NCBI GenBank assembly: GCA_011523635.1
Contig: WTGI01000013.1
Location: forward strand, 17,177 to 81,176
Length of the DNA: 64,000 nt
Reading direction: 5' to 3'
Source of the DNA: Acidimicrobiia bacterium
GTDB lineage: Bacteria > Actinomycetota > Acidimicrobiia > Spongiisociales > Spongiisociaceae
Of this stretch, positions 1 to 64,000 are shown one piece after another. Under the pieces are notes generated by a model that was not told where the DNA came from, ran no database searches, and saw only the letters and a list, made by a program, of their open reading frames with translations. The translations under genes and the position numbers were made by a program. Numbering within the stretch: position 1 is the stretch's first letter; every line of letters begins with the position of its first letter.

Positions 1-387
1 CGGCTGCTCGGCGGCGGGGACCTACCGGGTGTCGGCCTGGCGCTGGGGCTCGACCGGATACTGTCGGCGGCCGGGCAGAGCCCTCCGGCGAGGGCCCTCG
101 ATGTGTTCCTGGTGGTGGCCGACCAGGAGCGCCGCAGCCTCGCCCACGCCTTCGCCCGTCGCCTCAGGGCAGCCGGGGTCCGGTGTGACCTGGTGGCGGG
201 CCGTCGATCCGTCAAGGCGCAGTTCCGGGCGGCCAATCGACGTGACGCGGCGTTGGCGGTGGTGATCGGCGCCGAGTGGGACCGGGGGATGGTGACGGCC
301 AAGGATCTCAGCTCGGGCGATGAGCGCACCATACCTGCCGGCGAGGTGGCGGCGTGGGTGATCGGCGGTCCGGAGGGAGGGCGCTGA
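1..387 (+). CDS. hisS: Histidyl-tRNA synthetase, C-terminal fragment (gene begins before window start)
   Basis: The frame-1 translation from position 1 (RLLGGGDLPGVGLALGLDRIL...) matches the HisRS catalytic-core C-terminus and anticodon-binding domain. The stop overlaps the aspS start (ATGA). Confidence 0.8.
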   Translation, partial: RLLGGGDLPGVGLALGLDRILSAAGQSPPARALDVFLVVADQERRSLAHAFARRLRAAGVRCDLVAGRRSVKAQFRAANRRDAALAVVIGAEWDRGMVTAKDLSSGDERTIPAGEVAAWVIGGPEGGR

Positions 388-2186
388 TGACTGCTTACCG
401 TTCCCACTTCGCCGATGAGCTCGGACCCGATCAGCTGGATCAGCATGTAAAGGTGGCCGGCTGGGTGGCTCGGGTCAGGGACCTGGGTGGCATCTCGTTC
501 TTCGACCTGAGGGACGGGCGGGGGATAGTGCAGGTGGTGGTCGACCCGGCGGTGGTCCCATCGGCATCGGACCTCCGCATGGAGTACTGCGTCCGGGTCG
601 AGGGCACGCTCCGCCGGCGGCCGGCGGGGACCGAGAACCCCGACCTTCCCACCGGGGACTTCGAGGTGGAAGCCGGGGTGCTCGAGGTGTTGAGCCGGGC
701 GGCCCCGCTCCCCTTCATGATCGACGACCGTTCCCACTCCGAGGAGCGGATCCGGCTCGAGTATCGCTATCTCGATCTGCGCCGCCCCCGCATGGCCGCA
801 AATCTGCGAGCCCGTTCCAGGTGCATCAGCGCCATCCGGCGTACCCTTGACCACCTGGGCTTCCTGGATGTGGAGACTCCCACGCTCGTCAACTCGACGC
901 CCGAGGGAGCCCGGGACTTCCTGGTGCCGAGCCGGCTGCGGCCCGGCCGGTTCTATGCCCTGCCCCAAAGCCCCCAACTCTTCAAGCAGTTGCTCATGGT
1001 GGCGGGCGTCGAGCGTTACTACCAGATCGCCCGTTGCTACCGCGACGAGGACACGCGGGCCGACCGCCAGATCGAGTTCACCCAGTTGGACCTGGAGGGA
1101 TCGTTCTGGGAACGCGAGGACGTCTTCGCCGCCATCGAGCGGGTGGTGGCGGCCGTGGTGCGAGACCTGCGCGGCATCGAACTCCCCCTACCCCTACCCA
1201 GGATCACCTACGACGAGGCGCTGGCCCGCTACGGCACCGACAAGCCCGATCTGCGGTTCGGCATGGACGTGACCGAGCTGTCGGATGCGTTCTCGGGCAC
1301 CGGCTTCCGCGGCTTCGGCGGCGCTCTCGACGCGGGGGGAGTGGTCCGGGGCATCAACGCAGGGCCGATGAGTCCCTCCCGGGCGGAACTGGACGGTCTG
1401 GTGGGCCGGGCCAGGGAATTGGGCGCAGCCGGCCTGGTCTGGGCCGTGGTCAACGAAGACGGCGGTTGGCGGTCGCCCGTGGCCAAGTTCCTGGACGGCG
1501 CCGAGATGGCGGAGGCGACCCGGATACTGGACGCATCGCCGGGCGACTTGTTGCTGCTGGTGGCCGGCGGGGCTGCCATGGCCTCCTCGGTGCTGGGCGC
1601 GATCCGTCTGGAACTGGGCCGGCCCGGTAGCCACGAGGAACTGCGTTTCGTCTGGATAGTGGACTTCCCGGTCTTCGAGACGACCGAGGGTGGTGACCTG
1701 GTCCCCTCCCACCATCCCTTCACCGCCCCGGTCTCGGTGGAGGAGATGCGCGAGCGGCCGGAGACGGCGGTGGCCCAGGCTTACGATCTCGTGCTCAACG
1801 GGTCCGAGCTGGGCTCCGGCTCCGTGCGGATCCATGACCCCGATACGCAGAGGGCCGTGTTCGAGACCCTTGGCATCTCCGATGAGGAGGCCGAGTCCCG
1901 TTTCGGCTGGTTCCTGGAGGCCCTTGCTTACGGGACACCACCCCATGCCGGTTTCGCGGTGGGGATCGATCGCCTGGTAGCCATCCTCCAGAACGAGGCC
2001 AGTATCAGGGAGGTGATCCCGTTCCCCAAGACCCAGAGCGGCGCCGATCCGCTCACGACCGCCCCCACGCGGGTGGTAGATGACCAGTTGGAGGAACTCG
2101 GTCTGGATCTCACGGCCGCCGCCAAGGCGGCCCTGGCTACTACGGACCAACCCCCGGCGGGGCCTTCCGACCCCGCCGGCTCCTGA
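387..2186 (+). CDS. aspS: Aspartyl-tRNA synthetase
   Basis: 610-aa ORF with class II AspRS motifs (FFDLRDG, QSPQLFKQLLMVAG, GLDR). A GGAGG Shine-Dalgarno sits 8 nt upstream of ATG 387. The track ORF begins at GTG 354, but the ATG at 387 is preferred. Confidence 0.93.
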   Translation: MTAYRSHFADELGPDQLDQHVKVAGWVARVRDLGGISFFDLRDGRGIVQVVVDPAVVPSASDLRMEYCVRVEGTLRRRPAGTENPDLPTGDFEVEAGVLEVLSRAAPLPFMIDDRSHSEERIRLEYRYLDLRRPRMAANLRARSRCISAIRRTLDHLGFLDVETPTLVNSTPEGARDFLVPSRLRPGRFYALPQSPQLFKQLLMVAGVERYYQIARCYRDEDTRADRQIEFTQLDLEGSFWEREDVFAAIERVVAAVVRDLRGIELPLPLPRITYDEALARYGTDKPDLRFGMDVTELSDAFSGTGFRGFGGALDAGGVVRGINAGPMSPSRAELDGLVGRARELGAAGLVWAVVNEDGGWRSPVAKFLDGAEMAEATRILDASPGDLLLLVAGGAAMASSVLGAIRLELGRPGSHEELRFVWIVDFPVFETTEGGDLVPSHHPFTAPVSVEEMRERPETAVAQAYDLVLNGSELGSGSVRIHDPDTQRAVFETLGISDEEAESRFGWFLEALAYGTPPHAGFAVGIDRLVAILQNEASIREVIPFPKTQSGADPLTTAPTRVVDDQLEELGLDLTAAAKAALATTDQPPAGPSDPAGS

Positions 2187-2198
2187 CCGGTAACCGGG

Positions 2199-3569
2199 AT
2201 GCCGTCCGAGCCCGACCTGTTCTCGGCCGGCCGGGAGAGACGCCGGCGCCGGGTGGCCCCGCTGGCCGACCGCATGCGTCCCAGGTCCTTGCCAGAGGTG
2301 GTGGGCCAGCCCGATCTGCTGGGGAAGGGCGCCGCCTTCCGCGCCATGGTCGAATCCGGCCGGCTGGTGTCCGTCCTCCTCTTCGGACCGCCGGGTACCG
2401 GGAAGACGACCCTGGCCCGGCTCATGGCCTCCGAAAGCGACGCGGCCTTCGAGCAGCTGACCGCGTCCGCTCACGGGGTGCGTGACGTCCGCCGCGTCCT
2501 GGAAGGAGCCGAGCGCCGGCTCGGGGAGGACGGGAATCGAACGGTGCTCTTCCTGGACGAGATCCATCGCTTCAACAAGGCTCAGCAGGACGCCCTCCTG
2601 CCCGGGGTCGAGAACGGCACCGTCATACTCGTCGGCGCTACCACCGAGAACCCGTTCTTCGAGGTCAACTCCCCCCTGATCAGCCGATGCACCCTGTTCC
2701 GCCTGGTTCCGCTCTCCGCTGCCGAAGTGGTCGGGCTGCTCGAGCGGGCTCTGACCGACCGTGAGAGGGGGCTGGGCGCCGCAGGGATGGCGATCGACCC
2801 GGCGGCGGCCGAAGCCCTGGCCGGTCGGGCGGGAGGAGACGCCCGACTGTCGCTCAACGTCCTGGAACTGGCCGCCATCGTGGCCGGCGGCGGAGGACGG
2901 ACCACCATCACGTACCACGATGTGGAGGAGGCCCTCCAGCGCCGCATCATCCGCTACGACAAGAAGGGCGACCAGCACTACGACGTCATCTCGGCCTTCA
3001 TAAAGTCGATGCGGGGCTCCGACCCCGACGCCGCCCTCTACTGGCTCCACACCATGCTGTGGGCCGGGGAGGACCCCGAGTTCGTGGCACGACGGATGGT
3101 CATCTTCGCCTCCGAGGACGTCGGCATGGCCGACCCGGACGCTCTGGTCCAGGCGGTTGCGGCCGCCCACGCTCTGGCGATGGTCGGCCTGCCCGAGGCG
3201 GCCTACAACCTGTCGCAGGCCGCGATCTACCTGGCCGCCGCCCCCAAGTCCGACTCGGTGAAGCGATCGATGGGTGCGACCCGGCGGGCGGTCGACGAGA
3301 CCCCCGCCGCAACCGTCCCCGCCCACCTGCGCTCCACCGGCGGACGGCTGGTGTCGTCCCAGGTGGACGGCATGCCGGCGGGCTACGTGGATCCCCACAC
3401 GGGACCGGGACACCTCGTTCCCCAGCCTTACCTACCGGAGCAGATGGAGGGGAGGATCCTCTACCGGCCCACCCACCAGGGCCGGGAGGCGGGCGTCGCC
3501 GAGCGGCTCGAGGAATGGGACAAGGTCATGGGCCGTCCCGCGCGCAGTACCAACCCGGGCCAGAGCTAG
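2199..3569 (+). CDS. rarA: Replication-associated recombination protein A (AAA+ ATPase RarA/MgsA)
   Basis: Walker A motif LFGPPGTGKTTLARL and an MgsA C-terminal domain; 456 aa. Confidence 0.9.
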   Translation: MPSEPDLFSAGRERRRRRVAPLADRMRPRSLPEVVGQPDLLGKGAAFRAMVESGRLVSVLLFGPPGTGKTTLARLMASESDAAFEQLTASAHGVRDVRRVLEGAERRLGEDGNRTVLFLDEIHRFNKAQQDALLPGVENGTVILVGATTENPFFEVNSPLISRCTLFRLVPLSAAEVVGLLERALTDRERGLGAAGMAIDPAAAEALAGRAGGDARLSLNVLELAAIVAGGGGRTTITYHDVEEALQRRIIRYDKKGDQHYDVISAFIKSMRGSDPDAALYWLHTMLWAGEDPEFVARRMVIFASEDVGMADPDALVQAVAAAHALAMVGLPEAAYNLSQAAIYLAAAPKSDSVKRSMGATRRAVDETPAATVPAHLRSTGGRLVSSQVDGMPAGYVDPHTGPGHLVPQPYLPEQMEGRILYRPTHQGREAGVAERLEEWDKVMGRPARSTNPGQS

Positions 3570-3609
3570 CCGGTGGTTGGTGGTCAGTGGTTTTCAGCAT
3601 AATCTAACA

Positions 3610-3649
3610 TCAACTAGCAACTAGGAACTAGCAACTAGAAACTAGGAAC
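3610..3649. repeat. Tandem heptamer repeat (CAACTAG-like) x5.5 in the rarA-alaS intergenic region
   Basis: Direct read: CAACTAG CAACTAG GAACTAG CAACTAG AAACTAG GAACT. Stop codons are present in all six frames. Confidence 0.8.
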
Positions 3650-3668
3650 TGGCGCTAACCTGCATCGG

Positions 3669-6290
3669 ATGCGAGCCAATGCCATCCGGCGCGCCTTCAC
3701 CGACTTCTTCGCCGAGCGCCGCCACGTTGTCCGGCCGTCCGCGTCGTTGATCCCCACCGATCCCACCTTGCTGGTGACCAACGCCGGAATGGTCCCGTTC
3801 AAGCCCTATTTCCTGGGCGAGGAGGAGCCGCCCTGGCCCCGGGCGGTCAGCATCCAGAAGTGCGTGCGGACGGTCGACATCGACATCATCGGCACCACTG
3901 CTCGCCACCTGACCATGTTCGAGATGCTCGGGAACTTCTCGTTCGGTGATTACTTCAAGGAACTGGCCATTCGCTACGCCTTCGACTTCGTCACCGGGCC
4001 GCTCGGTCTGGATCCCGAACGTCTCTGGTACACGGTCTACAAGACCGATGACGAGGCGGAGGAAATCTGGATCGACTCGATAGGGGTTCCACCTGATCGG
4101 GTGCAGCGGGGCGGTAAGGACAACTTCTGGCAGATGGGCATTCCCGGTCCGTGCGGTCCGTGCTCGGAGATCTTCATCGACCGGGGCCCTGCCTACGGGC
4201 CTGACGGAGGCCCGATCGGTGGTGGCGAGGACCGGTTCGTGGAGCTCTGGAACCTGGTCTTCATGCAGAATATCCAGGATGAGCCCTATCACGTTGTCGG
4301 CGAAATCCCCGCCAAGGGGATCGATACCGGTACCGGGCTGGAGCGTCTGGCCATGATCCTCCAGGGAGTGGACACCCTCTTCGAGGCCGACTGCGTCCAT
4401 GACGTGCTGGCGGCCGCGTCGGGCGCCCTGGGCCGGACCTATGGAGAGGATGAACGGGTCGACGTGACGCTTCGCCTGCTCGCCGACCACGCCCGCGCAT
4501 CCACGTTCCTGATCGGCGACCGCGCCCTACCCGGAAACGAAGGCCGGGGTTACGTGGTGAGGCGCCTGATCCGTCGCGCGGTCCGCCACGCCTGGCAGCT
4601 GGGTAGCGAGAGCCTCATCATGCCCCGCCTGGCCGGGGTGACCGCCGACATCATGGAGGACGCCTACCCGGAACTGAAGGCCGACCTCGACTTCATCCAG
4701 CATGTCTTCGAGCGGGAGGAGTCCCGATTCCGGCGCACCCTCGCGGCCGGCACCCAGATGCTGGACGAGGCGCTGGTGGGTTCGGAGCCGGGCGGTGCCG
4801 TGTCCGGCGCTCTGGCCTTCAAGCTGCATGACACGTACGGCTTCCCGATCGACCTCACCCGGGAGATCGTGGAGGAGCAGCAGCGCGCGGTGGACCTGGA
4901 CGGATTCGAGGCCGAGATGGCCGCCCAGCGGGCCCGGGCCAAGGCCGCCTGGAAGGGGGGTGCGGAGGCGGTCCGCGTCGAGTCCTACAAGCGGATCCTC
5001 GACACCATCGGCCCCACCGACTTCCTGGGCTACATCAAGGATGATACGCCCGCCCTGATCCTCGCCATCCTCCGTGAGGGGGAGCTGGTGGAGAGGGCCG
5101 AGGAGGGTCAGGAGGTGGAAGTCTTCCTGGACAGGTCGCCCTTCTATGCCGAGGCCGGCGGGCAGGTGGGTGACGTCGGGCTGATCGAGTCGGTTACCGG
5201 ACGGATCGAGGTGGGCGACACGCAGGCGGCCGTGACCGGCTTGCACGGCCACCACGGCAGGGTGACGAGCGGCTCCGTCCAGACCGGCCAGGAAGTGGAT
5301 GCCCGTATCGACAGCCCCAGGCGAGACCGCATCCGCAAGGCCCACACCGGCACGCACCTTCTTCATTGGGCGCTCCGGGAAGTCATAGGGGGGCACGCCA
5401 ACCAGGCCGGTTCGCTGGTCCAGGACGGGCGCCTCCGGTTTGATTTCAACCACTACACGGCGGTGCCCGCCGAAGAACTCGGCGAGGTGGAGCAGTTGGT
5501 CAACCAGCGGGTAGTGGACAACCACCGGGTGGGCCTGCTCGAGACGTCCAAGGACGAGGCCGAGGCGATGGGGGCGCTGGCCTTCTTCGGCGACAAGTAC
5601 GGTGAGCGGGTGCGGGTGGTCTCGGTGGGCGACTTCTCGGTCGAGTTCTGCGGAGGCACCCATGTGGGCAGCTCGGCGGAGGTAGGGCCGCTGCTGGTCA
5701 CCTCCGAGTCCTCCATCGGATCGAACGTGCGCAGGGTGGAGGCTCTGACCGGTATGGCGGCCTACTCCCATGCCAGGGAAGCAAGGGAGCAACTGACCGA
5801 CGTAGGTCGTTTCCTCGGCCTGTCGATGTCGGAGGTTCCGGCAGGAGTGCGCCGGCTGGCCGAGCGGGCCGACGCCCTCCAGAGCGAATTGGATCAGCGC
5901 CGCCGGCAGGAGAGGACTGCGATCGCCGCCGATCTGGCCGGCGCCGCCCGGCGTACCGGGGATACCTCGTGGCTGGTGGCCGAACTCGACGATCATGCCC
6001 CGGTGGCGTTGCGCCAGGTGGGAGCGCAGGTCAGGGACCGGCTCGGGTCCGGTGTCGTGGTACTGGGTAGCCGGGCTGGCGGCAAGGGGGCGCTGGTCGG
6101 CCTGGCGACCCGTGATCTCGTCGACCAGGGTATTTCGGTGGCCGACCTGGTGCTGGTGGGCGCCAAGCTCCTCGGCGGAGGCGGCAGTCGCGATCCCGAA
6201 CTGTCACAGGCAGGCGGACCCAGGGGCGACAAGGTGGGCGAGGCTCTGGACGCGATTCGGGAGGCGGTGGCACGCCGTCTGAGTGCCTGA
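3669..6290 (+). CDS. alaS: Alanyl-tRNA synthetase
   Basis: 873-aa ORF with class II AlaRS editing and catalytic motifs, including the HTGTHLLH zinc-binding motif. Confidence 0.95.
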   Translation: MRANAIRRAFTDFFAERRHVVRPSASLIPTDPTLLVTNAGMVPFKPYFLGEEEPPWPRAVSIQKCVRTVDIDIIGTTARHLTMFEMLGNFSFGDYFKELAIRYAFDFVTGPLGLDPERLWYTVYKTDDEAEEIWIDSIGVPPDRVQRGGKDNFWQMGIPGPCGPCSEIFIDRGPAYGPDGGPIGGGEDRFVELWNLVFMQNIQDEPYHVVGEIPAKGIDTGTGLERLAMILQGVDTLFEADCVHDVLAAASGALGRTYGEDERVDVTLRLLADHARASTFLIGDRALPGNEGRGYVVRRLIRRAVRHAWQLGSESLIMPRLAGVTADIMEDAYPELKADLDFIQHVFEREESRFRRTLAAGTQMLDEALVGSEPGGAVSGALAFKLHDTYGFPIDLTREIVEEQQRAVDLDGFEAEMAAQRARAKAAWKGGAEAVRVESYKRILDTIGPTDFLGYIKDDTPALILAILREGELVERAEEGQEVEVFLDRSPFYAEAGGQVGDVGLIESVTGRIEVGDTQAAVTGLHGHHGRVTSGSVQTGQEVDARIDSPRRDRIRKAHTGTHLLHWALREVIGGHANQAGSLVQDGRLRFDFNHYTAVPAEELGEVEQLVNQRVVDNHRVGLLETSKDEAEAMGALAFFGDKYGERVRVVSVGDFSVEFCGGTHVGSSAEVGPLLVTSESSIGSNVRRVEALTGMAAYSHAREAREQLTDVGRFLGLSMSEVPAGVRRLAERADALQSELDQRRRQERTAIAADLAGAARRTGDTSWLVAELDDHAPVALRQVGAQVRDRLGSGVVVLGSRAGGKGALVGLATRDLVDQGISVADLVLVGAKLLGGGGSRDPELSQAGGPRGDKVGEALDAIREAVARRLSA

Positions 6291-6733
6291 TGAGCGCCGG
6301 ACCGGAAGGAGCCAGCCGCATCATGGGCATCGACTACGGAAGCCGGCGCGTGGGCGTTGCGCTTTCCGACCGTCTCGGTATCGCGGCCCATCCCTTCGGA
6401 GTGTTCGAGGCGGGCCCCGGGCTCGGACGCCGGTTGGCCGACCTGGTCGGCTCGGAGGATGTGGACAAGGTGGTGGTGGGGCTGCCGGTCTCGCTCGATG
6501 GCACCGAACAGGCGGCCGCCCGCAGGACCCGCCGGTTCGTCGATCGGCTCCGGCCCCTCGTGGGGGTGGACGTGGTCCTGTATGACGAGCGGCTCACCAC
6601 CCGGATCGCGGAAGGCGTCCTGGTGGCGGCCGGGACCTCCCGTGCTAAGCGCCGCCGACGGATCGACAAGGTGGCGGCCGCGGTGATGCTCCAGGGTTAT
6701 CTCGATAGCCAAGCCCGCGCGAGGGTCGAATGA
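6290..6733 (+). CDS. ruvX: Putative pre-16S rRNA nuclease / Holliday junction resolvase-like YqgF
   Basis: GIDYGSRRVGVALSD RNase H-like motif. The more likely start is ATG 6323 (MGIDYG), which has a GGAAGGAG SD upstream; the track start at 6290 overlaps the alaS stop. Confidence 0.85.
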   Translation: MSAGPEGASRIMGIDYGSRRVGVALSDRLGIAAHPFGVFEAGPGLGRRLADLVGSEDVDKVVVGLPVSLDGTEQAAARRTRRFVDRLRPLVGVDVVLYDERLTTRIAEGVLVAAGTSRAKRRRRIDKVAAAVMLQGYLDSQARARVE

Positions 6734-7857
6734 GTGCGTACCGGCGACCGGACGTTCCACCGGAGGGTTACAACCGAGGTCAGGACCGATTGCTTATCCG
6801 AGCCCGAGGCGCCATCACCGGCCTTCTCGTAGCTGCCGTCGTCGCCTACGCCCTGGTGGTGGGGGGCGCCGGCCTGGGCGACTGGGTCAACCGGCTGGGC
6901 GGGCTCCGTGGAGGGGATCAGACCGCCGAGGTCGAGCCGGGTCGCACCGTGGTGGTGGAAATCCCGTCAGGGTCCAGCGCCCGTAGCATCGCCGGCATCC
7001 TCGTGGGCAACGGCGTGGTGCCCTCCGCCATCGAGTTCGAGTCGTTGGTCCGGACGCGTGAGGCAGGCAGCCTCCTCAAGGCCGGTACCTACGAGTTGGT
7101 TACCGGGACCGACCTCGACGAGATCGTGGACCTCCTCATAGCGGGGCCGTCCCTCGATGTGTTCCGGGTGACGGTGGTTGAGGGACTCCGGCTCGCCGAG
7201 CTCCTGGACGTGCTGGCCCAGGCCACCCGCAACTATTCGGAGGAGGACTTCACGGCGGCCCTCCTGAGCGGGGACGTGACATCCGCCTACCTGCCCGTCG
7301 GTCTCGACAGGACGGTATGGGAGGGCCTCCTGTTCCCGGCTACCTACGAGTTCTTTGGTAACGCCACACCGGCCGAGATGCTGCAAAGGCTGGCTACCGA
7401 GCTGGAGCGACGTCTGGAGACGTACGACTGGTCCGCGGTTACCGGGCGAGGACTCTCGGTGTACGAAGGCCTGGTGATGGCCTCTCTGGTGGAGGCCGAG
7501 GCCGGTACGGATGAGGACCGGCCGCTGATCGCCAGCGTTATCAATAACCGGCTGGAGCGGGGCATGCCGCTCCAGATCGACGCCACCGTTCTCTACGCCA
7601 TGGCGGACCGGGGCCGGTCGCCGACGCTCGAGGACCTCCAGTTCGAGTCCCCTTACAACACCTACCTGATAGCCGGTCTCCCGCCGACGCCGATCGGTGC
7701 GGCAGGCGCCAAGTCCATCGAAGCGGTCATCGACCCGGCGGACACCGACTACCTCTATTACGTTCTCACCTCGGAGGACGGCGCCCACTCCTTCTTCAGC
7801 GACTACGACGACTTCCTGGTGGCCAAGCAGCAAGCGGACGCCCTGGGGATCGGCTGA
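6730..7857 (+). CDS. mltG: Endolytic murein transglycosylase MltG (YceG family)
   Basis: N-terminal TM helix followed by a YceG domain (…YLYYVLTSEDGAHSFFSDYDDF…). It occupies the conserved position after ruvX. Confidence 0.85.
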   Translation: MSAYRRPDVPPEGYNRGQDRLLIRARGAITGLLVAAVVAYALVVGGAGLGDWVNRLGGLRGGDQTAEVEPGRTVVVEIPSGSSARSIAGILVGNGVVPSAIEFESLVRTREAGSLLKAGTYELVTGTDLDEIVDLLIAGPSLDVFRVTVVEGLRLAELLDVLAQATRNYSEEDFTAALLSGDVTSAYLPVGLDRTVWEGLLFPATYEFFGNATPAEMLQRLATELERRLETYDWSAVTGRGLSVYEGLVMASLVEAEAGTDEDRPLIASVINNRLERGMPLQIDATVLYAMADRGRSPTLEDLQFESPYNTYLIAGLPPTPIGAAGAKSIEAVIDPADTDYLYYVLTSEDGAHSFFSDYDDFLVAKQQADALGIG

Positions 7858-7862
7858 TCCGG

Positions 7863-8675
7863 ATGGTCGACCTCCGCCTGGCGGTCCTCGGCGACCCGGT
7901 GGCCCATTCGCTCTCGCCGGTCATCCACGCCGCCGCGCTGGAGTTCGCCGGACTCGAGGGCACGTACAGCAGGCGCCGGGTTGACCACCGCGGCATGAGA
8001 CGGGCGGCGGACGATCTCCGATCCGGGCGCCTGACCGGCGCCAACGTGACGATGCCCCATAAGGCTCTGGCAGCCGGGTTGGCCGACCGGCGCTCGGGAG
8101 CCGTGGTCCGCTCGGGCGGCGCCAATACCCTCTGGATGGAGGACAGCCGGCTTCATGCCGACTCCACCGACCCCCAAGGGGTGCGCTTCGCCTGGCGGCA
8201 CGCCCGACTCCCGGCCGATGCTCCGGTGTTGCTGCTGGGCGCGGGTTCCGCCGCCGCCGCGGCCCTCCTGGCTCTGGCCGATCACGAGGTCTTCGTGGCG
8301 GCGCGGCGTCCGGAAGCAGCCCATCAGCTGGTAGCCCGAGTGGGCGCCACGGCCGGGGTGGCTCCGTGGGGGGAGCCGGTGCCGGGTGCGGTACTGGTCA
8401 ACGCCACCCCGCTCGGCATGCGTGGCGAGGCCCTCCCGGCCGGCGTGTTGGACGAGGCGGGGGGTCTGGTGGAACTGGCCTACGGCGGCGGGCCGACCCC
8501 GGCCGAAGCTGTGCTGGCGGCGCGGAACCTGCCGGTCGCGTCGGGGGAGTTGGTGCTGGTCGGCCAGGGGGCGGCTTCGTTCGCCATCTGGACCGGTGTG
8601 GAGGTGCCTCCTAGCGTCATGCTGGCGGCGCTCGCCGGACACGGCGATCCGCCCACCGAGCCCGCGACCCGCTAG
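7863..8675 (+). CDS. aroE: Shikimate dehydrogenase
   Basis: N-terminus LAVLGDPVAHSLSPVIHAAA, and a Rossmann GAGSAAAAA motif. Confidence 0.85.
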   Translation: MVDLRLAVLGDPVAHSLSPVIHAAALEFAGLEGTYSRRRVDHRGMRRAADDLRSGRLTGANVTMPHKALAAGLADRRSGAVVRSGGANTLWMEDSRLHADSTDPQGVRFAWRHARLPADAPVLLLGAGSAAAAALLALADHEVFVAARRPEAAHQLVARVGATAGVAPWGEPVPGAVLVNATPLGMRGEALPAGVLDEAGGLVELAYGGGPTPAEAVLAARNLPVASGELVLVGQGAASFAIWTGVEVPPSVMLAALAGHGDPPTEPATR

Positions 8676-8839
8676 TGGTCTGTCTGCGAAACAGCTCGGC
8701 GTGTTATGGCGGTCATCGGAGTCCCGTCGCTGCGTTCCGCTTCCTTGACGTACCGCTGCGGGTACGCCTTCGTCAGCGGGCCTTGCGAGGAACACCGCTG
8801 CCGACGCCATACCACACCGCCATTCCGCAGACAGACCAC
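8675..8839. repeat. 165-bp element bounded by a perfect 14-bp inverted repeat (GTGGTCTGTCTGCG ... CGCAGACAGACCAC), with internal hairpins
   Basis: Direct read of arms at 8675-8688 and 8826-8839. There is an internal GTACC-GCTGCG-GGTAC hairpin. The element lies between the aroE stop and the peptidase start. Confidence 0.7.
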
Positions 8840-8844
8840 TGACG

Positions 8845-9585
8845 GTGCCGCTCTACCTGGTCGCGGGAGTTCTGGGCCTGTTTGCGGGCCGACTGCTGGT
8901 GAGCCTGATCCGGGCCGAGCTGGAGCGGGCGCCGTTCAGGTCGGCATTGGCCTGCCGTCCGATCTGCGGCTGTCCCGTCCGACCGGCGGACTTCGTGCCT
9001 CTCTGGTGGTGGGCGGGAAGCGTGGACTTCTGTCCACGATGCCACCGGCCGGCCGGAGCTTTCTACCGGTTGGTGGAGCCGGTGACTGCAGTTGCCTGGG
9101 CCGGGACGGTCGGGTTGGTCGGCGTGCGGTGGACCCTGGCATCGTTTCTCTGGATGGTGACGGTGACGGTGGCGCTGAGCTTCGTCGATCTCCGGAGCTA
9201 CCGCCTTCCCAACCGGGTGCTCGTACCCGGCACCGCGGTTGGTTTGCTACTGCTCTCGGGCGGCGCGCTTCTGGACGGTCGGATCGGCGACGTGCCGGAA
9301 GCTTTGGCCAGCGGCCTCGGTTACTCCGTCGCGCTGCTGGTCCCGGCGCTGGCGACCCGAGGAGCCATCGGGATGGGCGACGTCAAGCTGGCCCTCCTGC
9401 TGGGGCTGTTCGCCGGCTACAGCGGCTGGGCAACCGCCGTGGCGGCCCTGGTGGGCGCGTTCCTGCTGGCCGGAGCAGTGGGCGTCCTGCTGCTGGTCCT
9501 GCGCCGCATCACCCGCCACGATCACCTGCCGTTCGGCCCCTTCATGGTCGCCGGCGCCTGGTTCGCGATAGCTCTTGGTTTCTAG
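8845..9585 (+). CDS. Type IV prepilin peptidase (A24 family)
   Basis: Multi-TM protein with GMGDVKL and PFGPFM motifs, plus an N-terminal Cys-rich region (CRPICGCP...CPRC). GTG start. Confidence 0.8.
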   Translation: MPLYLVAGVLGLFAGRLLVSLIRAELERAPFRSALACRPICGCPVRPADFVPLWWWAGSVDFCPRCHRPAGAFYRLVEPVTAVAWAGTVGLVGVRWTLASFLWMVTVTVALSFVDLRSYRLPNRVLVPGTAVGLLLLSGGALLDGRIGDVPEALASGLGYSVALLVPALATRGAIGMGDVKLALLLGLFAGYSGWATAVAALVGAFLLAGAVGVLLLVLRRITRHDHLPFGPFMVAGAWFAIALGF

Positions 9586-9593
9586 TTCCCATA

Positions 9594-9635
9594 TAACTAT
9601 CAACTATTAACTATCAACTAGCAACTATCAACTAG
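9594..9635. repeat. Tandem heptamer repeat (CAACTAT/CAACTAG) x6 in the peptidase-argS intergenic region
   Basis: Direct read: AACTAT CAACTAT TAACTAT CAACTAG CAACTAT CAACTAG. Confidence 0.8.
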
Positions 9636-9661
9636 TGATTGCTGTATCCTGCCGGGTTCGT

Positions 9662-11425
9662 ATGGGCCTTCTCTCGGATCTGACCAGGATCGTGGCGGCC
9701 GGCTTCGAAGCCGCCGGTCTCGATGCCTCGTTCGGCGGCGTTCAGGTCTCGGATCGTCCCGACCTGGGCCAGTTCCAATGCAACGGCGCGCTGGCCGCCG
9801 CTCGGAGCGCCGGTCGTAGCCCTCGCGACATAGCCGGGGAAGTGGTGAGGTGGATCGAGGGCGACCACAGGCTCGCTTCGGTTTCGATCGCCGGGCCGGG
9901 TTTCATCAACCTGACCGTGACCGGTCGGACCCTCGCCGACGGCGTGGACGCCATGGCGCGGGACGAGAGGTTGGGGGTGCCCCCGGTCCGGCAACCGCTT
10001 AACGTGATAGTGGACTATGCGGGGCCGAACGTCGCCAAGGCGATGCATGTCGGGCACCTTCGGGCCACGATCATCGGGGACACGCTCAAGCGGCTGTTCC
10101 GCTTCGCCGGACACGAGGTGCTGGGAGACGCCCACTTCGGTGACTGGGGCCTGCAGATGGGCATGCTCATCGTGGCTACCCGCCGGCGCCATCCCGACCT
10201 GGCTCACTTCGACGGATCCTACGAGGGTCCCTACCAAGACCCCCTCGACGTCACCCTGGCCCATCTCCAGGAGTGGTATCCGGAGATGGCCCGGCAAGTC
10301 GCCGATGACGAGGCGGTGGCCGCGGAGGCCCGGCTTGCCACCACCGAGCTCCAGTCGGGCCGGCCCGGGTACGTGGCCATCTGGGAGCACTTCGTCCGGG
10401 TGTCCCGTGCCTCCCAGGAGCAGGACTTCTCCGACCTGGGGGTGGAGTTCGACCTCTGGTACGGGGAGAGCACCGTCCGGGATCTGCTTCGACCGCTGGT
10501 CGATGACACCCTTGCCCGGGGGATCGCGGTCCGTTCGGAAGGAGCGGTCGTGATCGACGTGAGCCGGCCTGACGACAAGGCCGAGATCACGCCCCTCGTG
10601 CTGGAGACCTCCCACGGGGCCTTCCTCTACGGCACCACCGACGTGGCCACCATCCAGATGCGGGTCTCGGAACTCGGGGCGGACCTGATCCTCTACGTCG
10701 TCGACTCCCGCCAGTCCTACCACCTCGAGCAGGTGTTCCGGGCCGCCCGCCGGGCAGGCTTGTCCGGCGGGGCAGTCATGGAGCACATCGGATTCGGAAC
10801 CATGAACGGGCCGGATGGAACCCCTTTCAAGACGCGTGAGGGCGGCGTGCTCAGGCTGGGAGATCTGATCGAGACGGTTACGGAGGCCGCGGCGGCCCGC
10901 CTGGAGGAGTCGGATCTGGCAGCCCGGTATTCCGGGGCCGAGCGGGAGCTGATCGCCCGCCAGGTCGGTATCGCCGCCCTCAAGTTCGGCGACCTGGTCA
11001 ACAACCGCACCTCCAACTACGTCTTCGACGTGCGCCGCTTCACCGCGCTGGAAGGTAAGACCGGTCCCTACCTGCAGATGGCGACCGTGCGCATGGATTC
11101 GATCCTGGCGCGGGCCTCCCGCCAGGGATTGGCGCCGGGTACCGTCCTGCCGCCGCGCCACGAGACGGAGACCAGGCTCGTGCTACGCCTCCTCCAGCTA
11201 CCCGAGGTGATCGACCGGGCCATTGAACTGCGCGCCCCCAACCATCTGGCTGAGTTCGCCTACGAGGTGGCGGCCGACTTCAGCCGTTTCTACGAGGCCT
11301 GCCACATCCTGACCGAGCCCGACCCCGGGCTGCAGTCCTCATGGTTGGGGACGGTCCGGACCACGCGCCGGGTGCTGGAACTCCTGCTCGACCTGCTGGG
11401 TATCGAAGTTCCGGCTCGCATGTAG
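9662..11425 (+). CDS. argS: Arginyl-tRNA synthetase
   Basis: Class I HIGH motif (HVGHLRATIIGD) and a DALR anticodon-binding C-terminus. ATG 9662 (MGLLSDL) is preferred; the track start is 9635. Confidence 0.9.
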   Translation: MGLLSDLTRIVAAGFEAAGLDASFGGVQVSDRPDLGQFQCNGALAAARSAGRSPRDIAGEVVRWIEGDHRLASVSIAGPGFINLTVTGRTLADGVDAMARDERLGVPPVRQPLNVIVDYAGPNVAKAMHVGHLRATIIGDTLKRLFRFAGHEVLGDAHFGDWGLQMGMLIVATRRRHPDLAHFDGSYEGPYQDPLDVTLAHLQEWYPEMARQVADDEAVAAEARLATTELQSGRPGYVAIWEHFVRVSRASQEQDFSDLGVEFDLWYGESTVRDLLRPLVDDTLARGIAVRSEGAVVIDVSRPDDKAEITPLVLETSHGAFLYGTTDVATIQMRVSELGADLILYVVDSRQSYHLEQVFRAARRAGLSGGAVMEHIGFGTMNGPDGTPFKTREGGVLRLGDLIETVTEAAAARLEESDLAARYSGAERELIARQVGIAALKFGDLVNNRTSNYVFDVRRFTALEGKTGPYLQMATVRMDSILARASRQGLAPGTVLPPRHETETRLVLRLLQLPEVIDRAIELRAPNHLAEFAYEVAADFSRFYEACHILTEPDPGLQSSWLGTVRTTRRVLELLLDLLGIEVPARM

Positions 11426-11565
11426 GCCTCGCCACCGGGCGCCTAGACCACTAAGAGGGTGCCGAAAAAGACGGGAGTGTATTTGGCCCCCGACGGTTTG
11501 ACCTGGGGTTGTGAGATCGGACACGGGCCAAACCGGACATTTTTCAGTACCCTCCTCGCTCCTGC

Positions 11566-12204
11566 TCAACCGCTCCGGTATTCCAGGATGACGAGGAGCA
11601 TCCAGGGCGCGTAGAGCAGGGAAGCAACGTTGCCGGCGATCCACGGGTAGCGGGGTGCTCCGTACTGGAGGGCCGGCCACGCCAGCGCCAGGGCGATCAA
11701 GCCTGCTGGCCAGGCCCGGCCGCCGACCACGCCCAGATAGGCCGGCACGAGGTCGAACAATTCGGAGAAGCGGGCCAGAGTCGAGGTTGCCAAACCTGCC
11801 AGCCGGCCGGTCACCCAGATGCCGACCAGAATGGCCGGCACCCAGGTAAGCAGCGTCTCCCACGGCTCGGCCTCCACCCGCAGAACGGAGGGCCCGAGGC
11901 CCCACTCGGTGGCCATCCCTATGACCGCCGCGCCGAGCATCAACACTGCTACCCCGACCGCCAGGACTTCGGACTCGGGCGGCGCCAGGTCGAGTGTGAG
12001 CAGGCCGAACCCACCCAGGGCCAGCCCGATCCCCATTCCGGCGAGTCCGGTGCCGATGACCGCCAGGACCACCCCGAGCACCATCCGCAGCGACTGCATG
12101 CCGATGGTCGCCCACCGCCAGACCTCGGAACCGGGCTGGAAGATCTGGGGGAGCAGCTCCAGGAGGTTCCGGCGCCGCCGGTCGTATGGCGGGTAGTCGG
12201 TCAC
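11566..12204 (-). CDS. Hypothetical polytopic membrane protein
   Basis: 212 aa, hydrophobic, about six TM segments. It overlaps the glcF stop by 4 nt, suggesting an operon. Confidence 0.55.
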   Translation of the reverse strand: MTDYPPYDRRRRNLLELLPQIFQPGSEVWRWATIGMQSLRMVLGVVLAVIGTGLAGMGIGLALGGFGLLTLDLAPPESEVLAVGVAVLMLGAAVIGMATEWGLGPSVLRVEAEPWETLLTWVPAILVGIWVTGRLAGLATSTLARFSELFDLVPAYLGVVGGRAWPAGLIALALAWPALQYGAPRYPWIAGNVASLLYAPWMLLVILEYRSG

Positions 12205-13448
12205 CTCACGGCAGCCTGTCTATCGGCTCGCTGCAGTGCTTCCCAGTAGATCTCCACCGGATGAGCGACCCGGGCCGCGTGCCCGAGTTCGCTCAGATAC
12301 GAGCGCAGCTGGATCTCGCATCCCGGATTGGCGCTGGCCACGAGAGGTGCTCCGGTCGCTTCCACCTGTTCCGCCTTCGACGAGCCGAGGCGGCGCGACA
12401 TCTCAGGTTCCAGCACGCTGTAGATGCCCGCCGCGCCACAACACAGGCCACTCGGGTCGATCTCGACCACGGTCAGACCGGCCGCGGCCAGGATTGCCCG
12501 GGGCTGGTCGGTAATCCGTTGCACGTGCCGGAGATGGCACGGGTCCTGCACCGCCACCAGGCCGCCATCGGCGCTCAATCGGGGAAGCCTCCCGTCGGTG
12601 ATCGCCTCCGCCACCACCTCGTTCACGTCGGCAACCCTGGCGGCGAGTTCCTCCCCGCCGTCAACCCAATGGTCGTACTCCTTCATGTGGGCCCCGCATC
12701 CGGCCGAGTTGACGACCACCAGGTCCGCACCCCGGAAGGCCGCCATATTCACGGAGGCCATCTTCCGGGTGTCATCCGCCCAGCCGTCATGCGCGGCGAG
12801 CGCTCCGCAACAGGTTTGACTCCGGGGTGAGACGACCTCCCACCCGGCCGCCGCCAGCAGCTCGACGGTGGCCGTGTGTACATCGCCGAACCAGGCGTCC
12901 ATGACGCAACCGGCCACCAGAGCGGCCACCCCCCGTTTCTCCCCCTCCGCGGCCCTGATCCTCCCCACGATCGAGGGAGGCCTTGCTTTGAGCGGTCGGA
13001 GCCCGGTCAGGTTGCCCCGGATCCGGCGCGGCGCCACCCTGGTCAGCTGGAGCGACTGGGCGATCGATGCGGCCAGCGTCCCCAATCGAACCGCCGTCCG
13101 GCTACGCAGCAGGCGGGCCGTCACCAGCCGCCGGAGCCGGCGGTCGATTCCTGAGGTCTGGGCGGCTATCTCGGCTCTCGCTCCCTCCATGGCTCGGCCG
13201 AACGGAACGAACGACGGGCAGACGACCTCGCAGGCGCGGCACTGCAGGCATGCCCCCATGATCTCCTCGAAGCGGCCGTCCACGGGTCGTCCGGCGGCGA
13301 CTGCCGACATCGCGGTCAGCCTCCCTCGCGGCGAGGCGGTCTCGAGTCCAGTCAGCCGGAAGGTGGGGCAGCTGGGCAGGCACAGCCCGCACTGGATGCA
13401 TGAGGAGAGCTCGTCCTCTCGTGGCGCGTAGCGGGTAACCCAACTCAT
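12201..13448 (-). CDS. glcF: Glycolate oxidase iron-sulfur subunit (CCG-domain Fe-S oxidoreductase)
   Basis: Two 4Fe-4S ferredoxin motifs (CIQCGLCLPSCP, CLQCRACEVVCP) and C-terminal CCG domains. Confidence 0.85.
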   Translation of the reverse strand: MSWVTRYAPREDELSSCIQCGLCLPSCPTFRLTGLETASPRGRLTAMSAVAAGRPVDGRFEEIMGACLQCRACEVVCPSFVPFGRAMEGARAEIAAQTSGIDRRLRRLVTARLLRSRTAVRLGTLAASIAQSLQLTRVAPRRIRGNLTGLRPLKARPPSIVGRIRAAEGEKRGVAALVAGCVMDAWFGDVHTATVELLAAAGWEVVSPRSQTCCGALAAHDGWADDTRKMASVNMAAFRGADLVVVNSAGCGAHMKEYDHWVDGGEELAARVADVNEVVAEAITDGRLPRLSADGGLVAVQDPCHLRHVQRITDQPRAILAAAGLTVVEIDPSGLCCGAAGIYSVLEPEMSRRLGSSKAEQVEATGAPLVASANPGCEIQLRSYLSELGHAARVAHPVEIYWEALQRADRQAAVR

Positions 13449-13449
13449 C

Positions 13450-14574
13450 TCAGATACGGCCGGGCAGGATGCCCCGGTTGATCCTGCGGCCGGGATCGAA
13501 CAGGTCGACGATGCGCCGCTGGATCTCGATCGATGGGGGCGGCGTTCCCCACGGGTCGAATGCCCGGGCTACGGACGCGGGCGCGTCCAGCATCACCAGA
13601 GCGCCTCCGAGGGACTCGGCCCGGCCTCTCAATTCTTCGAGTTCCTCGAGGCCGACCGCGTCGGCGGCGACCGTCACCTCGCCGACTCCGAACTGGGCCA
13701 GGTACCTCCAGCCCGGGTCGAGGCGATCGACGATGCCACGCAGGGAGGAGGGAGGGGTCCGCACCGAGAAGCGAACCGCTCCGGACGGATGGTTCGGCCA
13801 GTCCAGCCCGGCGGCGGGTTCGGCGCCCAGCGCGGATGCCTGGCCTGCCACCTCCTCGGGGGTACCTCCGAGGAATACGGCGGCGCCCTCGCGGGTCTCC
13901 AACACGGCGAGAGGCCGATAGGCCACCTCGAGTGCCTCCTCAGGGGACTCCACTGGCACGGTTGCGGATGCCTGGGGGACCGGCCATAGCTTGAGGCAGA
14001 CCCGGGCGATCAGGCCCATGGCTCCGAGCGAGCCGGTGGCGAGGCGGGGGATGTCGTACCCGGTCACGTTCTTCACCACCCGGCCGCCGGCGGTGACCAC
14101 CCGCCCGTCGCTGGACACCAGGGTCGTCTCCAGCACCCGGTCCCGGATAGGGCCGTACCGGAAGCGCCGCCATCCGGATGTGGCGGTGGCGACAGCCCCT
14201 CCCACCGTGCCGGTTCCGGGTTGCTCGGGCAGCAGCGCGGTCTGGCCCTTCGACGCGAGCATCTGTTCGAGTTCCTCGACCAGGACGCCGGCCTCCACGA
14301 CCACGGTCAGGTCGTCCGGTTCCCAAGCCACCACGCGATCCAGCCGGGATGTGGAAAGGACCACGTCGGACGTCACCTGGTGTCCGATGCCGCGGTGCGA
14401 GCCGCCACCGTGGATCCGGATGCGGTCTCCTCCGGCCGGCAGGTTGGCCATCAGGCCGGCTGCCTCCTCGATGGTCTCGGGCGCGGCGGTCGGTAGGCCC
14501 GAGCCCCCATCCGCAGAGGTGGCGAGGCTCAAACCCAGGCTCCCACCGGTGGCGGACGGCCGAAGTCGAAGCAT
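13450..14574 (-). CDS. glcE: Glycolate oxidase FAD-binding subunit
   Basis: FAD-binding PCMH domain (RIRIHGGGSHRGIG). The start is uncertain; the track start overlaps glcD by 45 nt. Confidence 0.75.
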   Translation of the reverse strand: MLRLRPSATGGSLGLSLATSADGGSGLPTAAPETIEEAAGLMANLPAGGDRIRIHGGGSHRGIGHQVTSDVVLSTSRLDRVVAWEPDDLTVVVEAGVLVEELEQMLASKGQTALLPEQPGTGTVGGAVATATSGWRRFRYGPIRDRVLETTLVSSDGRVVTAGGRVVKNVTGYDIPRLATGSLGAMGLIARVCLKLWPVPQASATVPVESPEEALEVAYRPLAVLETREGAAVFLGGTPEEVAGQASALGAEPAAGLDWPNHPSGAVRFSVRTPPSSLRGIVDRLDPGWRYLAQFGVGEVTVAADAVGLEELEELRGRAESLGGALVMLDAPASVARAFDPWGTPPPSIEIQRRIVDLFDPGRRINRGILPGRI

Positions 14575-15959
14575 CGTGAGCCCTGCGGCACGATCTTGCC
14601 GGGGTTCAGCTTTCCGTCGGGATCGAAAGCCTCGCGGATGCGCGCCTGGGCATCGAGGTCCATCTCGTCGAAGACCAGGTGCATGTAGTCCCGCTTCTCC
14701 ATGCCGATGCCGTGCTCACCGGACAGCGAGCCGCCGATGGCCACGCACACCTCGATGAGGTCTCTCCCGGCCGCGTCCACCCGTTCCATGACCCCAGGAA
14801 TCGAAGCATCGAACGACATGAGCGGATGCAGGTTGCCGTCGCCTGCGTGGAATACGTTCAGCATCGGGATGTCGTGACGCTTCGAGATGGCGTAGGTCTG
14901 CTCTATGGCTTCCACCAGCCGGGTCCGGGGTACCACGGTGTCGTGCAGGTAGTAGTCGGGGTTCATCTGGGCGATGGCGCCGAAGGCGGACTTGCGACCC
15001 AACCAGATCCGCTTCCGTTCGGCCTCGTCGGAGGCGATCCTCGTCAGGGTGGCCCGATGGGAGACGGCCAGCCGGCGCACCAGCTCGGCCTCGGCGTCCA
15101 CCGCTGACGGGTGCCCGGTCACCTCGGCGATCAGCACGGCCGCCGCCTCGGTGGGAAAGCCGGCGTTTGCGAAACGCTCCACCGCGATCGTCATCGGCTG
15201 GTCCATCATCTCGAGGGCTGCCGGGATCAGCCCGTTGGCGATGATCCCCGAGACGGTGGCGGCCGCGTTCTGCACCTCGGGAAAGGCGAGGAGGATGGTG
15301 CGGGACGCGGGCGGGTTGGGGAGCAGGTTCACCAGGGCGTCGGTGACGATGCCGAGCGTTCCCTCGGAGCCCACCATCAAGCCGCGTACATCGAGCCCGA
15401 TCGGATCCGGCGCCGGCCCGCCTATCGACACGATGTCGCCGTCCGGTGTCACGATCTCCATCGCGAGCACGTGGTTGACGGTGGTGCCCTCGGCCAGGCA
15501 GTGCGGCCCCCCCGAGTTGTTGGCCACGTTGCCCCCGATCGTGCAAACCGACTGGGAGGAGGGATCGGGCGCGTAGTGGAGCCCGAACGGGGTAGTGTGG
15601 ATGCTGAGGTCCAGGTTGATGACCCCGGGCTGCACCCAGACGCACCTGTTCTCGACATCGACGGGGCCGATCCGGTTCATCCGGGTGGTGACCAGTAGCA
15701 CGTGGGGCCCCGTGGTGACCGCTCCACCTGCCAGGCCGGTTCCCGACCCGCGCGGTACCACCGGCACGCCGTGACGCCCGGCGAGGCGCATGATCGTGGC
15801 TACCTCGCCGGTACTGCGGGGGAAGACAACCAGGCCCGGCTCGCCGCGTACCAGCCCGGAATCCTTGCCGAACACGTAAAGGTCGAGCGGATCCGAGGCC
15901 ACCTGCTCGTCACCGAGCTTGCGGCGCAGTTCTAGTTCGAGTTCGGGAGACGGGACCAC
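14529..15959 (-). CDS. glcD: Glycolate oxidase subunit GlcD (FAD-linked oxidase)
   Basis: 476 aa with FAD_binding_4 (VVPRGSGTGLAGGAV) and an FAD-oxidase C-terminus. Confidence 0.85.
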   Translation of the reverse strand: MVPSPELELELRRKLGDEQVASDPLDLYVFGKDSGLVRGEPGLVVFPRSTGEVATIMRLAGRHGVPVVPRGSGTGLAGGAVTTGPHVLLVTTRMNRIGPVDVENRCVWVQPGVINLDLSIHTTPFGLHYAPDPSSQSVCTIGGNVANNSGGPHCLAEGTTVNHVLAMEIVTPDGDIVSIGGPAPDPIGLDVRGLMVGSEGTLGIVTDALVNLLPNPPASRTILLAFPEVQNAAATVSGIIANGLIPAALEMMDQPMTIAVERFANAGFPTEAAAVLIAEVTGHPSAVDAEAELVRRLAVSHRATLTRIASDEAERKRIWLGRKSAFGAIAQMNPDYYLHDTVVPRTRLVEAIEQTYAISKRHDIPMLNVFHAGDGNLHPLMSFDASIPGVMERVDAAGRDLIEVCVAIGGSLSGEHGIGMEKRDYMHLVFDEMDLDAQARIREAFDPDGKLNPGKIVPQGSRCFDFGRPPPVGAWV

Positions 15960-16029
15960 AGAGCGGAATGGTAGTGGTTAGGGGTTGTCCAACCGGGGGC
16001 AGGGTTAACATCGCGGCAAAGGAGGTCTG

Positions 16030-16287
16030 GTGCCGATCGTCCCCCAATACACCCCCAATCCCAACGCGCTGAAATTCAGCGTCGGGATGGAGGTGGGCGG
16101 TCCCCGTAGCTACGTGCCGGCCAACGCGGGAGACGACCCCGTGGCTGGCGAACTTTTCGGGATCGAGGGAGTGATGAGCGTCTTCATGACCGCCGACTTC
16201 GTCACCGTCACCAAGGAACCCGATGCCGATTGGTCCGGCATCGAACCTGCTGTCGTGGTCATCCTCGAGAGGTACTTTCCGGACTAG
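16030..16287 (+). CDS. Nfu/NifU N-terminal-domain Fe-S scaffold-like protein
   Basis: 85 aa; PNPNALKF motif. An AAGGAGG SD precedes a GTG start. Confidence 0.7.
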   Translation: MPIVPQYTPNPNALKFSVGMEVGGPRSYVPANAGDDPVAGELFGIEGVMSVFMTADFVTVTKEPDADWSGIEPAVVVILERYFPD

Positions 16288-16311
16288 ACAGACCACAAGT
16301 ACGATTCTGGT

Positions 16312-17181
16312 GTGGAGTCAGGCGCAGCACGTCCGGGCCAGGAGGAGCGGCTGCTCTGCGCTCTTAGAGCTATTCGATCCGGCGACGCGGACGGGCTTCG
16401 AGCGGTTCTCGACAGTGCCCCGGAGTTGGTGAACTTGGCGGTGGGTGGCTACACGTTGCTCGAACTGATGACGCAACCCGAAGCCGGACCTGCCTCACCC
16501 GAACTAGTCGAAGTGCTGATCGACGCCGGTGCCGAACTGGATCGGGCCTTGAATCTCGCTGCCTGCTGGAATCTGGCGGATCTCTGCTCCCAACTCCTGG
16601 CGGCCGGCGCCGACCCGACCGCCCGAGCCGACGCCGGCATCACGCCGCTGGAGTCGGCCGCCATGCACAGCTCCACCGAGGCCGCCGACGTGCTGGTAGA
16701 GCATGGACTCCACCGGCACACGCTTTGGCTGGCCGCGGCTGCGGGCCTGCTGCCGATGGTCAGGAATTGGGTGGCGACCGACGGTTCGCTGCTGGCGGAC
16801 CCGGGCCCCTACCGGCCGGACTGGGCCGACGTGGGCAGACCTGTCGGCCGTCCGCCGACCGATGACCCGGCAGAAGTCCTGGACGAGGCCTTCGTGCTGG
16901 CCGCGGCCAACGACCGGAAGGAGGTCGTCGATTACCTCCTGGGTGCGGGGGTGGATGTCGACGCGCGCCCGTACCGGAATACGACCGCCTTGCACTTCGC
17001 CATCCAGTTCGGCCAACTCGAAATGGTACGGCACCTTCTCCGCCAAGGGGCATCCGTCACCATCGAGGATGACACGTACCGTTCGGACGCCGCCGGTTGG
17101 GCGCAGGCGTGCGAGAGTGGCAGCGAGGACGGGGTCGAGATCCACCGACTGGTCAGCGCGGCCCGTTCAAACCGCCCGTAG
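16312..17181 (+). CDS. Ankyrin-repeat protein
   Basis: Several ANK repeats (GYTLLELM, GITPLESAAMHSSTEAADVLVEHG, NTTALHFAIQFGQLEMVRHLLRQGASV). GTG start. Confidence 0.7.
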   Translation: MESGAARPGQEERLLCALRAIRSGDADGLRAVLDSAPELVNLAVGGYTLLELMTQPEAGPASPELVEVLIDAGAELDRALNLAACWNLADLCSQLLAAGADPTARADAGITPLESAAMHSSTEAADVLVEHGLHRHTLWLAAAAGLLPMVRNWVATDGSLLADPGPYRPDWADVGRPVGRPPTDDPAEVLDEAFVLAAANDRKEVVDYLLGAGVDVDARPYRNTTALHFAIQFGQLEMVRHLLRQGASVTIEDDTYRSDAAGWAQACESGSEDGVEIHRLVSAARSNRP

Positions 17182-17423
17182 CCGACTGGCCCGTCGCGAA
17201 GGCCTCGATCGTCGGGCTTCTGGCCGGCGCGGCCTGGCAGATACGGGGACCAGGGTCACAGATGGGCCTCGTGTGTAACGCAAGAAACAGGCCTCCGATG
17301 CGAGTCCCAGCAGTGCTTGTATCACCGCTGCGGTGACCAGCCGACCGTACAGGCCGCTCCGTATCGCCTGTGGGCGGACTCGCACCGTCCCCGCAGGCGT
17401 AGCGTCATCGGGAAACCCGTCGA

Positions 17424-18284
17424 TCAACGTGTCACGGGCCAGCCGATACCGGCCGAGTCCACGACCCAAGCCAGCTCGGTCTCCGGCAGTGGGATCAACA
17501 CCGCCTCGGTCGGCGCCGAGATCTCGGGTAGCGAAAGGGCACGTACCTCGCCGTCCGGCTCTACTCGGAGGTCGACTTCCACCCGTTCCACAGGAAGCCG
17601 CCGGAAGCCGACCCCGTCCGGCGCCACCAGCCGGCGGATCAGCACGAGGGCTCGGTAGGTGTCCGGTCCGGTCTGCGTCACGGATCGGGTCCGGGTCCAC
17701 TCCACGTAGGAGACGGTCTCGGCGCTGGACGGCTCAGGCGCCGCCCCGTCGGGCAGCCGGAGGCCCGAAGCGGCCTGCACCCGCTCGGCCCACACCTCCG
17801 AGGGGTCGATGGTGAAGAACTCCAGCACCAGCCATTCGGCGGTGCCCGCCAAGGCCCGCTCCGTACCCTCCCGGTCGACCGCCATGAGGTCGGCCTCCGA
17901 GAGCCGGGGGGTGACCTCCGGCTCGGCCAGGGCCACGGTGGCCGGCGCCGGTCCCTGGTCAGCCATGCGCGGGAGGGTGGTGGTGGCCAGCGGCTCGGAG
18001 GCGACGGCAATCGGGGTGACCGGCACCAGATCCGGTGCCGAAGGCCGGTTGATCTGGCGGAAGACGACCACGCCCAGCACCACCACGATCAGGCCGGCCG
18101 CGATGCCGTAGACCAGTATCTTGCGGTCGGGTTGGGGTGGGATGGTGAGCTGCTCCCAAGGTATGTGCTCGCTCACCTGGTCGTCGGTTGCGGGTGGGAG
18201 GTTTGGCACGGGCTGACCCTTTCGTTCCTCCCGGTGCCGACGAACATCGCGCGTCCGGACAACATACCCCGAATACCCGGGCAT
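17424..18284 (-). CDS. Hypothetical membrane-anchored protein (single TM, extracytoplasmic domain)
   Basis: 286 aa; TM helix ILVYGIAAGLIVVVLGVVVF. No recognisable domain. Confidence 0.5.
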   Translation of the reverse strand: MPGYSGYVVRTRDVRRHREERKGQPVPNLPPATDDQVSEHIPWEQLTIPPQPDRKILVYGIAAGLIVVVLGVVVFRQINRPSAPDLVPVTPIAVASEPLATTTLPRMADQGPAPATVALAEPEVTPRLSEADLMAVDREGTERALAGTAEWLVLEFFTIDPSEVWAERVQAASGLRLPDGAAPEPSSAETVSYVEWTRTRSVTQTGPDTYRALVLIRRLVAPDGVGFRRLPVERVEVDLRVEPDGEVRALSLPEISAPTEAVLIPLPETELAWVVDSAGIGWPVTR

Positions 18285-18359
18285 TAACAGCCCCGCCGGA
18301 CGACCTGCCGGCCAGGGATAACCGGAAACCGGTCGCGTGCGGACTAACGTTGTTCGCTA

Positions 18360-19021
18360 TGGTGTCCAACCCCGACCCCAGGCCCGGCCGGTGGGTATTG
18401 CCCTTGGTGGTGCTGGGAATGATCCTGTTTACATGGGTCTGGGTGAACCGTCTGGAGCCCCCTGCCGTCGAGATTACGTCCGGGGCGCCGGGTACTACTC
18501 GGCCCACGACGGCGACCTCGGCGCCCGTCGAGGACACCACCGCCGGCAATGGTGAGACCGAAACGCCCGAAGACACCACTCCCACGACCCTCCTGCCGCC
18601 CGAGATCGAGGTGTACCTCACCAACCTGGCAGAGGACAAGGCTGCGCTGGCTGCGCTGGTCGAGGAGTTGAACCGGGTCAATGACTCCTGGGAGAACCGT
18701 GATCAGACGGGCGTTACCTACGCCGATACGGAGGCCGCCATGGTCGCTGCCTCCGAGCGGGCCGTGGTCTTCAGTGAGGCGGTGGAACTCCACCGTCCAC
18801 CTGAGGACGTGGCGGGCTTGACCGACGCTCACCAGCGGGTCTACGAGTCGGCAGCCGCAGTCGCGGAAGCAGCCGCCAACGCTCTGGCCGGTTTGAGGGC
18901 GCCCGACACCGGTGAGCTCCGCCGAGCGGCCGTGGTGGAGTTCCGGGCCGCGGCGGCCAGCTTCGAGCAACAGGTCGACCAGATCAGCGAGATCGTCCGG
19001 CAGGGTTTCGGCGCCGGCTGA
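18360..19021 (+). CDS. Hypothetical membrane-anchored protein with Thr/Pro-rich linker
   Basis: ATG 18360 (MVSNPDP) avoids overlap with the divergent gene; the track start is 18188. Single TM then a TTATSAPVEDTTAGNGETETPEDTTPTT linker and a helical domain. Confidence 0.5.
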
Positions 19022-19135
19022 CGTCTCCGGGAACCCCTTCCCGGCTAGCTCGACTGGAGAATCGACGGCTCGGTTGTCCGGCCGTTCGCCGTGGGACGCC
19101 TCCGCTCTCACCGAGTCCACCGACCAACAGCCCCC

Positions 19136-19164
19136 TTGAATTCATCACCAGATAGCGATACATG
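19136..19164 (+). promoter_or_regulatory. Candidate sigma70-like promoter (TTGAAT-17nt-TACATG) upstream of the small ORF
   Basis: Direct read in a locally AT-richer stretch. The -10 is weak. Confidence 0.3.
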
Positions 19165-19211
19165 GAGTGTGGGATGACTAGAAACAGGTTGTGTAGCTCA
19201 ACATCCATCCC

Positions 19212-19586
19212 GTGCTCTGGGCTACACTGGCAGCAATGGAGTTAAGCAATATGGACTATGCAGTAGTCGTCGGGTTGTTCGGCATCTGGACCGCCATCCT
19301 GTGGCGGGTGATCTTCGTGCTCACTCGGGGTTTCGAGAGAAGCCTCGACGAGTTCAAGGCCCTTACCAACGAACGCTTCGACCGCCAAGACAGCGCCATC
19401 AAGGAAGGCTTCGCGGGTCAGGATGAGCGTTTCGACCGGCAGGACCGGCGGCTAGACAAGCAGGATGAGCGCCTGGAGAGGCACGGCGCTTTGTTACTCC
19501 AGTTGGTAAGGGACGTCGGTCTGCTGACCGGCGCGCTGATCGGAATACCGGAAAGGGAACGGGAGAGGGTCGGCTCCCGCGAGTAG
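19212..19586 (+). CDS. Small hypothetical membrane protein with internal ERFDRQD repeats
   Basis: 124 aa; N-terminal TM (VVVGLFGIWTAILWRVIFVL), then repeated ERFDRQD / DKQDERLER motifs. Confidence 0.5.
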   Translation: MLWATLAAMELSNMDYAVVVGLFGIWTAILWRVIFVLTRGFERSLDEFKALTNERFDRQDSAIKEGFAGQDERFDRQDRRLDKQDERLERHGALLLQLVRDVGLLTGALIGIPERERERVGSRE

Positions 19587-19618
19587 GCCTTACCGGTGGC
19601 CGGTGAGGGTGCGAAAGA

Positions 19619-19658
19619 GCAAGGGCCCGATGCGCGCATTGCGGCGCGCATCGGGCCC
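19619..19658. terminator. Bidirectional hairpin terminator (perfect 16-bp stem GGGCCCGATGCGCGCA / TGCGCGCATCGGGCCC, 4-nt loop)
   Basis: Direct read. It lies between convergent genes 19212..19586(+) and glnII(-). Confidence 0.75.
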
Positions 19659-19679
19659 TAGTGATCAGGGTCGGTTGTC

Positions 19680-20708
19680 TCAGGAGGAGGCCGCTCCACA
19701 GATGGTCTCCATGATCAGGCGGGTGACCACGTAGGGATCGCAGTTCGAGTTGGGACGGCGATCCTCGATGTAGCCCTTCTGGTTCTTGTAGGTGGTCCAG
19801 GGGATCCTCACCGATGCGCCCCGGTCGGACACGTCATAGTTGAACTGGTCGTAGCGCTGGGTCTCGTGCGCCCCGGTCAGGCGCATCTCGATGTCGGCGC
19901 CGTAGTTCTTGACGTGCTCCTCCGCGTTGGCGCCCAGAGCCTCGCAAGCGGCGATCACGGCGTCGTAGCTCTCCATCATCTGGCGGGTCGAGACGTTGGT
20001 GTGGCATCCGGCGCCGTTCCAGTCACCCGTTACCGGCTTCGGATGCAAGGTCACCTGGAGGCCGTAGTCCTCGGCGATCCGCTCGATCATCCAGCGGGCG
20101 ATCAGGATCTGGTCGGACACCTCTACGGGCGGCAGCGGCCCGATCTGGTACTCCCACTGCCCTGGCATCACTTCGGCGTTGGTGCCCTCGATCGACAGGC
20201 CGGCGTCGATGCAGGCCTGGCTGTGCGCATCCACTACGGGCCTCCCGAAGGCGCGATTGGCGCCCACCGAGCAGTAGTACGGGCCTTGGGGGGCCGGATA
20301 CCCACCGAGCGGGAACCCCGGCGGGGGACCGTAGTACTGGCTGGCCGTCGGATCCATCATCGTGATGAACGTGTATTCCTGCTCCAATCCGAAGATCGGA
20401 TTGAAGTCGGCGTACTTCTCGTAGGCCTCCACGCAGGCGGCCCGAGTGTTGGTGGGATGGGGTTCGAAGTCGGGCGTCAAGCACTCGCTCAGCACGAGGA
20501 TGTCGTCGCCGCCCCTGATCGGGTCGGGTACCTGCTTCACCGGCCGGAGGACCACATCCGAGTCACCTCCGGGCGCCTGGTTGGTGCTTGACCCGTCGAA
20601 GCCCCAGATGCCCGGCTCTTCGCCGTCCTTGAGCACGTTGGTCTTCGACCGCAGGAGCGGGGTCGGCTCGGTCCCGTCCGACCAGATGTACATAGCCCTG
20701 TATGCCAT
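19680..20708 (-). CDS. glnII: Glutamine synthetase type II (eukaryote-like GSII)
   Basis: 342 aa; MPGQWEYQIGP and GAGCHTN motifs diagnostic of GSII. Confidence 0.9.
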   Translation of the reverse strand: MAYRAMYIWSDGTEPTPLLRSKTNVLKDGEEPGIWGFDGSSTNQAPGGDSDVVLRPVKQVPDPIRGGDDILVLSECLTPDFEPHPTNTRAACVEAYEKYADFNPIFGLEQEYTFITMMDPTASQYYGPPPGFPLGGYPAPQGPYYCSVGANRAFGRPVVDAHSQACIDAGLSIEGTNAEVMPGQWEYQIGPLPPVEVSDQILIARWMIERIAEDYGLQVTLHPKPVTGDWNGAGCHTNVSTRQMMESYDAVIAACEALGANAEEHVKNYGADIEMRLTGAHETQRYDQFNYDVSDRGASVRIPWTTYKNQKGYIEDRRPNSNCDPYVVTRLIMETICGAASS

Positions 20709-20942
20709 ACGAGCATCCTCTCATCAACGGAATCCCCCATGCCGCGGTGAGCAGACCGCTTGGCGAGTGGCCGCCTCAACCCCAGTGCGATCATCGCACC
20801 CCCGGCATCTCGGGGCGTGGCGTGGCAAGGCTAGTCCGCCCGAGCCTGAATCGGAAACGCATTCGCGTTCCGGTCGTATGCGGATCCGGCGTGGCCGCGG
20901 CCTATTTGATGCGCGATGGTGCCGGATCCACCGCGACCCGGT

Positions 20943-21587
20943 TCATCCGTCCGGTCCTGCGGGTTTGACGGCCACCAGCAGTATGTCGTGGGCCATCCGC
21001 ACCAGGCCGTCCTCGCCCTCCACATCGCGGAATACCTTCTCGTTCCTCAGGAGATCCAGGTCGACGAAGTCGCCGGCGAGTGCTCTCTCGTTGAACAGCA
21101 CTTCCGGATACGGGGGCCCTCCCACCCCGTCCGTGATGTTGTCGGAGTGGTGGGCGATCAGCCAGACCGTCCCCCCGGGGGCGAGGGCCTCAGTGGCCTT
21201 GGCATGAGCCACCCGGCGGTCATGTGACGGGAGCTGCAGGTACGACAGAACGACCAGGTCGAACGCACCCGGAGGCGGCGTCCAGTCCTCCACCACGCTC
21301 GCCACCTCGAAGATCACCTCCACCGCGTGGTCGGCCGCCAACCGGCGGGCCTGCTCGATGGCCACCGGGGATAGGTCTATCCCGGTGACCCGATGGCCTT
21401 GGGTGGCCAGCCACACCGCGTTGCGTCCCTGCCCGCACCCGAGGTCGAGAACCCGGCGAGGGGTGAGCCCGGTCGCGTAATCGGCCAGGAACCGGTTGGG
21501 CTCTGTTCCCCAAACCATGCCCCGGGTCGCGTACCGCTCGTTCCAGGCCTGTACGGTGCCGCTCTCGTGATAGCCCCAATTATTCAT
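20943..21587 (-). CDS. Class I SAM-dependent methyltransferase
   Basis: Motif I VLDLGCGQGRN; 214 aa. Confidence 0.75.
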   Translation of the reverse strand: MNNWGYHESGTVQAWNERYATRGMVWGTEPNRFLADYATGLTPRRVLDLGCGQGRNAVWLATQGHRVTGIDLSPVAIEQARRLAADHAVEVIFEVASVVEDWTPPPGAFDLVVLSYLQLPSHDRRVAHAKATEALAPGGTVWLIAHHSDNITDGVGGPPYPEVLFNERALAGDFVDLDLLRNEKVFRDVEGEDGLVRMAHDILLVAVKPAGPDG

Positions 21588-21833
21588 GGTGGGGGTTTGT
21601 CCGGGTGACGGGAATGGGTGATCCGTGCTCCTGGCCTGGAGTTATAACCATCTAACAGCCCGATCTTCCGGCCGGGTGTGGAATCAGCTGGTCATGGGCG
21701 CCGCGTCGCGAATGATGTGGTTGAAGTGGCCTGATTCGCGTGGTGTGCTGGGAACAGGAATAATCGGGGCTAGGAGGCGGGTCGCACATGTCCCGAGGCC
21801 TCGGCATCGCCTGCCGGCAGCATGGAACCGGCC

Positions 21834-22226
21834 TTAGCCCAGGTTCCCGCTCCGGGCAGCCACGATCTCTATCTCGACGCGGAACCCGCCCGGCAGGGCG
21901 GACACCTGCACTGCGGACCGGGCCGGGGGGTCGGCATCGAAGTACTCGGCGTACACCTCGTTGATAGCTGCGTAGTCCCCGATGTCAACCATGAAGATGG
22001 TGGTCTTGACGATGTCGCCGTAACCGAGGCCGATGTCGCCCAGCATGGCGCCGATGTTGTTCATGACCTGGCGGGTCTGCGCAGAGCTGTCACCGTCCTC
22101 TCGCCCACCCTCCGGCACGAGCGCCACCTGACCCGATAGGAACACCAGGCCGGCAGCCTCGATCGCCACCGTGTACGGACCGATGGCGGGTGGGGCGCTG
22201 GGGGTTTCAAGAGTCCTCTTTGCCAT
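21834..22226 (-). CDS. RidA/YjgF family reactive-intermediate deaminase
   Basis: 130 aa; PAIGPYTVA...AARSAVQVSALP family motifs. Confidence 0.8.
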   Translation of the reverse strand: MAKRTLETPSAPPAIGPYTVAIEAAGLVFLSGQVALVPEGGREDGDSSAQTRQVMNNIGAMLGDIGLGYGDIVKTTIFMVDIGDYAAINEVYAEYFDADPPARSAVQVSALPGGFRVEIEIVAARSGNLG

Positions 22227-22335
22227 AGCGATGCCTCCGTAGCCTGAGGTTCAGAGGCTACCGCGCCGGGTGGCGATCTCGGGCACTCGACCACGGCACC
22301 CCACGAACTCGCAGCATTCGGCTCGTTATCATCGA

Positions 22336-22363
22336 CAACTAGCGACTAGCGACTAGCGACTAG
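22336..22363. repeat. Tandem heptamer repeat CAACTAG + (CGACTAG)x3 overlapping the erpA stop codon
   Basis: Direct read: CAACTAG CGACTAG CGACTAG CGACTAG. The last TAG is the erpA stop on the minus strand. Confidence 0.8.
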
Positions 22364-22722
22364 CTAAAGCTATTCCCGCAGCCGCACGACCTGCTGACGT
22401 TCGGGTTGTTGATGGCGAAGCCCGCCCCCATGAGGCCGTCCTGGTAGTCCAGGGTCGAGCCGCGCAGCAGGTCCACGCTCTGGCGGTCCACCAGCACGTC
22501 GACGCCTTCGAACTCCTCGACGACGTCGGCGTCGGACCTATCGGAGTCGAAGAACATCTCGTACGAGAATCCGGAACATCCTCCGGGGCGGACGGCCATG
22601 CGTAGGGCGAGGGCCGGATCCCCCTCGGAGACCAGCAGCTCACGCACCTTGGCAACCGCTCCGTCGGTCAGCGTGACCGCCCGCATCGGTCGGCGCGTGG
22701 TGATGTTGACGAGCTGTTCCAT
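22360..22722 (-). CDS. erpA: Fe-S cluster insertion protein (HesB/IscA/ErpA family)
   Basis: C-terminal 120 aa of the track ORF 22360..23352, starting MEQLVNITT; A-type carrier motifs GGCSGFSY and SCGCGNSF. The upstream part of the long ORF is antisense to mrp upstream DNA. Confidence 0.8.
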   Translation of the reverse strand: MEQLVNITTRRPMRAVTLTDGAVAKVRELLVSEGDPALALRMAVRPGGCSGFSYEMFFDSDRSDADVVEEFEGVDVLVDRQSVDLLRGSTLDYQDGLMGAGFAINNPNVSRSCGCGNSFS

Positions 22723-22957
22723 CCGGGCACTCCCGATCGACCGTCCCGGGCCATCCCGAGGGATCGGCCCGGCCCAGGCATTATACAAGCGGCCGGCAAC
22801 CAACCGTGAGATCGGACGCAGGAAGTGGGCGAATCTGTGCGGCGCGGTGTTGCCCTCCGTGATCCGGTTCGCCGGCGAAGGTCGGGGAGAGCCGGTGTGC
22901 CGACAACTGCGATATGTCGATAAGGTGGGCCGATCCGACGGATGCGCGGAGACGACC

Positions 22958-24097
22958 ATGCCACATCCCCTGACCGAAGACCGGATCATGGAGGCCCTCC
23001 GAGGGGTGATGGACCCTGAACTGGGTTCGGACGTGGTCGATCTGGGGATGGTGCGCGAGGTCGTTCTCGACGAAGGCGTCGTGACCATCGGTCTGGCTCT
23101 GACCATCGCCGAGTGTCCGATGCGGGGCCAGATCGAGAACGACACCGTCCGCAGGATCGAGGCCATCCCCGGAGTGCGAAGGGTGGTGGTCGAGACCCGG
23201 GCCATGACCCGGAAACAACGCTCGGAGCTGATGGAGGTGGCTCGCCGCCGCGCCCGGGAGAACGCAGCACCCACCCGCGTGCCGCCCACCACCAGGACGA
23301 TCGCGGTCGGGAGCGGCAAGGGCGGGGTCGGCAAGAGTTCGGTCTCGGTCAACCTGGCCCTGGCGCTCGGCCGGGTGGGTTACCGGGTCGGGTTGCTCGA
23401 TGCCGATATCTGGGGGTTCTCGATCCCGAGGATGCTGGGGACCGACGCCCGGATCGAGGCCGACCCGGCTACCAGGCTCATGCAACCGGTAGAGGCGTAC
23501 GGCATCGAGGTGGTGTCCACCGGCCTGATCATCGAGTCGGAGGAGACCGCCCTCATGTGGCGGGGCTTGATGCTCTCCAAGGCGCTGGAGCAGTTCCTCC
23601 AGCAGGTCGCCTGGGGCAAGCTCGACTACCTGGTCATCGATCTGCCGCCCGGCACCGGCGACGTCCAGATGGCGCTGTCACGCCTGCTTCCCCAGTCGGA
23701 GATGGTCGTGGTGACCACCCCTTCCCTGACTGCCCAGAAGGTGGCGATCAGGGTGGCAGACATGGCTCGCCGCTCCGCCATGCCGGTGGTGGCGGTGATC
23801 GAGAACATGTCCTACTTCGAGACTCCGGACGGGCAGCGCTTCGAGCTGTTCGGCCGAGGTGGGGGAGAAGCGCTGGCGGACTCGCTGAACGTCCCCCTCA
23901 TCGGAGCGATCCCCCTGGATCCGGCCCTGGGCGCCGGGGCCGACCGGGGCGAGCCGGTGGTGGTCGTCAGACCAGATGGTCCTGCGGCCCGGGTCTTCAC
24001 GGAAGTGGCCGGAAGGCTGCTCGAACTGGTTCCCCCGGCCGAGGCCGAGACCTGCACGGGTCGGATCGCCAAGCTGATGGCGGCGCTCTCCTCGTAG
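22958..24097 (+). CDS. apbC: Fe-S cluster carrier ATPase Mrp/ApbC (with N-terminal MIP18/DUF59 domain)
   Basis: ATG 22958 (MPHPLTEDRIMEAL). P-loop GSGKGGVGKSSVSVNLA and a CPMRG motif. Divergent from erpA. Confidence 0.85.
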   Translation: MPHPLTEDRIMEALRGVMDPELGSDVVDLGMVREVVLDEGVVTIGLALTIAECPMRGQIENDTVRRIEAIPGVRRVVVETRAMTRKQRSELMEVARRRARENAAPTRVPPTTRTIAVGSGKGGVGKSSVSVNLALALGRVGYRVGLLDADIWGFSIPRMLGTDARIEADPATRLMQPVEAYGIEVVSTGLIIESEETALMWRGLMLSKALEQFLQQVAWGKLDYLVIDLPPGTGDVQMALSRLLPQSEMVVVTTPSLTAQKVAIRVADMARRSAMPVVAVIENMSYFETPDGQRFELFGRGGGEALADSLNVPLIGAIPLDPALGAGADRGEPVVVVRPDGPAARVFTEVAGRLLELVPPAEAETCTGRIAKLMAALSS

Positions 24098-24179
24098 GAC
24101 GCCGCCCGTCCGGCTCGATTTACCCGAATACCTCGGGGGTGGTGCCGGGTTCCGCTCCGGTCGTGGCACAATTCCCACC

Positions 24180-25309
24180 ATGCTTTACCTGGACCATGCC
24201 GCCTCCTCCCCCCTGCGACCCGAGGTGTGGGCCGCGATGGAACCTTTCCGTCTCGACGTCTACGGCAATCCGTCAGGGAGCCACGCCATCTCCCGGAGCG
24301 CCAAGAACGCCCTCGAGGATTCCCGCGACCTGGCAGCCTCGCTCATCAACGCCGACCCGAGCGAGATCGTGTTCACAGGGGGTGGATCGGAGGCCGACAA
24401 CCTGGCCATCAAGGGCAGGGCCTTCTCGGGTGGGCGCCGGGGCGCCATCATCACGTCGCCCACGGAACACGACGCCGTCCTCATGAGCACCGAGTACTGC
24501 CACTCCTTCGGATCCGCGGTCACCTACGCGAAGGTGACCACCGATGGCCTCGTCGACCCGGCCGAGGTCGCCTCCCATGTGACCGCGGATACGGCGGTGG
24601 TCTCGATCATGATGGGCAACAATGAAACCGGCGTGAGGATGCCCGTCGAGGAGGTGGCGGCAGCGGTAAAGGCTGCCCACCCCGCGGCCATCGTCCACAC
24701 CGATGCGGTCCAGGGTTACGTCTCGGAACGGGTGGATGTCGACGCTCTGGGTGTCGACCTACTATCTCTCGCGGCGCACAAGTTCGGAGGTCCCAAGGGC
24801 GTGGGCTTTCTCTACGTCCGGTCCGGGACTCCTCTTGCTCCCCTGGTCCATGGTGGCGGGCAGGAACTCGGTCGGCGTTCCGGTACCCACAACGTGATGG
24901 CCGTGGTCGGAATGGCGGCCGCTATGGCCGCTCTCGGGGACGACCGGGCCGCCTTCCGGTCCCGGGTCATGGGCGAACGCGACGCTTTCGAAGCTACCTT
25001 GGCCCGGCTGATCCCGGACCTGGTCGTCACCGGCGCCGGCGCGGCCCGGATGGTCCAGACCAGCCACGTCCGCATTCCCGGTGTTCGCAACGAGATGCTG
25101 CTGGTCCGGCTCGACCGGGCCGGGCTGGCCGCGTCCGCGGCCTCCGCCTGCCAATCGGGCGCGGCGACGGTCTCCCACGTGCTCGAGGCCATGGGTATGA
25201 GTCCAGCTCTGGCCAGGGAGTGCCTCCGGTTCTCGTTCGGCTGGTCGACCGCAGAGGGCGAGGGCGCCCGCGCGGCCAGGCTGGTGGCCGGCGAAGCAGG
25301 CGCCCTGCG

Positions 25310-25313
<4 letters not shown>
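24180..25313 (+). CDS. Cysteine desulfurase (class V aminotransferase, NifS/IscS-like)
   Basis: 377 aa; PLP-lysine region SLAAHKFGGPKGVGFLY. Confidence 0.85.
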
Positions 25314-28419
<3,106 letters not shown>

Positions 28420-28425
28420 TAACAG

Positions 28426-28453
28426 CAACTAGCAACTAGCAACTAGCAACTAG
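28426..28453. repeat. Tandem heptamer repeat (CAACTAG)x4 between convergent ligA and a hypothetical gene
   Basis: Direct read. The last TAG is the stop codon of the minus-strand ORF 28450..28851. Confidence 0.85.
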
Positions 28454-28851
28454 AAGACCCGGAACTCCCAGCTGTACCGGCCTTCGTCGGGAAGCCCGCT
28501 CAGCTTCCGCCAACTCACCAGAACGGTGTGCGGGCCCGGTGTCCATACGATGGTCGAGGAACGGGTCGGCGCCCACGAGTGCACGCCGGTTCCCTCCACG
28601 AAACGTACCTCCGACTCGGGCACCCGGAAGCCGTCGATGTAGATCTCCACCCGGTAGCCGACCGGGACGTCCACCTCGACGGGCGTCTGGAGCGGTACCT
28701 GGCTGCCGGGTTGGGGCGAGATCTGCTCGAGCACACGAGGCAATGGCTCACGACCCGTGTCCGGTGACCCGAAGACGAACCCCATCACGACCACCAGGAC
28801 CGCCGCCAGACCGAGCAACAGGAATACGGCGAGGTAGCGCCGATCGGTCAC
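28450..28851 (-). CDS. Hypothetical membrane-anchored/secreted protein
   Basis: 133 aa; N-terminal TM helix. No domain recognised. Confidence 0.5.
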   Translation of the reverse strand: MTDRRYLAVFLLLGLAAVLVVVMGFVFGSPDTGREPLPRVLEQISPQPGSQVPLQTPVEVDVPVGYRVEIYIDGFRVPESEVRFVEGTGVHSWAPTRSSTIVWTPGPHTVLVSWRKLSGLPDEGRYSWEFRVF

Positions 28852-28894
28852 GTCCGGGTCTCCACGGCAGGGGATTCTATGGGGTGGTTCACCC

Positions 28895-30088
28895 GTGGGG
28901 TTCGCCAGCCGGAGCGGGTTGCCATGGCCATCACGCTACCCTGACCCCGTGCGCGTGAATCCGGTGCTGGACCAGATCGGCTCCCACGCCATTACGGCCA
29001 TACACGACCGGGCCCGCCACCTCCGCGCGGCCGGTAGGCCACTGGTCGACTTCTCGATCGGCGATCCGCGCGAGCCGACTCCTCCCTTCATTCCAGAGGC
29101 GCTCAAAGGAGCGGTTCCGAAGGTGTCGCAGTACCCCACGGTGATGGGCCTGCCCGCCCTGCGCCGCGCCATCGCCGGCTATGCCGGTCGCCGCTTCGGC
29201 GTGGACGTCGATCCTGATACCCAGGTGTTGCCCACGACCGGCTCCAAGGAGTCCATCTTCTCCACGGCGCTCGCGTTCGTCGACCGCGACGCCGGCGACG
29301 GGGTGGTGTGGCCCACCCCCGGCTATCCCATCTACGAGCGGGGCGCCCGCCTCTCCGGGGCATTGCCCCTCCCGGTCCGCCTGAAGGACGACTTCCTGTT
29401 TCGCGTCTCCGACGTTCCGGACCGATCCTGGGAGCGGGCGCGCATGCTATGGCTGAACAGCCCCCACAATCCGACCGGCGTGGTCAGTTCGCTCGACGAG
29501 CTGGCCCGGTTCCGGGAACGGGCGCAGCATCACGGGGTGCTGTTGTGCTCCGACGAGTGCTACGTGGATCTCTATGACCACGATCCGCCCGCCTCTCTCC
29601 TCGAGGCGGGAGGCACGAAGGGGGTGCTCGTGTATCTGAGCCTCTCCAAGCGGAGCGGTATGACCGGCTACCGGAGCGGAGCAATCGTGGGGGACGAGCG
29701 GGCGATCGCCGTGCTCAGATCCCTGCGCACCGGAACGGGCACGGCCCCTCCCGAGTTCACCCAGGCTGCTGCCATCGCCGCCTGGAACGACGATGCCCAT
29801 GTCGAACAGCGGCGTACACTCTTCCGGCGCAAGCGGGTGATCATCTCCCGAGGGTTCGCGGCGCTCGGTTACCCGACGATCGGCTCCGAAGCGGGCCTGT
29901 ACATCTGGTTGAAGGTAGAGGATGACGTGGCCATCACCGAGCGGCTCCTGGAACACGGCGTAGTGGTCTCTCCCGGTCGCGTGTTCGGCCCCGGTGGCGA
30001 GGGGCATATCCGCCTGGCGCTGGTACCCACCCTGGACGAATGCGAGCAGGCGATCGACGTGGTCAGAACCTGCCTGGGTAGCCCATGA
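28895..30088 (+). CDS. dapC: Class I/II PLP aminotransferase, probably N-succinyldiaminopimelate aminotransferase
   Basis: SLSKRSGMTGYRSG PLP-lysine region. Adjacent to and overlapping dapE. GTG start. Confidence 0.7.
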   Translation: MGFASRSGLPWPSRYPDPVRVNPVLDQIGSHAITAIHDRARHLRAAGRPLVDFSIGDPREPTPPFIPEALKGAVPKVSQYPTVMGLPALRRAIAGYAGRRFGVDVDPDTQVLPTTGSKESIFSTALAFVDRDAGDGVVWPTPGYPIYERGARLSGALPLPVRLKDDFLFRVSDVPDRSWERARMLWLNSPHNPTGVVSSLDELARFRERAQHHGVLLCSDECYVDLYDHDPPASLLEAGGTKGVLVYLSLSKRSGMTGYRSGAIVGDERAIAVLRSLRTGTGTAPPEFTQAAAIAAWNDDAHVEQRRTLFRRKRVIISRGFAALGYPTIGSEAGLYIWLKVEDDVAITERLLEHGVVVSPGRVFGPGGEGHIRLALVPTLDECEQAIDVVRTCLGSP

Positions 30089-31146
30089 CGGTGCTGGACA
30101 CCCTGTGCTGGCTGGTCGACACCCCGTCTCCTACCGGCCAGGAGGGCCAACTCTGCGAAGCCCTCTCGCGCCGGCTCGGTTCGACTTATGCGAGCGAGCA
30201 CATTCGGCGCATCGGCAACAGCCTGGCGGTAGGCGGCCGCACCGGGCGCCCACTCCTCCTACTGGTCGGTCACATCGATACCGTGCCTCCCCAAGGTCAG
30301 GGTCCGGCTCAGGTCGAGGGAGGACGGCTGCTCGGTCTCGGAACGTCGGACATGAAGTCGGGCGTCGCGGTCATGGTTCACCTGCTCGAGGAGGAGACGG
30401 TCCGGGAGGGCCCCTTCGATGTGGTCGGCGTGTTCTACGATGCCGAGGAGGGTCCCGACGCGGGGAACGGCCTCGAGCCGGTTCTGCAGGAACTGTCATG
30501 GCTGTCCGAGGCCGAGTTCGCGGTGGTGCTCGAGCCCACGGACCTCGAGCTCCAGCTCGGTTGCCAGGGCACCGCGAACGCCACCGTCCGTTTCGAGGGC
30601 AAGAGCGCCCATAGCGCCCGCCCCTGGCTGGGCGAGAACGCCGTCACCAAGGCAGGCGCGTGGCTCGCCGATCTCCACGAGCGGCAGCCCGAGGAACACG
30701 TGGTGTCGGGCCTTTCCTTCTACGAGGTGTTCTCCGTAACCCAGGCTTCCGCCGGGGTGGCGCGCAATGTGATCCCGGGACGTTTCGATCTCCATCTCAA
30801 CTACCGGTTCCCGCCCGACGTGTCCCCCGAAGCGGCGCGCAGGCGGATGTCCGAGATTGCCGCCCCCGCCGACGCCCTGGAGGTCCATGAGATCGTTCCC
30901 GGCGCCCCGGTCCCGGAAGGCAACCCGCACCTCGACCGGCTGATCCGAGCCACAGGCGCTCCGCTCACTCCCAAGCAGGCCTGGACGGATGTTGCCCGTC
31001 TGGCGCGCTACGGGATACCGGCGGTCAACTACGGACCGGGTGAGGTTGCCCAGGCCCACCAGGCCACGGAGAGCGTGCCGATCGCCAACCTGGGACCGGC
31101 ACTGGAGGCCCTGCTCGGTTTCCTGGCCGAAGCGCCATCCGGCTGA
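30085..31146 (+). CDS. dapE: Succinyl-diaminopimelate desuccinylase (M20 metallopeptidase)
   Basis: LLLVGHIDTVP and GTSDMKSG motifs. Confidence 0.8.
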   Translation: MTVLDTLCWLVDTPSPTGQEGQLCEALSRRLGSTYASEHIRRIGNSLAVGGRTGRPLLLLVGHIDTVPPQGQGPAQVEGGRLLGLGTSDMKSGVAVMVHLLEEETVREGPFDVVGVFYDAEEGPDAGNGLEPVLQELSWLSEAEFAVVLEPTDLELQLGCQGTANATVRFEGKSAHSARPWLGENAVTKAGAWLADLHERQPEEHVVSGLSFYEVFSVTQASAGVARNVIPGRFDLHLNYRFPPDVSPEAARRRMSEIAAPADALEVHEIVPGAPVPEGNPHLDRLIRATGAPLTPKQAWTDVARLARYGIPAVNYGPGEVAQAHQATESVPIANLGPALEALLGFLAEAPSG

Positions 31147-31175
31147 TATACCGGCACTCCCAGGCCGGCCCACCC

Positions 31176-31568
31176 GTGATCTGGATCGTGGTGTGCTGCT
31201 GGTGGATCCCGGTCGTCCTCCTTTCGTCGGTGAACGATCCCGAGAGAGCCCCATACCTGGCCGGGTTGTTTCCGGTGCTCTCGCTGATCTACCTGGGCTT
31301 TCTCCGGCTGACAGTGACGGTCAGCGCTGCCGAGATCCTTCTGGCCTACACCTTCGGCTGGCCCCGCCGGCGGATCGACCGCGACAGGGTCATCTCGGCC
31401 GTTCCGGAGCGGATTCCCCTGTGGTACGGGTGGGGCATCCGGCGCACGCCCAAGGGTTGGATGTGGAACGTGTGGGGACGGGACGCGGTGCGGGTCACCC
31501 TTACGGAGAAGGAGTTCTTGATAGGCACCGACGATCCTGACGGGCTGGCCGCTGCCTTGACGCGTTAG
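31176..31568 (+). CDS. Hypothetical small membrane protein (PH-like C-terminal region)
   Basis: 130 aa with two N-terminal TM segments. Confidence 0.5.
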   Translation: MIWIVVCCWWIPVVLLSSVNDPERAPYLAGLFPVLSLIYLGFLRLTVTVSAAEILLAYTFGWPRRRIDRDRVISAVPERIPLWYGWGIRRTPKGWMWNVWGRDAVRVTLTEKEFLIGTDDPDGLAAALTR

Positions 31569-31581
31569 CTAGCGCCCAACG

Positions 31582-31929
31582 GTGCCAGCGCGCCATCCGG
31601 GATGCCGTCCGCTGCCGGTTAACCTCCCGCCCGTGGCCATAGAGATCGACATTTCCCACGTGGCGCGACTAGCGCGTCTCGAGTTGTCCGACCGGCAACT
31701 GGACACCTACGGGCGCCAGTGCCGGGAGTTGCTCGAGCACGTAGCTCGCATCCAGGCGGTGGATACCGAGGGTGTGGAGCCCACCTCCCATCCCCTCCCC
31801 ATGACCAACCGTTTCCGCGAGGATCGAATCACCCCGGAGACGGTGCTGGGCCACGAGGAGGTGCTGGCCCAGGCCCCGGACACCGAAGGCCCGTTCTTCC
31901 GGGTGCCGCCGGCCATCGAGGAGGCCTGA
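31582..31929 (+). CDS. gatC: Asp/Glu-tRNA amidotransferase subunit C
   Basis: GatC-length and position, immediately upstream of gatA. The likely true start is GTG 31634 (MAIEIDISHVARLARLEL). Confidence 0.8.
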   Translation: MPARHPGCRPLPVNLPPVAIEIDISHVARLARLELSDRQLDTYGRQCRELLEHVARIQAVDTEGVEPTSHPLPMTNRFREDRITPETVLGHEEVLAQAPDTEGPFFRVPPAIEEA

Positions 31930-31932
31930 GCC

Positions 31933-33417
31933 GTGGCGTTCACCACGATCGTGGGGGCGGCCCGCGCCCTCCGGGACGGATCGGTCACCTCGGTCGGGCT
32001 GGCCGAACAGGTCCTGCAACGCACCTCGATGGTCGAGGCCCAACTCCACGCCTACCTGACCCTCGATTCGGACGGCCTGATGGAAGCCGCCGCCCGGGCT
32101 GACGAGGAGTTGGCGGCCGGGAGTGATCGCGGACCGCTCCACGGTATCCCGATCGCCGTCAAGGACAACATGACCACCCGGCACATGGAGACCACGGCGG
32201 GTTCGAGGATCCTGTCCGGCTACGTCCCCCCGTACGATGCCACAGCAATCCGGCGCCTCCGGGATGCCGGCGCGCTGATCGCGGGCAAGACCAACCTCGA
32301 CGAGTTCGCCATGGGGTCTTCCACGGAGAACTCCGCCTTCGGGCCCACCCGTAACCCCTGGAACACCGACCGGGTTCCGGGCGGTTCGTCGGGCGGGAGC
32401 GCGGCGGCGGTCGCGGCCGGGATGGCCCTGGGGGGCCTGGGTTCCGACACGGGCGGTTCGATCCGCCAGCCCGCCTCGCTGTGCGGAGTGGTCGGGGCCA
32501 AGCCGACCTACGGTGCGGTCAGCCGTTACGGGCTGATCGCCTTCGCCTCCTCGCTCGACCAGATCGGTCCCATAGCTCACCGCGTCGAGGACGCCGCCCT
32601 CCTGCTCGACGCCATCTGCGGCCATGATCCCCTCGACTCCACCTCGTATCCGGGCGGGATCGAGCCGTCCCGGGCCCGGCTGGACGGGGGCCTGGACGGG
32701 GTCCGGGTGGGTGTGGCCCGCCGGTTGGGGGGCGCCGATGCCGTGGAGCCCGATGTGGAGGCGGCCTTCGACCGTATGGTGGCGGCCATGGAGGGGGCCG
32801 GCGCCGTCACCCGGGAGGTGGATCTCCCCTCTACGGAGCAGGGCCTTTCTGCTTACTACCTGATCGCACCGGCCGAGTGCTCCGCCAACCTGGCCCGCTT
32901 CGACGGAGTCCGGTACGGACTGCGGGTCGACGGCGTCACCACCGAGCAGATGATGTCCCGCTCCCGCGCCGACGGGTTCGGTGCCGAGGTGACCCGCCGG
33001 GTGCTGCTGGGCACTTTCGCTCTCTCGGCCGGCTATCACGAGGCGTTCTACGGCCAGGCCCAGAAAGTGCGCACCCTGATCCGCGAGGACTTCGCCCGCG
33101 CCTACCGGCAGTGTGACGTGCTGGTCTCGCCCACCAGCGCTACCACCGCGTTCCCGCTGGGCGACCGAACCGAGGACCCGCTGTCGATGTACGTGAGCGA
33201 CGTCTTCACCATCCCTTCCAATCTGGCAGGGCATCCGGCCATCAGCGTCCCGGTCGGCCTGGACCATCACGACCTGCCCATCGGGTTCCAGGTGATGGCG
33301 CCTGCTCTGGGGGAGGCGGTCATGTTCCAGGTGGCAGCGGCAGTGCAGTCCCTCGCCGGCTTCGACACCACCGTTCCGTTCGACCCCGCCTACGGACTGA
33401 GAGGAGGGGTCCGGTGA
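31933..33417 (+). CDS. gatA: Asp/Glu-tRNA amidotransferase subunit A (amidase)
   Basis: Amidase signature GGSSGGSAAAVAAG; 494 aa. Confidence 0.92.
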   Translation: MAFTTIVGAARALRDGSVTSVGLAEQVLQRTSMVEAQLHAYLTLDSDGLMEAAARADEELAAGSDRGPLHGIPIAVKDNMTTRHMETTAGSRILSGYVPPYDATAIRRLRDAGALIAGKTNLDEFAMGSSTENSAFGPTRNPWNTDRVPGGSSGGSAAAVAAGMALGGLGSDTGGSIRQPASLCGVVGAKPTYGAVSRYGLIAFASSLDQIGPIAHRVEDAALLLDAICGHDPLDSTSYPGGIEPSRARLDGGLDGVRVGVARRLGGADAVEPDVEAAFDRMVAAMEGAGAVTREVDLPSTEQGLSAYYLIAPAECSANLARFDGVRYGLRVDGVTTEQMMSRSRADGFGAEVTRRVLLGTFALSAGYHEAFYGQAQKVRTLIREDFARAYRQCDVLVSPTSATTAFPLGDRTEDPLSMYVSDVFTIPSNLAGHPAISVPVGLDHHDLPIGFQVMAPALGEAVMFQVAAAVQSLAGFDTTVPFDPAYGLRGGVR

Positions 33418-34862
33418 CCTGGGAAGCGGTGATCGGCCTGGAGACCCACGTGGAGCTGTCCACGGAGTCGAAGATGTTCTGCGGCTGCCCGGCCCGGTTC
33501 GACGCCGAGCCGAACACCAATGTCTGCCCGGTCTGCCTGGGACTGCCGGGTGCGTTGCCGGTGCCCAACCGGGAGGCGATCAATCGGATCATGCAGATCG
33601 GCCTGGCGCTGAACTGTTCGGTGAACCGCCGGCCGGTCTTCCACCGCAAGAACTACTTCTACGCCGACCTGCCGAAGAACTACCAGATCTCTCAGTTCGA
33701 CCTGCCGGTCTGCGTGGACGGCTACCTCGAGGTGGGCGGGGACCATCCCGCCCGGATCGGGATCGAGCGTGTCCACCAGGAGGAGGACACCGGCAAGAGC
33801 ACCCACCGAGGCGGAGACGGGAGGATCAGCGCGGCCGAGTACTCGTTGCTCGACTTCAACCGTTCCGGCGTGCCGCTGGTCGAGATCGTGACCCGTCCCG
33901 ACATCCGGTCTGCCGCCCAGGCGAGGACCTACGCGCAGGAGCTCAGGTTGCTGGTGGAGGCCCTCGGCGTTTCCGACGCCCGGCTTGAGGAGGGGTCGAT
34001 CCGCTTCGACGCCAACGTCTCGGTGCGTTCGGGACCCGAGACGCCACTCGGCACGAAGGTGGAGATCAAGAACATGAACTCGTTCCGGTCGCTGGAGCGG
34101 GCCGTCTCGTACGAGATCGAGCGTCAGACCGCTCGCCTGTCGAGCGGGCAAAGGATCGTCATGGAGACACGCCACTGGGACGAGGAGGCCGGCGTCACCA
34201 GGGGAGGGCGGATCAAGGAGGGCAGCTCGGACTACCGCTACTTCCCCGATCCCGACCTGGTGCCGATGGAACTCGACCGTGAGTGGGAGAGGGGGATGGC
34301 GGCCTTGTTGCCGGAACTGCCGAGCGTGCGGCGGGTGCGGTACGAGGAGATGGGTATCGACACCGCCCAGGCGGCCATCCTGGTGGGAGCCGAAACCGGC
34401 CTGTCCCAACTGTTCGAGGACGCCGTGGGAGCCGGGGCCGGTGCCGCTCAGGCCGCCAACTGGGTGACCGGTGAGGTCGTGGCTTTCCTACGGAAGGCCG
34501 GGATCCCATCGGTAGGAGAGTCGGCGCTGACCGGGTCGTCGCTGGCCGAGTTGCTGGGCATGATCCAGAACGGGTCGCTGTCCGGCTCGGCCGCGCGGGA
34601 GGTGCTGGCAGGAGTGATGGCAGGGGAGGGCTCTCCGGCAGAAGTGGCTGCCGGCCGCGATCTGCTGCAGATATCCGACACGGGCTTGCTGGAGTCGGTT
34701 GTCGACGAGTTGATCGCGGCGAATCCTGACGAGTTCGCCCGCCTCAGGGATGGCGAGCGCAAGCTGGTCGGGTTCTTCGTGGGCCAGGTGATGCGCAATA
34801 CCCGCGGAAAGGCCGACCCGAAACTGGCCGGAAGCCTCATCACCGAACGAGCAGGACTCTGA
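33414..34862 (+). CDS. gatB: Asp/Glu-tRNA amidotransferase subunit B
   Basis: 482 aa with GatB N-terminal and YqeY domains. Overlaps the gatA stop. Confidence 0.92.
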   Translation: MTWEAVIGLETHVELSTESKMFCGCPARFDAEPNTNVCPVCLGLPGALPVPNREAINRIMQIGLALNCSVNRRPVFHRKNYFYADLPKNYQISQFDLPVCVDGYLEVGGDHPARIGIERVHQEEDTGKSTHRGGDGRISAAEYSLLDFNRSGVPLVEIVTRPDIRSAAQARTYAQELRLLVEALGVSDARLEEGSIRFDANVSVRSGPETPLGTKVEIKNMNSFRSLERAVSYEIERQTARLSSGQRIVMETRHWDEEAGVTRGGRIKEGSSDYRYFPDPDLVPMELDREWERGMAALLPELPSVRRVRYEEMGIDTAQAAILVGAETGLSQLFEDAVGAGAGAAQAANWVTGEVVAFLRKAGIPSVGESALTGSSLAELLGMIQNGSLSGSAAREVLAGVMAGEGSPAEVAAGRDLLQISDTGLLESVVDELIAANPDEFARLRDGERKLVGFFVGQVMRNTRGKADPKLAGSLITERAGL

Positions 34863-34875
34863 CCGCTACGCCCCT

Positions 34876-34920
34876 AAGGAGGGAATCCGGCTAAGGAGGG
34901 CCGCCAGCTATTCCCTCCTT
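34876..34920. terminator. Hairpin (11-bp stem AAGGAGGGAAT / ATTCCCTCCTT) between convergent gatB and pgpA
   Basis: Direct read; begins 14 nt after the gatB stop. Confidence 0.6.
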
Positions 34921-34938
34921 GCGTTGGGTCCTTCGGTG

Positions 34939-35388
34939 TCAACCCGTGAGGCCCTGAACGATCCAGGCCGCGCCCAGACCCCACAAGCCCGCCACCACAT
35001 CGTCCGCAGTGATCCCCAGGCCGCCTGGCAAGGTCTCGGCCCTCCGCACGAGCGGGAACCGTTTGGTGATGTCGGCAACCCGGAACACGGCGAAGCCCAC
35101 CAGAGCCGGCCCGAAAGACACCCCGATGGTGGCGATGAACGTCCCGGCCGCCTCGTCCACCACGACCCATGCCGGGTCCCCTTCGTCGGCGAAGTGCCAG
35201 CTCGCCCACACCGAGAGCGCGCACACCGCCACGGCTGCCACAAGCTGGACCGCCCAGCCCGCCTGGCCGAGGAGGAGCGCCGGCACCAGAGCGGCCAGGG
35301 CACCCACCGTCCCGGCGCCCTCGTCGGCCCCCCGGAGCCGGCGCGGTATGAACCCGCACCCGAACCATGAAGCTACGACCCTGGCCAT
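34939..35388 (-). CDS. pgpA: Phosphatidylglycerophosphatase A family protein
   Basis: 149 aa PgpA-like membrane protein (VDEAAGTFIA motif). Confidence 0.7.
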   Translation of the reverse strand: MARVVASWFGCGFIPRRLRGADEGAGTVGALAALVPALLLGQAGWAVQLVAAVAVCALSVWASWHFADEGDPAWVVVDEAAGTFIATIGVSFGPALVGFAVFRVADITKRFPLVRRAETLPGGLGITADDVVAGLWGLGAAWIVQGLTG

Positions 35389-35446
35389 GGACGGGAGGGT
35401 AGATGTGGGAACCCCTGGCCTCGCCGGGGCAGCTCGACGGCTGGTG

Positions 35447-36169
35447 TCACGAGCCGGCGGTCTGGTTGCGCCGCATGCGCATGTTCAGCATCTCGACCAG
35501 CACGGCGAACCCCATGGCCGAGTAGATGTAGCCCTTGGGGAGGTGGGCGCCTCCGCCCTCGGCGACGAGCGAGACCGCGATGAGCAGGAGGAAGGCCAGT
35601 GCCAGCATGCGGATGGTCGGATGCTCGTTGACGATGCGCATGACCGGGCTCGACAACCACATCATCACACCCACCGCGATGAGCACGGCCGCGACCATGA
35701 CCTCGATCCGGTCGGCCATACCGACGGCCGTTATCACAGAATCGAGGCTGAAGACGACGTCCAGCAACGCGATCTGACCCAGAACACGTGCGAAGGTGGC
35801 GGCGGTCCGCTCGGCCCTACCGTCGTGGCGCGATCCCGGATACAGTTGCTCATGGATCTCGATCACGGCCTTGCCGAGGAGAAACAGGCCGCCGGCTAGG
35901 AGGATGAGGTCCCGCCCGGACACGCTGTGGTCGAAGACCGAGAACAGGGGAGCGGTGAGGCCGATTACCCAGTTGATGGCGAACAGGAGCACTACCCGCA
36001 TGCCGGCGGCCATTGCCAGCCCCACCTTCCACACCCGGTCCCGGGACGCGGGAGGCAGCTTGTTGGCCATCAGGGAGATGAACACCAGGTTGTCCACGCC
36101 CAGCACGATCTCGAGGGCCGTCAGGGCCACCAGGGACACCCAGATATCGGGCGAGAGCAGGCTACTCAC
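35447..36169 (-). CDS. TerC/Alx family integral membrane protein
   Basis: LEIVLGVDNLVFIS TerC motif; 240 aa; GTG start. Confidence 0.8.
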   Translation of the reverse strand: MSSLLSPDIWVSLVALTALEIVLGVDNLVFISLMANKLPPASRDRVWKVGLAMAAGMRVVLLFAINWVIGLTAPLFSVFDHSVSGRDLILLAGGLFLLGKAVIEIHEQLYPGSRHDGRAERTAATFARVLGQIALLDVVFSLDSVITAVGMADRIEVMVAAVLIAVGVMMWLSSPVMRIVNEHPTIRMLALAFLLLIAVSLVAEGGGAHLPKGYIYSAMGFAVLVEMLNMRMRRNQTAGS

Positions 36170-36295
36170 GAACGTAATGCATCAGGACCAGCCAGCAGGA
36201 TAACGCGCAGACGGCTTGGAGACCCCGACCCATCCGGTCCGGCCACCCGGGAACATCGAGCCGCTCCGGGTTTCTCTGTCTGCGGGGGTTCTATC

Positions 36296-37216
36296 ATGGT
36301 GCTCATGGATACGGCAAGATACATATGGATGGATGGTCGGATCGTTGACTTCGAGGATGCCACCGTCCATGTACTGACCCACGCGTTGCATTACGGCACG
36401 GGTGTCTTCGAAGGCATCCGGGCCTACGAAGCAGTGGGCGGTACGGCCGGTTTCCGGCTTACCGACCACATGAAACGTCTGGCCCGGTCCGCCAAGTCGT
36501 ACCGCATGGATCTCGAATACTCGGTGGACGAGATGGTCGAGGCTGCCAAGGAGGTAGTCCGGGCCAACGAATTCTCATCCGCCTACATCCGCCCGATCGT
36601 CTTCCTCGGCCTCGGGGCTCTGGGTCTGGATCCCCGCAACGCCAAGGTGCAGGCGGCGATCATCACCTGGCAGTGGGGCGCCTACTTAGGCGAGGAGGGC
36701 GTCCTCAACGGCATACGGGTGAAGGTCTCCTCGTGGCGCCGCTTCTCCCACGAGGCCTTTCCGAACGCCAAGGCGACCGGGACCTATATCAACTCGATCC
36801 TCGCCAAGCGGGAGGCGGTAACGGACGGCTACGACGAGGCCTTGATGCTCAATGCCGAGGGCTCGATCTCCGAGGGCTCGGGCGAGAACCTGTTCGTGAT
36901 CCGCGACGGCGTCATCTACACGCCGCCGCTGTCGGCCGGGTGCCTCGACGGCATCACCCGCAACTCGGTGATGACGCTCCTCCGCGACGACGGGTACGAG
37001 GTGGTGGAGAAGGTGATCCACCGCTCCGACCTGTACTACTGCGACGAGCTGTTCATGACGGGGACCGCGGCCGAGGTGACACCGGTACGCGAGGTCGACA
37101 ACCGTACGGTCGGTTCGGGCCGTCCCGGCCCGGTGACCAGGCGGGCGCAGGAGATCTACGCCGACGCCTACACCGGCAAGCTGGATGAATACACCGACTG
37201 GCTCGACTACATCTAG
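36296..37216 (+). CDS. ilvE: Branched-chain amino acid aminotransferase
   Basis: Fold-type IV PLP enzyme (MVLMDTARYIWMDGRIVDFEDATVHVL...). The track ORF's N-terminal extension is antisense to terC. Confidence 0.88.
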   Translation: MVLMDTARYIWMDGRIVDFEDATVHVLTHALHYGTGVFEGIRAYEAVGGTAGFRLTDHMKRLARSAKSYRMDLEYSVDEMVEAAKEVVRANEFSSAYIRPIVFLGLGALGLDPRNAKVQAAIITWQWGAYLGEEGVLNGIRVKVSSWRRFSHEAFPNAKATGTYINSILAKREAVTDGYDEALMLNAEGSISEGSGENLFVIRDGVIYTPPLSAGCLDGITRNSVMTLLRDDGYEVVEKVIHRSDLYYCDELFMTGTAAEVTPVREVDNRTVGSGRPGPVTRRAQEIYADAYTGKLDEYTDWLDYI

Positions 37217-37280
37217 TGGTCGACCGTAGGCGGTTCGGGATGCGCCGAGGGACGATGCAAGTCCCGACGGAGGTCATCTG

Positions 37281-37796
37281 ATGGGTAGGCAACCGAACAT
37301 CCGCCTGCGCTCTACGGAGCGACCCGTCGAAGACCTCGACCGGGCCCCGGAGCGACGCTGGAGCCCGACCCGCCCCGGCGAGATCACTTCTCCCGCCGAG
37401 ACTCCATCCGGAGGGTCGTTCGGGCGGCCGGGCCCCGACACCGGCTGGGGGCTACAGATGATCAGAGCGGCCTCGTTCGATCGGGGCCGGAGGCCCAGGG
37501 ATCTGGAGAGCTTGCTTTCCGCGCTGGTGGGCGCCCGGGCGTCCCGGGCCCGCCGGGGGCCTACCCGCCAGGACGTGGAGGTTGCGCTGTCCATCGTGGG
37601 GCTGCACGATGGCTATGCCCGGACCGGCGGCGCCCCGGCAGGGCTCGCCGAGGTGAGAGAGCGCTGGCTGGACGAGTTGGCGCACGATCCCTGGCCCGGC
37701 CGCTCGGCGCTCGGGTCTGTCCCCGCCGATCTTCTCATGGACGAGCCCCGCCGGGTTCGGGCCCGTCTCCGGGCAGACCCTTCGCTGGTTGCCTGA
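37281..37796 (+). CDS. Hypothetical protein
   Basis: 171 aa, Arg-rich, no recognisable domain. Coding status is uncertain in this high-GC context. Confidence 0.4.
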   Translation: MGRQPNIRLRSTERPVEDLDRAPERRWSPTRPGEITSPAETPSGGSFGRPGPDTGWGLQMIRAASFDRGRRPRDLESLLSALVGARASRARRGPTRQDVEVALSIVGLHDGYARTGGAPAGLAEVRERWLDELAHDPWPGRSALGSVPADLLMDEPRRVRARLRADPSLVA

Positions 37797-38184
37797 CCGG
37801 CCGGACGAGGGTGTCAGGTTGTTCTTTCTGTCCGGCGCTGGCCGGCCCGCGTCATGAGGACGCCCGCCCGCCACGGCCTGATCTCTTCCTAGGCTCGCCG
37901 ACCAGGGGAGCCGAAACCGCAGCAGCCGGCGGCGGCTCCGCCGGGCCCTCTCCCACCGCCACCTTTCCTGGGATGAGAGCGCGCTCCGCCGGGCCGGGCC
38001 CCTGGGCCCGCTCTCGATGTTTGATAACCCCTCGGGCGGTCGGGCTGACGTCGGAGCTCGGAGCTGCCGGGTATTTGGTGATCCCCAACATGGCGCGAGC
38101 CTGTGACAGATTCCACCCCGTCACGCCGAGAACGCGAAAAAACCTTCGGCAAACGGCTCGGCCACCACTAGGGAGGGTGCGCCG

Positions 38185-38943
38185 GTGAAGATCGTCCGCA
38201 TGCAGACCCCCGAGGGCATCCGCTACGGCGCCGTCGAGCCGGAGGGCATCCGCATCCACGACGGGACTCCGTTCGTGGCCTGGCAGCCGACCGAGGTGGT
38301 GGTCGACTTCCGGGAGGCCCGCCTCCTGTCACCGGTGTTCCCGACCAAGGTGATCGGCGTCACCGCCAACTACGCCTCCGGCCCCGACGACGCCGGCAGT
38401 CTGCCGGAGAGGCCGAGCCTGTTCATGAAGCCCTCCACGTCGGTCATCGGCCCCGGCCAGGCGATCGTGCTGCCCGCCCTGTCCGGCCAGGTCCACCACG
38501 GAGCAGCCGTGGCCGTGGTCATCGGCAAGGTCGCCCGCAAGGTGGCCGTCGAGGATGCCTCCTCGGTGGTACTCGGCTACACCGCCGGTAACGACATCAC
38601 AGCCCTGGATCTGCTCCGCGAGGAAGGGCAGCCGGCTCGGGCCAAGAGCTTCGACTCGTTCTGCCCGCTCGGGCCGGCCATCGAAACCGAATACGATCCA
38701 CTGGAGGACTTCTCGCTCGAGTGCCACGTGAACGGCGTCTTGCGGCAGGGAACATCGATCAACGACATGATCTTCGGGGTGGCCGAGTTGATTTCCTTCG
38801 TGACCTACGTGATGACCCTCCTACCCGGTGACGTGATCCTCACCGGGACCCCTCCGGGCGCGGGGCCGGTGAAGAACGGCGATGTGGTGGAGGTGTCGCT
38901 CGAGGGAGTGGGCGCCCTCACCAATCCGGTGGTTTCCGAGTGA
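38185..38943 (+). CDS. Fumarylacetoacetate hydrolase (FAH) family protein
   Basis: 252 aa FAH-fold protein. A GGGAGGG SD precedes a GTG start. Overlaps gltX (ATGA-type). Confidence 0.75.
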   Translation: MKIVRMQTPEGIRYGAVEPEGIRIHDGTPFVAWQPTEVVVDFREARLLSPVFPTKVIGVTANYASGPDDAGSLPERPSLFMKPSTSVIGPGQAIVLPALSGQVHHGAAVAVVIGKVARKVAVEDASSVVLGYTAGNDITALDLLREEGQPARAKSFDSFCPLGPAIETEYDPLEDFSLECHVNGVLRQGTSINDMIFGVAELISFVTYVMTLLPGDVILTGTPPGAGPVKNGDVVEVSLEGVGALTNPVVSE

Positions 38944-40415
38944 GCGGTCATCATCCGGTCCGGGTCCGCATCGCCCCGTCGCCGACCGGCTACCTCCACG
39001 TCGGCAACGTGCGGGCGGCCCTGTTCAACTGGCTGTTCGCCCGCCGCCATGGCGGTGTTTTCATCATCCGCATCGACGACACCGACCGGGCCCGCTCCGA
39101 CGACCGCTACATAGAGGACATCGTCTCCGGGTTCCGCTGGCTGGGTCTGGATTGGGACGAGGGTGTGGAGGTGGGAGGGCCGCACGGTACCTATCGCCAG
39201 TCGGACCGCTTCGATCACTACCGGGCAGTGGCCGACCAACTGATCGACATTGGACGCGCCTACCACGACTTCCGGTCGGCGGAGGAGATGGATGATTTAC
39301 GGGCTCGGGCCCGGGCAGAGAAGAAACCCCCCGGCTACTACGTACGGCGTCCGCCCGGCAGCGACCCGGACACGGCCCGCCGGCGCCTCGGGGGCGGGGA
39401 GAGGGCGGTGGTTCGATTCTCCAGTCCGGGCCGGGCAGTGGGCTTCACGGACGTGGTCCGGGGCGAGGTGCGGTTCGAGGCGGACGCAATCGACGACTTC
39501 GTGATCCTGCGCTCCGACGGCTCACCGACCTACCACCTGGCGTCCACCGTCGATGACATCGACTACGGGATCACCCACGTGGCCCGGGGGGAGGACCTGC
39601 TCTCCTCGACCCCCAAGCACATCCTGATCACCGAGGCACTCGGCGGGGAGCGGCCCGTCTACGCCCACCTCCCGCTGCTCTTCGGCCCTGACGGGCGAAA
39701 GCTGTCGAAGCGGCACGGCGACACGTCCCTGCGCGCCTACCGGGAGGGCGGGTACCTACCGGAGGCGGTGTTCAACTACATGGGCCTGCTGGGCTGGTCG
39801 CTCGATCCGGACAACGAGGTCTTCGGCCGCGAGGAGGCCGTCGCCGCCTTCGATCTGGCGGATGTCCAGAAGAGCCCGGCGGTGTTCGATCCCGACAAGC
39901 TGGGCTGGCTGAACGGCGTGTACATGCGGTCGATGGCCACGGGACGCTTCACCGATCTGGCGGTCGCATCGGTCGAGGAGGACCTGGGGCGCGACCTGGA
40001 CGGCGACGAGCGGAGCCGCCTGGCCGGACTGGCGCCCCTCATACAGGAGCGGGCCAAGCTGACCACCGATGTCGGTCCGGCGGCGCGCTTCCTGTTCTCG
40101 GACGTCACCTATGACGAGAAGGCCTGGCGGAAGGTGATGAAATCCGATGCCCGGCGAGCTCTGGCCGCCGCCCGGAGGATGCTCGAGGGTGTCGGGGACT
40201 GGACCGCCGGGAACATCGAGAAGGCCTTGCGGGACATGCTGGCCGCCGAGAGCCTCAACCCCCGCAAGGGTTGGCAGCCGATCAGGGTGGCGATCACCGG
40301 TTCCAACATCTCACCACCCCTGTTCGAGAGCCTGGAGGCTCTCCCCAGGGAGGTGGCTCTTGCCCGGATCACCGGAGCCATCGCACGCCTCGACCTGCCG
40401 ACCGGCGCCGACTAG
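38940..40415 (+). CDS. gltX: Glutamyl-tRNA synthetase
   Basis: HIGH motif (PSPTGYLHVGNVRAA) and KMSKS (KLSKRHG). Confidence 0.92.
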   Translation: MSGHHPVRVRIAPSPTGYLHVGNVRAALFNWLFARRHGGVFIIRIDDTDRARSDDRYIEDIVSGFRWLGLDWDEGVEVGGPHGTYRQSDRFDHYRAVADQLIDIGRAYHDFRSAEEMDDLRARARAEKKPPGYYVRRPPGSDPDTARRRLGGGERAVVRFSSPGRAVGFTDVVRGEVRFEADAIDDFVILRSDGSPTYHLASTVDDIDYGITHVARGEDLLSSTPKHILITEALGGERPVYAHLPLLFGPDGRKLSKRHGDTSLRAYREGGYLPEAVFNYMGLLGWSLDPDNEVFGREEAVAAFDLADVQKSPAVFDPDKLGWLNGVYMRSMATGRFTDLAVASVEEDLGRDLDGDERSRLAGLAPLIQERAKLTTDVGPAARFLFSDVTYDEKAWRKVMKSDARRALAAARRMLEGVGDWTAGNIEKALRDMLAAESLNPRKGWQPIRVAITGSNISPPLFESLEALPREVALARITGAIARLDLPTGAD

Positions 40416-40418
40416 GGA

Positions 40419-41678
40419 CTAATCATCTAGTGCCCGATCAAGGGCGTTGATCAACCGGTCGATCTCGCCTTCGGTGTTGTAGTGGATGAAGGACATCCTC
40501 AGCACGCCGGGCTCCGCAGGTATCCGCATCTCATCGAGGAGGCGCGGGGCGTAGAAGTCCCCGACGCCGACCATCATCCGGCTACGGACCAGTGACTCCG
40601 CGACTTCCGCGACCGGGCGTCGCACCGGGACGATCGAGACGGTGGGGGCCCGCCGGGTGGCGTCGGTCGGGCCGGCCACCCGTACGTCGGCCCGCCCTTC
40701 CAGGTACCGCAGCAGCCGGTCCGCCAGGTTCGTCTCGTGGGCCCGGAACATGTCATGGACCGCCCGGCCTCGCTCCACCGGGGTCGCAGAGGGTCCTCCA
40801 TGGTGGGTATACAGGTCGTCCAGGTAGTCGATCACCCCTGCGCACGCCGCCACCTGGGCATGGTCTGGTCCGGCCGGCACCAGCTTGAAGCGGGGCTGGT
40901 CGGCCACGAAGTAGTGGCCCTCGTTCCCGAGCTGACCCGCCAGGTCGCGGCGGACGTACATCACCCCCTGGTGCGGACCCCACGTCTTGTAGGCGGAGAA
41001 GAGGTAGACATCGACCCCCAGTGCCCCTATGTCGGGTAGGCCGTGGGGTGCGTAGGACACCCCGTCGACCACCACCCGGGCGCCGACTTCCGCCGCCCTC
41101 GCCACCACATCGGTGACCGGGTTGATGGCGGCCACCACGTTCGAGGCGTGCGGGAAGGCGACCAGCCTGGTGCGCTCGGTCATCAACCTGTCGAGATCGG
41201 CTAGGTCCAGGGTTCCCTTCTCCGGATCCACCCGCCACTCCCGTACCACGATCCCCGTGGCCTCCAACCGCCTCCAAACACCGGCGTTGGCCTCGTGGTC
41301 CTGCGTGGACGCGACGATCTCGTCCCCGTCCCGCCACATCGACCGGAACGCCCGGGCCAGGACGTAGGTGTTCTGCGAGGTGGACGGCCCGAAATGGATC
41401 TCATCCACCCCCACGCCCGTCCACGCCGCCATTCGTCGGTAGGAGTGCTCCATCGCCTCGGTGGCCTCGATCGAGAGCGGGAAGGCATGATCGGGTTGTA
41501 CCTTGGTGCGCCGGTAGAAGCCGGTCAGGCGGTCGATCACCTGCCGGCAGGCGTAGGATCCGCCCGCGTTCTCGAAGTGGGCCCACCCGGCGAGACGGGC
41601 GTCGGAGAAGGCGGGAAACTGGCGGCGGGCGAACTGTACGTCCAAGGGCCGCAGCGAGATTTCCGGCTCGGGGTTCAC
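40419..41678 (-). CDS. Aminotransferase class V-fold PLP-dependent enzyme (cysteine desulfurase-like)
   Basis: 419 aa; SAYKTWGPHQG PLP-lysine-like motif. Confidence 0.65.
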   Translation of the reverse strand: MNPEPEISLRPLDVQFARRQFPAFSDARLAGWAHFENAGGSYACRQVIDRLTGFYRRTKVQPDHAFPLSIEATEAMEHSYRRMAAWTGVGVDEIHFGPSTSQNTYVLARAFRSMWRDGDEIVASTQDHEANAGVWRRLEATGIVVREWRVDPEKGTLDLADLDRLMTERTRLVAFPHASNVVAAINPVTDVVARAAEVGARVVVDGVSYAPHGLPDIGALGVDVYLFSAYKTWGPHQGVMYVRRDLAGQLGNEGHYFVADQPRFKLVPAGPDHAQVAACAGVIDYLDDLYTHHGGPSATPVERGRAVHDMFRAHETNLADRLLRYLEGRADVRVAGPTDATRRAPTVSIVPVRRPVAEVAESLVRSRMMVGVGDFYAPRLLDEMRIPAEPGVLRMSFIHYNTEGEIDRLINALDRALDD

Positions 41679-41748
41679 ACGGGCGAGTTTGCCAGATCGG
41701 GCCGGTCCGAGCCGCCTGCCGTCCAGCTACCGGTCCGGCTCGGACGCG

Positions 41749-42171
41749 CTAGGCGCGTTCGAGCAGGACGACCGGGATGACCCGCGACGTCTTGGCCTCG
41801 TATTCCGCGAACTGCGGATAGTCCCGCTTCTGCCTGGTCCAGATCCGGTCCCGCTCCGCTCCCGAGGCGACCCGGGCGCGGACCCGGATCGTCTCGGCCC
41901 CGACCTCCACCTCCGTTCCGGGATTAGCCACCACGTTGTGATACCAGTCGGGGTTGGTGTCCGCGCCGGCCTTGGAGGCAAATACGGCATAGCCATCCGC
42001 CAAGTCCTGGTACGCGAGCGGTGTGACCCGCCGGGTCCCCGTGCGGGCGCCCGTGTGATGAAGTAGCAGCAGCGTCCTCCCTTCGAACATTCCACCCACC
42101 TGACCGTCGTTGGCGCGGAACTCCTCGATGATCGCCGCATTCCAGTCGTTCACGTTCTTCCAATCGTTCAT
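41749..42171 (-). CDS. Deazaflavin (F420)-dependent nitroreductase/Ddn family protein (DUF385)
   Basis: Start at MNDWKN. Family motifs RTLLLLHHTGARTGTRRVTPLAY and NPDWYHNVVANP. Confidence 0.7.
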   Translation of the reverse strand: MNDWKNVNDWNAAIIEEFRANDGQVGGMFEGRTLLLLHHTGARTGTRRVTPLAYQDLADGYAVFASKAGADTNPDWYHNVVANPGTEVEVGAETIRVRARVASGAERDRIWTRQKRDYPQFAEYEAKTSRVIPVVLLERA

Positions 42172-42432
42172 CCGGCGCTCCGATCCTCGTTCTGCTGGAA
42201 GGCCTGTCGAAGCCTGCGCTGATGATGCCATGGTCCTGTAACAACCCGAAGCCGGGTCCGTCGATGCACTCAGCAGTAACGACGGATCGCTGGCGAAGAG
42301 CCCCATCGGCGCGCCGAGAACACGAATAGTCAGGGCTAGGGTATGCCGGACCGGGTCGTGTACAGCAGTTCCGGAGGCCCTATGCGTGACGGTGCGGACC
42401 CATGATGAGGTTCCGGGTTAGGAAGGTCGGCG

Positions 42433-43482
42433 ATGTCTACCCGGCGTAGGGTGGTGCTCGAGAATGCCCCGCTGCCTTCTCCCTTTCCCGAGGGCTGGTA
42501 CTTCGTCACGAGCCGTAGGGCACTGCTGGAAGCCGGGATCATCGAAAAGACATGGATGGGAGAGAACATCGTCGCCTGGAGCGACGAGAACGGCACCGTG
42601 TGCGTCGCCGGCGCCTACTGCCCGCATCTGGGCGCCGATCTGGGACCGACCGCAGGAGGTCGCATCTGTGAGGGGCGGCTGGTCTGCCCGTTCCATGGCT
42701 ACGAGTTCGACGCCACCGGGCAGTGCGTGGCCACCCCCTATTCCCCGCCGCCCACGACCGCGAGGTTACGCGTGTTCGAGACGCAGGAGATCGCGGGCCT
42801 GATCTTCGCCTGGTGGGGGATCGGGGGACGGGTGCCGCAATGGAGTCTGCCGGAGGATGAACCGGATCAGGCCGGCTGGACCGGTCTCAAGATCAGAACT
42901 CTCCGATTTCCCGGCCATCCCCAAGAGACGACGGAGAACTCGGTCGACGTGGGCCACCTGCGCTACGTCCACGGCTATGACAGCGTGGACCGCGTTGGGC
43001 GGGTGTCCGTGGACGGGCCGCGTCTGGAGAGCGACTTCGACTTCAGGCGCACCCGGAAGATTGCCGGACCACTGACCTCCACCTTCGAAGTCTCTGCCCG
43101 CACGCGAATCTTCGGGTTGGGTTACTCGTTCGTGGAGATCCGCGAACGCTCGATCGGGATGGATCTGCGCCTGTGGGTGCTGGCCACGCCGGTCGACGGT
43201 TCGCTCATCGACCTGTCGCTGGTTTCGCAGGTGCGGGAGATACGCAAGCCGGGGCGGTGGATCGCGGGCCTGGGGTTCCTGCCGGTGAAGTGGCGAGCCC
43301 CCATCATGAACCGGTTCATCGCGTCCCAGCAGTACCGGGATGTCCAGCAGGATGAGATCATCTGGAGCCGCAAGCAGTACCGATCCCGCCCGCTCCTGTG
43401 CCGTTCCGACGGCGAGATCATGCCGTTCCGGCGCTACTGCGCCCAGTTCTATCCCGACCCGGCCGATCTGGAGACTCCCTAG
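42433..43482 (+). CDS. Rieske [2Fe-2S] non-heme iron oxygenase (KshA/PAO/Neverland-like single-component alpha subunit)
   Basis: Rieske CPHLGADL...CPFHGYEF motif, and a mononuclear Fe motif E-x3-D-x2-H-x4-H (ENSVDVGHLRYVHG). Confidence 0.8.
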   Translation: MSTRRRVVLENAPLPSPFPEGWYFVTSRRALLEAGIIEKTWMGENIVAWSDENGTVCVAGAYCPHLGADLGPTAGGRICEGRLVCPFHGYEFDATGQCVATPYSPPPTTARLRVFETQEIAGLIFAWWGIGGRVPQWSLPEDEPDQAGWTGLKIRTLRFPGHPQETTENSVDVGHLRYVHGYDSVDRVGRVSVDGPRLESDFDFRRTRKIAGPLTSTFEVSARTRIFGLGYSFVEIRERSIGMDLRLWVLATPVDGSLIDLSLVSQVREIRKPGRWIAGLGFLPVKWRAPIMNRFIASQQYRDVQQDEIIWSRKQYRSRPLLCRSDGEIMPFRRYCAQFYPDPADLETP

Positions 43483-43505
43483 CCCGGGAATCTGACGGAA
43501 CTCCC

Positions 43506-45533
43506 TTACACCGGCAGTTCGTGCCTCTGCTCGGCGACGACGAACTTCAGCTTGTTGTTCACCGACGACGACGGGAAGGAGCTGATCTTCAGCTTGTAGT
43601 TGGCGGGAGAGATCTCGAGCCTGAAATGGTGAACGAGCAGCAGCAGATGGATCGCCAGGTGCAGGGATGTCCACCGGGACCCCAAACACGTATGGGTACC
43701 CAGACCGTACGGCGCGTAAGACGACCCGAGGTGCTCCTTGCGCGGAGGCAGGTAGCGATCGATGTCGAACGAGAAGGGATCGGGGAAGACGTCCTCCATG
43801 TAGTGCGTGGCCGTTTGGGCAATCAGAACCCGCGCTCCCTCCGGCAGCTCGTATCCCTCGACGGCGCACGTATTCATCACGTTTCGATATGAGGCCGGCA
43901 CGATCGGGTAGAGACGCAGGCACTCCATGATGAACCGGCGTGTGATGTCGATCCCTGGCCCGGTGAGTTCGTCACGATCCGGCGTCCCCTTGGCGAACAG
44001 GGCGTCTGCCTCATTGCTAATACTCTCGTGGAACTCGGGCTGCGACAACATCGCGTAGATGATTAGGCCGAGTTGATCACCGACATACATGCTTGCGATC
44101 AGCGCCGCCGAGAGCACGAAGGGCAGGTTCGACTCCGGGAGGAACTGCCGATCGCTCGCGTGCATGCTCAGCAGGTCATCGGCGAGGTCGCGAGGGCACC
44201 CAGCCCGCTGGGCGGGTGTGTGGCTACTCAGGACTCGTTCCATGACCTCTCCGACCAGCTTCGCCCGGCGCTTCATTGCGGGCGTACGCAGCATCAACTT
44301 GGGCAGGTTCCCGATTACATGGGTCTGCAGGGCTCTTTCCTTGAATTTGTGCAGGTCCGCGACGACATCCTGAGTATCGATGCTGACCATGGCGGGCGAC
44401 AACGTTGAATTGACCAACTGCCTGCACATCGTCTTTGCAGGGAGCTTGTCACCGATAGACCAAGCCGCCATGTAGGCCCGGGCGGTGGAGTAGCACTCAT
44501 CCAGCCGAGTCTCCAACCTGGTGCGGGAATAGGCCGGTTGCATGGACTTGCGGTACCGGAAATGATCCGCACCGTCCAGGGTGGGCAGGATTCCTGATCC
44601 TCCGTATACCTTTTCGAAATCCTCCAGATAATCTCTGGATCTCAGGTACATCCGCCCATGCCGATGTGCCCAGTGATTCATCTCGGGGCCGGCGAGCAAA
44701 ATCATCGGGCCGGTCAAGGGCGGGCGGAGCTCGAACACCGGTCCATATTCTTTGGCAAGCTCTGCAAAGAAAGCCGGTAAATTACCTTGGCGAGCGGGCC
44801 GGCTGCGCAGCAACCTACGAAGCGGGACAACCGGAATCGGCTTAGCGAAAGCGGAAGACCTGAACAACGACACAGACAGGTTATGGCCAACTGCTGCGGC
44901 GATGGACCTGCCTATCAGGTCCATCTTGGAGATGAACTCGACACGCTTCTCCGACTCTTCATCGAGTTCGAATATGAATCGTAGGACATCACATGTATTG
45001 ATAAGACAGATTATGATGATATCTCTGGGGTCCGGAATCTCGTTAGCAAAGATTGCTCTGCTGAGACGTGTCTTTACGAAGTCAACGGCAGTACCTTCTC
45101 CAGATGTGGCGTAAGGACCCTTCTGCCATGCGCCCCGGGCCAGCGACCAGAAATCGCCGTCATGGTGCCGGAGTATCTCCAGGTCGACCAGCCGGTCAAG
45201 GGTCAAGTCGATAATCGATTCCGCGCGCGGGGCGAGACGTTCGATCCAGTACTGGGCGTCTCGTTGAACCGGTTCGGCCGCGATTTGCTCGAGGATAGGA
45301 TCTAGGGCAGGATCGCCCGTTTCCGTTCGGTCCAGGAGGATCAACGAATCCATATCCGTATCGATACGGGATAGGAGCGACAGCTCTCCCAGCACGCCTC
45401 CGATAACGGCACAGTTCAAATCCCACCCAGGAACCTGCCGGAAGTAGCCACTCTCCTCGTTGAGGAGTGTGAGGACGAGTTCGTCGACCAAACTGAGCTT
45501 CTGAGTGACCGCACTGTCGGCGGTTAGAGTCAT
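43506..45533 (-). CDS. Cytochrome P450 with N-terminal GPP34/GOLPH3-like domain (fusion protein)
   Basis: N-terminal ~220 aa match the GPP34 pattern (LSLVDELVLTLLNEESG...AVIGGVLGELSLLSRI). The C-terminus carries P450 EXXR (ECLR), PERF-like DPFSFDIDRY and a heme loop YGLGTHTCLG. This part of the gene appears visibly AT-richer by eye (not computed). Confidence 0.75.
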   Translation of the reverse strand: MTLTADSAVTQKLSLVDELVLTLLNEESGYFRQVPGWDLNCAVIGGVLGELSLLSRIDTDMDSLILLDRTETGDPALDPILEQIAAEPVQRDAQYWIERLAPRAESIIDLTLDRLVDLEILRHHDGDFWSLARGAWQKGPYATSGEGTAVDFVKTRLSRAIFANEIPDPRDIIIICLINTCDVLRFIFELDEESEKRVEFISKMDLIGRSIAAAVGHNLSVSLFRSSAFAKPIPVVPLRRLLRSRPARQGNLPAFFAELAKEYGPVFELRPPLTGPMILLAGPEMNHWAHRHGRMYLRSRDYLEDFEKVYGGSGILPTLDGADHFRYRKSMQPAYSRTRLETRLDECYSTARAYMAAWSIGDKLPAKTMCRQLVNSTLSPAMVSIDTQDVVADLHKFKERALQTHVIGNLPKLMLRTPAMKRRAKLVGEVMERVLSSHTPAQRAGCPRDLADDLLSMHASDRQFLPESNLPFVLSAALIASMYVGDQLGLIIYAMLSQPEFHESISNEADALFAKGTPDRDELTGPGIDITRRFIMECLRLYPIVPASYRNVMNTCAVEGYELPEGARVLIAQTATHYMEDVFPDPFSFDIDRYLPPRKEHLGSSYAPYGLGTHTCLGSRWTSLHLAIHLLLLVHHFRLEISPANYKLKISSFPSSSVNNKLKFVVAEQRHELPV

Positions 45534-45666
45534 CCGTCCGGTCCCTCCGTCACCAACCTTCGAATCTTAGCATGAACCACGCATGAAGAAAGTATGAAGA
45601 AGCTGTTCGGGAGCATGAAGCGTAGAGAGGTGGTATCCACTGAGGGGGTCCGGTAGGCTGGGCGCC

Positions 45667-46437
45667 ATGGCTCAACTACAACTGCGTCCACTGGGTGTCG
45701 GCGAAATCGTCGACGCCACCTTCACCGTCTACCGCCGCCGCTTCGGCCCGATGTTCGCCATCGCGCTGATGCTCGTGTTCATCCCTTTCCTCGTCAGCCT
45801 GGTCGGGGGCTGCAGCCTTGACTCGGGCGGCATCACTACGTGCACGTCTCCCATCGGTTGGCTCGGGTATTACGTAAGCGTTGTCGGTTCGTTCGTGGCG
45901 AGCGTGGCTGCCGTCCTCGTGGCTGCCGGAGCGTATGCAGATGTCCCGTCCGACTGGCGGAGCGCGATGAACACCGGAATCCGGAGGATCGTCCCGATCA
46001 TCGCGGCGACGATCGTGGCCGGGGTTTTGATCGCCATCGGATTCCTGCTCGTGATCATCCCCGGGATCTTCCTTGCCGTGTCGCTGGCGGTGGTCTGGGA
46101 GGCTCTGATCATTGAAGATGTCGGTCCGATGGAGAGCATCAAGCGGTCGTGGCGCCTGGTGGCGGGCGAGCGCTGGCGGGTGTTCGGCGCCGGCTTCCTC
46201 GTCATAGTCCTGTCGGCCATCTTCTTCGGGATCGTCTCGGCCGTGGTCTGGCTCATCCTCTCGACCGGCCTCGGCGTGAGCGGTGGGATTGCCGGCTACC
46301 TCGTCCAGCAGGTCGCCACCCTGCTGTCGGTCCCGCTGACGGCCGCGCTCGGCACGGTCATCTATCTCGACCTGCGGGTCCGCAAGGAGTCGCTGAGCGC
46401 AGCCGAACTCGCCGCCGCTCTGTCCGAACAAGGCTGA
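45667..46437 (+). CDS. Hypothetical polytopic membrane protein
   Basis: 256 aa, about six TM helices. Confidence 0.55.
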   Translation: MAQLQLRPLGVGEIVDATFTVYRRRFGPMFAIALMLVFIPFLVSLVGGCSLDSGGITTCTSPIGWLGYYVSVVGSFVASVAAVLVAAGAYADVPSDWRSAMNTGIRRIVPIIAATIVAGVLIAIGFLLVIIPGIFLAVSLAVVWEALIIEDVGPMESIKRSWRLVAGERWRVFGAGFLVIVLSAIFFGIVSAVVWLILSTGLGVSGGIAGYLVQQVATLLSVPLTAALGTVIYLDLRVRKESLSAAELAAALSEQG

Positions 46438-46526
46438 TTCTCAACTAGCCTCCGAATCCGAGCAACATCCCACCGTTGATCGACGGTTCTGCGCAACCAC
46501 ATGGAACGCGTAGGATCGGAACCAGC

Positions 46527-46600
46527 GGCCCCGTCGTCCAGCCGGCCTAGGACGCTGGCCTTTCAAGCCAGAAACGCGGGTTCGAATCCCGTCGGGGCCA
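46527..46600 (+). tRNA. tRNA-Glu (anticodon UUC)
   Basis: Manual cloverleaf: acceptor GGCCCCG/CGGGGCC, anticodon stem CTGGC/GCCAG, loop CTTTCAA, T-loop TTCGAAT, discriminator A. No encoded CCA. Confidence 0.85.
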
Positions 46601-46735
46601 CTGTTTCTCTTCGGGGGCTGCGGCGTGTCGTCGCGGCTGCGACCGAGCGGAACGCGTTGCCCGAGCTACGGCCGCGCTCACGAATCGGGCTGCTACCGTC
46701 TCCTGCGCCCCACCCGGCCCTTTCCTGAGGTGTAG

Positions 46736-47932
46736 ATGACCGGGGACAGACACTTCTACGTCGAGACGTTCGGCTCGGTCCGGTTGAGTTCGTTCCGGCT
46801 CGGCCGATCGCCCTTTGCCGACCGGTACGTGACGGATCAGACCGTCTTCGGCCTGTACTGCGGTCGCCTGTATCCCATCAAGGCGTACCCTGACGAGGAC
46901 CCCGTTCCCCAGTACTGGAAGTTGCGGAACGGGGTGATGCTGTACGACGTCCCCGAAAAGCCCCTCGAGATCATCGGCCCGGAAGCCGCCAGGATGCTCG
47001 AGAGGGTCCTCACCTGCAGGGTCGGCACGCTCGCAGTGGGTCGGGCTCGGTACGGAATCGCCTGCAATGAGGACGGCACCGTTCTGATGGACGGTGTGAT
47101 CATGCGCCTCGCGCCGGATCGCTTCTGGTATGTGAAGGCGAACGGTGAATTCGAGGGTTGGCTCACGGCGCACGCCATGGGGCTCGATGCCGAAGTCTCC
47201 GATCCGGATTCGAGAGTCCTCCAGATTCAGGGACCGAGTTCGCTCGACGTGCTGGACGCGGCGATCGGCGGTGGACTATCGACCGACTTCAGGTACTTCC
47301 ACGCCGGATTCTTCGAAATCGACGGACAGACACTGTGGGTGTCCCGGACCGGATGGACGGGCGAGGCGGGGATCGAGATCTACTGCAACAGCGGTCCGGA
47401 GGCGACGGATCATGACGCCCTCTGGGATTACCTGCTCGCGTGCGGTGAGCCCTTCGGCATGGAGTTCAGCTCGTCTTCATCGATGGGCATACGGCGCATC
47501 GAGGCCGGCATCCTGGACAACGGCACGGATATCGAGCCGGACCTGACCCCGTACGGCGCCGGCCTCGGGAATTTTGTTGCACTCGACAAGGGGGACTTCA
47601 TCGGACGCTCCGCGCTGGCGAGGGCCGATCGCAGCCAACTCCTGTTCGGCCTGGTTTGTGCTACCGCAGCACCGGACGCCGGGATGCAGGTGCACCTCGA
47701 GAACGGCCCGGTCGGGCATATCACGATCGGCACCTGGTCGCCCTCGCTGGAGGCAGGAGTCGGCTACGTGCGCTTCGACCGGCCTCTGCCGGGCGGCGAC
47801 TGGCTCGGCAAGACGGTCTCGTTGATCGACCATAAGGGAGCTCCTCACCCGGCGACCGTTGACACCCTGCCGTTCGTGGATAAGGAGAAGCGGTTGCCCC
47901 GCGCCGAATGGAGTGGCGGACGGTCCGGTTGA
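46736..47932 (+). CDS. Aminomethyltransferase (GcvT) family folate-binding protein
   Basis: 398 aa with a GcvT fold (…VSRTGWTGEAGIEIY…). A GAGGTG SD precedes ATG 46736. Confidence 0.7.
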   Translation: MTGDRHFYVETFGSVRLSSFRLGRSPFADRYVTDQTVFGLYCGRLYPIKAYPDEDPVPQYWKLRNGVMLYDVPEKPLEIIGPEAARMLERVLTCRVGTLAVGRARYGIACNEDGTVLMDGVIMRLAPDRFWYVKANGEFEGWLTAHAMGLDAEVSDPDSRVLQIQGPSSLDVLDAAIGGGLSTDFRYFHAGFFEIDGQTLWVSRTGWTGEAGIEIYCNSGPEATDHDALWDYLLACGEPFGMEFSSSSSMGIRRIEAGILDNGTDIEPDLTPYGAGLGNFVALDKGDFIGRSALARADRSQLLFGLVCATAAPDAGMQVHLENGPVGHITIGTWSPSLEAGVGYVRFDRPLPGGDWLGKTVSLIDHKGAPHPATVDTLPFVDKEKRLPRAEWSGGRSG

Positions 47933-47959
47933 CACCGGCCTGCCGATACCTGGTATCTT

Positions 47960-48031
47960 GCGGGCCTGATCGGGAGTGGTGTAATCGGCAGCACGACAGG
48001 TTCTGGCCCTGTTAGTAGGGGTTCGAGTCCT
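47960..48031 (+). tRNA. tRNA-Gln (anticodon CUG)
   Basis: Manual cloverleaf: acceptor TCGGGAG/CTCCCGA, D-stem GTGT/GCAC, anticodon stem ACAGG/CCTGT, loop TTCTGGC, T-loop TTCGAGT. Confidence 0.85.
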
Positions 48032-48068
48032 CTCTCCCGAGCGGTTGGTATCATTCGCCACACGCAGT

Positions 48069-48141
48069 GGCCCCGTCGTCTAGGGGCCTAGGACACCGCC
48101 CTCTCAAGGCGGAGACGCCAGTTCAAATCTGGTCGGGGCTG
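48069..48141 (+). tRNA. tRNA-Glu (anticodon CUC)
   Basis: Manual cloverleaf parallel to E. coli tRNA-Glu: acceptor GGCCCCG/CGGGGCT (G1-U72), anticodon stem CCGCC/GGCGG, loop CTCTCAA, T-loop TTCAAAT. Confidence 0.85.
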
Positions 48142-48209
48142 CGATAGAACGACCCGGTCGGGCTCATCACCGTTGGTGAGGGGCTCCGGTCGGGTCTTTC
48201 CTTGTCCGG

Positions 48210-48914
48210 TCAGGCCCGTCCGTAGACTGGTACAACGGCTCCTGACATGACACCCGACTCCCCAGTCAGGATGAACTCCGCCACCGCAGCGATCTCGTCA
48301 GGGGTGGGCCACTTGACGTACTCCGCGAAAGGCAGCGCCCGGCGGGTGGCCGGGGTATCCATCACCGACGGCAGGATCACGTTGACGGTGACGTCGGCGT
48401 CCTCCAACTCAGCCGCGGCGGTCTTGGCCAGGGCGACCACCCCCGCCTTGGCGATGTTGAAGGCCGCCTGCCCGGGTGGGTTGTCCACTACCGCCCGGCT
48501 CCCGACCAGCAGGATGCGGCCCCCGCCGGTCTCGAGGTGGGGGACGGCGGCCCGCACGGTGTAGAAGGCCGACCGCAGGTTCAGGTCGATCATCCAGTCG
48601 AACCGCACATCGTCGGTGTCCTTCACATCCCGTCCGGCGGCCCAGCCTCCCACGAGACAGGCCACCGCGTCGATACGCCCGAACCGGGCTGCCACCCTGG
48701 CCATGAAGTCTTCGACCTCCCCGGATTCGGTGGCGTTGACGCGGCGGAGGACCAGTTGATCCTCATCGAAGGGGAACCGTTCCTCGAACTCGTCAGTGTC
48801 GATGGGTCTGAGATAGGTGGCGCCGATGCGGTAGCCCCGGCGGATCAGCCGCCCGGTGAGGGCGGCGCCGAGCCCGCTGGTGGCGCCGACGATGACTGCT
48901 ACACGACCGCTCAT
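48210..48914 (-). CDS. SDR family oxidoreductase
   Basis: Start at MSGRVAVIVGATSGLGAAL (TGxxxGxG). The track ORF extends further upstream, antisense to the neighbouring gene. Confidence 0.75.
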   Translation of the reverse strand: MSGRVAVIVGATSGLGAALTGRLIRRGYRIGATYLRPIDTDEFEERFPFDEDQLVLRRVNATESGEVEDFMARVAARFGRIDAVACLVGGWAAGRDVKDTDDVRFDWMIDLNLRSAFYTVRAAVPHLETGGGRILLVGSRAVVDNPPGQAAFNIAKAGVVALAKTAAAELEDADVTVNVILPSVMDTPATRRALPFAEYVKWPTPDEIAAVAEFILTGESGVMSGAVVPVYGRA

Positions 48915-48921
48915 GATGAGA

Positions 48922-50241
48922 TCAGGATATAACGATCCGCTCGGTGGCGGGACCATTCCCCGATCTGTCCACGATCCACAGGTCGGCGACGTTGGTACCC
49001 GTTCTCCCGGTCCGGAGCAGCCCCCCTGCCGCCTCCAGGTACGGATAGGAGTCGCAGGCGTCCAGGTGTCGGCGCGCCGGCGCCGGATCGGTGACCGTGG
49101 CGCCGTCCACGCAGCCACCGGCCGCATCGGTCGGGCCGTCCACACCGTCGGTTCCGAAGGCAAGAAACCGGTGCCGGCTCCCGGCGATCTCGATGCCTGC
49201 GGCGACGGCGGCATGCTGGTTGCGACCCCCCTTGCCCGGCCCGCGTACCTCCACTGTGGTCTCTCCGGCCAGGACCCGGACCGTGCCCGCCGGAGTGGCT
49301 TCCAGCTCCCTCAGGACGGCTTCCTCGGTGTCCCCGGCCAGCCGCTCGGGGACCGGCGACACGTCCAGGCCGGCCGACGACAGGAACCGGACAGCCGCCC
49401 GCCCCGCGGTCATCCCGTCAGCCAGGATCAGGGCGAGATCCTTCCCCGGCACGCGGTGGGTACCGAAGCGCTCGACCCCGGCGTCGGCCACGCGCCGGAC
49501 CCGCTCCGCCGTGCTGCCCCGGATCGGGTAACGGTCGAGTGTCTCGCTCAAGGAAGCCGGGCTCCGGGGTGCGGTCACGGTGGGGCCGGACGCCACCACC
49601 GCCGGGTCGTCGCCCACGTCCGAGACCATCAGCGTGACCACCGGGCTCCGGCATCGTGCCGCCAACCGGCCGGCCTTCACCCGCGATACCGACTGTCGGA
49701 CCCGGTTGATCGTCTCGATGGGGGCGCCCGAGCGGAGCAGTTGGTCGTTCAGGTCCTGGATGTCGTCGAGGCTGAGGCCCTCGGCCGGTGCCTCCAGCAA
49801 CGCCGATCCGCCCCCGGACACGAGAGCCAGCAGGAGCTCGTCCGGCCCCACGCCTTGCGCCATGTCGATGGCGCGTTCGGCCGCTCTGACGCTTCCCTCA
49901 TCGGGCACCGGATGGCCTCCCACCAGCACTTCCGCCCAACCAGGCGCCTCCTCGGCCTGGTCGGTCACCACCAGGCCTCGCGACACCAGCGGTCCCAGGG
50001 TGTCCGCCGCGCCACGGCTCATACCGGTGGCCGCCTTGCCGACCGCCAGCACCGCCACCCGCCGCGCCCCGATGAAGTGCCCTCCGGCGTGAAGCCCACC
50101 CTCCGCCTTGCCGAGCGCAGCGCGCACCAACCGGCGGGGATCCACCTCCTCCAATGCCGCATCCACGGCGCCGAGCAGGCGGCCCGTGGCCCGAGGGCGG
50201 ATGGCCCGGAGATCGCCGAGCCGCTCGCCGGCCAGTCCCAT
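48922..50241 (-). CDS. Glycerate kinase (MOFRL/GlxK-type, glycerate 2-kinase family)
   Basis: 439 aa with MOFRL N- and C-terminal domains (…LVSGGGSALLEAP…GTDGVDGPTDAAG…). Confidence 0.75.
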   Translation of the reverse strand: MGLAGERLGDLRAIRPRATGRLLGAVDAALEEVDPRRLVRAALGKAEGGLHAGGHFIGARRVAVLAVGKAATGMSRGAADTLGPLVSRGLVVTDQAEEAPGWAEVLVGGHPVPDEGSVRAAERAIDMAQGVGPDELLLALVSGGGSALLEAPAEGLSLDDIQDLNDQLLRSGAPIETINRVRQSVSRVKAGRLAARCRSPVVTLMVSDVGDDPAVVASGPTVTAPRSPASLSETLDRYPIRGSTAERVRRVADAGVERFGTHRVPGKDLALILADGMTAGRAAVRFLSSAGLDVSPVPERLAGDTEEAVLRELEATPAGTVRVLAGETTVEVRGPGKGGRNQHAAVAAGIEIAGSRHRFLAFGTDGVDGPTDAAGGCVDGATVTDPAPARRHLDACDSYPYLEAAGGLLRTGRTGTNVADLWIVDRSGNGPATERIVIS

Positions 50242-50996
50242 CAGGGTGTGATCCGTTTGAACGCCTCGGCTCGCGAAAGGCCGGCCTCGTCACCGGCCGT
50301 CCGGGCGCGGTCGTCGATCTCGAGACGGAACGCTTCGGTTGCCTCCTCCGAGTGCCCGGCGCCGTCCATCGTGGTGGTGGCCTGGCTGGAGTGCGACAGC
50401 AGGGCGGCGACCTTGTGCTCCACGAAACCGGTCACGTCCTCGTGATGATCCGGCTCGTCCGCCGCCCACAGCAGCATGGTCCCAGGACGGTGATGGGCCA
50501 GGCCACCGGCCAGTTGCTCCGGGAAGAAGAGGTGGTCCCGGGCGGCCACCACCCCGTCAATGGCCGCCCATCCGGTCGCCCGGTGGTCGGGATGCAGCAT
50601 GTAGCGGCGCCACGGATCGTGGGTGAGGACCACGTCGGGCCGCAGCCGGCGGATCCACAGGCAAACCTCGGCGCGCAACTCCATGGTGTACTCCAACTCG
50701 CCATCGACGTGGGAGAGGTTGAGGACGCTGTCCACGCCGAGAGCCTCGGCGGCGCGGGTCTGCTCGTTCATTCTCATCCGCACCAGGTCGGACGGGCTGA
50801 GCGAGGGATCCCACGATCCCTTGGAGCCGTCGGTCAGCACCAGGATGGTCGCCTCCGTTCCTGCGGCGGCCCACTTGGCCAGGGTCCCGCCGGCTCCGAA
50901 CTCGGCGTCGTCGGGATGTGCGCCGATGGCCAGCGCTCGCCTCGGGACCGGTAGGTCGGAGGTCATGCCCTGCTCTGGGACGCGGTAATCGACCAT
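50241..50996 (-). CDS. PIG-L/LmbE family N-acetylglucosaminyl deacetylase
   Basis: AHPDDAEFGAGGTLAKW motif; 251 aa. Confidence 0.75.
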   Translation of the reverse strand: MVDYRVPEQGMTSDLPVPRRALAIGAHPDDAEFGAGGTLAKWAAAGTEATILVLTDGSKGSWDPSLSPSDLVRMRMNEQTRAAEALGVDSVLNLSHVDGELEYTMELRAEVCLWIRRLRPDVVLTHDPWRRYMLHPDHRATGWAAIDGVVAARDHLFFPEQLAGGLAHHRPGTMLLWAADEPDHHEDVTGFVEHKVAALLSHSSQATTTMDGAGHSEEATEAFRLEIDDRARTAGDEAGLSRAEAFKRITP

Positions 50997-51214
50997 GGCC
51001 CGAGCCTAGGCCATGTGCCGGGGGAGCCCGGCTCCATGGTGGTCGCCCTGCGGCCGTGGCGGTTCCGGGCCCTCCGGCCGGCGACGAGCTACGCCCCGGA
51101 CGGATGTACGCTCGGATGGTGCGGAACTCCCATCCCCCGCAGTCCCTTACCCCCGCCGGGTCCGGCCAGGCCCTGACCGGGACCTGGACGCGCGCCGGCT
51201 CCCTCGGAGCCCTG

Positions 51215-52819
51215 ATGGAGGCCCGGCTGTTCGACATGGTGGTGATCGGCGGGGGAGTGATCGGGGCCGCGGTGGCCAGGGATGCGGCGAGCCGGGGCCT
51301 GTCCGTGGCGCTGGTCGAGAAGGACGACTTCGCCGGCGCAACCTCGAGCAGGTCCACCAAGTTGTTGCACGGCGGCATCCGGTACCTCCCCCATTTGCGG
51401 TTGGGGCTGATCCGCCAGGGTCTGCGCGAGCAGGATGTGTGGCGCCGGACGGCCGACTTTCTCTACTCCGACCTGGACTTCGTCATCCCTCTCTTCAGCG
51501 GCCGGCGGATCGTGGACCTCCCACCCTGGCTGACGGCGGGACCGCTGGCTTCCCTCAGCCTCAGAGCGGGGTTGTCGCTGTACGACCGGCTGGGCGGGAG
51601 GCGGGGAGCCGACAGGCATCGAAGGCTGGGGAGGCCGGATCTGGAGAGATCCTTCCCCAAGCTGCGCGCCGAGTCGCTGGTGGAGGGGTTCTCCTACCGG
51701 GATGCTCTGACCGATGACTCCCGGCTGACCGTTGCGTTCCTGAAGACGGCGGTAGCGCGCCACGGGGCAGTGGCGATCTCCCGGATGTCCGCCCGCTCGA
51801 TCGATATGGCCGGCGGCGAACTCAGGGTCGGGCTGACGGACAACGGCCCTGAGGGAGATGGCCGACCGGTGGTGGTCCGGGCCAGGACCGTGGTGTCGGC
51901 CACCTGGGCGTTCGATCCTCCTCCTCTGGACGGGCGACTTCCGGACGTGCCCAGTCGTCTGTCGAAGGGGGTCCACCTGGTCTACCGGGCGGGAGACCTC
52001 GGCGTCGGGGACAAGGCCCTGGTGCTCCCCGAGACCGATGACGGGCGCCTCCTGTTCGTGGTCCCTTGGCGAGGGTTGGCCCTGCTCGGAACCACGGACA
52101 CGCCCTACGAGGATGACCCGGACCGGGTCCGCCCCGATGAGGACGACATCGAGTACTTGGAGCGGCATCTGGTCCGCTATCTGGAACACTCCGCTTCTCC
52201 ACTGGCGGCCTTCGCGGGCCTCCGCACCCTGGCGGGGGGCCGGGGGCGCGTCTCCGCCGCATCGAGGGAGCACCGGATCGTAGAGCGGTCGCCAGGGGTG
52301 TTTGCCGTCGTCGGGGGCAAGCTGAGTTCGGCCCGGGTGATCGGGGCCGAGGCGGTTGACCGCGCCTGCGCCCGCCTGCGGATCGACCGGCGATCCCGGA
52401 CCGCCGAAGAGCCGCTCGTCGGTTCGGGTGTGGATGCCAACCTCCGGGAACGGCTCCGGACCGGTCTGGCGCGCATCCAGGTCCCGGAGGACTACGCCGA
52501 CGACCTGATCGGGCGTTACGGGACGGAAGCCGCCGCAGTGCTCCGGATCCTGGAGCAGCGGCCGGCCTGGCGCGGGCTGATGACCCCGGCTCGGGTCTCG
52601 GCCGCAGAGGTCGCCTACACGGCCCTCCACGAATCGGTGGTGTCGATCGGTGACTTCGCGCTGCGACGATCCAGACTCGCCTGGAGCAGCCCGGGTCATG
52701 GTCGCCCGCATGCGCGGCGGATGGCTTCGGCGTTGTCGTCGGTGCTGGACTGGTCCTCCCTGCGGGCCACGAGGGAGATGGACGACTACGTCCGCGAGCT
52801 GTCCGCTCTCGGACTCTGA
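51215..52819 (+). CDS. glpD: FAD-dependent glycerol-3-phosphate dehydrogenase
   Basis: ATG 51215 (MEARLFDMVVIGGGVIGAAVARDAASRG) dinucleotide-binding motif. The track ORF 50918.. has an unsupported N-terminal extension. Confidence 0.8.
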   Translation: MEARLFDMVVIGGGVIGAAVARDAASRGLSVALVEKDDFAGATSSRSTKLLHGGIRYLPHLRLGLIRQGLREQDVWRRTADFLYSDLDFVIPLFSGRRIVDLPPWLTAGPLASLSLRAGLSLYDRLGGRRGADRHRRLGRPDLERSFPKLRAESLVEGFSYRDALTDDSRLTVAFLKTAVARHGAVAISRMSARSIDMAGGELRVGLTDNGPEGDGRPVVVRARTVVSATWAFDPPPLDGRLPDVPSRLSKGVHLVYRAGDLGVGDKALVLPETDDGRLLFVVPWRGLALLGTTDTPYEDDPDRVRPDEDDIEYLERHLVRYLEHSASPLAAFAGLRTLAGGRGRVSAASREHRIVERSPGVFAVVGGKLSSARVIGAEAVDRACARLRIDRRSRTAEEPLVGSGVDANLRERLRTGLARIQVPEDYADDLIGRYGTEAAAVLRILEQRPAWRGLMTPARVSAAEVAYTALHESVVSIGDFALRRSRLAWSSPGHGRPHARRMASALSSVLDWSSLRATREMDDYVRELSALGL

Positions 52820-52949
52820 AGGTCACCCTCCGGGGGCGCCACCTGTTCTCGACACCTGTCCGGCTCTGCGGAAAGAAACCCGCGATTACCAGTGGGATGA
52901 GCGCTCGGCCCGATAAGGTGGGGCCAGCGACCGCAGGAGGTGAGGTTCG

Positions 52950-53825
52950 GTGTATCCATCCGCGTTCGACTACTCGGCGCCCGGCAGTCTTGAGGAGGCC
53001 CTGGCTACCCTGGCTGAATTGGGTGACGAGGGCCGGATTCTCGCCGGAGGCCAGAGCCTCATCCCCATGATGAAGCTCCGGCTGGCGGCGCCGGGCCACC
53101 TCGTGGACATCAACCGCGTCAGCGAGCTGGCACACATAAGCGAGTCCAACGGCCACCTGGCGGTGGGGGCGCTGGCCCGTCACGCCGACGTGGCCTCATC
53201 GGAGACGGTGAGCCGCTACAACCACACGGTGGCCTCCGCGGCGCCTTGGGTGTCCGATCCGCTGGTGCGGAACCGGGGAACCCTGTGCGGCTCGGTGGCC
53301 CACTGCGACCCCGAGGGCGACTGGAACTCGGTCATGCTGGCGGTGGGCGCCTCGGTGGTGGCCCGCTCGTCGTCGGGGGAGCGGGTGATCCCGATCACCG
53401 AATTCGTGGTCGACTTCTTCACCAACTCCCTCAATCCCGGCGAGATGGTCACGGAAGTGCGGATCCCGGCGTACCGGGGTCCGGCCGGGGGCGCGTACCT
53501 CAAGCTGGAGCGCAAGGTCGGCGACTACGCCACTGTGGGGGTGGCCACCCATCTCGTGCTCGACGGTTCGGGGAACGTGGCGGAGGCGGGCCTGGGCCTG
53601 ACCGCCGTTTACGGCCACAACCTGAAGGTCACGGAGGCGGAGGAGATGATGGCCGGGCAGACCCCCGGACCGGAAATGTTCGCCGAGGCGGCGGCCATCG
53701 CGGCCCGCGCCTGCGATCCCGATGACAACGTTCGGGGTCCGGCCGAGTACAAGCGGGCCGTGGTAGCCGAGTACACCAGGCGCGGGTTCGCCCAGGCGCT
53801 GGCCCAGGCAGGAGGGGAGGGCTGA
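52950..53825 (+). CDS. coxM: Carbon monoxide dehydrogenase medium (FAD-binding) subunit
   Basis: FAD_binding_5/CO_deh_flav_C domains (ILAGGQSLIPMMKLRL). Confidence 0.85.
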   Translation: MYPSAFDYSAPGSLEEALATLAELGDEGRILAGGQSLIPMMKLRLAAPGHLVDINRVSELAHISESNGHLAVGALARHADVASSETVSRYNHTVASAAPWVSDPLVRNRGTLCGSVAHCDPEGDWNSVMLAVGASVVARSSSGERVIPITEFVVDFFTNSLNPGEMVTEVRIPAYRGPAGGAYLKLERKVGDYATVGVATHLVLDGSGNVAEAGLGLTAVYGHNLKVTEAEEMMAGQTPGPEMFAEAAAIAARACDPDDNVRGPAEYKRAVVAEYTRRGFAQALAQAGGEG

Positions 53826-54286
53826 TGCAGATCACCGTCAACGTAAACGGCGCCAGCGAGACCCGGGATGTAGAACCCCGGCGCCTGCTGGTCGACTTCA
53901 TCCGCTCGGACGCGGGCCTTACCGGGACCCACATCGGCTGCGACACCTCCTCCTGCGGTGCTTGCACCGTCCTCCTGGACGGCCGGCCGGTCAAGTCTTG
54001 CACGGTGCTGGCGGTCCAGGCCGACGGCGGCGAGGTGAAGACCGTAGAGGGCCTGGCCGAGGGTGGCGAGCTCCATCCGGTCCAGGCCGCTTTCAAGGAG
54101 CACCACGGCCTGCAGTGCGGCTTCTGCACACCGGGAATGATGCTGGTGGGCAGCGCTTTGCTGGAAGAGAATCCGAATCCGACCGACGAGGAGGTCCGCT
54201 GGGCCATATCCGGCAACATCTGCCGCTGCACCGGCTACATGAACATCGTGACTGCCATCCAGGCCGCAGGCGGAGAGGGGAGCTGA
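53825..54286 (+). CDS. coxS: Carbon monoxide dehydrogenase small [2Fe-2S] subunit
   Basis: Two 2Fe-2S motifs (CDTSSCGACTV, CGFCTPGMM...CRCTGY). Confidence 0.9.
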   Translation: MQITVNVNGASETRDVEPRRLLVDFIRSDAGLTGTHIGCDTSSCGACTVLLDGRPVKSCTVLAVQADGGEVKTVEGLAEGGELHPVQAAFKEHHGLQCGFCTPGMMLVGSALLEENPNPTDEEVRWAISGNICRCTGYMNIVTAIQAAGGEGS

Positions 54287-54287
54287 C

Positions 54288-56660
<2,373 letters not shown>

Positions 56661-56707
56661 GAGGGTCAACCCGGTCCCGTCTTCTTTAGCACCGTCCTAA
56701 GGATGCG

Positions 56708-57595
56708 ATGAGCATCCTCCGGCAGGCAGCCCGGCTGCACGAGGAGGGACGGGCGTTCGCGCTGGCCACCGTCACGTGGTCGCGCGGGCCGTCGTCGGGC
56801 AAGGGCGGTTCCAAGGCGATAATCCACCCGGACGGCCGGGTGGAGGGTTGGCTGGGAGGCGCCTGCGCCTCCCCGACAGTGGTTCGCCACGCCCTGGAGG
56901 CGCTGGGGGATGGCGAGGCGCGGGTGCTGATGCTGGGCGAGGGCGACCGTAGGCCCGGCGTGACGGACGTGGCTATGGCCTGTGACAGCGAAGGAGCGAT
57001 GGAGGTGTTCGTGGAACCGGTCCTCCCCTCTCCTCACCTGATCGTTGTCGGATCGTCCCCGATGACCGGGACCCTGCGGCGGATAGCCGAAGTGGTCGGG
57101 TGGCGGGCGGAGGTCGTCACCGAGGTGGGGGATGTCGGCCGGGCCGGCGAGCGGTCCTACGTAGTCGTCGCTACCCAGGGCCACTTCGACGAGCCCGCCC
57201 TGGAAGCCGCTCTCGCTACGCCTGCCTCCTACGTGGGCCTGGTGGCCTCCCAGAAGAGGGCCTCGTCGGTACTCGCCTGGCTCAGGGAGCGGGGAGCGGG
57301 AGAAGGTGCCCTGGCCAGAGTGCATGCTCCGGCCGGCGTCGATCTGGGGTCGACCACCCACGAGGAGATGGCCGTGTCGATCATGGCCGAGCTGGTCGCC
57401 TTCAAGGCAGCCGGGGCCGGCGCGCAAGGGGTCTGGGTGGTGATACCGGCCCAGGCGGTCGATCCGGTGTGCGGGATGCTGGTGGACGTGGCGACGGCCG
57501 GCTTCGTCAGCCACCACGCCGGAGAAGAGGTCTACTTCTGCGCCGCCGGCTGCCGCCGCGCCTACGAGGCCGATCCCTCCGCATACACCGGTTAG
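56708..57595 (+). CDS. XdhC/CoxF-family maturation protein fused to a C-terminal YHS (TRASH-like) metal-binding domain
   Basis: XdhC_CoxI N-terminal region, an XdhC Rossmann-like domain, and a C-terminal DPVCGMLVD...HHAGEEVYFCAAGCRRAYEADP YHS motif. Confidence 0.75.
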   Translation: MSILRQAARLHEEGRAFALATVTWSRGPSSGKGGSKAIIHPDGRVEGWLGGACASPTVVRHALEALGDGEARVLMLGEGDRRPGVTDVAMACDSEGAMEVFVEPVLPSPHLIVVGSSPMTGTLRRIAEVVGWRAEVVTEVGDVGRAGERSYVVVATQGHFDEPALEAALATPASYVGLVASQKRASSVLAWLRERGAGEGALARVHAPAGVDLGSTTHEEMAVSIMAELVAFKAAGAGAQGVWVVIPAQAVDPVCGMLVDVATAGFVSHHAGEEVYFCAAGCRRAYEADPSAYTG

Positions 57596-57683
57596 CGCTG
57601 GTCCCGATGTATCCTCCTCCCTGGTGAGTCAATCGCTCGGGCCAAGTGACAGCTAACCGGCGAGTCGGGGAAGGGGGAATGCG

Positions 57684-58220
57684 GTGAAGATGCGCCAGGT
57701 CATCGTTGGCGGTCTAGGACTGCTCGTTCTGGTGGGGATGGCGGCATGCCAGGGAGAGACGTCCTCCGCGGTGGGACAGGAGGCTGTTGCTTCGATGTCG
57801 GGCACCGACGGTGGCGCACTAGGCACCGTCGTCCTCACGGAAGGACCAAACGGTGTCCTGATCTCGGCTGACGTGGCGGGGCTTTCCCCCGGAGCGCACG
57901 GATTCCACATCCATGAGGTGGGGGCTTGCACGCCCGATTTCTCAGCGGCGGGCGGGCACTTTGCTCCCGGCGGGGAAGGTCATGGCTTCCAGCACGAGGA
58001 CGGGTCCCACGCCGGAGACCTGCCGAACCTCTACGCGGGTGCGGACGGAGTTGCGCGGGCCGACGTCTTCACGAACAAGATCACGCTGGCGGCCGATGCT
58101 GACACGTCGATCTTCGATGCGGACGGCTCCGCCATCATCATCCACGCCAGACCCGACAGCTACGGCCCCGACCCCGGCGCGGGCGACCGCGTCGCCTGCG
58201 GCATCATCAAGCGCACATAG
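57684..58220 (+). CDS. sodC: Cu/Zn superoxide dismutase, lipoprotein
   Basis: Lipobox LVGMAAC; GFHIHEVGAC and GGHFAPGG motifs; metal-ligand histidines. Confidence 0.88.
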   Translation: MKMRQVIVGGLGLLVLVGMAACQGETSSAVGQEAVASMSGTDGGALGTVVLTEGPNGVLISADVAGLSPGAHGFHIHEVGACTPDFSAAGGHFAPGGEGHGFQHEDGSHAGDLPNLYAGADGVARADVFTNKITLAADADTSIFDADGSAIIIHARPDSYGPDPGAGDRVACGIIKRT

Positions 58221-58244
58221 TCCGCCGGTCCCGACGCCGGGCGG

Positions 58245-58742
58245 TCAGTCGTAATCGAAGACCTCTCCGGCCAGCACTTGTTCCAGGGAAGCCTGCGGGT
58301 AATGGCCCTCGGGCCAGTCGGCCAACTGGATGAGGGTGCCGTGGGCGCTCGATGGATGGATGAAGCACTCGCTCCAGCCGCCCGGATTGGTGTGCAAGCC
58401 GACCACGTCCATCCCGGCTTCCTCCGCTCTCCGGGCTGCCTCGGCCACCGACGACACCTTGAAGGTGAGATGGTGCATCCCCTCCCCTCGCGATCGCAGG
58501 AAGCGCCATAGGAAGCAATCATCGGTCACAGGCGCCAATACCTCGATCTTCGTACCGCCCGGCAGCCGGTATTGGATCCACCGGAATCCCCGCCGCTGGT
58601 TGTCTGCCCCCGTGAGGAAGGTACCGCCGAGCAACTCCAGCGACTCGGCCGCCGCGGCCGCGTCACGGACCCCGATGGCAACGTGGTCGAAGTACTCGAT
58701 CAGATCGCTGAGCGGTTCGAGGTTGTCGGGATGATCAGGCAT
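58245..58742 (-). CDS. VOC/glyoxalase family protein
   Basis: Start at MPDHPDN. FDHVAIGVRD...MHHLTFKV VOC motifs. Confidence 0.7.
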   Translation of the reverse strand: MPDHPDNLEPLSDLIEYFDHVAIGVRDAAAAAESLELLGGTFLTGADNQRRGFRWIQYRLPGGTKIEVLAPVTDDCFLWRFLRSRGEGMHHLTFKVSSVAEAARRAEEAGMDVVGLHTNPGGWSECFIHPSSAHGTLIQLADWPEGHYPQASLEQVLAGEVFDYD

Positions 58743-58849
58743 GGTCGCCGCCTCCGGTATGGCGCGAGAATCCGGCGCCCACATCGGCGGGCGCCGGATC
58801 TCTCAGTCGATGGGTCAGGTCGCATGCCGCGACCGGACCCCGAGTCCGT

Positions 58850-59698
58850 CTAGTTACAGGCGGGGAGACCTTCGGTCGGACCGATGTGCCGCTCGTAGAC
58901 CTCGTCGAGCGTGCCTCTCGAGATGTAGTAGGCCAGCCAGCCGTTCAGGTATTCGAGCCACACGACCTCACCGCGGGGAAGAGCCCATGCTCCGTACTCC
59001 TCCGCGACGAACGGCGCGTTGGGATTCAGCACGCTGGTGCTCGGGTTCTCCGCGACGAACGGGAGGGCGAGGTACTCCTCGATGACGATCGCGTCGGCCC
59101 TGCCCGAGGCAACTTCGAGCAACGCGGGCGCCTGATCGAGCTCCACGAGTTCCGCGTTCGGGAACCGGGTCTCGGTGAGGCTGGCCGCGGTGGAGCCGAT
59201 CAGGGCGGTCATGGTCACGCCACTGCTGTTCAATTCGCTGATGTCGTTGATTCCCGAGTCGTTGTTCACCACGACCACCTGGCGGTAGGGAACGTATGGA
59301 CATGTGAACCAGAGCTGCTCGAGACGAGCCGGACGACCGACGAGACCTACCGACACCATGTCGAACTGGTTGGCGATCAGGCCCGGGATCATCGCGTCGA
59401 ACTCGAGGTTGGAAATCTCGAGCGTCACGCCGAGATCCTCGGCGAGCATGTTCATCAGGTCCACGTCGTATCCGGCGGGGTTCCCTGCGTCATCGATGTA
59501 CATCTGCGGCGGGAACTGGAGGACCATACCGACGTGGAGGGTCCCACGGTCCTTGATCTGGTCGAGGAGGTTGCCTTCCACCGCGGCCTGCGCCGCAGCC
59601 GTCGGTCCGCCATCGCCGCCCTCGTCCTCGCTCGCGCAGGCGCCCGCGAGCATTACTAGCGCGAGTACCGGGACTAGCCACTTCATGCGGCTCTTCAT
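58850..59698 (-). CDS. Polar amino-acid ABC transporter substrate-binding lipoprotein (family 3 SBP)
   Basis: Start at MKSRMKWLVPVLALVMLAGAC (lipobox), then an SBP_bac_3 fold. Confidence 0.8.
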   Translation of the reverse strand: MKSRMKWLVPVLALVMLAGACASEDEGGDGGPTAAAQAAVEGNLLDQIKDRGTLHVGMVLQFPPQMYIDDAGNPAGYDVDLMNMLAEDLGVTLEISNLEFDAMIPGLIANQFDMVSVGLVGRPARLEQLWFTCPYVPYRQVVVVNNDSGINDISELNSSGVTMTALIGSTAASLTETRFPNAELVELDQAPALLEVASGRADAIVIEEYLALPFVAENPSTSVLNPNAPFVAEEYGAWALPRGEVVWLEYLNGWLAYYISRGTLDEVYERHIGPTEGLPACN

Positions 59699-59823
59699 AC
59701 TGTGTCTCCTTCCAGGGATTTCGACGTGCTTCCATGCGAGTGACCGGCCAACCGTGAGACAGGCCAAGATCATCCATCATCTGTGAGTTGTGATGTCCGA
59801 GCTGTGACGTCGAACGAGCCATC

Positions 59824-60639
59824 CTACATTGCCGTAGCCGTCCCGGACGATTTGGATTCACGTTCGGATGCGACAGCCTCCTGGATCATCCTCAGACGTA
59901 TCCCCCTGCGTCGGGCGAAGGGCGACCTCACTCTGGTGGTGAGGACGTCGACCAGGGCAAACCGCTTCTCGAGGTACTTCACGCCGAAATACGCCGCGGT
60001 GGTGAGGATGAGGTAGAAGATGACCGCGCCGAGATACACCTCGAAGTAGCGGAATGTCCTGTTGGCCATCACGCTGCTCACCCGGAAAAGCTCGGGTACA
60101 CCGATTATGAAGACCAGGGACGAGTCCTTGATCATGCCGATGAACATGTTGCCCGTGGGAGGGATGACGATGCGGATGGCCTGCGGCAGCACCACCCGGA
60201 AGAAGGTCTGGGGACGACTCATACCCACCGACAGGGCCGCCTGGGTCTGCCCGTCGGAGACCGCCTGGATGCCGCCGCGGAAGATCTCGCCGAGCCAGGC
60301 GGAGTACTGAAGGGTGAGAACGAGTATCCCGGCCTGGATGGCGGAGATCCTGATATCAAACTGGATCGCTATCCCGTAGTACACGAAGACGACGAACACC
60401 AGCAGAGGGATAGCCCGGAAGATGTTGATGTAGGCGGCCATGATCGGGGCGACAATCCGATTCTTCGACATGCGCAGGAGAGCAACCCCCAGGCCGAATA
60501 CCGTCGCCAGCGCGAAGGCCACGATGGCGATGAACACGGTCAGCCTTACTCCGCCGAGGAAGACGTCCCGGTTCTCCCAGATGAACTCAGGCCTGAAACG
60601 GGCCTGGGCGAGCACCGGGATCACCAGGAAGGAATTCAT
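59824..60639 (-). CDS. Polar amino-acid ABC transporter permease
   Basis: HisM/GlnP-type permease with an EAA-like region ([20 protein letters not shown]). Confidence 0.8.
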
Positions 60640-61403
60640 AGGATTGCCTGCAGGAACGCCCGGGTGCGGGGCTCCCGGGCGTGGTCGTACAACTCCCGCC
60701 CCCCGGTCTCCACCACCAGGCCCTCGTCCATGAATATGTTCAGGTCGCCGGCTTCCCTGGCGAACCCCATCTCGTGGGTGACCACCACCATCGTCATACC
60801 CGACTCAGCCAAGTCACGCATGACGGTCAGTACCTCGCCGACCAATTCCGGATCGAGCGCCGAGGTGGGTTCGTCGAACAGCATCACCTTGGGTTCCATG
60901 ACCAGGGAGCGGGCGATCGCCACCCGCTGTTGCTGGCCGCCCGACAGCTGCGACGGGAAAGCGCCCAGCTTGTCGAGCAGGCCCACCCGGTCGAGGTAGG
61001 TGGCGGCCTTGTGCTCGGCCTTGTCACGCTTCATCCCCCGCACCCGCCGGAGGGCCAGAGCCACGTTGTCGAGGGCGGTGACGTGGGGGAACAGGTTGAA
61101 CTGCTGGAACACCATGCCGATCTGCTGGCGGAGGAGCCGTGCCTTGCCACGGGGTAGGCCCTCTCCTTCGATGCCGGGGCCGTATTCCTTGCCGTCGAAC
61201 CAGACCGAACCGGAGTCCGGGGTCTCGAGGAGGTTGGTGGTTCTGAGCAGGGTTGACTTGCCGGATCCGGAGGGCCCGAAGATGACCACGTGCTGGCCCT
61301 GCCCCACCGTCAGGTCGATGCCCCGCAGGACATGGTTGGTATCGAACGACTTGTGGATGTTGCGTAGCCGGACGACCGGCTGGGCGTCCCCGGTCTGGCT
61401 CAT
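60636..61403 (-). CDS. Polar amino-acid ABC transporter ATP-binding protein
   Basis: Walker [13 protein letters not shown], signature [13 protein letters not shown], Walker [13 protein letters not shown]. Confidence 0.88.
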
Positions 61404-61408
61404 CTCCG

Positions 61409-61666
61409 CTACGTGTCCATCGGGGTCCCGCGCACCTCAGCTTGGTGCCCGTGGCGGTTCAGCAGGTTCACGAGCGCGTCCTCGGCGAACCTGAGTCCGT
61501 CATGCATGCCGAGCCGGTAGGCGCTCCGGCCCTTGGCGTCGTTGTAGTCCAGTTCTTGCCGGACCCGCTCGATGAGATGGAGGATCCCCTGTTCCGGGCT
61601 CTCACCGGGTTCGGAGACACGGGCCCTCTGGTCGGCTTGCAGCGAGTTACCGGGAGGATGTGACAT
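61409..61666 (-). CDS. Hypothetical small protein co-transcribed with the ABC transporter
   Basis: 85 aa; 4-nt gap to the ATPase gene. No domain recognised. Confidence 0.4.
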
Positions 61667-61688
61667 GCGCCCTGGATCCCGGAGCTAC

Positions 61689-61967
61689 TCAGGACACGCC
61701 GGCGGTGGCGGCGCGATACGCCTTGGTAACGGCGTCCAGTCCTTCGGGGTCGAAGCCCGTGACCGTCCGGTCCTCGAAGATCAGGTAGGGCACGACGAGG
61801 TCTCCGGTCAGAGCGAGCAACTCCCGGCGAGCCTCCTCGCTCTGGCGGATGTTGCGGTCGTCGAACTCGACGGAGTTGGCCTCCAGGTAGTCCCGCACCC
61901 GGCAGCACTCCTGTCAGGTCGGGGTTCGTGCGTCGGTATTGAGGGTGTAGAGGACGGGGTGCTCCAT
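61689..61967 (-). CDS. Glutaredoxin-like protein (YruB/NrdH-like) with in-frame TGA at the active site; candidate selenoprotein (UxxC), alternatively a pseudogene
   Basis: Minus-strand read: ATG(61967)-MEHPVLYTLNTDARTPT-TGA(61916..61914)-QECCR-VRDYLEANSVEFDDRNI...GFDPEGLDAVTKAY. It aligns to Grx-like TPTCPYCK...VEF...VGFD, with TGA in place of the first Cys of CPYC. The track splits it into 61914..62495 and 61689..61898. Confidence 0.55.
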
Positions 61968-62064
61968 AGGGGTCACTATAGAACGGCAGCCTCGCCGCCG
62001 CGCGGCCGAGGGGCATCGGGTCGGCCTGTAGGATGCCCACCGTGCATTTCGTGGAGGAGCGGGT

Positions 62065-62793
62065 ATGGCGGTGGCACTGGTTACCGGCGCCGGGTCGGGG
62101 ATAGGCGCCGCAGTCGCCCGATGCCTGGCGCGCCGGGGTGATCGGGTGGCGTGTGTGGACGTGGACGGAGACCGCGCTGCGGTAGTGGCTGGTGGAATCG
62201 AGGGATCGATCGCTCTGGCAGCGGACGTCACCGACGAGGCCCAGTGCGAGAATATGGTGGCCACCACACTCGACCGTTTCGGGGACCTGGACACGGCTGT
62301 GGCCTGCGCCGGGATCGAGATGGCCGGGGACTCCCTCGACTTCGACATCGACACCTTCCGCAGGGTGGTGGATGTCAACCTAACCGGCAGCTTCCTGACC
62401 GCCCGTGAGTCGGCACGCGCCATGACCGCGCAGGGACACGGCGGGGCGATAGTCCTGATCGGTTCGATCAACTCCAAGGTGGTCCTTCCCGGCACCGCCG
62501 CCTACGCCTCGTCCAAGGGTGGAGTGCTGCTTCTCGGCCAGGCGCTGGCGGTGGACTTCGCCCGCCGCGGGATCAGGGTCAATACGGTGGGTCCGGGCGT
62601 TACCGACACGCCGATGAGTGCCGATAGCCTCGCCAACCCGGAGCGGCGCGCCAGGCTCATGTCTCGCACGCCATTGGACCGCCCGGCCCATCCGGATGAG
62701 ATTGCCGAAGTGGTTGCCTTCCTGACGTCCGGCGCGTCCAGCTTCATGACAGGTGCCTTCGTCCCGGTCGACGGGGGCTGGCTGGCCTTGTAG
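62065..62793 (+). CDS. SDR family oxidoreductase (3-oxoacyl-ACP reductase-like)
   Basis: VTGAGSGIGAAVA motif; catalytic YASSK region. Confidence 0.8.
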   Translation: MAVALVTGAGSGIGAAVARCLARRGDRVACVDVDGDRAAVVAGGIEGSIALAADVTDEAQCENMVATTLDRFGDLDTAVACAGIEMAGDSLDFDIDTFRRVVDVNLTGSFLTARESARAMTAQGHGGAIVLIGSINSKVVLPGTAAYASSKGGVLLLGQALAVDFARRGIRVNTVGPGVTDTPMSADSLANPERRARLMSRTPLDRPAHPDEIAEVVAFLTSGASSFMTGAFVPVDGGWLAL

Positions 62794-62828
62794 GCGCCGG
62801 TTGCCCTAACCACTAGGCCGCCGGCCGG

Positions 62829-63878
62829 CTACCGGATCGCTACGTCCACTACCAGGCGCTTTCCGAGGGTTCCCGAGGCGGCGATCTCCGCCAGCGCGGC
62901 CGGTACCTGCTCCAGGGTGATGGTCTCGCCCGTAAGGGCGCTGAGGTCGAGGTTGCCGGTGGCATGCAAGCGGTTTCCGATCACGAAGTCCTGCCGGGTG
63001 AATCCGAAGGTGGTGACCAGCGACACCTCCCTCGACAGGAAGTCGCGGAGGAAGCTGTCGAACGTGATCGACGTCCTGCCTTCGCAGATGCCCATCAGCA
63101 GGACGGTCCCGCCCCGGCGCACCGCTCGCAGCCCCAGGTCCACGCTGTCAATGTGGCCGGCCGCCTCGAACACGATGTCGGCCCCGGCCGGGGAGCCGAG
63201 GGCCCGGCTGACTCGGTGTGCCGCCTCCTCGTGCTCGACACCGGATACGTTCACCACCCCGTCGGCCCATGGCGCCGCCGCGTCGAGGCGGTCGTCAGCT
63301 ATGTCGACCGCCACCACCGTCGTGGCCCCCATCGCCCGCGCTACCTGGCAGATGGTGAGGCCGATACTGCCCACTCCGGTTACCACCACCCGGTGGCCGC
63401 CCCGGACACCGGCCCGCCGCGCGGCATGTACCGCAGCTGGTAGGGCCGATCCCAGCATCACGGCCTCCTCCACGGGTGTCCCGGGCTTGATGGGGAACAT
63501 GTGGGACTCCGGAACCGCTACGTAATCCGCGTAGCCTCCGTCGATGTTGATCCCCAGGTGACGCATCCACGGGCAGATCATGTCGTCGCCGGTGATGCAC
63601 CACTCGCATACCCCGCAGCCCACCACGGCGTCCACCACCACCATGGACTCCTCCGGGGGAGCAGCGTCTGATGTGACCTGTGCGACCTCGCCGACTATCT
63701 CGTGGCCCAGAATCCTCGGATACCCGTCCGTCGGAAGCATGCCGGACAGCATCTGCGCCTGGAACAGCCCGGCGGCGGAGGCGATGCTACGTACCAGTCC
63801 CCAGCCCGGCGGTGGCTGCGGGATCGAAGTCTCCTCCAACTCGAGCCGTCCACCCTCGTACATCCCGAGAGCGCGCAT
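62829..63878 (-). CDS. Zinc-dependent medium-chain alcohol/polyol dehydrogenase
   Basis: GHEIVGEV and CGVCEWC zinc motifs; GVGSIG Rossmann motif. Confidence 0.8.
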   Translation of the reverse strand: MRALGMYEGGRLELEETSIPQPPPGWGLVRSIASAAGLFQAQMLSGMLPTDGYPRILGHEIVGEVAQVTSDAAPPEESMVVVDAVVGCGVCEWCITGDDMICPWMRHLGINIDGGYADYVAVPESHMFPIKPGTPVEEAVMLGSALPAAVHAARRAGVRGGHRVVVTGVGSIGLTICQVARAMGATTVVAVDIADDRLDAAAPWADGVVNVSGVEHEEAAHRVSRALGSPAGADIVFEAAGHIDSVDLGLRAVRRGGTVLLMGICEGRTSITFDSFLRDFLSREVSLVTTFGFTRQDFVIGNRLHATGNLDLSALTGETITLEQVPAALAEIAASGTLGKRLVVDVAIR

Positions 63879-63915
63879 CGGTCGATCCCTTAACGAAGCG
63901 GTCGGGGGTGTTCAG

Positions 63916-64000
63916 TCGATGACGCCGGCGGTGTCGAGCTCCCAGATCAGCTCGCTGAACTGGTAACCGCCCGGCACCCAGCGCTTCCTCGAGTACCGGA
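63916..64000 (-). CDS. Partial CDS (C-terminal 28 codons; gene continues beyond window end)
   Basis: The minus-strand frame ends ...QFSELIWELDTAGVID*. Insufficient sequence to identify. Confidence 0.3.

Follow-up and report, generated by a model that had tools for sequence, protein, structure and literature searches.

Intergenic heptanucleotide tandem repeats of an uncultured Acidimicrobiia-like actinobacterium and their variation among close relatives

Four tandem arrays of a 7-nt unit, such as CAACTAG, lie between genes in the 64,000-nt stretch of DNA analysed here (the window), and the orthologous sites of relatives (83-91% DNA identity) differ in copy number and in some cases in the unit itself. 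Its AlaS and LigA relatives place the host with Acidimicrobiia. The arrays are probably lineage-specific heptanucleotide simple-sequence repeats (variable-number tandem repeats) of this uncultured Acidimicrobiia-like actinobacterium. Their six-frame stop codons are confined to the CTAG variant of the unit and are missing from the orthologous arrays of relatives. The arrays of the clade are a further case of a documented class of bacterial repeats, a class that does not account for their shared core or for wholesale switches of the unit.

Arrays and gene boundaries in the window

In the window, whose GC content is 68%, TRF finds a 7-nt unit repeated head to tail in at least about three copies at four sites (Table 1), with period 7, 3.9-5.7 copies and scores of 54-66. 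The first-pass annotation had reported tandem CAACTAG-type arrays at these four intergenic sites, and its positions were right within 1-3 nt. The exact heptamer CAACTAG occurs 11 times in the window, always on the + strand, compared with shuffled sequences that average 1.66 copies and never exceed 6. Closely related units recur at several loci beyond chance, all four arrays falling inside 25 kb, and the earlier proposal of a genome-specific intergenic family is borne out in that the repeats are non-random and lineage-specific. The solitary CAACTAG had also been noticed after its gene, correctly, with its position given as 46449-46455 instead of 46442-46448. The "ACTAG-rich stretches" claimed at 40417-40433 and 19174-19182 are merely isolated CTAGs at gene boundaries, with no repeats.

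Table 1. Repeat units, -10-like boxes and neighbouring genes in the window; the genes listed were verified by Pfam and by the gene calls of related loci.
Feature	Position	Strand	Unit or sequence	Context
Array 1	3611-3652	+	CAACTAG CAACTAG GAACTAG CAACTAG AAACTAG GAACTGG (six units)	rarA stop (3567-3569) on one side, alaS on the other
Array 2	9595-9635	+	AACTATC-type, six units, mix of CAACTAT, TAACTAT and CAACTAG	between prepilin peptidase stop (9583-9585) and argS
Array 3	22336-22366	+	CAACTAG, then CGACTAG three times, then CTA	110 nt upstream of ridA (minus strand)
Array 4	28424-28453	+	CAACTAG four times	takes up all 30 nt that separate ligA (stop 28417-28419) from a convergent 133-aa gene
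Degenerate three-unit array	3572-3592	-	GGTGGTT GGTGGTC AGTGGTT, (GGTGGTT)3	TRF score 28; minus-strand reading of CCACTGA/CCACCAA type
Solitary CAACTAG	46442-46448	+	CAACTAG	5 nt past the stop of gene 45667-46437; no array
-10-like TANNNT box	3656-3661	+	TAACCT	7 nt before alaS ATG (3669); within conserved CTAACCTGC motif; putative promoter
-10-like box	9645-9650	+	TATCCT	11 nt before probable argS ATG (9662); within conserved CTATCCTGCC motif; putative promoter
RarA/MgsA	2199-3569			
A24 prepilin peptidase	8845-9585			
ArgRS	adjoins array 2			
RidA	21834-22226	-		
IscA/ErpA-type Fe-S protein	22360-22722	-		protein end CGCGNSFS (then stop)
LigA	26377-28419			

All four arrays lie between Pfam-supported genes, and their overlap with genes is limited to stop codons. 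The Fe-S gene takes its TAG stop from the final CTAG of array 3 (22360-22362, minus strand), and the 133-aa minus-strand gene takes its own from the final CTAG of array 4 (28450-28452), in agreement with the earlier statement that two arrays provide the stop of a minus-strand gene. The tetranucleotide CTAG is otherwise scarce, as had been remarked for coding regions: 55 copies are present in the window against 89.8 expected, of which 15 are in arrays and at least 11 others are stop codons of long ORFs with a G+C-rich third codon position. The longest ORF of argS begins inside array 2, which should serve as a warning to gene callers; the start is most likely the ATG at 9662, outside the array.

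Arrays 1 and 2 read forward and precede, by 16-26 nt, ATGs that lack a Shine-Dalgarno sequence (none was found near the alaS ATG), and arrays 3 and 4 are at stop codons. The CTAACCTGC motif, which holds the TAACCT box, is kept in the window and in the related loci L124, L125, L126, L127, L419 and L422, whereas the sequence upstream of the motif is not kept; the CTATCCTGCC motif, which holds TATCCT, is kept across six loci. Judged from the sequence, TAACCT and TATCCT may be promoter elements of alaS and argS, respectively. A scan for the sigma-70 consensus gave nothing at 3656-3661, and no -35/-10 or terminator consensus was found in 3400-3800, around array 1. A structured RNA or terminator was rejected, because the folding z-scores of the arrays (-1.6 to +0.6) are not better than those of shuffles, no terminator pattern surrounds array 1 and Rfam has no match at the arrays, its only matches in the window being three tRNAs elsewhere. 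A Rho-loading site is unlikely, as CAACUAG read from the sequence lacks a YC dinucleotide, and an HutP-like RNA site (UAG plus a 4-nt spacer) was rejected because TAG is missing from orthologous arrays.

Orthologous sites in other assemblies and in relatives

The first-pass annotation had proposed a comparison with related genomes and had named absence from independent assemblies as a refutation. In ENA ERZ27234774, ENA ERZ27234777, JGI 3300033112 and Logan SRR10694907, the alaS array has exactly the sequence seen in the window, and it is therefore not an assembly artefact; with diverged versions present in relatives as well, an assembly or construct artefact is scarcely credible as the origin of the arrays. 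Since its copy number is constant across five assemblies of the window strain, from different samples, this array is not highly unstable over short time scales. The same constancy makes it very improbable that the arrays are contingency (phase-variation) loci, where 7-nt units would be added or lost often enough to turn expression of the downstream gene on and off in a population, like the repeat tracts in promoters of pathogens. Arrays 1 and 2 do lie immediately upstream of putative core promoters and copy number does vary between related strains, but two arrays sit at the 3' ends of genes, and the neighbours (alaS, argS, ligA, Fe-S assembly) have housekeeping roles instead of surface or variable functions.

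Between close relatives (83-91% nucleotide identity), length and sequence vary at all four sites, and the orthologous sites hold 0, 1, 2, 3 or 5 units, or another unit, which marks the arrays as young variable-number repeats. At the stop of the Fe-S gene, the four units of the window correspond to two in L416, one in L415 and none in L417 and L418. At the ligA site, the window has four units, L416 five, L417 about three, L415 two and L418 none, these four relatives being 88-91% identical to the window. At the alaS site, the window and L124 (91% nucleotide identity) each carry an array, and L422 (91%) and L419 (88%) carry none; a metagenome pattern scan at this site returned only four contigs, of which two were orthologous, both without an array. 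Other units occupy the same place in further relatives, (CCACTGG/TCACCGG)~7 in L125, which also has (GTGGTCA)4.4 upstream of its alaS array, and CGACTGG/CAACTGG in L127. At the argS site (pilD/argS), L124 has (CCACTGC)5 between near-identical flanks where the window has CAACTAT/G, and L125, L126, L127 and L419 have no array. An array just upstream of the alaS -10-like box persists across genomes 78-91% identical in DNA to the window (AlaS 82-97%), a persistence that could result from selection and so speaks against purely passive repeats.

Each of the four window arrays places at least one stop in every one of the six frames, as had been predicted for three or more units. The first-pass annotation had suggested translational insulation as a purpose, that is, arrays selected to halt, in any frame, ribosomes that run on past the end of a gene in a stop-poor, GC-rich genome and so to uncouple neighbours. 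The two gene stops supplied by arrays would suit such an insulator, as would the base composition of the arrays, which are AT-rich islands (GC 0.29-0.47) amid intergenic regions of about 0.6-0.7 GC. The orthologous arrays of L124, L125, L127 and L419, built of CCACTGC, CCACTGG and CGACTGG, however, contain no stop in any frame, so that six-frame stops are not the conserved property; the stop-free arrays of L124 and L125 have five and about seven units. Moreover, many relatives have no array, or only one or two units, at these sites and their genes still stop normally, most intergenic regions of the window lack an array, and similar arrays occur in genomes of 32-45% GC, which are rich in stops. 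Selection for insulation is thus quite improbable. The other two roles suggested in the first-pass annotation, a protein-binding array and a recombination hotspot, are candidates.

We favour simple-sequence repeats whose birth, and whose growth or shrinkage by 7 nt at a time, would be due to slipped-strand mispairing or unequal exchange. Birth would occur at two kinds of spot. One is on or right after a TAG stop, where the stop plus 4 nt would become the unit; further arrays begin at a TAG stop in L124 (that of argS) and in L419 (that of the Nfu gene). The other would be a position directly ahead of the following gene's -10-like box. The arrays would persist solely between genes because a period of 7 and an internal TAG would ruin any reading frame, and the six-frame stops would be a by-product. 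Any effects on neighbouring genes would be secondary and modest. Candidate effects are an altered sequence and spacing upstream of the putative promoters at alaS and argS, and back-up stops and a weak hairpin after the Fe-S and 133-aa genes.

Comparison with described heptamer repeats

The first-pass annotation did not recognise the arrays as a described element, but intergenic, genome-specific heptamer repeats are documented; reports of them go back to 1990 for cyanobacteria, with Xanthomonas and Beggiatoaceae following later. Searching the literature for CAACTAG itself gave solely primers and unrelated sequences. In a genome scan, more than 120 matching stretches were found in many phyla. 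In viral contigs, AACTAG was counted 37 times and composition-matched control heptamers 21, 42 and 67 times. A universally conserved element was rejected on these similar counts; as control heptamers are as common as (NAACTAG)n, its wide spread represents a general background of heptamer repeats.

Direct repeats of TAACTGA, known from marine Beggiatoaceae and from some Cyanobacteria and Bacteroidetes (MacGregor 2015, PMC4679880), are among the nearest parallels. In both cases a tandem 7-nt unit has AACT followed by a stop triplet (TAACTGA versus NAACTAG), occurs at many dispersed intergenic sites of one genome in sets often interrupted by related 7-mers, is restricted to intergenic DNA by forward-frame stops, and in some instances stands forward just upstream of start codons without a ribosome-binding site. 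The window units are nevertheless CAACTAG, CGACTAG and CAACTAT, TRF finding no TAACTGA array in the window, and TAACTAG served in that study only as a shuffled control, for which no repeats were found (PMC4679880). The window host also differs in being a 68% GC actinobacterium, and its CTAG gives stops on both strands. Finally, of the four arrays in the window, only two face start codons, 16-26 nt away compared with about 1 nt, and the other two are on stop codons in the opposite sense.

The cyanobacterial STRR, short tandemly repeated repetitive heptamers, were reportedly described by Mazel et al. in 1990. They resemble the arrays of the clade as non-coding tandem heptamers, dispersed in the genome and built from a handful of favoured units. 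Read on the opposite strand, STRR1 and STRR3 (ACTGGGG and ACTGTTG) contain ACTG, as do CCACTGG and CGACTGG of the clade, and STRR2 (TTGGTCA) is one base from the GTGGTCA of L125. STRR1-3 of heterocystous cyanobacteria (CCCCAGT, TTGGTCA and CAACAGT), however, are not the units of the window, and no homology is implied; the phylum is another one, and the window arrays are far fewer and shorter. STRR heptamers in Calothrix are among those cited in PMC4679880 and PMC4692102.

G-rich heptamer repeats, GGGAATC in Xanthomonas and GGGGA(C/T)T (GGGGAYT) in Nostoc, form about 180 intergenic arrays per genome, in which some unit positions are conserved and others free and inverted pairs occur; they are mostly located between the same genes in sister species, with widely variable length and sequence (Rehm et al. 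2015, PMC4692102). In the clade, the CCACTGC array has (GGGCAGT)n as its complement, which follows the same G3-N4 quadruplex motif pattern, and the CCACTGC arrays of relatives are the only ones with at least four tracts of G3+ and short loops, on the complementary strand. The CTAG-type units of the window, in contrast, have a different core and cannot form G-quadruplexes, with no more than two G in a row on either of their strands. Long simple repeats of 5-11 nt were described by Mrazek et al. 2007 (as summarised in PMC4679880 and PMC4692102), with heptamers the commonest in many bacterial genomes, intergenic and attributed to polymerase slippage, and Actinobacteria are listed there among repeat-rich genomes. 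These long simple repeats are a statistical class and not a defined element, and predict no core across loci. The mycobacterial interspersed repetitive units (MIRU-VNTR) are intergenic variable-number tandem repeats whose ends overlap the flanking stop and start codons, with units of 40-100 bp that encode short ORFs in phase with their neighbours. The window arrays are likewise actinobacterial, intergenic and variable in number, with ends overlapping codons of flanking genes, but their unit is of 7 nt and out of phase.

A shared core and its possible sources

Twelve of the 13 consensus units of the clade fit C.ACT.. in some rotation or strand, for which the chance rate is 0.04-0.055 per unit; the array at 3572-3592 is the sole miss of the strict C.ACT core, by one base. 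The core, C-N-A-C-T-R-N in full, is common to about nine independent loci, and this points to something sequence-specific shaping the family, either spread of a founder unit or a factor that reads the core. From slippage on local sequence, arbitrary units are expected, and one core at about nine loci stays unaccounted for. Slippage also does not explain how three of seven positions came to be changed in every unit between near-identical flanks.

A possible, if doubtful, alternative to simple-sequence repeats is a cis-regulatory array, in which a DNA- or RNA-binding factor would read C-N-A-C-T once per 7 nt and tune transcription or translation of the adjacent genes. Such a reader might be a nucleoid protein, a transcription factor or a single-strand binder of the cold-shock or S1 type, as has been suggested for the TAACTGA repeats. 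The core is kept across arrays and strains as other positions drift, arrays 1 and 2 directly adjoin the conserved -10-like boxes of alaS and argS, both of them aminoacyl-tRNA synthetase genes, and several relatives have an array at the alaS site. In other phyla, (NAACTAG)n at most 25 nt from a start codon is forward in 23 cases and reverse in 9 (p=0.02), as in MacGregor's pattern, and in Nostoc constructs the deletion of promoter-proximal heptamer repeats altered regulator-dependent activity of the recO promoter (bioRxiv 10.1101/2022.06.06.494920). Against such a role, equally close relatives are free of arrays at alaS (L422, L419) and at argS (L125, L126, L127, L419). Arrays 3 and 4 and the arrays that follow argS in L124 and Nfu in L419 are at gene ends or between convergent genes instead of promoters, orientation is mixed inside single loci, and a candidate binding protein was not found.

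The mixed orientation, with forward and reverse arrays within a few kb in both L124 and L419, also led to the rejection of a replication-linked orientation (for instance primase sites or polar motifs), for which the window, where all arrays are on the + strand and the cumulative GC skew rises, had been considered; at a Thermoguttaceae locus, array orientations are likewise mixed within 8 kb.

The second possible source of the core is active propagation, in which a founder heptamer would be inserted as copies at further intergenic positions, much as a very small mobile element is, by template switching between dispersed arrays, a templated polymerase or a reverse-transcriptase-like activity. 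Beyond the one core at about nine loci, this would suit the recurrence of both CCACTGC and CNACTAT unit types at the argS site of L124 and the Nfu site of L419, the swapping of entire arrays between near-identical flanks, and the polymorphic presence of arrays in close relatives. Inspection of the flanks of the four arrays, however, revealed no enzyme gene, target-site duplication or terminal structure, nor any flanking sequence common to the arrays or carrier mobile element in the window. The series of 0, 1, 2 and 4 units at one site resembles growth in situ, and no more arrays occur in about 18 kb past the window ends. Propagation of this kind is improbable.

Taken more broadly, we consider it rather unlikely that the arrays of the clade are made or maintained by a sequence-specific process of either sort, a C-N-A-C-T binder acting per 7 nt or templated copying that seeds arrays at TAG stops and beside promoters; the ACT-containing heptamers of cyanobacteria and Beggiatoaceae would perhaps be produced likewise. 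If such a process is true, the arrays would constitute a dispersed regulatory or mobile system and not passive microsatellites. The clade offers a compact natural experiment in this respect, with orthologous intergenic sites that are empty, hold one to five units or hold another unit, and with one core throughout (12 of 13 units). Should the core reflect a binding factor or a copying mechanism, it would account for a widespread and neglected class of bacterial non-coding DNA; otherwise, the arrays may still serve as strain-level markers in metagenomes.

The arrays in the window and their neighbouring genes

Period-7 arrays were called by Tandem Repeats Finder (TRF) and their units were then confirmed by reading the sequence. 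The tandem heptamer family described in the first-pass annotation is real, with TRF arrays at four sites and 11 exact copies of CAACTAG in the window, against a mean of 1.66 and a maximum of 6 in dinucleotide-preserving shuffles. Every exact copy, and all five CAACTAG loci, lie on the + strand. The arrays occupy AT-rich gaps (GC 0.29-0.47) in a window of 58-71% GC, and ~18 kb of flanking sequence from the same strain contained no further array. Four other assemblies (ENA ERZ27234774, ENA ERZ27234777, JGI 3300033112 and Logan SRR10694907) match the alaS array and its flanks at 100% identity, so this array is not an assembly artefact.

Features of the window (arrays by TRF; genes by Pfam unless stated)
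Feature	Position	Strand	Details
Array 1	3611-3650	+	5.7 copies; CAACTAG CAACTAG GAACTAG CAACTAG AAACTAG GAACTGG
Array 2	9595-9634	+	5.7 copies; six units, mix of CAACTAT, TAACTAT, CAACTAG
Array 3	22338-22364	+	3.9 copies; CAACTAG, then CGACTAG x3
Array 4	28424-28453	+	4.3 copies; CAACTAG x4
Degenerate array	3572-3592		(GGTGGTT)3
Solitary CAACTAG	46442-46448	+
RarA/MgsA	2199-3569
AlaRS	3669-6290		Pfam from related-locus gene calls
A24 prepilin peptidase (pilD)	8845-9585
ArgRS	probable start ATG 9662
RidA	21834-22226	minus
IscA/ErpA-type Fe-S protein	22360-22722	minus	C-terminus CGCGNSFS*
LigA	26377-28419
tRNA genes	46527-46600, 47970-48041, 48069-48141		only Rfam matches

The single copy had been placed at 46449-46455 (corrected in the table), and the supposed ACTAG-rich stretches at ~40.4 kb and ~19.2 kb are merely isolated CTAGs at gene ends. 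CTAG is indeed scarce (55 observed vs 89.8 expected); the arrays account for 15 of the 55, and at least 11 others serve as TAG stops of long ORFs with a G+C-rich third codon position. The relatives of AlaRS and LigA make up a graded series of uncultured genomes, in which every named member is 'Acidimicrobiia bacterium' or 'Actinomycetota', and the order aspS-rarA-alaS-ruvX-mltG-aroE is actinobacterial (cf. the Mycobacterium tuberculosis Rv2552c-Rv2572c region). Elsewhere, the minus strand at 43506-45533 (GC 0.58 vs ~0.68 outside it) encodes a 675-aa protein with GPP34 and cytochrome P450 domains, an unusual fusion that may have been acquired horizontally.

As had been noted, two arrays donate the stop codon of a minus-strand gene: the final CTAG of array 3 holds the TAG stop of the Fe-S gene, and that of array 4, which wholly occupies the 30-nt gap after ligA, is the stop of a convergent 133-aa gene. 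In the sense of the gene terminated, both read (TAGTYGC)n. The minus-sense (CUAGUYG)n after these genes could form a hairpin of only -11 to -13 kcal/mol with no U-tract. Neither strand of the arrays folds better than shuffles (z-scores -1.6 to +0.6), and Rfam at gathering threshold matched three tRNAs alone over the window, none at an array.

Arrays 1 and 2 are forward-oriented, upstream of alaS and argS. The sequence CTAACCTGC (TAACCT at 3656-3661) separates array 1 from ATG 3669 and CTATCCTGCC (TATCCT at 9645-9650) separates array 2 from ATG 9662, both kept in all relatives examined. The common motif CTA[AT]CCTG(C), in the window at 3654-3668 and 9643-9661, stands 7-11 nt before both starts in all of these relatives (orthologous loci L124-L127, L419 and L422). 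Leaderless and near-leaderless mRNAs are common in Actinobacteria. No Shine-Dalgarno sequence was found within 25 nt upstream of either ATG, save a chance AGGA in the alaS array at -25, and a sigma-70 consensus scan of 3400-3800 gave no match. We infer a TANNNT-type -10 box of such mRNAs here, which would place arrays 1 and 2 directly before the core promoter; alternatively, the motif may be a common control element of aminoacyl-tRNA synthetase genes. The longest-ORF start of argS (GTG 9635, ORF 9635-11425) falls inside array 2, and comparison with relatives indicates ATG 9662 as the probable true start; heptamer arrays can thus mislead gene callers.

Array turnover among relatives

Orthologous regions from ten related contigs, with 76-91% nucleotide identity to the window, were compared.

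Repeat units at the same sites in the window and in orthologous loci (L numbers) of related contigs
Site	Window	Relatives
Fe-S gene stop	4 units	L416, 2 (GAACTAG CAACTAG); L415, 1 (TAACTAG); L417 and L418, zero, just ...CTAGCTGAAGC
ligA gap	4 units	L416, 5 (CAACTAT x3, CAACTAG x2); L415, 2; L417, ~3 (CAACGAA CAACTAT CAACTAG); L418, none
pilD-argS	(CAACTAT/G)6	L124 (91% identity), (CCACTGC)5, flanks near-identical; L125, L126, L127, L419, none
alaS upstream	(CAACTAG)6	L124, diverged CTAG-type array; L125, (CCACTGG/TCACCGG)~7 preceded by (GTGGTCA)4.4; L127, CGACTGG/CAACTGG units; L126, L422 (91%), L419 (88%), none

Copy numbers of 0-5 and changes of unit mark the arrays as young variable-number repeats that are gained, lengthened, shortened and lost among genomes of one clade with ~90% DNA identity. 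Each of the four window arrays does place at least one stop codon in all six frames, as first described. However, the orthologous units CCACTGC, CCACTGG and CGACTGG have no stop in any frame; the six-frame stops are therefore not conserved and are unlikely to be the point of the element.

In L419 (reverse complement 12532-12645), a composite array begins at the TAG stop of the Nfu gene with (GGCAGTG)9.4 and continues as (CGACTAT/CAACTAT)4; the corresponding place in the window is an ordinary 24-nt spacer. In L124, (TAGTTGC)2.7 begins at the argS stop codon. Together with the window positions, this suggests that arrays repeatedly arise at a TAG stop or immediately behind it, or else directly before the -10-like box. 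Replication-linked polarity was rejected, since L124 and L419 hold both orientations within a few kb. On its G-rich strand, (GGGCAGT)n, the composite array of L419 shows the spacing of a quadruplex motif (G3-N4). Larger insertions in relatives cluster at the array-bearing sites as well: L125 (7540-10000) carries three extra genes between rarA and alaS, one a MarR regulator, and the 22-kb locus L418 (1430-2665, 12047-12455) has a ~400-nt insert after ligA and, ~7 kb upstream of that gene, an IS110 transposase.

A shared core and the origin of the arrays

The pattern C-N-A-C-T-N-N, in some rotation or strand, fits 12 of the 13 consensus units of the clade, from ~9 independent loci, with a purine at position 6 in all 12. 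A random heptamer would fit with a chance of 0.04-0.055; the pattern was picked post hoc, which makes the exact significance soft, but the excess is nevertheless very large.

The arrays are probably lineage-specific heptamer variable-number repeats. They would arise by slippage-type processes, survive in intergenic DNA alone and have at most secondary effects on neighbouring genes. Local slippage alone predicts arbitrary units, so the common core and the whole-unit switch at argS need something more: a founder unit spread between loci, a sequence-preferring mutational mechanism, or selection by a core-reading factor. The main rival, in which the arrays would be binding sites of a protein or other factor specific for the C-N-A-C-T core, is unlikely. 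Two puzzling features, the common core and the exchange of entire arrays for another unit, keep alive, at a somewhat lower probability still, a more novel reading that goes beyond passive repeats.

Relation to known heptamer repeats

A scan for AACTAG-N-AACTAG-N-AACTAG over prokaryotic genomes, one for each species, gave at least 120 stretches. Among the matches listed, the phyla include Planctomycetota, Acidobacteriota, Bacteroidota, Cyanobacteria and the candidate phyla radiation, with arrays of 3-18 units and host GC of 0.32-0.70. In a crude ORF-based test of these matches, 23 forward vs 9 reverse arrays had a start within 25 nt downstream (p=0.02), and about the same number abut stop codons, often donating the stop. 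In Thermoguttaceae (L015), Selenomonadaceae (L019/L040/L083) and Ohtaekwangia (L020/L068), the (NAACTAG)n loci of one genome have common lineage-specific flanks, for example 'ccgcg..agcgcg' upstream and 'actaatccctac' downstream, and the arrays there may belong to larger repeated elements.

With the same pattern architecture, IMG/VR viral contigs gave 37 stretches for AACTAG, vs 21, 42 and 67 for the composition-matched controls ACATAG, GATCAA and AAGCTA; (NAACTAG)n is thus not globally special, at least in viral contigs, which argues that its broad spread over genomes reflects general heptamer-repeat abundance. The published unit AACTGA gave at least 120 stretches (L165-L284), often several per contig, and TAACTGA-like repeats appear unusually common in phage-like contigs.

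The first-pass annotation did not recognise a described element, but genome-specific intergenic heptamer repeats are already documented (PMC4679880, PMC4692102). MacGregor found 169 TAACTGA sets in one Beggiatoaceae genome, mostly forward and just upstream of starts without ribosome-binding sites, reported the unit also in Cyanobacteria and Bacteroidetes, and proposed translational regulation via S1, cold-shock or CsrA-type proteins (PMC4679880). In Xanthomonas, Rehm et al. described ~185 arrays of GGGAATC, and in Nostoc arrays of GGGGAYT; sister species keep the positions of these arrays, but their length and sequence vary greatly (PMC4692102). The Calothrix STRR heptamers are cited in both papers, as is Mrazek's finding that heptamers are the most frequent of the long simple repeats in prokaryotes, which is ascribed to polymerase slippage (cited in PMC4679880, PMC4692102). 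In Nostoc constructs, deletion of promoter-proximal heptamer repeats altered regulator-dependent recO promoter activity (preprint).

The window arrays have all the features that define this class, namely the 7-nt tandem unit, one unit family at many loci, intergenic placement and variation between relatives, whereas their units differ in sequence from TAACTGA and STRR. They therefore form a separate family of a known, poorly understood class: of the initial interpretation, the family stands, whereas the stops in six frames are probably a side effect and elements of this kind had been described before. Its special feature is the concentration of (NAACTAG)n and core-sharing variants in this clade, and the host is new for the class at phylum level.

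What the first reader, a model, noticed from the sequence alone, without database searches (positions are those of the whole stretch)
8675..8839. 165-bp structured element bounded by perfect 14-bp terminal inverted repeats immediately upstream of the prepilin peptidase gene
GTGGTCTGTCTGCG (8675-8688) and its exact reverse complement CGCAGACAGACCAC (8826-8839) flank 137 bp containing further local hairpins (for example GTACC-GCTGCG-GGTAC). The left arm abuts the aroE stop and the right arm ends 5 nt before the peptidase GTG start. It could be a MITE-like insertion, a large leader or attenuator RNA, or an operator pair. None of the neighbouring CDS accounts for it, and no ORF inside it looks genuine.
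Basis: seen in the sequence. Interest (0 to 1): 0.55.

Follow-up and report, generated by a model that had tools for sequence, protein, structure and literature searches.

The report
Mobile palindromic repeat (MITE) at aroE stop
The 165-bp hairpin between aroE and the prepilin peptidase gene is one copy of a small non-coding mobile repeat (a MITE) that has spread through sponge-associated Acidimicrobiia; this is a known kind of element, though the family is undescribed and has some odd features.

Summary
Window 8675-8839 is bounded by a perfect 15-bp inverted repeat and folds into one long rod hairpin. It is not a regulator specific to the peptidase gene.

A strain of the same species (96-99% nt identity) joins aroE directly to the peptidase gene (TAG GCG GTG). 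That strain carries a 90%-identical copy 2.6 kb away, downstream of argS. At least 20 further loci in sponge metagenomes and MAGs hold full copies, internally deleted minis, or tandem arrays of 3-5 units. One copy sits in frame inside a glycosyltransferase gene.

The flanks are TA, often CTA[...]TAG. TA lies on both sides in 6 of 16 loci and on at least one side in all 16. This fits TA duplication at CTAG targets, such as the one formed by the aroE stop codon.

I file it as a new MITE family, closest in behaviour to ERIC, Correia, RUP and RPE elements. No parent transposase was found.

Three features are unusual. The apical ~63 nt are nearly invariant while the arms covary. Pairing tolerates G.U on one strand only. 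Some sites keep only the last 6-10 nt of one end.

Interest is moderate to low.

The parts
8675..8839 (-). Full-length copy (165 nt) of the palindromic mobile repeat. The canonical (better-pairing) strand is the window minus strand: GTGGTCTGTCTGCGGAATGG...CAGACAGACCAC.
   Evidence: Top covariance-model and nhmmer match. Rod hairpin. Absent from the same site in L003, L004 and L092.
8674..8688 (+). Left terminal inverted repeat arm (15 nt, perfect).
8826..8840 (+). Right terminal inverted repeat arm (15 nt, perfect reverse complement of 8674-8688).
8727..8789 (-). Apical module (canonical positions 51-113): CTCGCAAGGCCCGCTGACGAAGGCGTACCCGCAGCGGTACGTCAAGGAAGCGGAACGCAGCGA. It is nearly invariant in all subfamilies, although the arms diverge.
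   Evidence: Per-column conservation of 33 copies. Alignment of 14 diverse copies.
8673..8674 (+). TA flank, formed by the first two bases of the aroE TAG stop. The empty allele reads CGC TAG GCG GTG, which contains a CTAG target. The expected second TA is degraded to TG at 8840-8841.
   Evidence: Empty sites. Flank table. The L005 relic at the same site has TA on both sides.
7863..8675 (+). aroE (shikimate dehydrogenase). Its stop codon is regenerated by the first G of the element.
   Evidence: Pfam Shikimate_dh_N and SDH_C; ORF list.
8845..9585 (+). Peptidase A24 (prepilin peptidase-like) gene. In alleles without the element its GTG start lies 3 nt after the aroE stop.
   Evidence: Pfam Peptidase_A24. 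Conserved start in L003 and L092.
8675..8842 (+). 55-codon open frame running through the whole element. Its GTG overlaps the aroE TAG, and its TGA lies 2 nt before the peptidase GTG. It may relay translational coupling (inferred only). It is not a conserved protein.
   Evidence: ORF list. Frameshifting indels among copies. Few stop codons on this strand, 0-1 in most copies, against a window mean of 2.8.
11445..11451 (+). 7-nt remnant (AGACCAC, followed by TA) of a second copy downstream of argS. Strain L003 has the full copy at this position.
   Evidence: L003 7573-8810 aligns to window 11445-12682.
15954..15971 (+). Scraps of the element (GACCAC ... GCGGAATGG) at the site where the 88%-identical syntenic contig L092 has a full copy.

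Best explanation
Window 8675-8839 is one copy of a non-autonomous, non-coding mobile palindromic repeat (a MITE) that has spread in sponge-associated Acidimicrobiia. It has terminal inverted repeats and no transposase of its own, so it must be moved in trans. It inserts at TA dinucleotides, preferentially within CTAG, and duplicates the TA. That target preference is the signature of IS630/Tc1-mariner-type DDE transposases; the enzyme type is inferred and no enzyme was identified. CTAG is rare in this GC-rich genome and often arises at TAG stop codons. The copy here landed exactly on the aroE stop, regenerated it, and split the formerly coupled aroE-peptidase gene pair by 169 nt. After insertion, copies decay by apex-centred internal deletions (minis), expand into head-to-tail tandem arrays, or are almost completely lost. 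At this locus the element is probably co-transcribed with the operon as its weaker-pairing, nearly stop-free strand. The 55-codon frame (GTG overlapping the aroE TAG, TGA 2 nt before the peptidase GTG) may let ribosomes carry translational coupling across it (inferred). Shown: mobility, copy number, TA/CTAG flanks, structure conservation. Inferred: the enzyme class and any effect on expression.
For: Presence/absence: L003 (same species, 96-99% nt identity) has an empty aroE site and instead carries a 90%-identical copy after argS. L004 and L092 are also empty at aroE, and L092 carries its copy at a third site. Copy number: a 19-nt arm pattern hit more than 15 distinct loci in sponge metagenomes. 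A six-frame protein query found 18 called ORFs that read through copies or arrays. The covariance model found 33 full-length copies in 16 sources. More than one copy per contig occurs in L117 and L138. Flanks: TA at 22 of 32 flanks against a 1.6% TA background; both sides in 6 of 16 loci and at least one side in all 16; typically CTA[..]TAG. The in-frame GT39 insertion adds 163 nt plus TA, which equals 55 codons, at CGG CTA|GGT. Non-coding: 1-2-nt indels between copies. No Rfam family matches. These traits match the list for bacterial MITEs in PMC2229807.
Against: No autonomous element or transposase with matching ends was found in any fetched locus, nor among proteins sharing words with the element's translations. 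In 10 of 16 loci one of the two TA flanks is imperfect, including the window copy (TA...TG). The most conserved part is the apex rather than the ends. Pairing is kept along the entire arms, with wobble tolerance on one strand only; a transposase that binds double-stranded ends does not predict this. Tandem arrays with 1-nt or 6-nt junctions do not result from simple TA insertion.
Confidence: 0.85

Rival explanations
1. The family is a mobile element whose spread or retention depends on a single-stranded hairpin of one specific strand. This could be RNA, or ssDNA as in HUH/IS200-IS605-type or attC-like systems. The conserved apical module would then be a protein- or RNA-recognition site. The TA flanks would be secondary.
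For: All 7 first copies fold 24-37 kcal/mol better on the canonical strand. There are 225 G.T against 56 A.C cells in 32 distinct copies, about 10 columns have G.U as the majority pair, and none has A.C as the majority. There are 17 compensatory pairs against 9.6 in shuffles (0/500), and an independent RNAalifold run finds the same rod with 12 compensatory pairs. The apex is nearly invariant while the arms and ends differ between subfamilies. Remnants are asymmetric and keep only the canonical 3' end.
Against: True terminal inverted repeats and TA on both flanks are not features of IS200/IS605-type elements. No HUH, RAYT or reverse-transcriptase gene lies next to any copy. Copies are related by descent, so the shuffle controls overstate significance. 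With DNA energy parameters the strand difference is small (-53.2 against -44.2) and the rod is not the minimum-energy fold. There are no expression data.
Confidence: 0.2
2. It is a cis-regulatory RNA (leader, attenuator or processing hairpin) or a small RNA gene dedicated to the aroE-peptidase operon.
For: It is intergenic, highly structured, and ends 5 nt before the peptidase start codon.
Against: It is absent from the same junction in a 96-99% identical strain and in two 88-90% identical relatives, where the genes lie 3 nt apart. Copies sit next to unrelated genes: argS, gatC, ccmC, H+-PPase, dUTPase and inside GT39. No promoter-like or terminator-like site was found. No Rfam family matches.
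Confidence: 0.03
3. It is a pair of operator half-sites (protein-binding inverted repeat) controlling the peptidase gene.
For: A perfect 15-bp inverted repeat lies next to a start codon.
Against: The arms are 137 bp apart and are part of a continuous 64-pair rod. The same arms occur at more than 20 unrelated loci and in tandem arrays. The site is empty in close strains.
Confidence: 0.01
4. It is a minisatellite-like intergenic repeat (MIRU-like) that spreads by recombination and tandem duplication rather than by transposition.
For: Head-to-tail arrays of 3-5 units with periods of 162-167 nt. Open frames run through the arrays and overlap the stop codon of the upstream gene.
Against: Single copies at many unlinked sites have exact element boundaries and TA/CTAG flanks. 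Insertion is polymorphic between strains at three sites within 8 kb. Whole arrays are themselves flanked by TA...TA, so arrays look secondary.
Confidence: 0.05

Closest known systems
ERIC / IRU (enterobacterial repetitive intergenic consensus, 127 bp)
   Same: A small non-coding imperfect palindrome with TA at its termini and a target-site duplication. It lies in transcribed intergenic regions, its transcript forms a long stem-loop, and some copies carry open frames or lie within genes (PMC2229807). Its effects on mRNA depend on orientation (PMC10969869). From my own knowledge, its central core is the best-conserved part, as here.
   Different: No sequence similarity, and a different phylum. 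The element here is GC-rich, has a 15-bp perfect TIR, and forms tandem arrays of 3-5 units. The one-strand wobble pattern has not, to my knowledge, been reported for ERIC.
Correia elements (NEMIS/CREE) of Neisseria
   Same: 100-155 bp with TIRs and TA duplication. Short (internally deleted) and long forms both occur. They are co-transcribed, and the hairpin is an RNase III substrate (PMC2229807; PMC10969869). No parent transposase is known.
   Different: Correia elements carry an IHF site and promoter elements and are AT-rich. No promoter-like site was found here. RNase III processing was not tested.
RUP (S. pneumoniae), mobilised by IS630-Spn1
   Same: A TA target, TIRs, about 107 bp, and multiple copies (PMC2229807). 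It is the model for mobilisation in trans by an IS630-type transposase.
   Different: RUP ends match a known IS. Here no IS with matching ends was found.
Rickettsia palindromic elements (RPE)
   Same: A palindromic repeat that can sit in frame inside protein-coding genes and be retained (PMC2229807). Here a 55-codon in-frame insertion in a GT39 glycosyltransferase is conserved in four orthologues.
   Different: Most copies here are intergenic. RPE generally lacks clear TA duplication.
MIRU (mycobacterial interspersed repetitive units)
   Different: MIRUs are 46-101 bp direct repeats without a whole-length hairpin, TIRs or TA flanks.
REP/BIME with RAYT, and IS200/IS605-derived PATEs
   Same: Hairpin-forming repeats for which one DNA strand matters. 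That is the nearest precedent for the strand asymmetry seen here.
   Different: Those are 20-40-nt hairpins or have subterminal hairpins, lack TIRs and TSDs, and are linked to an HUH enzyme gene. None of these was seen here.

Membership tests
Bacterial MITE (generic) | Small size (under about 300 bp) and no transposase gene | tested here: met
   The element is 165 nt. Copies differ by 1-2-nt indels, so no frame is conserved.
Bacterial MITE (generic) | Terminal inverted repeats | tested here: met
   A 15-bp perfect repeat, and 23 nt at 87% complementarity. The ends GYGGTSTG...CASACCRC are kept in all subfamilies.
Bacterial MITE (generic) | Many dispersed copies in a genome or lineage | tested here: met
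   33 full-length copies in 16 sources, plus minis. Several copies per contig occur in L117 and L138. The total per genome could not be counted.
Bacterial MITE (generic) | Target-site duplication | tested here: met
   TA on both sides in 6 of 16 loci, and also at the L005 relic. One TA is present in the other 10 loci. The background TA frequency is 1.6%. The GT39 site gives CTA[163 nt]TAG, a 165-nt in-frame insertion. The window copy itself is imperfect (TA...TG).
Bacterial MITE (generic) | Filled and empty orthologous sites (evidence of movement) | tested here: met
   The aroE site is filled in the window, L001 and L002, and empty in L003, L004 and L092. The argS site is filled in L003. A third site is filled in L092.
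Bacterial MITE (generic) | A cognate autonomous IS with matching ends | tested here: not met
   A fuzzy TIR search of all fetched loci found only MITE-type copies. The six-frame word search found no transposase. The IS1595 gene in L143 has no matching ends. Many accepted MITE families also lack a known parent.
IS630/Tc1-mariner-mobilised MITE (RUP-like) | TA target, typically within CTAG, with TA duplicated | tested here: met
   CTA[..]TAG in L135, L136, L141 and L142. The empty aroE sites read CTAG in L003 and L004.
IS630/Tc1-mariner-mobilised MITE (RUP-like) | Ends similar to those of an IS630-family element in the same genomes | not testable with these tools
Rfam structured RNA family | Match to a curated covariance model at its gathering score | tested here: not met
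   No hit at E <= 1. Only tRNAs were found in the window. At E <= 10 only plant miRNA-precursor hairpins appear, at 13-22 bits against gathering scores of 70-168.
IS200/IS605-derived PATE or REP/RAYT | No TIR or TSD, subterminal or short hairpins, and a linked HUH enzyme | tested here: not met
   The inverted repeats reach the termini, the flanks are TA, and no HUH or RAYT gene appears among the called neighbours.
Peptidase-specific leader or operator | Conserved at this locus in relatives and confined to it | tested here: not met
   Absent from the locus in L003, L004, L092 and L006-L046, and present at unrelated loci.

The most novel reading that the evidence does not exclude
The family is more than a passive MITE. 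It would be a mobile single-stranded hairpin module. A ~63-nt apical domain is under strong purifying selection, and a ~50-bp stem is maintained by compensatory and wobble (G.U) changes on one strand only. Its propagation or its retention by the host would then work through an RNA (or ssDNA) structure recognised at the apex. The recurrent remnants that keep only the canonical 3' end would reflect an asymmetric, strand-specific excision chemistry.
Probability: 0.22. Interest if true: 0.6.

Novelty: new member of a known kind. Interest (0 to 1): 0.36.

Why it matters
It explains an odd intergenic hairpin as a mobile repeat, so it should not be annotated as a regulator of the peptidase gene.

It also defines a previously undescribed repeat family in uncultured sponge symbionts. 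The family marks strain-level variation: three polymorphic sites lie within 8 kb. It targets CTAG at stop codons, can be tolerated in frame inside a membrane enzyme, and builds arrays that gene callers mistake for proteins. At least 18 database 'proteins' are read through it.

The strand-specific wobble covariation and the invariant apex, if functional, would make this a tractable case of a mobile element selected at the single-strand level.

Tried and rejected
- **Rfam.** Searched the region and the whole window, including a permissive search of the element alone. No family matched.
- **Promoter and terminator scan.** Nothing found.
- **Other copies in the window.** None are full length; only two remnants, found later.
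- **Viral contigs, phage records and plasmid records.** No match.
- **Soil-metagenome hits.** About 30 hits to the 19-nt arm pattern are an internal stretch of an IS1380-like transposase gene (YCQRGQMENLIKLHK motif, recognised from my own knowledge; Pfam not run). The match is not at an IS end, so I treat it as coincidence multiplied by IS copy number.
- **Parent transposase.** A fuzzy TIR search of all loci found none. The IS1595 gene near the L143 array has no matching ends. The six-frame word search returned no transposase.
- **Coding hypothesis.** The 55-aa frames are rejected as genes because of frameshifting indels. Stop-codon depletion on the reverse strand is only weakly unusual: P(0 stops) is about 0.07 for random 165-nt windows.
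- **Transcription-linked mutation bias.** Considered as the cause of the G.T excess. By my own reasoning it predicts the opposite strand, so I rejected it.
- **Exact TSD at the window copy.** Could not be reconciled with a clean TA duplication (TA...TG, plus changes just before the peptidase start).

Full report
**Observation.** The reported repeat is real. GTGGTCTGTCTGCG (8675-8688) and its reverse complement (8826-8839) are present. The perfect match is 15 bp (8674-8688 / 8826-8840), and the arms extend imperfectly to 23 nt. With up to two mismatches the 15-mer occurs only at these two places in 64 kb; 0.13 matches are expected by chance. The whole interval is a single rod-like hairpin rather than two arms around unrelated sequence. 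As RNA the minus strand folds at -116.8 kcal/mol (z -9.05) and the plus strand at -87.9 kcal/mol (z -4.73). I call the better-pairing strand (window minus) the canonical strand: GTGGTCTGTCTGCGGAATGG...CAGACAGACCAC.

**Context.** The gene order is alaS, ruvX, mltG/yceG (6730-7857), aroE (7863-8675), the element, a peptidase A24 gene (8845-9585) and argS (9635-11425). The first G of the element is the last base of the aroE TAG stop. The organism is an uncultured sponge-associated member of the Acidimicrobiia. The best genome match is MAG RHO1_bin_64 (JAPPGU010000036, locus L003), and more distant relatives are labelled Candidatus Spongiisociaceae.

**It is an insertion, and it moves.**
- L003 is 96-99% identical to the window in nucleotide sequence. 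Even so, it joins aroE to the peptidase gene directly (CGC TAG GCG GTG CCC).
- L003 carries a 90%-identical copy in the opposite orientation 2.6 kb away, just after argS.
- At that argS position the window keeps only AGACCAC followed by TA (11445-11451).
- Two relatives at 88-90% identity (L004, L092) also have an empty aroE junction with the same conserved GTG start.
- L092 is syntenic with window 5737-19043 and has its copy at a third place. There the window retains only scraps (15954-15971).
- L005 (87% aroE identity) has a ~45-nt mini-hairpin at the aroE stop, made of the two ends of the element and flanked by TA on both sides.
- Three polymorphic sites within 8 kb between close relatives show mobility and rule out a regulator dedicated to the peptidase gene.

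**It is a dispersed family.**
- A scan of metagenome contigs for 19 nt of one arm gave 52 stretches.
- About 30 of these are soil contigs in which the match lies inside an IS1380-like transposase gene. I treat that as coincidence.
- The rest come from sponge metagenomes. The LXNI and MKWU accessions are cited in a Mediterranean sponge metagenome study, PMC5099237.
- These sponge hits include full copies at 83-95% identity, internally deleted minis of 42-90 nt with different breakpoints, and head-to-tail arrays.
- A six-frame translation of the element, used as a protein query, returned 18 database 'proteins'. These are reading frames called through copies.
- Several of them are tandem arrays of 3-5 units with periods of 162-167 nt (L135-L139, L143).
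- A covariance model built from seven copies found 33 full-length canonical-strand copies in 16 sources.
- Nothing similar was found in viral contigs, phage records or plasmid records.
- No Rfam family matched. At E <= 10 only generic plant miRNA-precursor hairpins appear, far below their gathering scores.

**Target site.**
- Sixteen loci have two genuine genomic flanks. TA lies on both sides in 6 and on one side in the other 10. That is 22 of 32 flanks, against a TA frequency of 1.6% in the window.
- The usual form is CTA[element]TAG. Whole arrays are flanked the same way.
- The empty aroE sites in L003 and L004 read CTAG.
- CTAG is 3.5-fold under-represented in the window (55 observed, 194 expected). 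It often arises at TAG stops, which explains why copies sit exactly at gene ends and regenerate the stop codon.
- The cleanest case is inside a GT39/PMT_2-type glycosyltransferase gene (L142). The sequence CGG CTA|GGT has become CGG CTA[163 nt]TA GGT, which adds exactly 55 codons in frame.
- That insertion is conserved in four orthologues at 83-91% identity (P0009-P0012) and absent from closer and more distant orthologues.
- This behaviour fits TA duplication at CTAG, the preference known for IS630/Tc1-mariner transposases. RUP is the bacterial precedent (PMC2229807).
- No transposase with matching ends was found. The enzyme class is therefore an inference.
- The window copy has one imperfect flank (TA...TG) and small changes just upstream of the peptidase start that I cannot fully reconstruct.

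**Structure and conservation.**
- The rod is conserved. On the 33-copy alignment 93.8% of cells pair.
- 17 pairs show compensatory changes against 9.6 +/- 1.5 in shuffles (0 of 500 shuffles reach the observed value).
- Sliding the partners by 1-3 columns drops pairing to 29-49%.
- That alignment was fitted to the model. An independent MAFFT/RNAalifold run on 14 diverse copies recovers the same rod with 12 compensatory pairs.

Two features are not expected of a plain MITE.
- *Strand-specific wobble tolerance.* There are 225 G.T cells against 56 A.C cells. About ten columns have G.U as the majority pair and none has A.C as the majority. Every copy tested folds 24-37 kcal/mol better on the canonical strand. 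With DNA parameters the difference is small (-53.2 against -44.2), which points to RNA more than ssDNA if the asymmetry is functional.
- *Invariant apex.* The apical ~63 nt (window 8727-8789) are almost invariant even in subfamilies whose arms and ends have changed, for example GTGGTGTGACTCGG...CCGAGTCACACCAC in L138 and GCGGTCTGCCCACC... in L137.

Because copies are related by descent, these statistics overstate independence. I treat the single-strand reading as a rival at about 0.2, not as established.

**Coding capacity and orientation.** Copies differ by 1- and 2-nt indels, so no frame is conserved. The reverse strand has few stop codons, 0-1 in most copies against a window mean of 2.8 per 165 nt, but P(0) is about 0.07, so this is weak evidence. 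Where both neighbours point the same way, the canonical strand is antisense to them in 10 loci and sense in 2. Part of this count rests on my crude GC3 gene calls. The count is suggestive only, and there is some ascertainment bias from the protein-based search.

**Consequence at this locus (inferred).** In the empty allele the peptidase GTG lies 3 nt after the aroE stop, an arrangement typical of translational coupling. In the window the two are 169 nt apart and the mRNA would contain the weaker hairpin. A 55-codon frame starts at the GTG overlapping the aroE TAG and ends at a TGA 2 nt before the peptidase GTG. It could relay ribosomes through the hairpin. This was not tested.

**Decay products.** Minis with different, roughly apex-centred deletions recur (L089, L105, L117b, L129, L005, P0021). 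That is expected for unstable long palindromes. One pattern remains unexplained. At three sites only the last 6-10 nt of the canonical 3' end survive: window 11445-11451, window 15954-15959, and L144 with CTA|GACAGACCAC|TAG. At two of the three the deletion starts exactly at element nucleotide 1.

**Comparison and verdict.** In behaviour the family resembles several known elements (PMC2229807; PMC10969869; MIRU from my own knowledge).
- ERIC and Correia: TA flanks, long stem-loop transcripts, and short and long forms.
- RUP: TA target and an IS630 link.
- RPE: in-frame intragenic copies.
- MIRU: arrays within actinobacterial operons.

It shares no sequence with any of them, and I found no description of it in the searched literature. 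It meets the defining MITE features except for a known parent element. I classify it as a new member of a known kind. It is of moderate-to-low interest, with a modest chance that the strand-specific structure and invariant apex reflect a single-strand function.

Noticed in passing
window 11445-11451 and 15954-15971: Remnants of two further copies of the same element: AGACCAC followed by TA after argS, and GACCAC...GCGGAATGG in a divergent intergenic region. Close relatives (L003, L092) have full copies at these positions.
   Followed up: yes
L144 about 2581-2592; compare L142 11213-11375: An orthologue of the GT39 gene keeps CTA|GACAGACCAC|TAG, that is both TA flanks plus only the last 10 nt of the element, in frame (DRPL). 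Together with the two window remnants, this is a recurrent one-sided footprint that always keeps the canonical 3' end. The mechanism is unexplained.
   Followed up: partly
L142 11213-11375 (proteins P0009-P0012): A copy sits in frame (55 codons) inside a GT39/PMT_2-type membrane glycosyltransferase. It is conserved in four orthologues at 83-91% identity. P0021 has a mini version, and P0023 and others have none. This resembles the Rickettsia RPE elements.
   Followed up: yes
L135 10001-10660, L136 9985-10806, L137 9869-10596, L138 10184-10593 and 18379-18781, L139 10046-10600, L143 10047-10542: Head-to-tail tandem arrays of 3-5 units (period 162-167 nt) are called as 200-280-aa 'proteins' in public databases. 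Junctions are either a single nucleotide (GACCAC-T-GTGGTC) or TATCGC/TTTCGA replacing the first GTG.
   Followed up: partly
window 3611-3652, 22336-22366, 28425-28455: Three intergenic tandem runs of a heptamer containing CTAG: (A/G)ACTAG(C/G/A) repeated 4-5 times. They account for 13 of the 55 CTAG sites in the window. Their function is unknown.
   Followed up: no
whole window: CTAG is 3.5-fold under-represented (55 observed, 194 expected from base composition). The TA dinucleotide occurs at 1.6% against 2.7% expected.
   Followed up: partly
L083, L086, L087, L090 and about 25 other soil-metagenome loci: A 19-21-nt identity to the element's arm lies inside a conserved IS1380-like transposase gene (…YCQRGQMENLIKLHK…AAIPQTDP…). 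It is not at an IS end and is judged coincidental. Pfam was not run on it.
   Followed up: partly
L143 12261-14470: An IS1595-family transposase gene lies next to an HNH/N6_N4 methyltransferase gene, about 3 kb from an element array. Its surroundings show no ends resembling the element.
   Followed up: partly
L005 4799-4843: A ~45-nt mini-hairpin made of the two ends of the element sits at the aroE stop of an 87%-identical relative and is flanked by TA on both sides. It is either an independent insertion at the same CTAG or an old shared one.
   Followed up: partly

Follow-up and report, generated by a model that had tools for sequence, protein, structure and literature searches.

The interval between gltX and tRNA-Glu(UUC) of a sponge-associated Acidimicrobiia bacterium (GCA_011523635.1) raises the question of which of its genes belong together, and what two adjacent oxygenases, one of them fused to a GOLPH3-like domain, might do in this organism. 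The window, i.e. the whole stretch of DNA analysed, comprises 64,000 nt of contig WTGI01000013.1 (17,177-81,176, forward strand), and the patch examined spans window positions 40419-46600. Five genes lie contiguously in this interval: a class-V enzyme (40419-41678, minus strand; PF00266, 162.9 bits), which scored 278 bits against the cysteine-desulfurase-like model TIGR01976, under the model cut-off of 352; a Ddn-like F420H2-dependent reductase (41749-42171, minus strand; PF04075 F420H2_quin_red, E 2.5e-35); a KshA-type Rieske non-heme-iron oxygenase subunit of 349 aa (42433-43482, plus strand); a GPP34::cytochrome P450 fusion of 675 aa (43506-45533, minus strand), transcribed convergently with the Rieske gene; and a DUF7847 membrane protein of 256 aa with 5-6 hydrophobic segments (45667-46437, plus strand; PF25231). 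The tRNA-Glu(UUC) gene follows at 46527-46601 (plus strand; ARAGORN). ORFs, Pfam and ARAGORN confirmed all positions, domains and the tRNA given in an earlier sequence-only reading, which had regarded the five genes as a single lower-GC module, possibly acquired horizontally at the tRNA.

The module turned out to be smaller. By blastn, window positions 38186-42152 are collinear with positions 11702-7486 of locus L047, and positions 45666-46601 with 6874-5900, whereas between the two matching blocks L047 holds just 611 bp, i.e. an empty site. This comparison limits the inserted part to 42153-45665, a 3.5-kb accessory insertion with both oxygenase genes, Rieske and fusion, in a variable slot flanked by two backbone genes, the Ddn-like reductase on the left and the DUF7847 gene on the right. 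McrBC occupies the equivalent slot in L046, and in L035, whose fusion is 85% identical, the slot contains the fusion, an SMT-like gene and the Rieske gene. The class-V enzyme, the Ddn-like reductase, gltX, the DUF7847 membrane protein and tRNA-Glu constitute a conserved backbone: the reductase adjoins the class-V gene in both L046 and L047, neither of which carries the insert, and the DUF7847 gene, present in three copies in L046, is kept in L047, where the same tRNA adjoins it. The insert is positioned 5' of the tRNA but a backbone gene separates the two, and a search of the locus for an integrase or att-like repeat found none; the insert did not enter at the tRNA. An oxidative island of all five genes integrated at tRNA-Glu is refuted by the collinearity with L047, which lacks only Rieske and fusion; in addition, the Ddn, class-V and DUF7847 genes, although contiguous with these two from gltX to the tRNA, have native GC3 and never accompany the fusion outside the window-syntenic Acidimicrobiia clade.

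The fusion gene (58.2% GC) is the lowest-GC 2-kb stretch in the 64 kb (mean of the window 67.2%, sd of 2-kb segments 2.4%, z = -3.7), so that the earlier impression of a P450 gene AT-richer than its surroundings holds, beyond chance. Its GC3 is 0.72 vs 0.81-0.89 for neighbouring genes, and the GPP34 part is the lowest (0.64); the insert as a whole has 60.7% GC compared with 68.0% and 64.9% in the flanks. The Rieske (GC3 0.83), Ddn and class-V genes, however, are native-looking, and the lower-GC patch thus shrinks to the fusion gene. Horizontal acquisition is likewise upheld for the fusion, by its foreign composition and the empty site in L047, but not for the Ddn, class-V and membrane protein genes of the backbone.

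The fusion of a GPP34 domain to a complete P450, as first read from the sequence, is supported by Pfam HMMs within a single ORF: PF05719 (GPP34) matches aa 15-215 (44889-45491, minus strand) with 97.8 bits (cut-off 29.1), and PF00067 (p450) matches aa 249-661 (43551-44789, minus strand) with 124 bits. The fusion is not an artefact. More than 160 full-length homologues are known from MAGs of sponge symbionts, which represent at least six phyla. More than 120 clusters are 68-98% identical to it, each about 675 aa long with both domains, and among the matches listed there were 46 further full-length (640-720 aa) representatives, 42 of which were aligned (24-50% identical). The MAGs are labelled Acidimicrobiia, Chloroflexota, Latescibacterota, Alpha- and Gammaproteobacteria, and Candidatus Palauibacter, which we take to belong to the Gemmatimonadota (our assignment, not that of the record); all loci are MAG-derived and some are possibly mis-binned, as L021 and L022 are 99.85% identical but bear different phylum labels. 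Between phyla, identities are 61-76% for the fusion, with 70-76% in one comparison, and 60-74% for the Rieske protein. An identical fusion protein was found on seven contigs, and within the Acidimicrobiia the fusion occurs in at least three distinct contexts. The sequence-only reading did not recognise this architecture as characterised, but it has been catalogued as "GPP34_L" by Ferreira et al. 2025 (PMC11706023), whose catalogue lists 656 GPP34+P450 proteins, found in sponge symbionts only and missing from free-living sister lineages. In the same study, GPP34 was joined to a Rieske or an ABC-ATPase domain in further symbionts; expression of GPP34_L genes in situ has also been reported.

In the P450 domain, E537 and R540 of the K-helix (E537-C-L-R540, the EXXR motif; 43914-43925, minus strand) and C616 and G610 of the heme-thiolate loop (Y609-G-L-G-T-H-T-C616-L-G; 43680-43709, minus strand) are invariant across 49 family members, G612 and H614 nearly so. 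The I-helix segment A480-S-M-Y483-V484-G-D486 (44076-44096, minus strand) is atypical and lacks the canonical (A/G)Gx(D/E)T(T/S) acid-alcohol pair; its counterparts in pairwise HMM alignments are AGHHTSS in CYP51 and ASYDTT in CYP725A4. This one-residue-shorter variant is present in 14 of the 49 sequences, including the clade of the window fusion, and the remaining I-helices mostly read AGxDT or AGxET, a few having His or other residues. Lacking the pair that serves as proton relay, this clade may use an oxygen chemistry that is substrate-assisted or otherwise non-canonical. Structural likeness to sterol P450s was not discriminating, and no redox-partner genes are encoded near the fusion. The Rieske protein matches PF00355 (58.6 bits) and PF19298 KshA_C (80.5 bits), and its closest solved relative is KshA, the 3-ketosteroid 9alpha-hydroxylase (E 4.8e-23), with a match that spans the N-terminal 180 residues only. 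The ligands of the [2Fe-2S] cluster (C63-x-H65...C85-x2-H88; 42619-42696, plus strand) and the mononuclear iron motif (E168-x3-D172-x2-H175-x4-H180; 42934-42972, plus strand) are invariant in 19 homologues (alignment A4), in agreement with the intact cluster and iron site noted before. The label 'single-component' is unsupported, since the protein is an oxygenase subunit without a fused reductase; a reductase gene is also missing within 10 kb of the Rieske gene.

To place both oxygenases in context, we surveyed 42 fusion loci. A Rieske/KshA_C gene adjoins the fusion in 19 of them, and Sterol_MT_C methyltransferase genes, mostly 15-50 bp from the fusion, are found in 16, representing four phylum-level groups with varying gene order. 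MMPL/HAE3 RND transporters with Sterol-sensing/Patched domains and similarity to HpnN occur in 14 loci and AcrB-type RND transporters in nine (RND exporters together about 23), an FAD amine-oxidase-fold oxidoreductase in 12, squalene-epoxidase family genes in two, and ERG4_ERG24 in one. Further fusion clades show apparent operons with an RND pump (L051, the AcrB gene starting 2 bp past the fusion stop codon) or with a sulfotransferase and an acyltransferase (L048, L049), which represents a tailoring-enzyme context. SMT, exporter and sterol-synthesis genes are missing from the window itself, and phmmer searches of all its ORFs found no SMT, MMPL, amine-oxidase or ERG4/24 homologues. Sponge symbionts of the same classes hold sterol-synthesis clusters and active SMTs (PMC9531527, PMC10070321). 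The sterol substrate guessed at in the sequence-only reading fits the neighbourhoods in relatives, and a pair of enzymes tailoring a sterol-like lipid at the membrane is in our opinion the most likely function of fusion and Rieske, although our confidence in it is only about even.

Detoxification coupled to efflux, by which a bacterium would mirror the phase I-III scheme of xenobiotic metabolism, is unlikely: P450 and Rieske would oxidise toxic hydrophobic compounds of sponge or microbial origin (terpenoids, alkaloids), transferases would conjugate them and the RND pump would expel them. The repeated tight linkage of the fusion to RND efflux pumps, the sulfotransferase and acyltransferase of some clades, and the confinement of the family to chemically rich sponge hosts (PMC11706023) are consistent with such a role. 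However, the commonest tailoring neighbour bears Sterol_MT_C, the mark of a sterol-olefin C-methyltransferase and not of a conjugating enzyme, the exporter of Gram-positive-type hosts resembles HpnN/Patched and has a sterol-sensing domain, and squalene-epoxidase-like and ERG4/24 neighbours are present too.

We consider it improbable that the two enzymes serve steroid catabolism, by which the symbiont would feed on host sterols, with the Rieske protein working like KshA (9alpha-hydroxylation, which leads to opening of the ring) and the P450 like CYP125 or CYP142 (side-chain oxidation). KshA_C and the relationship to KshA point in this direction, as do genes for a CoA-transferase, an acyl-CoA dehydrogenase, an SDR and an amidohydrolase near two fusion copies and Rieske in Poriferisocius (L002), but the KshA match is restricted as described above, KshB, KstD, Hsa and beta-oxidation genes are missing from the window and most loci, and linkage to methyltransferase and exporter has an anabolic or tailoring character.

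A secreted effector, as hypothesised by Ferreira et al. 2025, would bind host phosphatidylinositol-4-phosphate (PI4P) on phagosomes through GPP34 and block their maturation, and the restriction to symbionts (PMC11706023) and expression in situ agree with this. It leaves the role of the P450 accessory and undefined. Homology of the domain to GOLPH3 and Vps74 (profile A2 against PDB: 3kn1, E 7.2e-13; 2zii, E 2.9e-10) is a further point in its favour. The PI4P pocket of GOLPH3, reportedly formed by W81, R90, R171 and R174 (Dippold 2009; Wood 2009), is not conserved in the GPP34_L fusions, however: at the position of R90, 34 of 49 sequences have Ala and none a basic residue, with Ile in the window; at that of R171, 34 of 49 have Asp/Glu, with Glu in the window; R174 corresponds to Ile in the window clade and W81 to Pro. 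Judging from these residues, the GPP34 domain of the fusion probably does not bind PI4P. Furthermore, neither a signal peptide nor a TM segment was found in the fusion protein, the P450 catalytic residues are invariant in an enzyme that would depend on heme, O2 and redox partners supplied by the bacterium, the surrounding genes are metabolic and transport-related, and the AF2 model (pLDDT 88.7, pTM 0.86, short linker) suggests a rigid two-domain enzyme and not a tethered effector. An effector of this kind is thus also improbable.

It is very improbable that the oxygenases act on acyl chains or other non-sterol lipids, with the methyltransferase-like and FAD proteins as a BfaB/BfaA-like pair. 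BfaB and BfaA make 10-methyl branched fatty acids, and the FAD protein in 12 loci has an amine-oxidase fold. The SMT type most closely linked to the fusion has the region-I motif FMVFGW(G/S)ESLHF instead of the canonical YEYGWGxSFHF and also matches cyclopropane-synthase NCBIfam models; in L035 it scores slightly higher on CMAS (62.8 bits) than on Sterol_MT_C, so the substrate of the linked SMT might not be a sterol. Nevertheless, both Pfam-scanned SMT-like neighbours (L009:1140-2186, L035:12066-13277) carry Sterol_MT_C (55.9-83.8 bits; cut-off 21.7), which would not be expected in CMAS-type fatty-acid methyltransferases, several neighbours retain the canonical sterol-binding motif, and sterol-sensing-domain transporters and squalene-epoxidase-like neighbours are also found.

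In the favoured tailoring of a sterol-like lipid, both oxygenases would act inside the bacterium on a polycyclic substrate, symbiont-made or host-derived, which fusion P450 and Rieske would hydroxylate or desaturate, possibly creating an olefin or hydroxyl group on which partner tailoring enzymes depend. The GPP34 domain at the N-terminus is conserved at least as well as the P450 domain and, as the model suggests, rigidly joined to it; it may replace the membrane anchor of eukaryotic P450s and bring the enzyme to its lipid substrate, either on the surface of the cytoplasmic membrane or at the exporter, a role proposed by analogy and from fusion and neighbour patterns only. Fuller cassettes also contain a sterol-C24-methyltransferase-like enzyme, the FAD (amine-oxidase-fold) oxidoreductase and a lipid exporter of the RND family, which resembles HpnN/Patched and has a sterol-sensing domain or, in Gram-negative hosts, is AcrB-type. 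The fusion and the Rieske oxygenase are the core of a cassette exchanged horizontally between sponge symbionts that belong to many phyla, and its neighbours in other symbionts suggest modification of sterol-like lipids and not an effector that manipulates the host.

The window carries a two-gene insert of foreign composition in a variable chromosomal slot. Between gltX (38940-40415, + strand), the left border of the region, and tRNA-Glu(UUC) (46527-46601, +), the right border, the gene table holds exactly the five genes that the sequence-only reading had listed: a class-V PLP enzyme (40419-41678, -; PF00266), a Ddn-like F420H2-dependent reductase (41749-42171, -; PF04075), a Rieske oxygenase (42433-43482, +; PF00355 and the KshA C-terminal catalytic domain PF19298), the GPP34::P450 fusion gene (43506-45533, -), and a multi-pass membrane protein of 256 aa (45667-46437, +; DUF7847). 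The fusion protein (675 aa) consists of a GPP34 domain (aa 15-215; PF05719, 97.8 bits against a cut-off of 29.1, model positions 1-198 of 201) followed by a cytochrome P450 (aa 249-661; PF00067, 124 bits). The class-V enzyme is cysteine desulfurase-like (VC1184 type) by TIGR01976, with a score of 278 bits that lies below the cut-off of 352; it is kept beside gltX and the Ddn-like gene in relatives. ORFs of 251-529 aa that are antisense to or overlap real genes (42766-43923, -; 48856-50445, +; 45676-46431, -) are shadow ORFs of the kind common in high-GC DNA; the longest (529 aa) matches no Pfam family and overlaps a MOFRL gene called on the opposite strand. The promoter and terminator scan stayed at chance level.

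Synteny with relatives, whose contexts were found via homologues of the class-V enzyme, set the boundaries of the insert. The locus L047, from a relative with a 72% identical class-V enzyme, comprises gltX, the class-V gene, the Ddn-like gene, 611 bp, the DUF7847 gene and tRNA-Glu(UUC), without Rieske and fusion genes. Since window positions 38186-42152 and 45666-46601 are both collinear with L047 (blastn), the inserted segment is window 42153-45665, 3.5 kb with the Rieske and fusion genes. The backbone comprises the tRNA and the genes for the Ddn-like reductase, the class-V enzyme and the membrane protein, all kept at the empty site of L047, and the five genes are thus not the single accessory unit for which they had been taken. 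In a second relative (L046, class-V enzyme 76% identical) a McrBC restriction system occupies the same slot, and in the Acidimicrobiia locus L035 (fusion 85% identical) the slot holds the fusion, a sterol-methyltransferase-like gene and a Rieske gene; these differing contents mark the slot between the Ddn-like and DUF7847 genes as a variable hotspot for accessory genes. One further class-V homologue (P0419) lies in a non-syntenic region and is uninformative on the slot. Seven loci of the Acidimicrobiia clade (L003-L006, L034, L035 and L041) have the insert at the identical site, which indicates vertical inheritance there; in three other loci (L001, L002, L007) the fusion is found at other sites.

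A tRNA-targeted integrative island was considered and rejected. Within 10 kb on either side of the insert the gene table contains no integrase, there is no att-like direct repeat of the tRNA 3' end (the sole repeat of the tRNA sequence is the paralogous tRNA-Glu(CUC)), the cargo lies 5' of tRNA-Glu(UUC), and L047 keeps the tRNA. An insert 5' of a tRNA and beyond another gene has the wrong geometry for such an island; because a backbone gene separates insert and tRNA, the end of the patch at the tRNA does not point to insertion there, as had been suggested. In L046 (2987-7007), McrBC stands between the Ddn-like gene and DUF7847, the latter present as three tandem paralogues. A second variable slot (window 46602-47969) lies between tRNA-Glu(UUC) and tRNA-Gln/tRNA-Glu(CUC); it holds a GcvT-family aminomethyltransferase-like gene (46736-47932; best NCBIfam similarity to demethylases) in the window, and an HTH protein with a ParE/PhdYeFM toxin-antitoxin pair in L047 (1694-5899).

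The impression that the P450 gene is AT-richer than its surroundings was borne out: the fusion gene has a GC content of 58.2%, compared with a window mean of 67.2%, and is the lowest-GC 2-kb stretch of the 64 kb (sliding GC, z = -3.7). Its GC3 is 0.72 (0.64 in the GPP34 part) versus 0.81-0.89 in neighbouring genes. The lower-GC patch of the sequence-only reading shrinks to this one gene, the Rieske, Ddn-like and class-V genes being of native composition. The GPP34-coding part (44889-45491) is the most AT-rich of the gene, yet encodes the most conserved part of the protein. Across all 42 loci the comparison of fusion GC3 with that of the flanks is noisy, as the ORF caller retained some shadow ORFs, and a consistent deficit is seen in the Acidimicrobiia clade only.

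The insert shows the general marks of acquired DNA, namely the empty site in L047, other cargo in L046, the GC deviation (z = -3.7) and cross-phylum identities of 70-76%. A scan of one genome per species yielded 39 fusion loci, by record title from Acidimicrobiia, Chloroflexota/Dehalococcoidia, Latescibacterota, Alpha- and Gammaproteobacteria, and Candidatus Palauibacter (which we take to be a member of the Gemmatimonadota, the record itself giving no such assignment). The fusions are 74-76% identical between Latescibacterota and Chloroflexota, 71% between Alphaproteobacteria and Dehalococcoidia, 70% between Candidatus Palauibacter and Gammaproteobacteria, and 63-65% between the window and Chloroflexota, far above housekeeping proteins at such depth. 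For the Rieske protein, identity across these phyla is 60-74%, and its homologues form more than 120 clusters at 71% identity or more. These high identities support the proposed horizontal acquisition for the Rieske and fusion genes; the proposal fails for the Ddn-like gene, the class-V gene and the membrane protein, which are backbone. Two fusions, one from a bin labelled Rhodospirillales (L021:10001-11995) and one from a bin labelled Chloroflexota (L022:3419-5413), are 99.85% identical with the same neighbours, reflecting either a mis-binned contig or a very recent inter-phylum transfer.

Homologues of the window fusion are numerous. More than 120 clusters at 68-98% identity were found in a database search, all with both Pfam domains and nearly all 675 aa long, and exhaustive searching of representatives at 50% identity yielded 363 matches below E = 1e-30. 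Among the representatives listed, 46 further ones are full-length (640-720 aa), and the 42 aligned are 24-50% identical to the window protein. The same architecture thus recurs in more than 160 full-length homologues, and the identical window protein occurs on seven independent contigs, which excludes a frameshift or assembly artefact; the single polypeptide with both domains, as first read from the sequence, is genuine. The GPP34 part is conserved no less than the P450 part (93% versus 85% in a close relative and 40% versus 37% on average), and the confident AF2 model (pLDDT 88.7, pTM 0.86), in which the disorder is confined to three linker residues, suggests an enzyme with two domains in fixed arrangement. 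The contig of a stand-alone P450 relative (P0189) spans 1.5 kb and shows no neighbouring genes.

The architecture had been thought unrecognised, but it was catalogued in 2025 as 'GPP34_L' (Ferreira et al. 2025, Microbiome 13:4; PMC11706023), a monophyletic group of 656 GPP34+P450 proteins that is confined to genomes of sponge symbionts from many phyla, including Acidimicrobiia, and is expressed in situ. The window protein shares the two-domain architecture and length of this family, probably also its sponge-symbiont range, and by its sequence is a member of it. It is 98% identical to a protein on VXRE01000092.1 (Acidimicrobiia MAG SB0664_bin_25); this bin name resembles that of the I. ramosa bin SB0661_bin_34 cited in PMC11706023, which makes a sponge origin of SB0664_bin_25 likely, to judge from the name alone. 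Sponge-derived names also occur among the relatives (Candidatus Spongiisocius, Poriferisocius), and this copy or a near-identical one is very probably part of the Ferreira dataset. That paper covers distribution, phylogeny and expression only, and sterols are nowhere mentioned in it. Nor did the literature that we searched on GOLPH3/P450/sponge/sterol, Acidimicrobiia, Spongiisocius and C-26 SMTs contain a paper linking the fusion to sterols; new with respect to this literature are the link to sterol-type tailoring and export, the lost PI4P pocket, the clade with an atypical I-helix, and the insertion slot.

For 42 loci, we called and clustered the ORFs over 10 kb to the left and right of the fusion. 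The fusion family is recurrently linked with genes for sterol methyltransferase (SMT)-like proteins, steroid-type Rieske oxygenases, FAD oxidoreductases and lipid exporters. A Rieske/KshA_C oxygenase is present in 19 of the 42 loci, methyltransferases with a sterol-methyltransferase C-terminal domain in 16 (Sterol_MT_C 83.8 and 55.9 bits; cut-off 21.7), an MMPL/HAE3 RND transporter of 800-900 aa in 14, and an amine-oxidase-fold FAD protein, with matches only to the N-terminal FAD fold in NCBIfam, in 12. The transporter has Pfam matches to Sterol-sensing and Patched SSD domains and resembles HpnN (hopanoid), BstA (sterol) and Patched/NPC1 (HAE3 229.7 bits, HpnN 124.9 bits), but all of these scores lie below the equivalog cut-offs and the exporter is absent from the window, which itself contains no further member of the recurrent neighbour families. 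Two Dehalococcoidia loci encode squalene-epoxidase-family proteins (L031:4002-5390, L033:14005-15447; PF08491, 79-88 bits), and L001 has a sterol-reductase homologue of the ERG4/ERG24 type (8055-9194) 0.8 kb upstream of its fusion. The genes differ in order and orientation from locus to locus and from phylum to phylum, so that their association has persisted through rearrangement. The Ddn-like gene, class-V gene, gltX and DUF7847 accompany the fusion only in the Acidimicrobiia clade with window synteny.

The SMT-like genes fall into two types. Canonical SMTs, with the region I motif YEYGWGxSFHF, occur in L009 (distal copy), L027, L029 and L030, whereas a divergent type has FMVFGW(G/S)ESLHF (in full YYDLC(S/G)EFMVFGW(G/S)ESLHF) and in roughly a dozen loci lies as near as 15-50 bp to the fusion. 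Copies with the divergent motif are L009:12065-13129, L014:11974-13029, L016:12034-13089, L017:11978-13075, L018:12080-13132, L035:12066-13277 and L038:12043-13098, and Sterol_MT_C was confirmed for the copy in L035. The divergent SMTs may differ from the canonical ones in substrate or regiochemistry. Horizontally transferred ERG24-CYP51-OSC clusters are known from the same classes of sponge symbiont (Kelly et al. 2022, PMC9531527), as are active SMTs producing side chains with a 24-isopropyl group (Brown et al. 2023, PMC10070321). The cassettes, as we call the fuller versions of the insert in other symbionts, resemble these published sterol clusters (ERG24-CYP51-LSS 'CSGs', PMC9531527; SMT clusters, PMC10070321) in hosts and phyla, horizontal transfer and SMT homologues. 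The published clusters, however, contain an OSC, a bona fide CYP51, ERG24 and SdmAB, none of which belongs to the cassette; the cassette has instead the GPP34-P450, a KshA-like Rieske oxygenase, the FAD oxidoreductase and the RND exporter. P450/Rieske/GPP34 sets are not mentioned in the published clusters, which do not include the fusion-cassette genes.

From these associations we infer, at about even chances, that both oxygenases tailor a sterol-like membrane lipid inside the bacterium, and that GPP34 docks the P450 at the membrane or at an exporter. The oxygenase pair would act on the lipid within the bacterial cell, and the docking would parallel what the N-terminal anchor does for eukaryotic P450s and what GOLPH3 does as an adaptor. 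Such a role for GPP34 is consistent with the rare GPP34+Rieske and GPP34+ABC-ATPase fusions already known (PMC11706023). It is an unlikely alternative that the genes serve the detoxification and efflux of hydrophobic host metabolites. AcrB/MFP/OMP efflux triplets are found near the fusion in 7-9 loci of Gram-negative hosts, a 40% identical fusion homologue (P0124) has RND parts and a Rieske/KshA_C gene at its flanks, and in L051 (8001-16140) an AcrB-OEP-MFP efflux operon begins 2 bp after the fusion stop codon on the same strand. A second fusion copy is located 8 kb upstream in L051. Fusion clades with a canonical I-helix (AGxDT) have other neighbours than the window's clade. In L048 (8001-12080) the fusion is followed on the same strand by a sulfotransferase and Acyl_transf_3, and in L049 (8001-11275) by Acyl_transf_3 alone.

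The only published proposal on function regards GPP34 as a secreted PI4P-binding effector that blocks phagosome maturation and leaves the P450 unexplained (PMC11706023). Homology of the bacterial domain to GOLPH3 and Vps74 is secure: phmmer with the GPP34 domain as a single query had no match in PDB, whereas a profile of 22 bacterial GPP34 domains matched GOLPH3 (3kn1, E 7.2e-13) and Vps74 (2zii, E 2.9e-10), and the helical core and beta-hairpin are kept in the model. The PI4P pocket of GOLPH3 reportedly consists of W81, R90, R171 and R174 (Dippold 2009; Wood 2009). Placed by sequence alignment only, these four residues correspond in the window to P35 (W37 follows two positions later), I44, E105 and I108. 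Among the 49 fusions, Ala stands at the R90 position in 34 and a basic residue in none, the R171 position is occupied by Asp or Glu in 34, and Arg is present at the R174 position in only 21. On this alignment the pocket is not conserved in the fusions, which also differ from GOLPH3/Vps74 in being bacterial, fused to an enzyme and without Golgi glycosyltransferase clients. The fusion has neither a signal peptide nor a TM helix, the catalytic P450 residues are invariant, and the gene context is metabolic, with lipid-tailoring and export genes. The anti-phagocytosis effector is weakened by pocket and gene context, and we consider it very unlikely.

The P450 part has the sequence features of a heme-thiolate enzyme that the first reading had noted (EXXR, PERF-like motif and heme loop): E537 and R540 of EXXR, R593 of the PERF region and C616 are invariant in 49 family members, and the loop of the FxxGxxxCxG type reads Y609-GLGTHTC616LG, with C616 in 49/49 sequences. 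The I-helix acid-alcohol pair, (A/G)Gx(D/E)T(T/S), is absent in the window's clade (14 of the 49 aligned sequences), and other fusions mostly keep AGxDT or AGxET, with few variants. In the window the I-helix, A480-S-M-Y483-V484-G-D, is one residue shorter; pairwise alignments put Tyr483-Val484 at the acid and alcohol positions, while in the MAFFT alignment the acid is missing and Tyr falls on the position of Thr. Activation in this clade may be substrate-assisted or of the peroxide type. CYP51 was the top fold match, and ERG4/24 stands beside the fusion in L001. The marks of a CYP51 are the I-helix GQHT/S, the B'-helix YxxF/LxxPxFGxxVxY/FD and an identity of at least about 30% to known CYP51s. 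The window P450 is about 20% identical to Methylococcus CYP51 and lacks both signatures in its sequence (I-helix ASMYVGD), and it reached no NCBIfam equivalog, so that a CYP51 identity was rejected; the missing I-helix and B' motif likewise set it apart in the comparison with CYP51 and CYP46A1 cholesterol 24-hydroxylase. The sterol clusters described from sponge symbionts have a separate CYP51 homologue, distinct from the fusion. Fusions of P450s with accessory domains are known from the Methylococcus CYP51-ferredoxin protein (6mcw), P450BM3 (CYP102A1), the heme domains of which are close folds, and CYP116B. The partner is a ferredoxin in the first and an electron-giving C-terminal reductase in the others, in contrast to the N-terminal, non-redox, membrane-adaptor-type domain of the window fusion. 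In P450 enzymology, both a rigid non-redox adaptor at the N-terminus and a clade that lacks the acid-alcohol pair are out of the ordinary.

In the window Rieske protein (PF00355 58.6 bits, PF19298 KshA_C 80.5 bits) the 2Fe-2S cluster and the E-x3-D-x2-H-x4-H iron site are intact, as first described, and their ligands are invariant in homologues. It shares both domains and both metal sites with KshA (3-ketosteroid 9alpha-hydroxylase), but the match (E 5e-23) covers the N-terminal half only and no KshB partner is encoded nearby. Neverland-type cholesterol 7-desaturases are further comparable enzymes with Rieske and KshA_C domains. The bacterial C-4 demethylase SdmA was rejected as an identity, since NF052579 gives 27.1 bits against a cut-off of 600 and covers the Rieske domain only. 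Steroid catabolism is as improbable an explanation of the pair as the PI4P effector: the 10 kb to each side in the window contain neither a KshB-like ferredoxin reductase nor a steroid-degradation gene, and none is recurrent in the 42 loci, although a partner may be encoded elsewhere in the genome. The Candidatus Poriferisocius locus L002 (7795-12148) has two tandem GPP34-P450 paralogues, with an amine-oxidase-fold gene, the Rieske/KshA_C gene, several SDRs, a flavin monooxygenase and one further P450 as neighbours, besides a family-III CoA-transferase and an acyl-CoA dehydrogenase, and this context looks more catabolic. Methyl-branching of acyl lipids is less probable still, and the five-gene tRNA island of the sequence-only reading, refuted by the collinearity with L047, has almost no standing.

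To return to the tailoring of a sterol-like lipid, a more far-reaching form of it, distinctly improbable as it stands, is that the GPP34-P450/Rieske pair and its cassette partners form an unrecognised bacterial pathway for the unconventional side chains of sponge sterols. The divergent SMT subtype, the FAD oxidoreductase and the HpnN/Patched-like exporter may be members. The oxygenases may add a side-chain double bond or hydroxyl, the divergent methyltransferase may then alkylate a non-canonical position, e.g., C-26, and the product may be exported to the envelope or the host; GPP34 may be an ancient module that docks lipid enzymes at membranes or transporters rather than a reader of PI4P. C-26 methyltransferases are still undiscovered (Brown et al. 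2023, PMC10070321). If this pathway is real, symbionts, and not sponges alone, would supply the precursors of the 26-methylstigmastane and 24-isopropylcholestane 'sponge biomarkers'.

As the architecture was published in 2025, the window adds no new kind of protein, and its interest lies in the role of some 650 sponge-restricted enzymes. The questions touched are the original role of the bacterial GPP34 domain, the apparent ancestor of GOLPH3, and the makers of unusual demosponge sterols, hence the safety of the Neoproterozoic 'sponge biomarker' steranes; the bearing on that debate is speculative. The links to SMT-like genes, sterol-sensing exporters and steroid-type Rieske oxygenases give concrete enzyme sets for sterol work and, if the sterol reading is right, the cassette, above all its divergent SMT, would provide candidate enzymes for the missing steps of sponge sterol side-chain synthesis.

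Follow-up and report, generated by a model that had tools for sequence, protein, structure and literature searches.

A four-gene form-I CO dehydrogenase cluster of an Acidimicrobiia bacterium with a CoxF-type accessory protein carrying a C-terminal YHS/TRASH domain

The window (the whole 64-kb stretch of DNA that was analyzed) contained a coxM-coxS-coxL cluster followed by one accessory gene and, further downstream, a superoxide dismutase gene. The following features were identified:

52950..53825, + strand: coxM, FAD-binding medium subunit, 291 aa (Pfam); GTG start, with the Shine-Dalgarno sequence AGGAGGTGA just 5'
53825..54286, + strand: coxS, [2Fe-2S] small subunit, 153 aa (Pfam Fer2_2, 113 bits, also Fer2)
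54288..56660, + strand: coxL, form-I Mo-Cu CO dehydrogenase large subunit, 790 aa (TIGR02416)
55392..55415, + strand: active-site loop VAYRCSFR, CoxL residues 369-376 (alignment to Oligotropha carboxidovorans CoxL)
56708..57595, + strand: coxF-type gene, XdhC N-domain, XdhC Rossmann domain and C-terminal YHS/TRASH domain, 295 aa (Pfam)
56738..56929, + strand: XdhC_CoxI N-terminal domain, residues 11-74 (PF02625, 62.3 bits, cutoff 24.3)
57038..57394, + strand: XdhC Rossmann domain (XdhC_C), residues 111-229 (PF13478, 89.5 bits, cutoff 29.7)
57458..57589, + strand: YHS/TRASH domain, residues 251-294 (PF04945 below cutoff; motif and family evidence)
57684..58220, + strand: sodC, Cu/Zn superoxide dismutase (Sod_Cu, 133.5 bits)

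The genes coxM and coxS were located directly upstream of coxL, with overlapping or abutting gene boundaries. All four cox genes were intact, with coding-type GC3 values (0.84-0.90), and their synteny was kept across relatives down to a CoxF identity of about 60%. CoxM matched the Pfam families FAD_binding_5 and CO_deh_flav_C (157 and 67 bits, respectively), while three domains of the XOR family were found in CoxL. With respect to the biochemical reference, the pHCG3 cluster coxMSLDEFG(…I) of Oligotropha (Afipia) carboxidovorans OM5, identity values were 53% for CoxL, 56% for CoxS and 34% for CoxM (E 4e-47). CoxL scored 1144.7 bits against the NCBIfam equivalog TIGR02416, “aerobic CO dehydrogenase large subunit” (cutoff 991.15), and the next-best models, those of glyceraldehyde dehydrogenase and group-5 CO dehydrogenase, were far under their own cutoffs. 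The best match in the PDB was 8UEM (Mycobacterium smegmatis CoxL, 1013 bits), followed by 1FFV (979 bits) and 1N5W (906 bits).

In a global alignment with O. carboxidovorans CoxL, the loop VAYRCSFR corresponded to residues V384-R391, with C373 equivalent to the copper ligand C388, and the Mo/Cu-site residues Q225 and E744 corresponded to Q240 and E763. The motifs QGQGH (510-514) and GTY (548-550) were also conserved, the single difference among the neighboring active-site motifs being A551 in place of G569. The preliminary description of this DNA had recognized a form-I coxMSL by its loop, and had left it to be seen whether CoxL kept the other residues of the form-I active site. The TIGR02416 score and the aligned Q225, C373 and E744, together with QGQGH and GTY, upheld that reading, and coxMSL is assigned on sequence grounds to a form-I [MoCu] aerobic CO dehydrogenase. 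A neighbor-joining tree, the phylogeny proposed at that stage, grouped CoxL with those of other Acidimicrobiia.

The accessory gene begins 47 nt past the coxL stop, with an ATG start and AGGA just upstream. Both XdhC domains of its product were recovered over their Pfam cutoffs, the N-terminal one holding a GGxC53 motif that was invariant in the alignment columns. Compared with proteins of O. carboxidovorans, it scored 153 bits against CoxF (37% identity, E 2e-44) and 62 bits against CoxI, and it was far under the cutoffs of all NCBIfam XdhC equivalogs (xanthine dehydrogenase, AOR). The AlphaFold2 model (pLDDT 90.5, pTM 0.80) retrieved XdhC-like structures in Foldseek, with 2WE8/2WE7 at the top (E 1e-15) and 3ON5 behind (E 5e-9); in this whole-chain search the XdhC body alone was matched, the YHS domain of about 45 residues being too small to register. 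The earlier assignment to the XdhC/CoxF type was thus borne out by PF02625, PF13478 and the higher CoxF score, and the gene can be classified by homology as a CoxF orthologue rather than as CoxI or a generic XdhC.

The C-terminal domain of this protein contained the motif D252-P-V-C255-G-M257 … Y276-F277-C278-A-A-G-C282, whose cysteine spacing (C-x22-C-x3-C) lies within that of TRASH domains (C-x19-22-C-x3-C). The Pfam scan proposed earlier gave a mixed outcome: XdhC_CoxI and XdhC_C were over their cutoffs, but the YHS family PF04945 was under its gathering cutoff of 30.3 bits, both with the full-length protein (22.9 bits, E=8.4e-5) and with the isolated domain (28.2 bits, E=1.9e-6). The assignment is nevertheless sound, since YHS was matched in 54 of 55 CoxF orthologues (best E 4.7e-13) and in all 30 cross-phylum CoxF C-terminal domains (best E 8.9e-18). 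Relatives 93-96% identical to the window protein have precomputed PF04945 matches, and besides YHS the family also matched TRASH models of Pfam. The aspartate, the methionine and the three cysteines were invariant among the 55 orthologues, and the cysteine triad was present in 66 of 70 CoxF-YHS domains; CoxF of Deinococcus had a degenerate YHS lacking the first cysteine. On this family evidence the motif noted at first is retained, and the domain is identified from its sequence as YHS/TRASH. It shares the signature D-P-x-C-G-M … Y-x-F-C-x3-C with the YHS (PF04945)/TRASH domains of Cu-ATPases, adenylyl cyclase and phenol hydroxylase, whereas the host proteins differ, the partner here being an XdhC-type cofactor chaperone.

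The fusion had been proposed as a compact solution for building the CuSMo site, and its distribution did not support a special status of this kind. A YHS-bearing CoxF was found in 66 of 80 species-representative loci. This proportion is biased, as the loci had been retrieved with a sequence that itself included the YHS domain and were limited to the 80 best out of more than 571 matches. Within these best 80 of more than 571, the fusion was present in Actinomycetota, Chloroflexota, Acidobacteriota, Gemmatimonadota, Bacteroidota, Methylomirabilota, Deinococcus and Paraburkholderia, as well as in Halobacteria and Thermoplasmata, and the only clusters without YHS were Alpha- and Gammaproteobacterial, including the model Oligotropha/Afipia. 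In all 57 evaluable loci the YHS-bearing CoxF lay beside a form-I CoxL with the loop AY[R/A]CSFR. Matches to XdhC-like proteins were also obtained in 228 plasmid records, of which five covered the C-terminus; all five lay near a form-I coxL match in the same record (by annotation in three, by coordinates in two Caballeronia records). By these comparisons CoxF-YHS appears as the prevalent form of CoxF, occurring in most phyla, and the locus as an ordinary one.

The CoxF of O. carboxidovorans (280 aa) stops after the Rossmann domain, without YHS, and no YHS-encoding frame was found within about 19 kb around it. A separate small YHS protein was considered for the proteobacterial clusters and rejected, as none was detected when all six frames were scanned with the HMM down to segments of 30 aa. 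In none of the 94 loci was YHS encoded in a frame of its own or in any frame other than coxF. Outside Alpha- and Gammaproteobacteria, CoxF was fused to YHS/TRASH in almost every lineage, with the domain on no other protein in the loci examined, suggesting that the textbook CoxF of O. carboxidovorans is the atypical form. The fusion is already annotated in databases, and no paper discussing a CoxF/XdhC-YHS fusion in the context of CO dehydrogenase was found in the open-access literature, which is weak evidence that it has gone undiscussed. The locus itself adds one more form-I CO dehydrogenase of the Acidimicrobiia.

The preliminary description had also pointed to a single accessory gene with no coxD, coxE or coxG nearby, which was confirmed. 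Homologues of CoxD, CoxE, CoxG and CoxI were absent from the 64-kb window (tblastn E<=0.01; phmmer E<=1e-5; seeds from four organisms). In sibling contigs, no MoxR, VWA or SRPBCC genes, nor coxD/E/G/I, were found in the roughly 10 kb that follow the 3' end of the window or in the 8 kb or so that precede its 5' end, so that the coxD/E/G-free span around the operon amounted to about 82 kb. The reference cluster of O. carboxidovorans differs in this respect, as coxD, coxE and coxG adjoin there. The Mycobacteriaceae/Rhodococcus-type clusters, coxM-S-L(AYACSFR)-F-D-G-E, likewise encode a YHS/TRASH-bearing CoxF (loci L079 and L081), which in Mycobacterium shimoidei is the “TRASH domain-containing protein”; they differ from the window in having coxD, coxG and coxE directly after coxF and in their loop, AYACSFR instead of AYRCSFR, the former being also that of the solved M. 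smegmatis enzyme 8UEM. Of the 33 loci whose flanks extended 8 kb or more in both directions, 22 had both coxD and coxE and only four had none of the coxD/E/G genes. The fusion is not tied to missing coxDEG, because most CoxF-YHS clusters also hold coxD, coxE and coxG. The suggestion that it compensates for the absent maturation genes was therefore abandoned; judging from gene content, CoxF-YHS does not stand in for coxDEG.

The same gene order, coxM-coxS-coxL(AYRCSFR)-XdhC+YHS, is found on the megaplasmid of Thermomicrobium roseum DSM 5159 (NC_011961.1 555700-560530; trd_A0564-6 of Wu et al. 2009), so the layout is not without precedent. There the XdhC protein ends in a YHS domain with the motif DPVCGM…YFFCCPAC and, as in the window, coxD/E/G are absent within about 9 kb. 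The T. roseum cluster differs in belonging to another phylum and another CoxL clade, in its CoxF (42% identical) and in the absence of sodC downstream. T. roseum oxidizes CO in culture (PMC2615216), and its accessory genes have been reported in a separate chromosomal operon. Since these genes reportedly sit elsewhere in T. roseum, local absence of coxD/E/G does not prove genomic absence, and here, too, CoxD, CoxE and CoxG are most probably encoded at another site of the genome.

The same absence over about 82 kb could alternatively indicate a remnant or an enzyme acting on a substrate other than CO, given that O. carboxidovorans cannot do without CoxD and CoxE (PMC4240915) and that CoxG is required for efficient quinone coupling; without the three, neither maturation nor respiratory coupling would be expected. 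This explanation is highly improbable in view of the intact genes and their GC3 values, the synteny conserved to about 60% CoxF identity, the TIGR02416 score and catalytic residues of CoxL, the frequent location of coxG elsewhere in genomes, and CO oxidation by an organism with the same layout (PMC2615216). It is also quite unlikely that CoxF-YHS acts as the only dedicated maturation factor in the Acidimicrobiia clade, and perhaps in Thermomicrobium, with the tethered copper-binding domain rendering CoxD and CoxE dispensable and coxMSL-coxF(YHS) forming a self-sufficient four-gene module. Were CoxD and CoxE truly dispensable, which is doubted, the minimal cluster would be an attractive start for the heterologous expression of an aerobic CO dehydrogenase.

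The preferred explanation, to which a probability of roughly 60% is given as a whole, is that coxM-coxS-coxL-coxF constitutes a four-gene operon encoding a form-I [MoCu] CO dehydrogenase plus its CoxF maturation factor. The XdhC-type body (N-domain and Rossmann domain) would engage the molybdopterin-cytosine-dinucleotide cofactor and apo-CoxL, and a linker of about 15 residues would tether to it the small, treble-clef YHS/TRASH domain. This domain would capture cytoplasmic Cu(I) and pass it to the sulfurated Mo centre and to Cys373 of CoxL, completing the CuSMoO2 cluster, with CoxD (AAA+), CoxE (VWA) and CoxG (quinone/membrane coupling) provided in trans. Mutants of O. carboxidovorans in coxE or coxF produce a CO dehydrogenase with sulfurated Mo and without Cu, and CoxF is the proposed copper supplier (PMC4240915). 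The YHS domain of an actinobacterial adenylyl cyclase (M. phlei) confers Cu-specific activation, proposed to occur via one aspartate and three cysteines (PMC4626032). A copper role of the CoxF domain is thus supported by the invariant ligands, by the copper genetics of CoxF in O. carboxidovorans and by the Cu-responsive actinobacterial YHS, and we infer that its most likely function is to carry the Cu(I) destined for the CuSMo site. The domain fusion represents evidence for a copper delivery by CoxF that has long been proposed and is unproven. The domain cannot be universally required, since CoxF of Alpha- and Gammaproteobacteria functions without it.

When the YHS profile was compared with the PDB, the C-terminus of the phenol hydroxylase component PhN (E 1e-6) and ribosomal L24e were matched, both of which we take to be structural Zn sites. 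Counted against the copper-delivery reading were these profile matches, the sub-cutoff YHS score, the degenerate YHS of Deinococcus and the functioning of Alpha- and Gammaproteobacterial CoxF without the domain. The matches would fit a structural Zn ribbon serving the docking or dimerization of CoxF on CoxL or another partner, with copper arriving by another route, as would the fact that proteobacterial CoxF supports copper insertion without YHS. Such a role seems unlikely, considering that the invariant methionine beside the first cysteine (C-G-M) and the aspartate fit a soft-metal Cu(I) site, that the only experimental study of a YHS domain found shows specificity for copper (PMC4626032), and that YHS is confined to the single XdhC paralogue genetically tied to copper insertion. 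The domain could also be a copper sensor rather than a donor, gating either the activity of CoxF or its dissociation from CoxL, whereby sulfurated Mo would be exposed only with copper; the Cu-dependent switch of the M. phlei adenylyl cyclase (PMC4626032) and the proposal that CoxF also protects the sulfurated Mo species (PMC4240915) would agree with such gating, but for a chaperone that works stoichiometrically a fused donor is the more parsimonious arrangement, and we regard the sensor as improbable.

With regard to the surroundings of the operon, promoter and terminator predictions between 52.6 and 58.9 kb gave nothing over shuffle expectation, and searches for Rfam families and tRNAs across the window returned only three tRNAs, unrelated to the cox locus. 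The Cu/Zn superoxide dismutase gene adjoins coxF as described earlier (Sod_Cu, 133.5 bits), yet this adjacency was not conserved: sodC was found at the cox locus only in the window's own species (loci L001-L006 and L094) and was absent there in loci L092, L093 and L012-L015. Membership of sodC in the operon was rejected, since even relatives with CoxF 94% and 84% identical lack the gene at this position, as do all other loci. A gap of 88 nt separates sodC from coxF, the gene is preceded by a Shine-Dalgarno sequence of its own, and its product, with a hydrophobic N-terminus ending in the lipobox-like ...VGMAAC, is plausibly a lipoprotein.

Five plus-strand genes, all with coding-type codon bias (GC3 0.78-0.90), were found to occupy positions 52950-58220:

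52950-53825, plus strand: coxM, with FAD_binding_5 and CO_deh_flav_C matches (Pfam)
53825-54286, plus strand: coxS, with Fer2_2 and Fer2 matches (Pfam)
54288-56660, plus strand: coxL, with three xanthine-oxidase-family domains
56708-57595, plus strand: coxF-type accessory gene, with XdhC_CoxI, XdhC_C and C-terminal YHS matches (Pfam)
57684-58220, plus strand: sodC, a Cu/Zn SOD with its own Shine-Dalgarno sequence

This locus is an ordinary form-I CO dehydrogenase (CODH) operon with the common, YHS-bearing form of CoxF. The form-I assignment of the preliminary description was upheld: CoxL scored 1144.7 bits against TIGR02416 (cutoff 991), the NCBIfam equivalog model of aerobic CO dehydrogenase large subunits, presented VAYRCSFR at residues 369-376, and retained the equivalents of Q240, C388 and E763 of O. 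carboxidovorans CoxL. Its nearest solved structures were the Mo-Cu CODHs 8UEM, 1FFV and 1N5W. By every available sequence test, it is a bona fide form-I enzyme.

The accessory gene begins 47 nt beyond the stop codon of coxL, with an AGGA motif ahead of its start, and its product was far closer to CoxF of O. carboxidovorans (153 bits) than to CoxI (62 bits), in agreement with the proposed XdhC/CoxF-type protein ending in a YHS domain. An AlphaFold2 model was confident over the whole length (pLDDT 90.5, pTM 0.80), and XdhC-like structures 2WE7/2WE8 matched its body. The YHS match of the window copy (22.9 bits full-length, 28.2 bits as an isolated domain) fell below the Pfam gathering cutoff of 30.3, while the YHS model matched 54 of 55 CoxF orthologues (61-95% identity; best E 4.7e-13) and all 30 CoxF C-terminal domains taken from many phyla (best E 8.9e-18), 27 of which also matched a TRASH model. 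Given these matches, the invariance of Asp252, Cys255, Met257, Cys278 and Cys282 in the 55 orthologues, and a cysteine spacing (C-x22-C-x3-C) that agrees with the TRASH signature, YHS homology is clear from sequence despite the sub-cutoff score. In an actinobacterial subset (L017, L020-L025, L049 and L080 among the compared loci), CoxF-YHS ended in a conserved tail, ...(K/R)ETRC or ...EARC, which places a fourth Cys after YHS; the window CoxF has no such tail. On the plasmid of Deinococcus sp. AJ005 (L010, 7992-9053), the YHS domain was degenerate, with the first Cys replaced (SPVDGEE) and C-x3-C shifted (YFTCANC), suggesting relaxed constraint; coxG, coxD and coxE are present in this cluster too.

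Existing database annotation already names the fusion ('XdhC/CoxF family maturation factor/YHS domain-containing protein' in IMG, 'TRASH domain-containing protein' in UniRef, 'YHS domain-containing protein' in NCBI), and a full-text search of the open-access literature found no paper discussing it. The best 80 of more than 571 matching loci from a species-representative genome scan were annotated with seed proteins and the YHS HMM. YHS was present in 66 of the 80, a figure biased upward because the query itself contained the domain, and was always contiguous with CoxF, the frame being shifted in a few long-read MAGs. Among these best 80 loci, the fusion occurred in Actinomycetota, including Mycobacteriaceae, Rhodococcus, Arthrobacter and Streptosporangiaceae, and outside them in Chloroflexota, Acidobacteriota, Gemmatimonadota, Bacteroidota, Methylomirabilota/Rokubacteria, Neomarinimicrobiota and one Thermoplasmata archaeon; plasmid records extend it to Thermomicrobium, Paraburkholderia, Caballeronia, Deinococcus and the haloarchaeon Natronorubrum. 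Linkage to form-I CoxL was complete where the upstream region was visible (57/57; AYRCSFR in 46 loci, AYACSFR in 11). None of the 14 YHS-less loci had a YHS-encoding frame within ~10 kb; 13 were of Alpha/Gammaproteobacterial type, arranged as coxMSLDEF(G) wherever the contig extends far enough to reveal it, as in the model Oligotropha/Afipia, and the other (Candidatus Angelobacter) had no coxL nearby. This proteobacterial clade was nested among YHS-bearing lineages in a neighbour-joining CoxL tree, from which we infer a single loss of YHS, tentatively since the tree is rough. Five actinomycetotal loci (L016, L020, L022, L023, L057) carried a second, divergently transcribed coxM-S-L set ~1-5 kb upstream on the strand opposite to the form-I cluster; its CoxL reads AYSCSFR (Ser for Arg/Ala), a coxD-like gene comes after it, and it may represent a distinct CODH paralogue class beside the canonical operon.

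Searches with CoxD, CoxE, CoxG and CoxI seed proteins (O. carboxidovorans, Paraburkholderia, Deinococcus, Natronorubrum) found no homologues in the 64-kb window, the remaining content of which is housekeeping (aspS, alaS, argS, ligA, gatCAB, gltX, glcDEF-like and other genes). Sibling contigs of the same organism added ~10 kb past the 3' end and ~8 kb past the 5' end, likewise free of MoxR (coxD), VWA (coxE) and SRPBCC (coxG) genes; the local absence, as previously described, is therefore real across ~82 kb around the operon. The suggestion that the fusion takes the place of coxDEG in compact form was not supported, because it usually coexists with these genes: coxD and coxE were both present in 22 of the 33 CoxF-YHS loci that had 8 kb or more of sequence on each side. 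The minimal coxMSL-coxF(YHS) layout is a minority, coxF being the only accessory gene in 4/33 (T. roseum, one Acidimicrobiia MAG and two close relatives of the window). The CO oxidiser T. roseum carries its form-I genes (trd_A0564-6) on a megaplasmid (PMC2615216) in exactly the layout of the window, and according to Islam et al. its accessory genes, coxG and coxE among them, lie apart in an operon on the chromosome (PMC6776052). Of 30 Mo-CODH clusters examined by Kropp et al., 24 contained coxG, and for 4 more the gene lay at another genomic position (PMC12202499). With the T. roseum precedent of accessory genes encoded elsewhere, maturation by CoxF-YHS alone is quite improbable in this clade.

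Mutants of O. carboxidovorans in coxE or coxF form CODH with sulfurated Mo and without Cu, and Cu supply by CoxF was proposed from weak motifs (PMC4240915). One of these, MCPSHGTM, aligned with a Cys92 motif invariant in every aligned CoxF, and so may not be a Cu-specific site. We favour, at a probability of about 0.6, a form-I operon in which the YHS domain would be the arm by which CoxF binds Cu(I) and feeds it to the CuSMo site. In an actinobacterial adenylyl cyclase a YHS domain confers Cu-specific activation (PMC4626032). The domain might instead be a structural Zn ribbon or a docking module, which we consider unlikely; a role as Cu sensor seems very unlikely.

Two relatives, with CoxF 94% and 84% identical (on 1.66-Mb and 4.39-Mb contigs, respectively), shared the coxMSL-coxF(YHS) block and flanking genes of the window, with coxD/E/G/I absent within 10 kb of the operon and sodC missing as well. 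The Cu/Zn SOD gene does directly follow the accessory gene, as first described, after an 88-nt gap; the adjacency is coincidental. Gene calls on sibling contigs differ in the sodC start (141, 176 or 178 aa), and only the longer forms include a hydrophobic N-terminus ending ...VGMAAC, which would make the SOD secreted or a lipoprotein. In the CoxL tree the window clustered with three Acidimicrobiia loci, which showed only the minimal layout in the available sequence, two being on short or truncated contigs. In the 84% relative (L093) the form-I operon is directly preceded by a second M-S-L cluster of the XOR family (1496-5138; large subunit 765 aa), missing from the window. In one metagenome variant of the window's organism (L002, 6268-8639) coxL is broken into two pieces of 766 and 96 aa by what looks like a frameshift close to the 3' end, either an assembly error or a strain-level pseudogene.

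Other features were noted upstream of the operon:

42433-43482: KshA-like Rieske oxygenase, adjoining the next ORF
43506-45533, minus strand: 675-aa ORF in which a GPP34 (GOLPH3-like) domain (98 bits) at the N-terminus is joined to a cytochrome P450 (124 bits)
46527-48142: tRNA genes Glu-TTC, Gln-CTG and Glu-CTC, flanking a GCV_T-family gene (46736-47932)

The GPP34-P450 ORF lies in a low-GC stretch at 44-46 kb (GC 0.58 vs. ~0.68 for the window), a base composition that suggests a horizontally acquired island, and the tRNA/GCV_T region sits just downstream of it.
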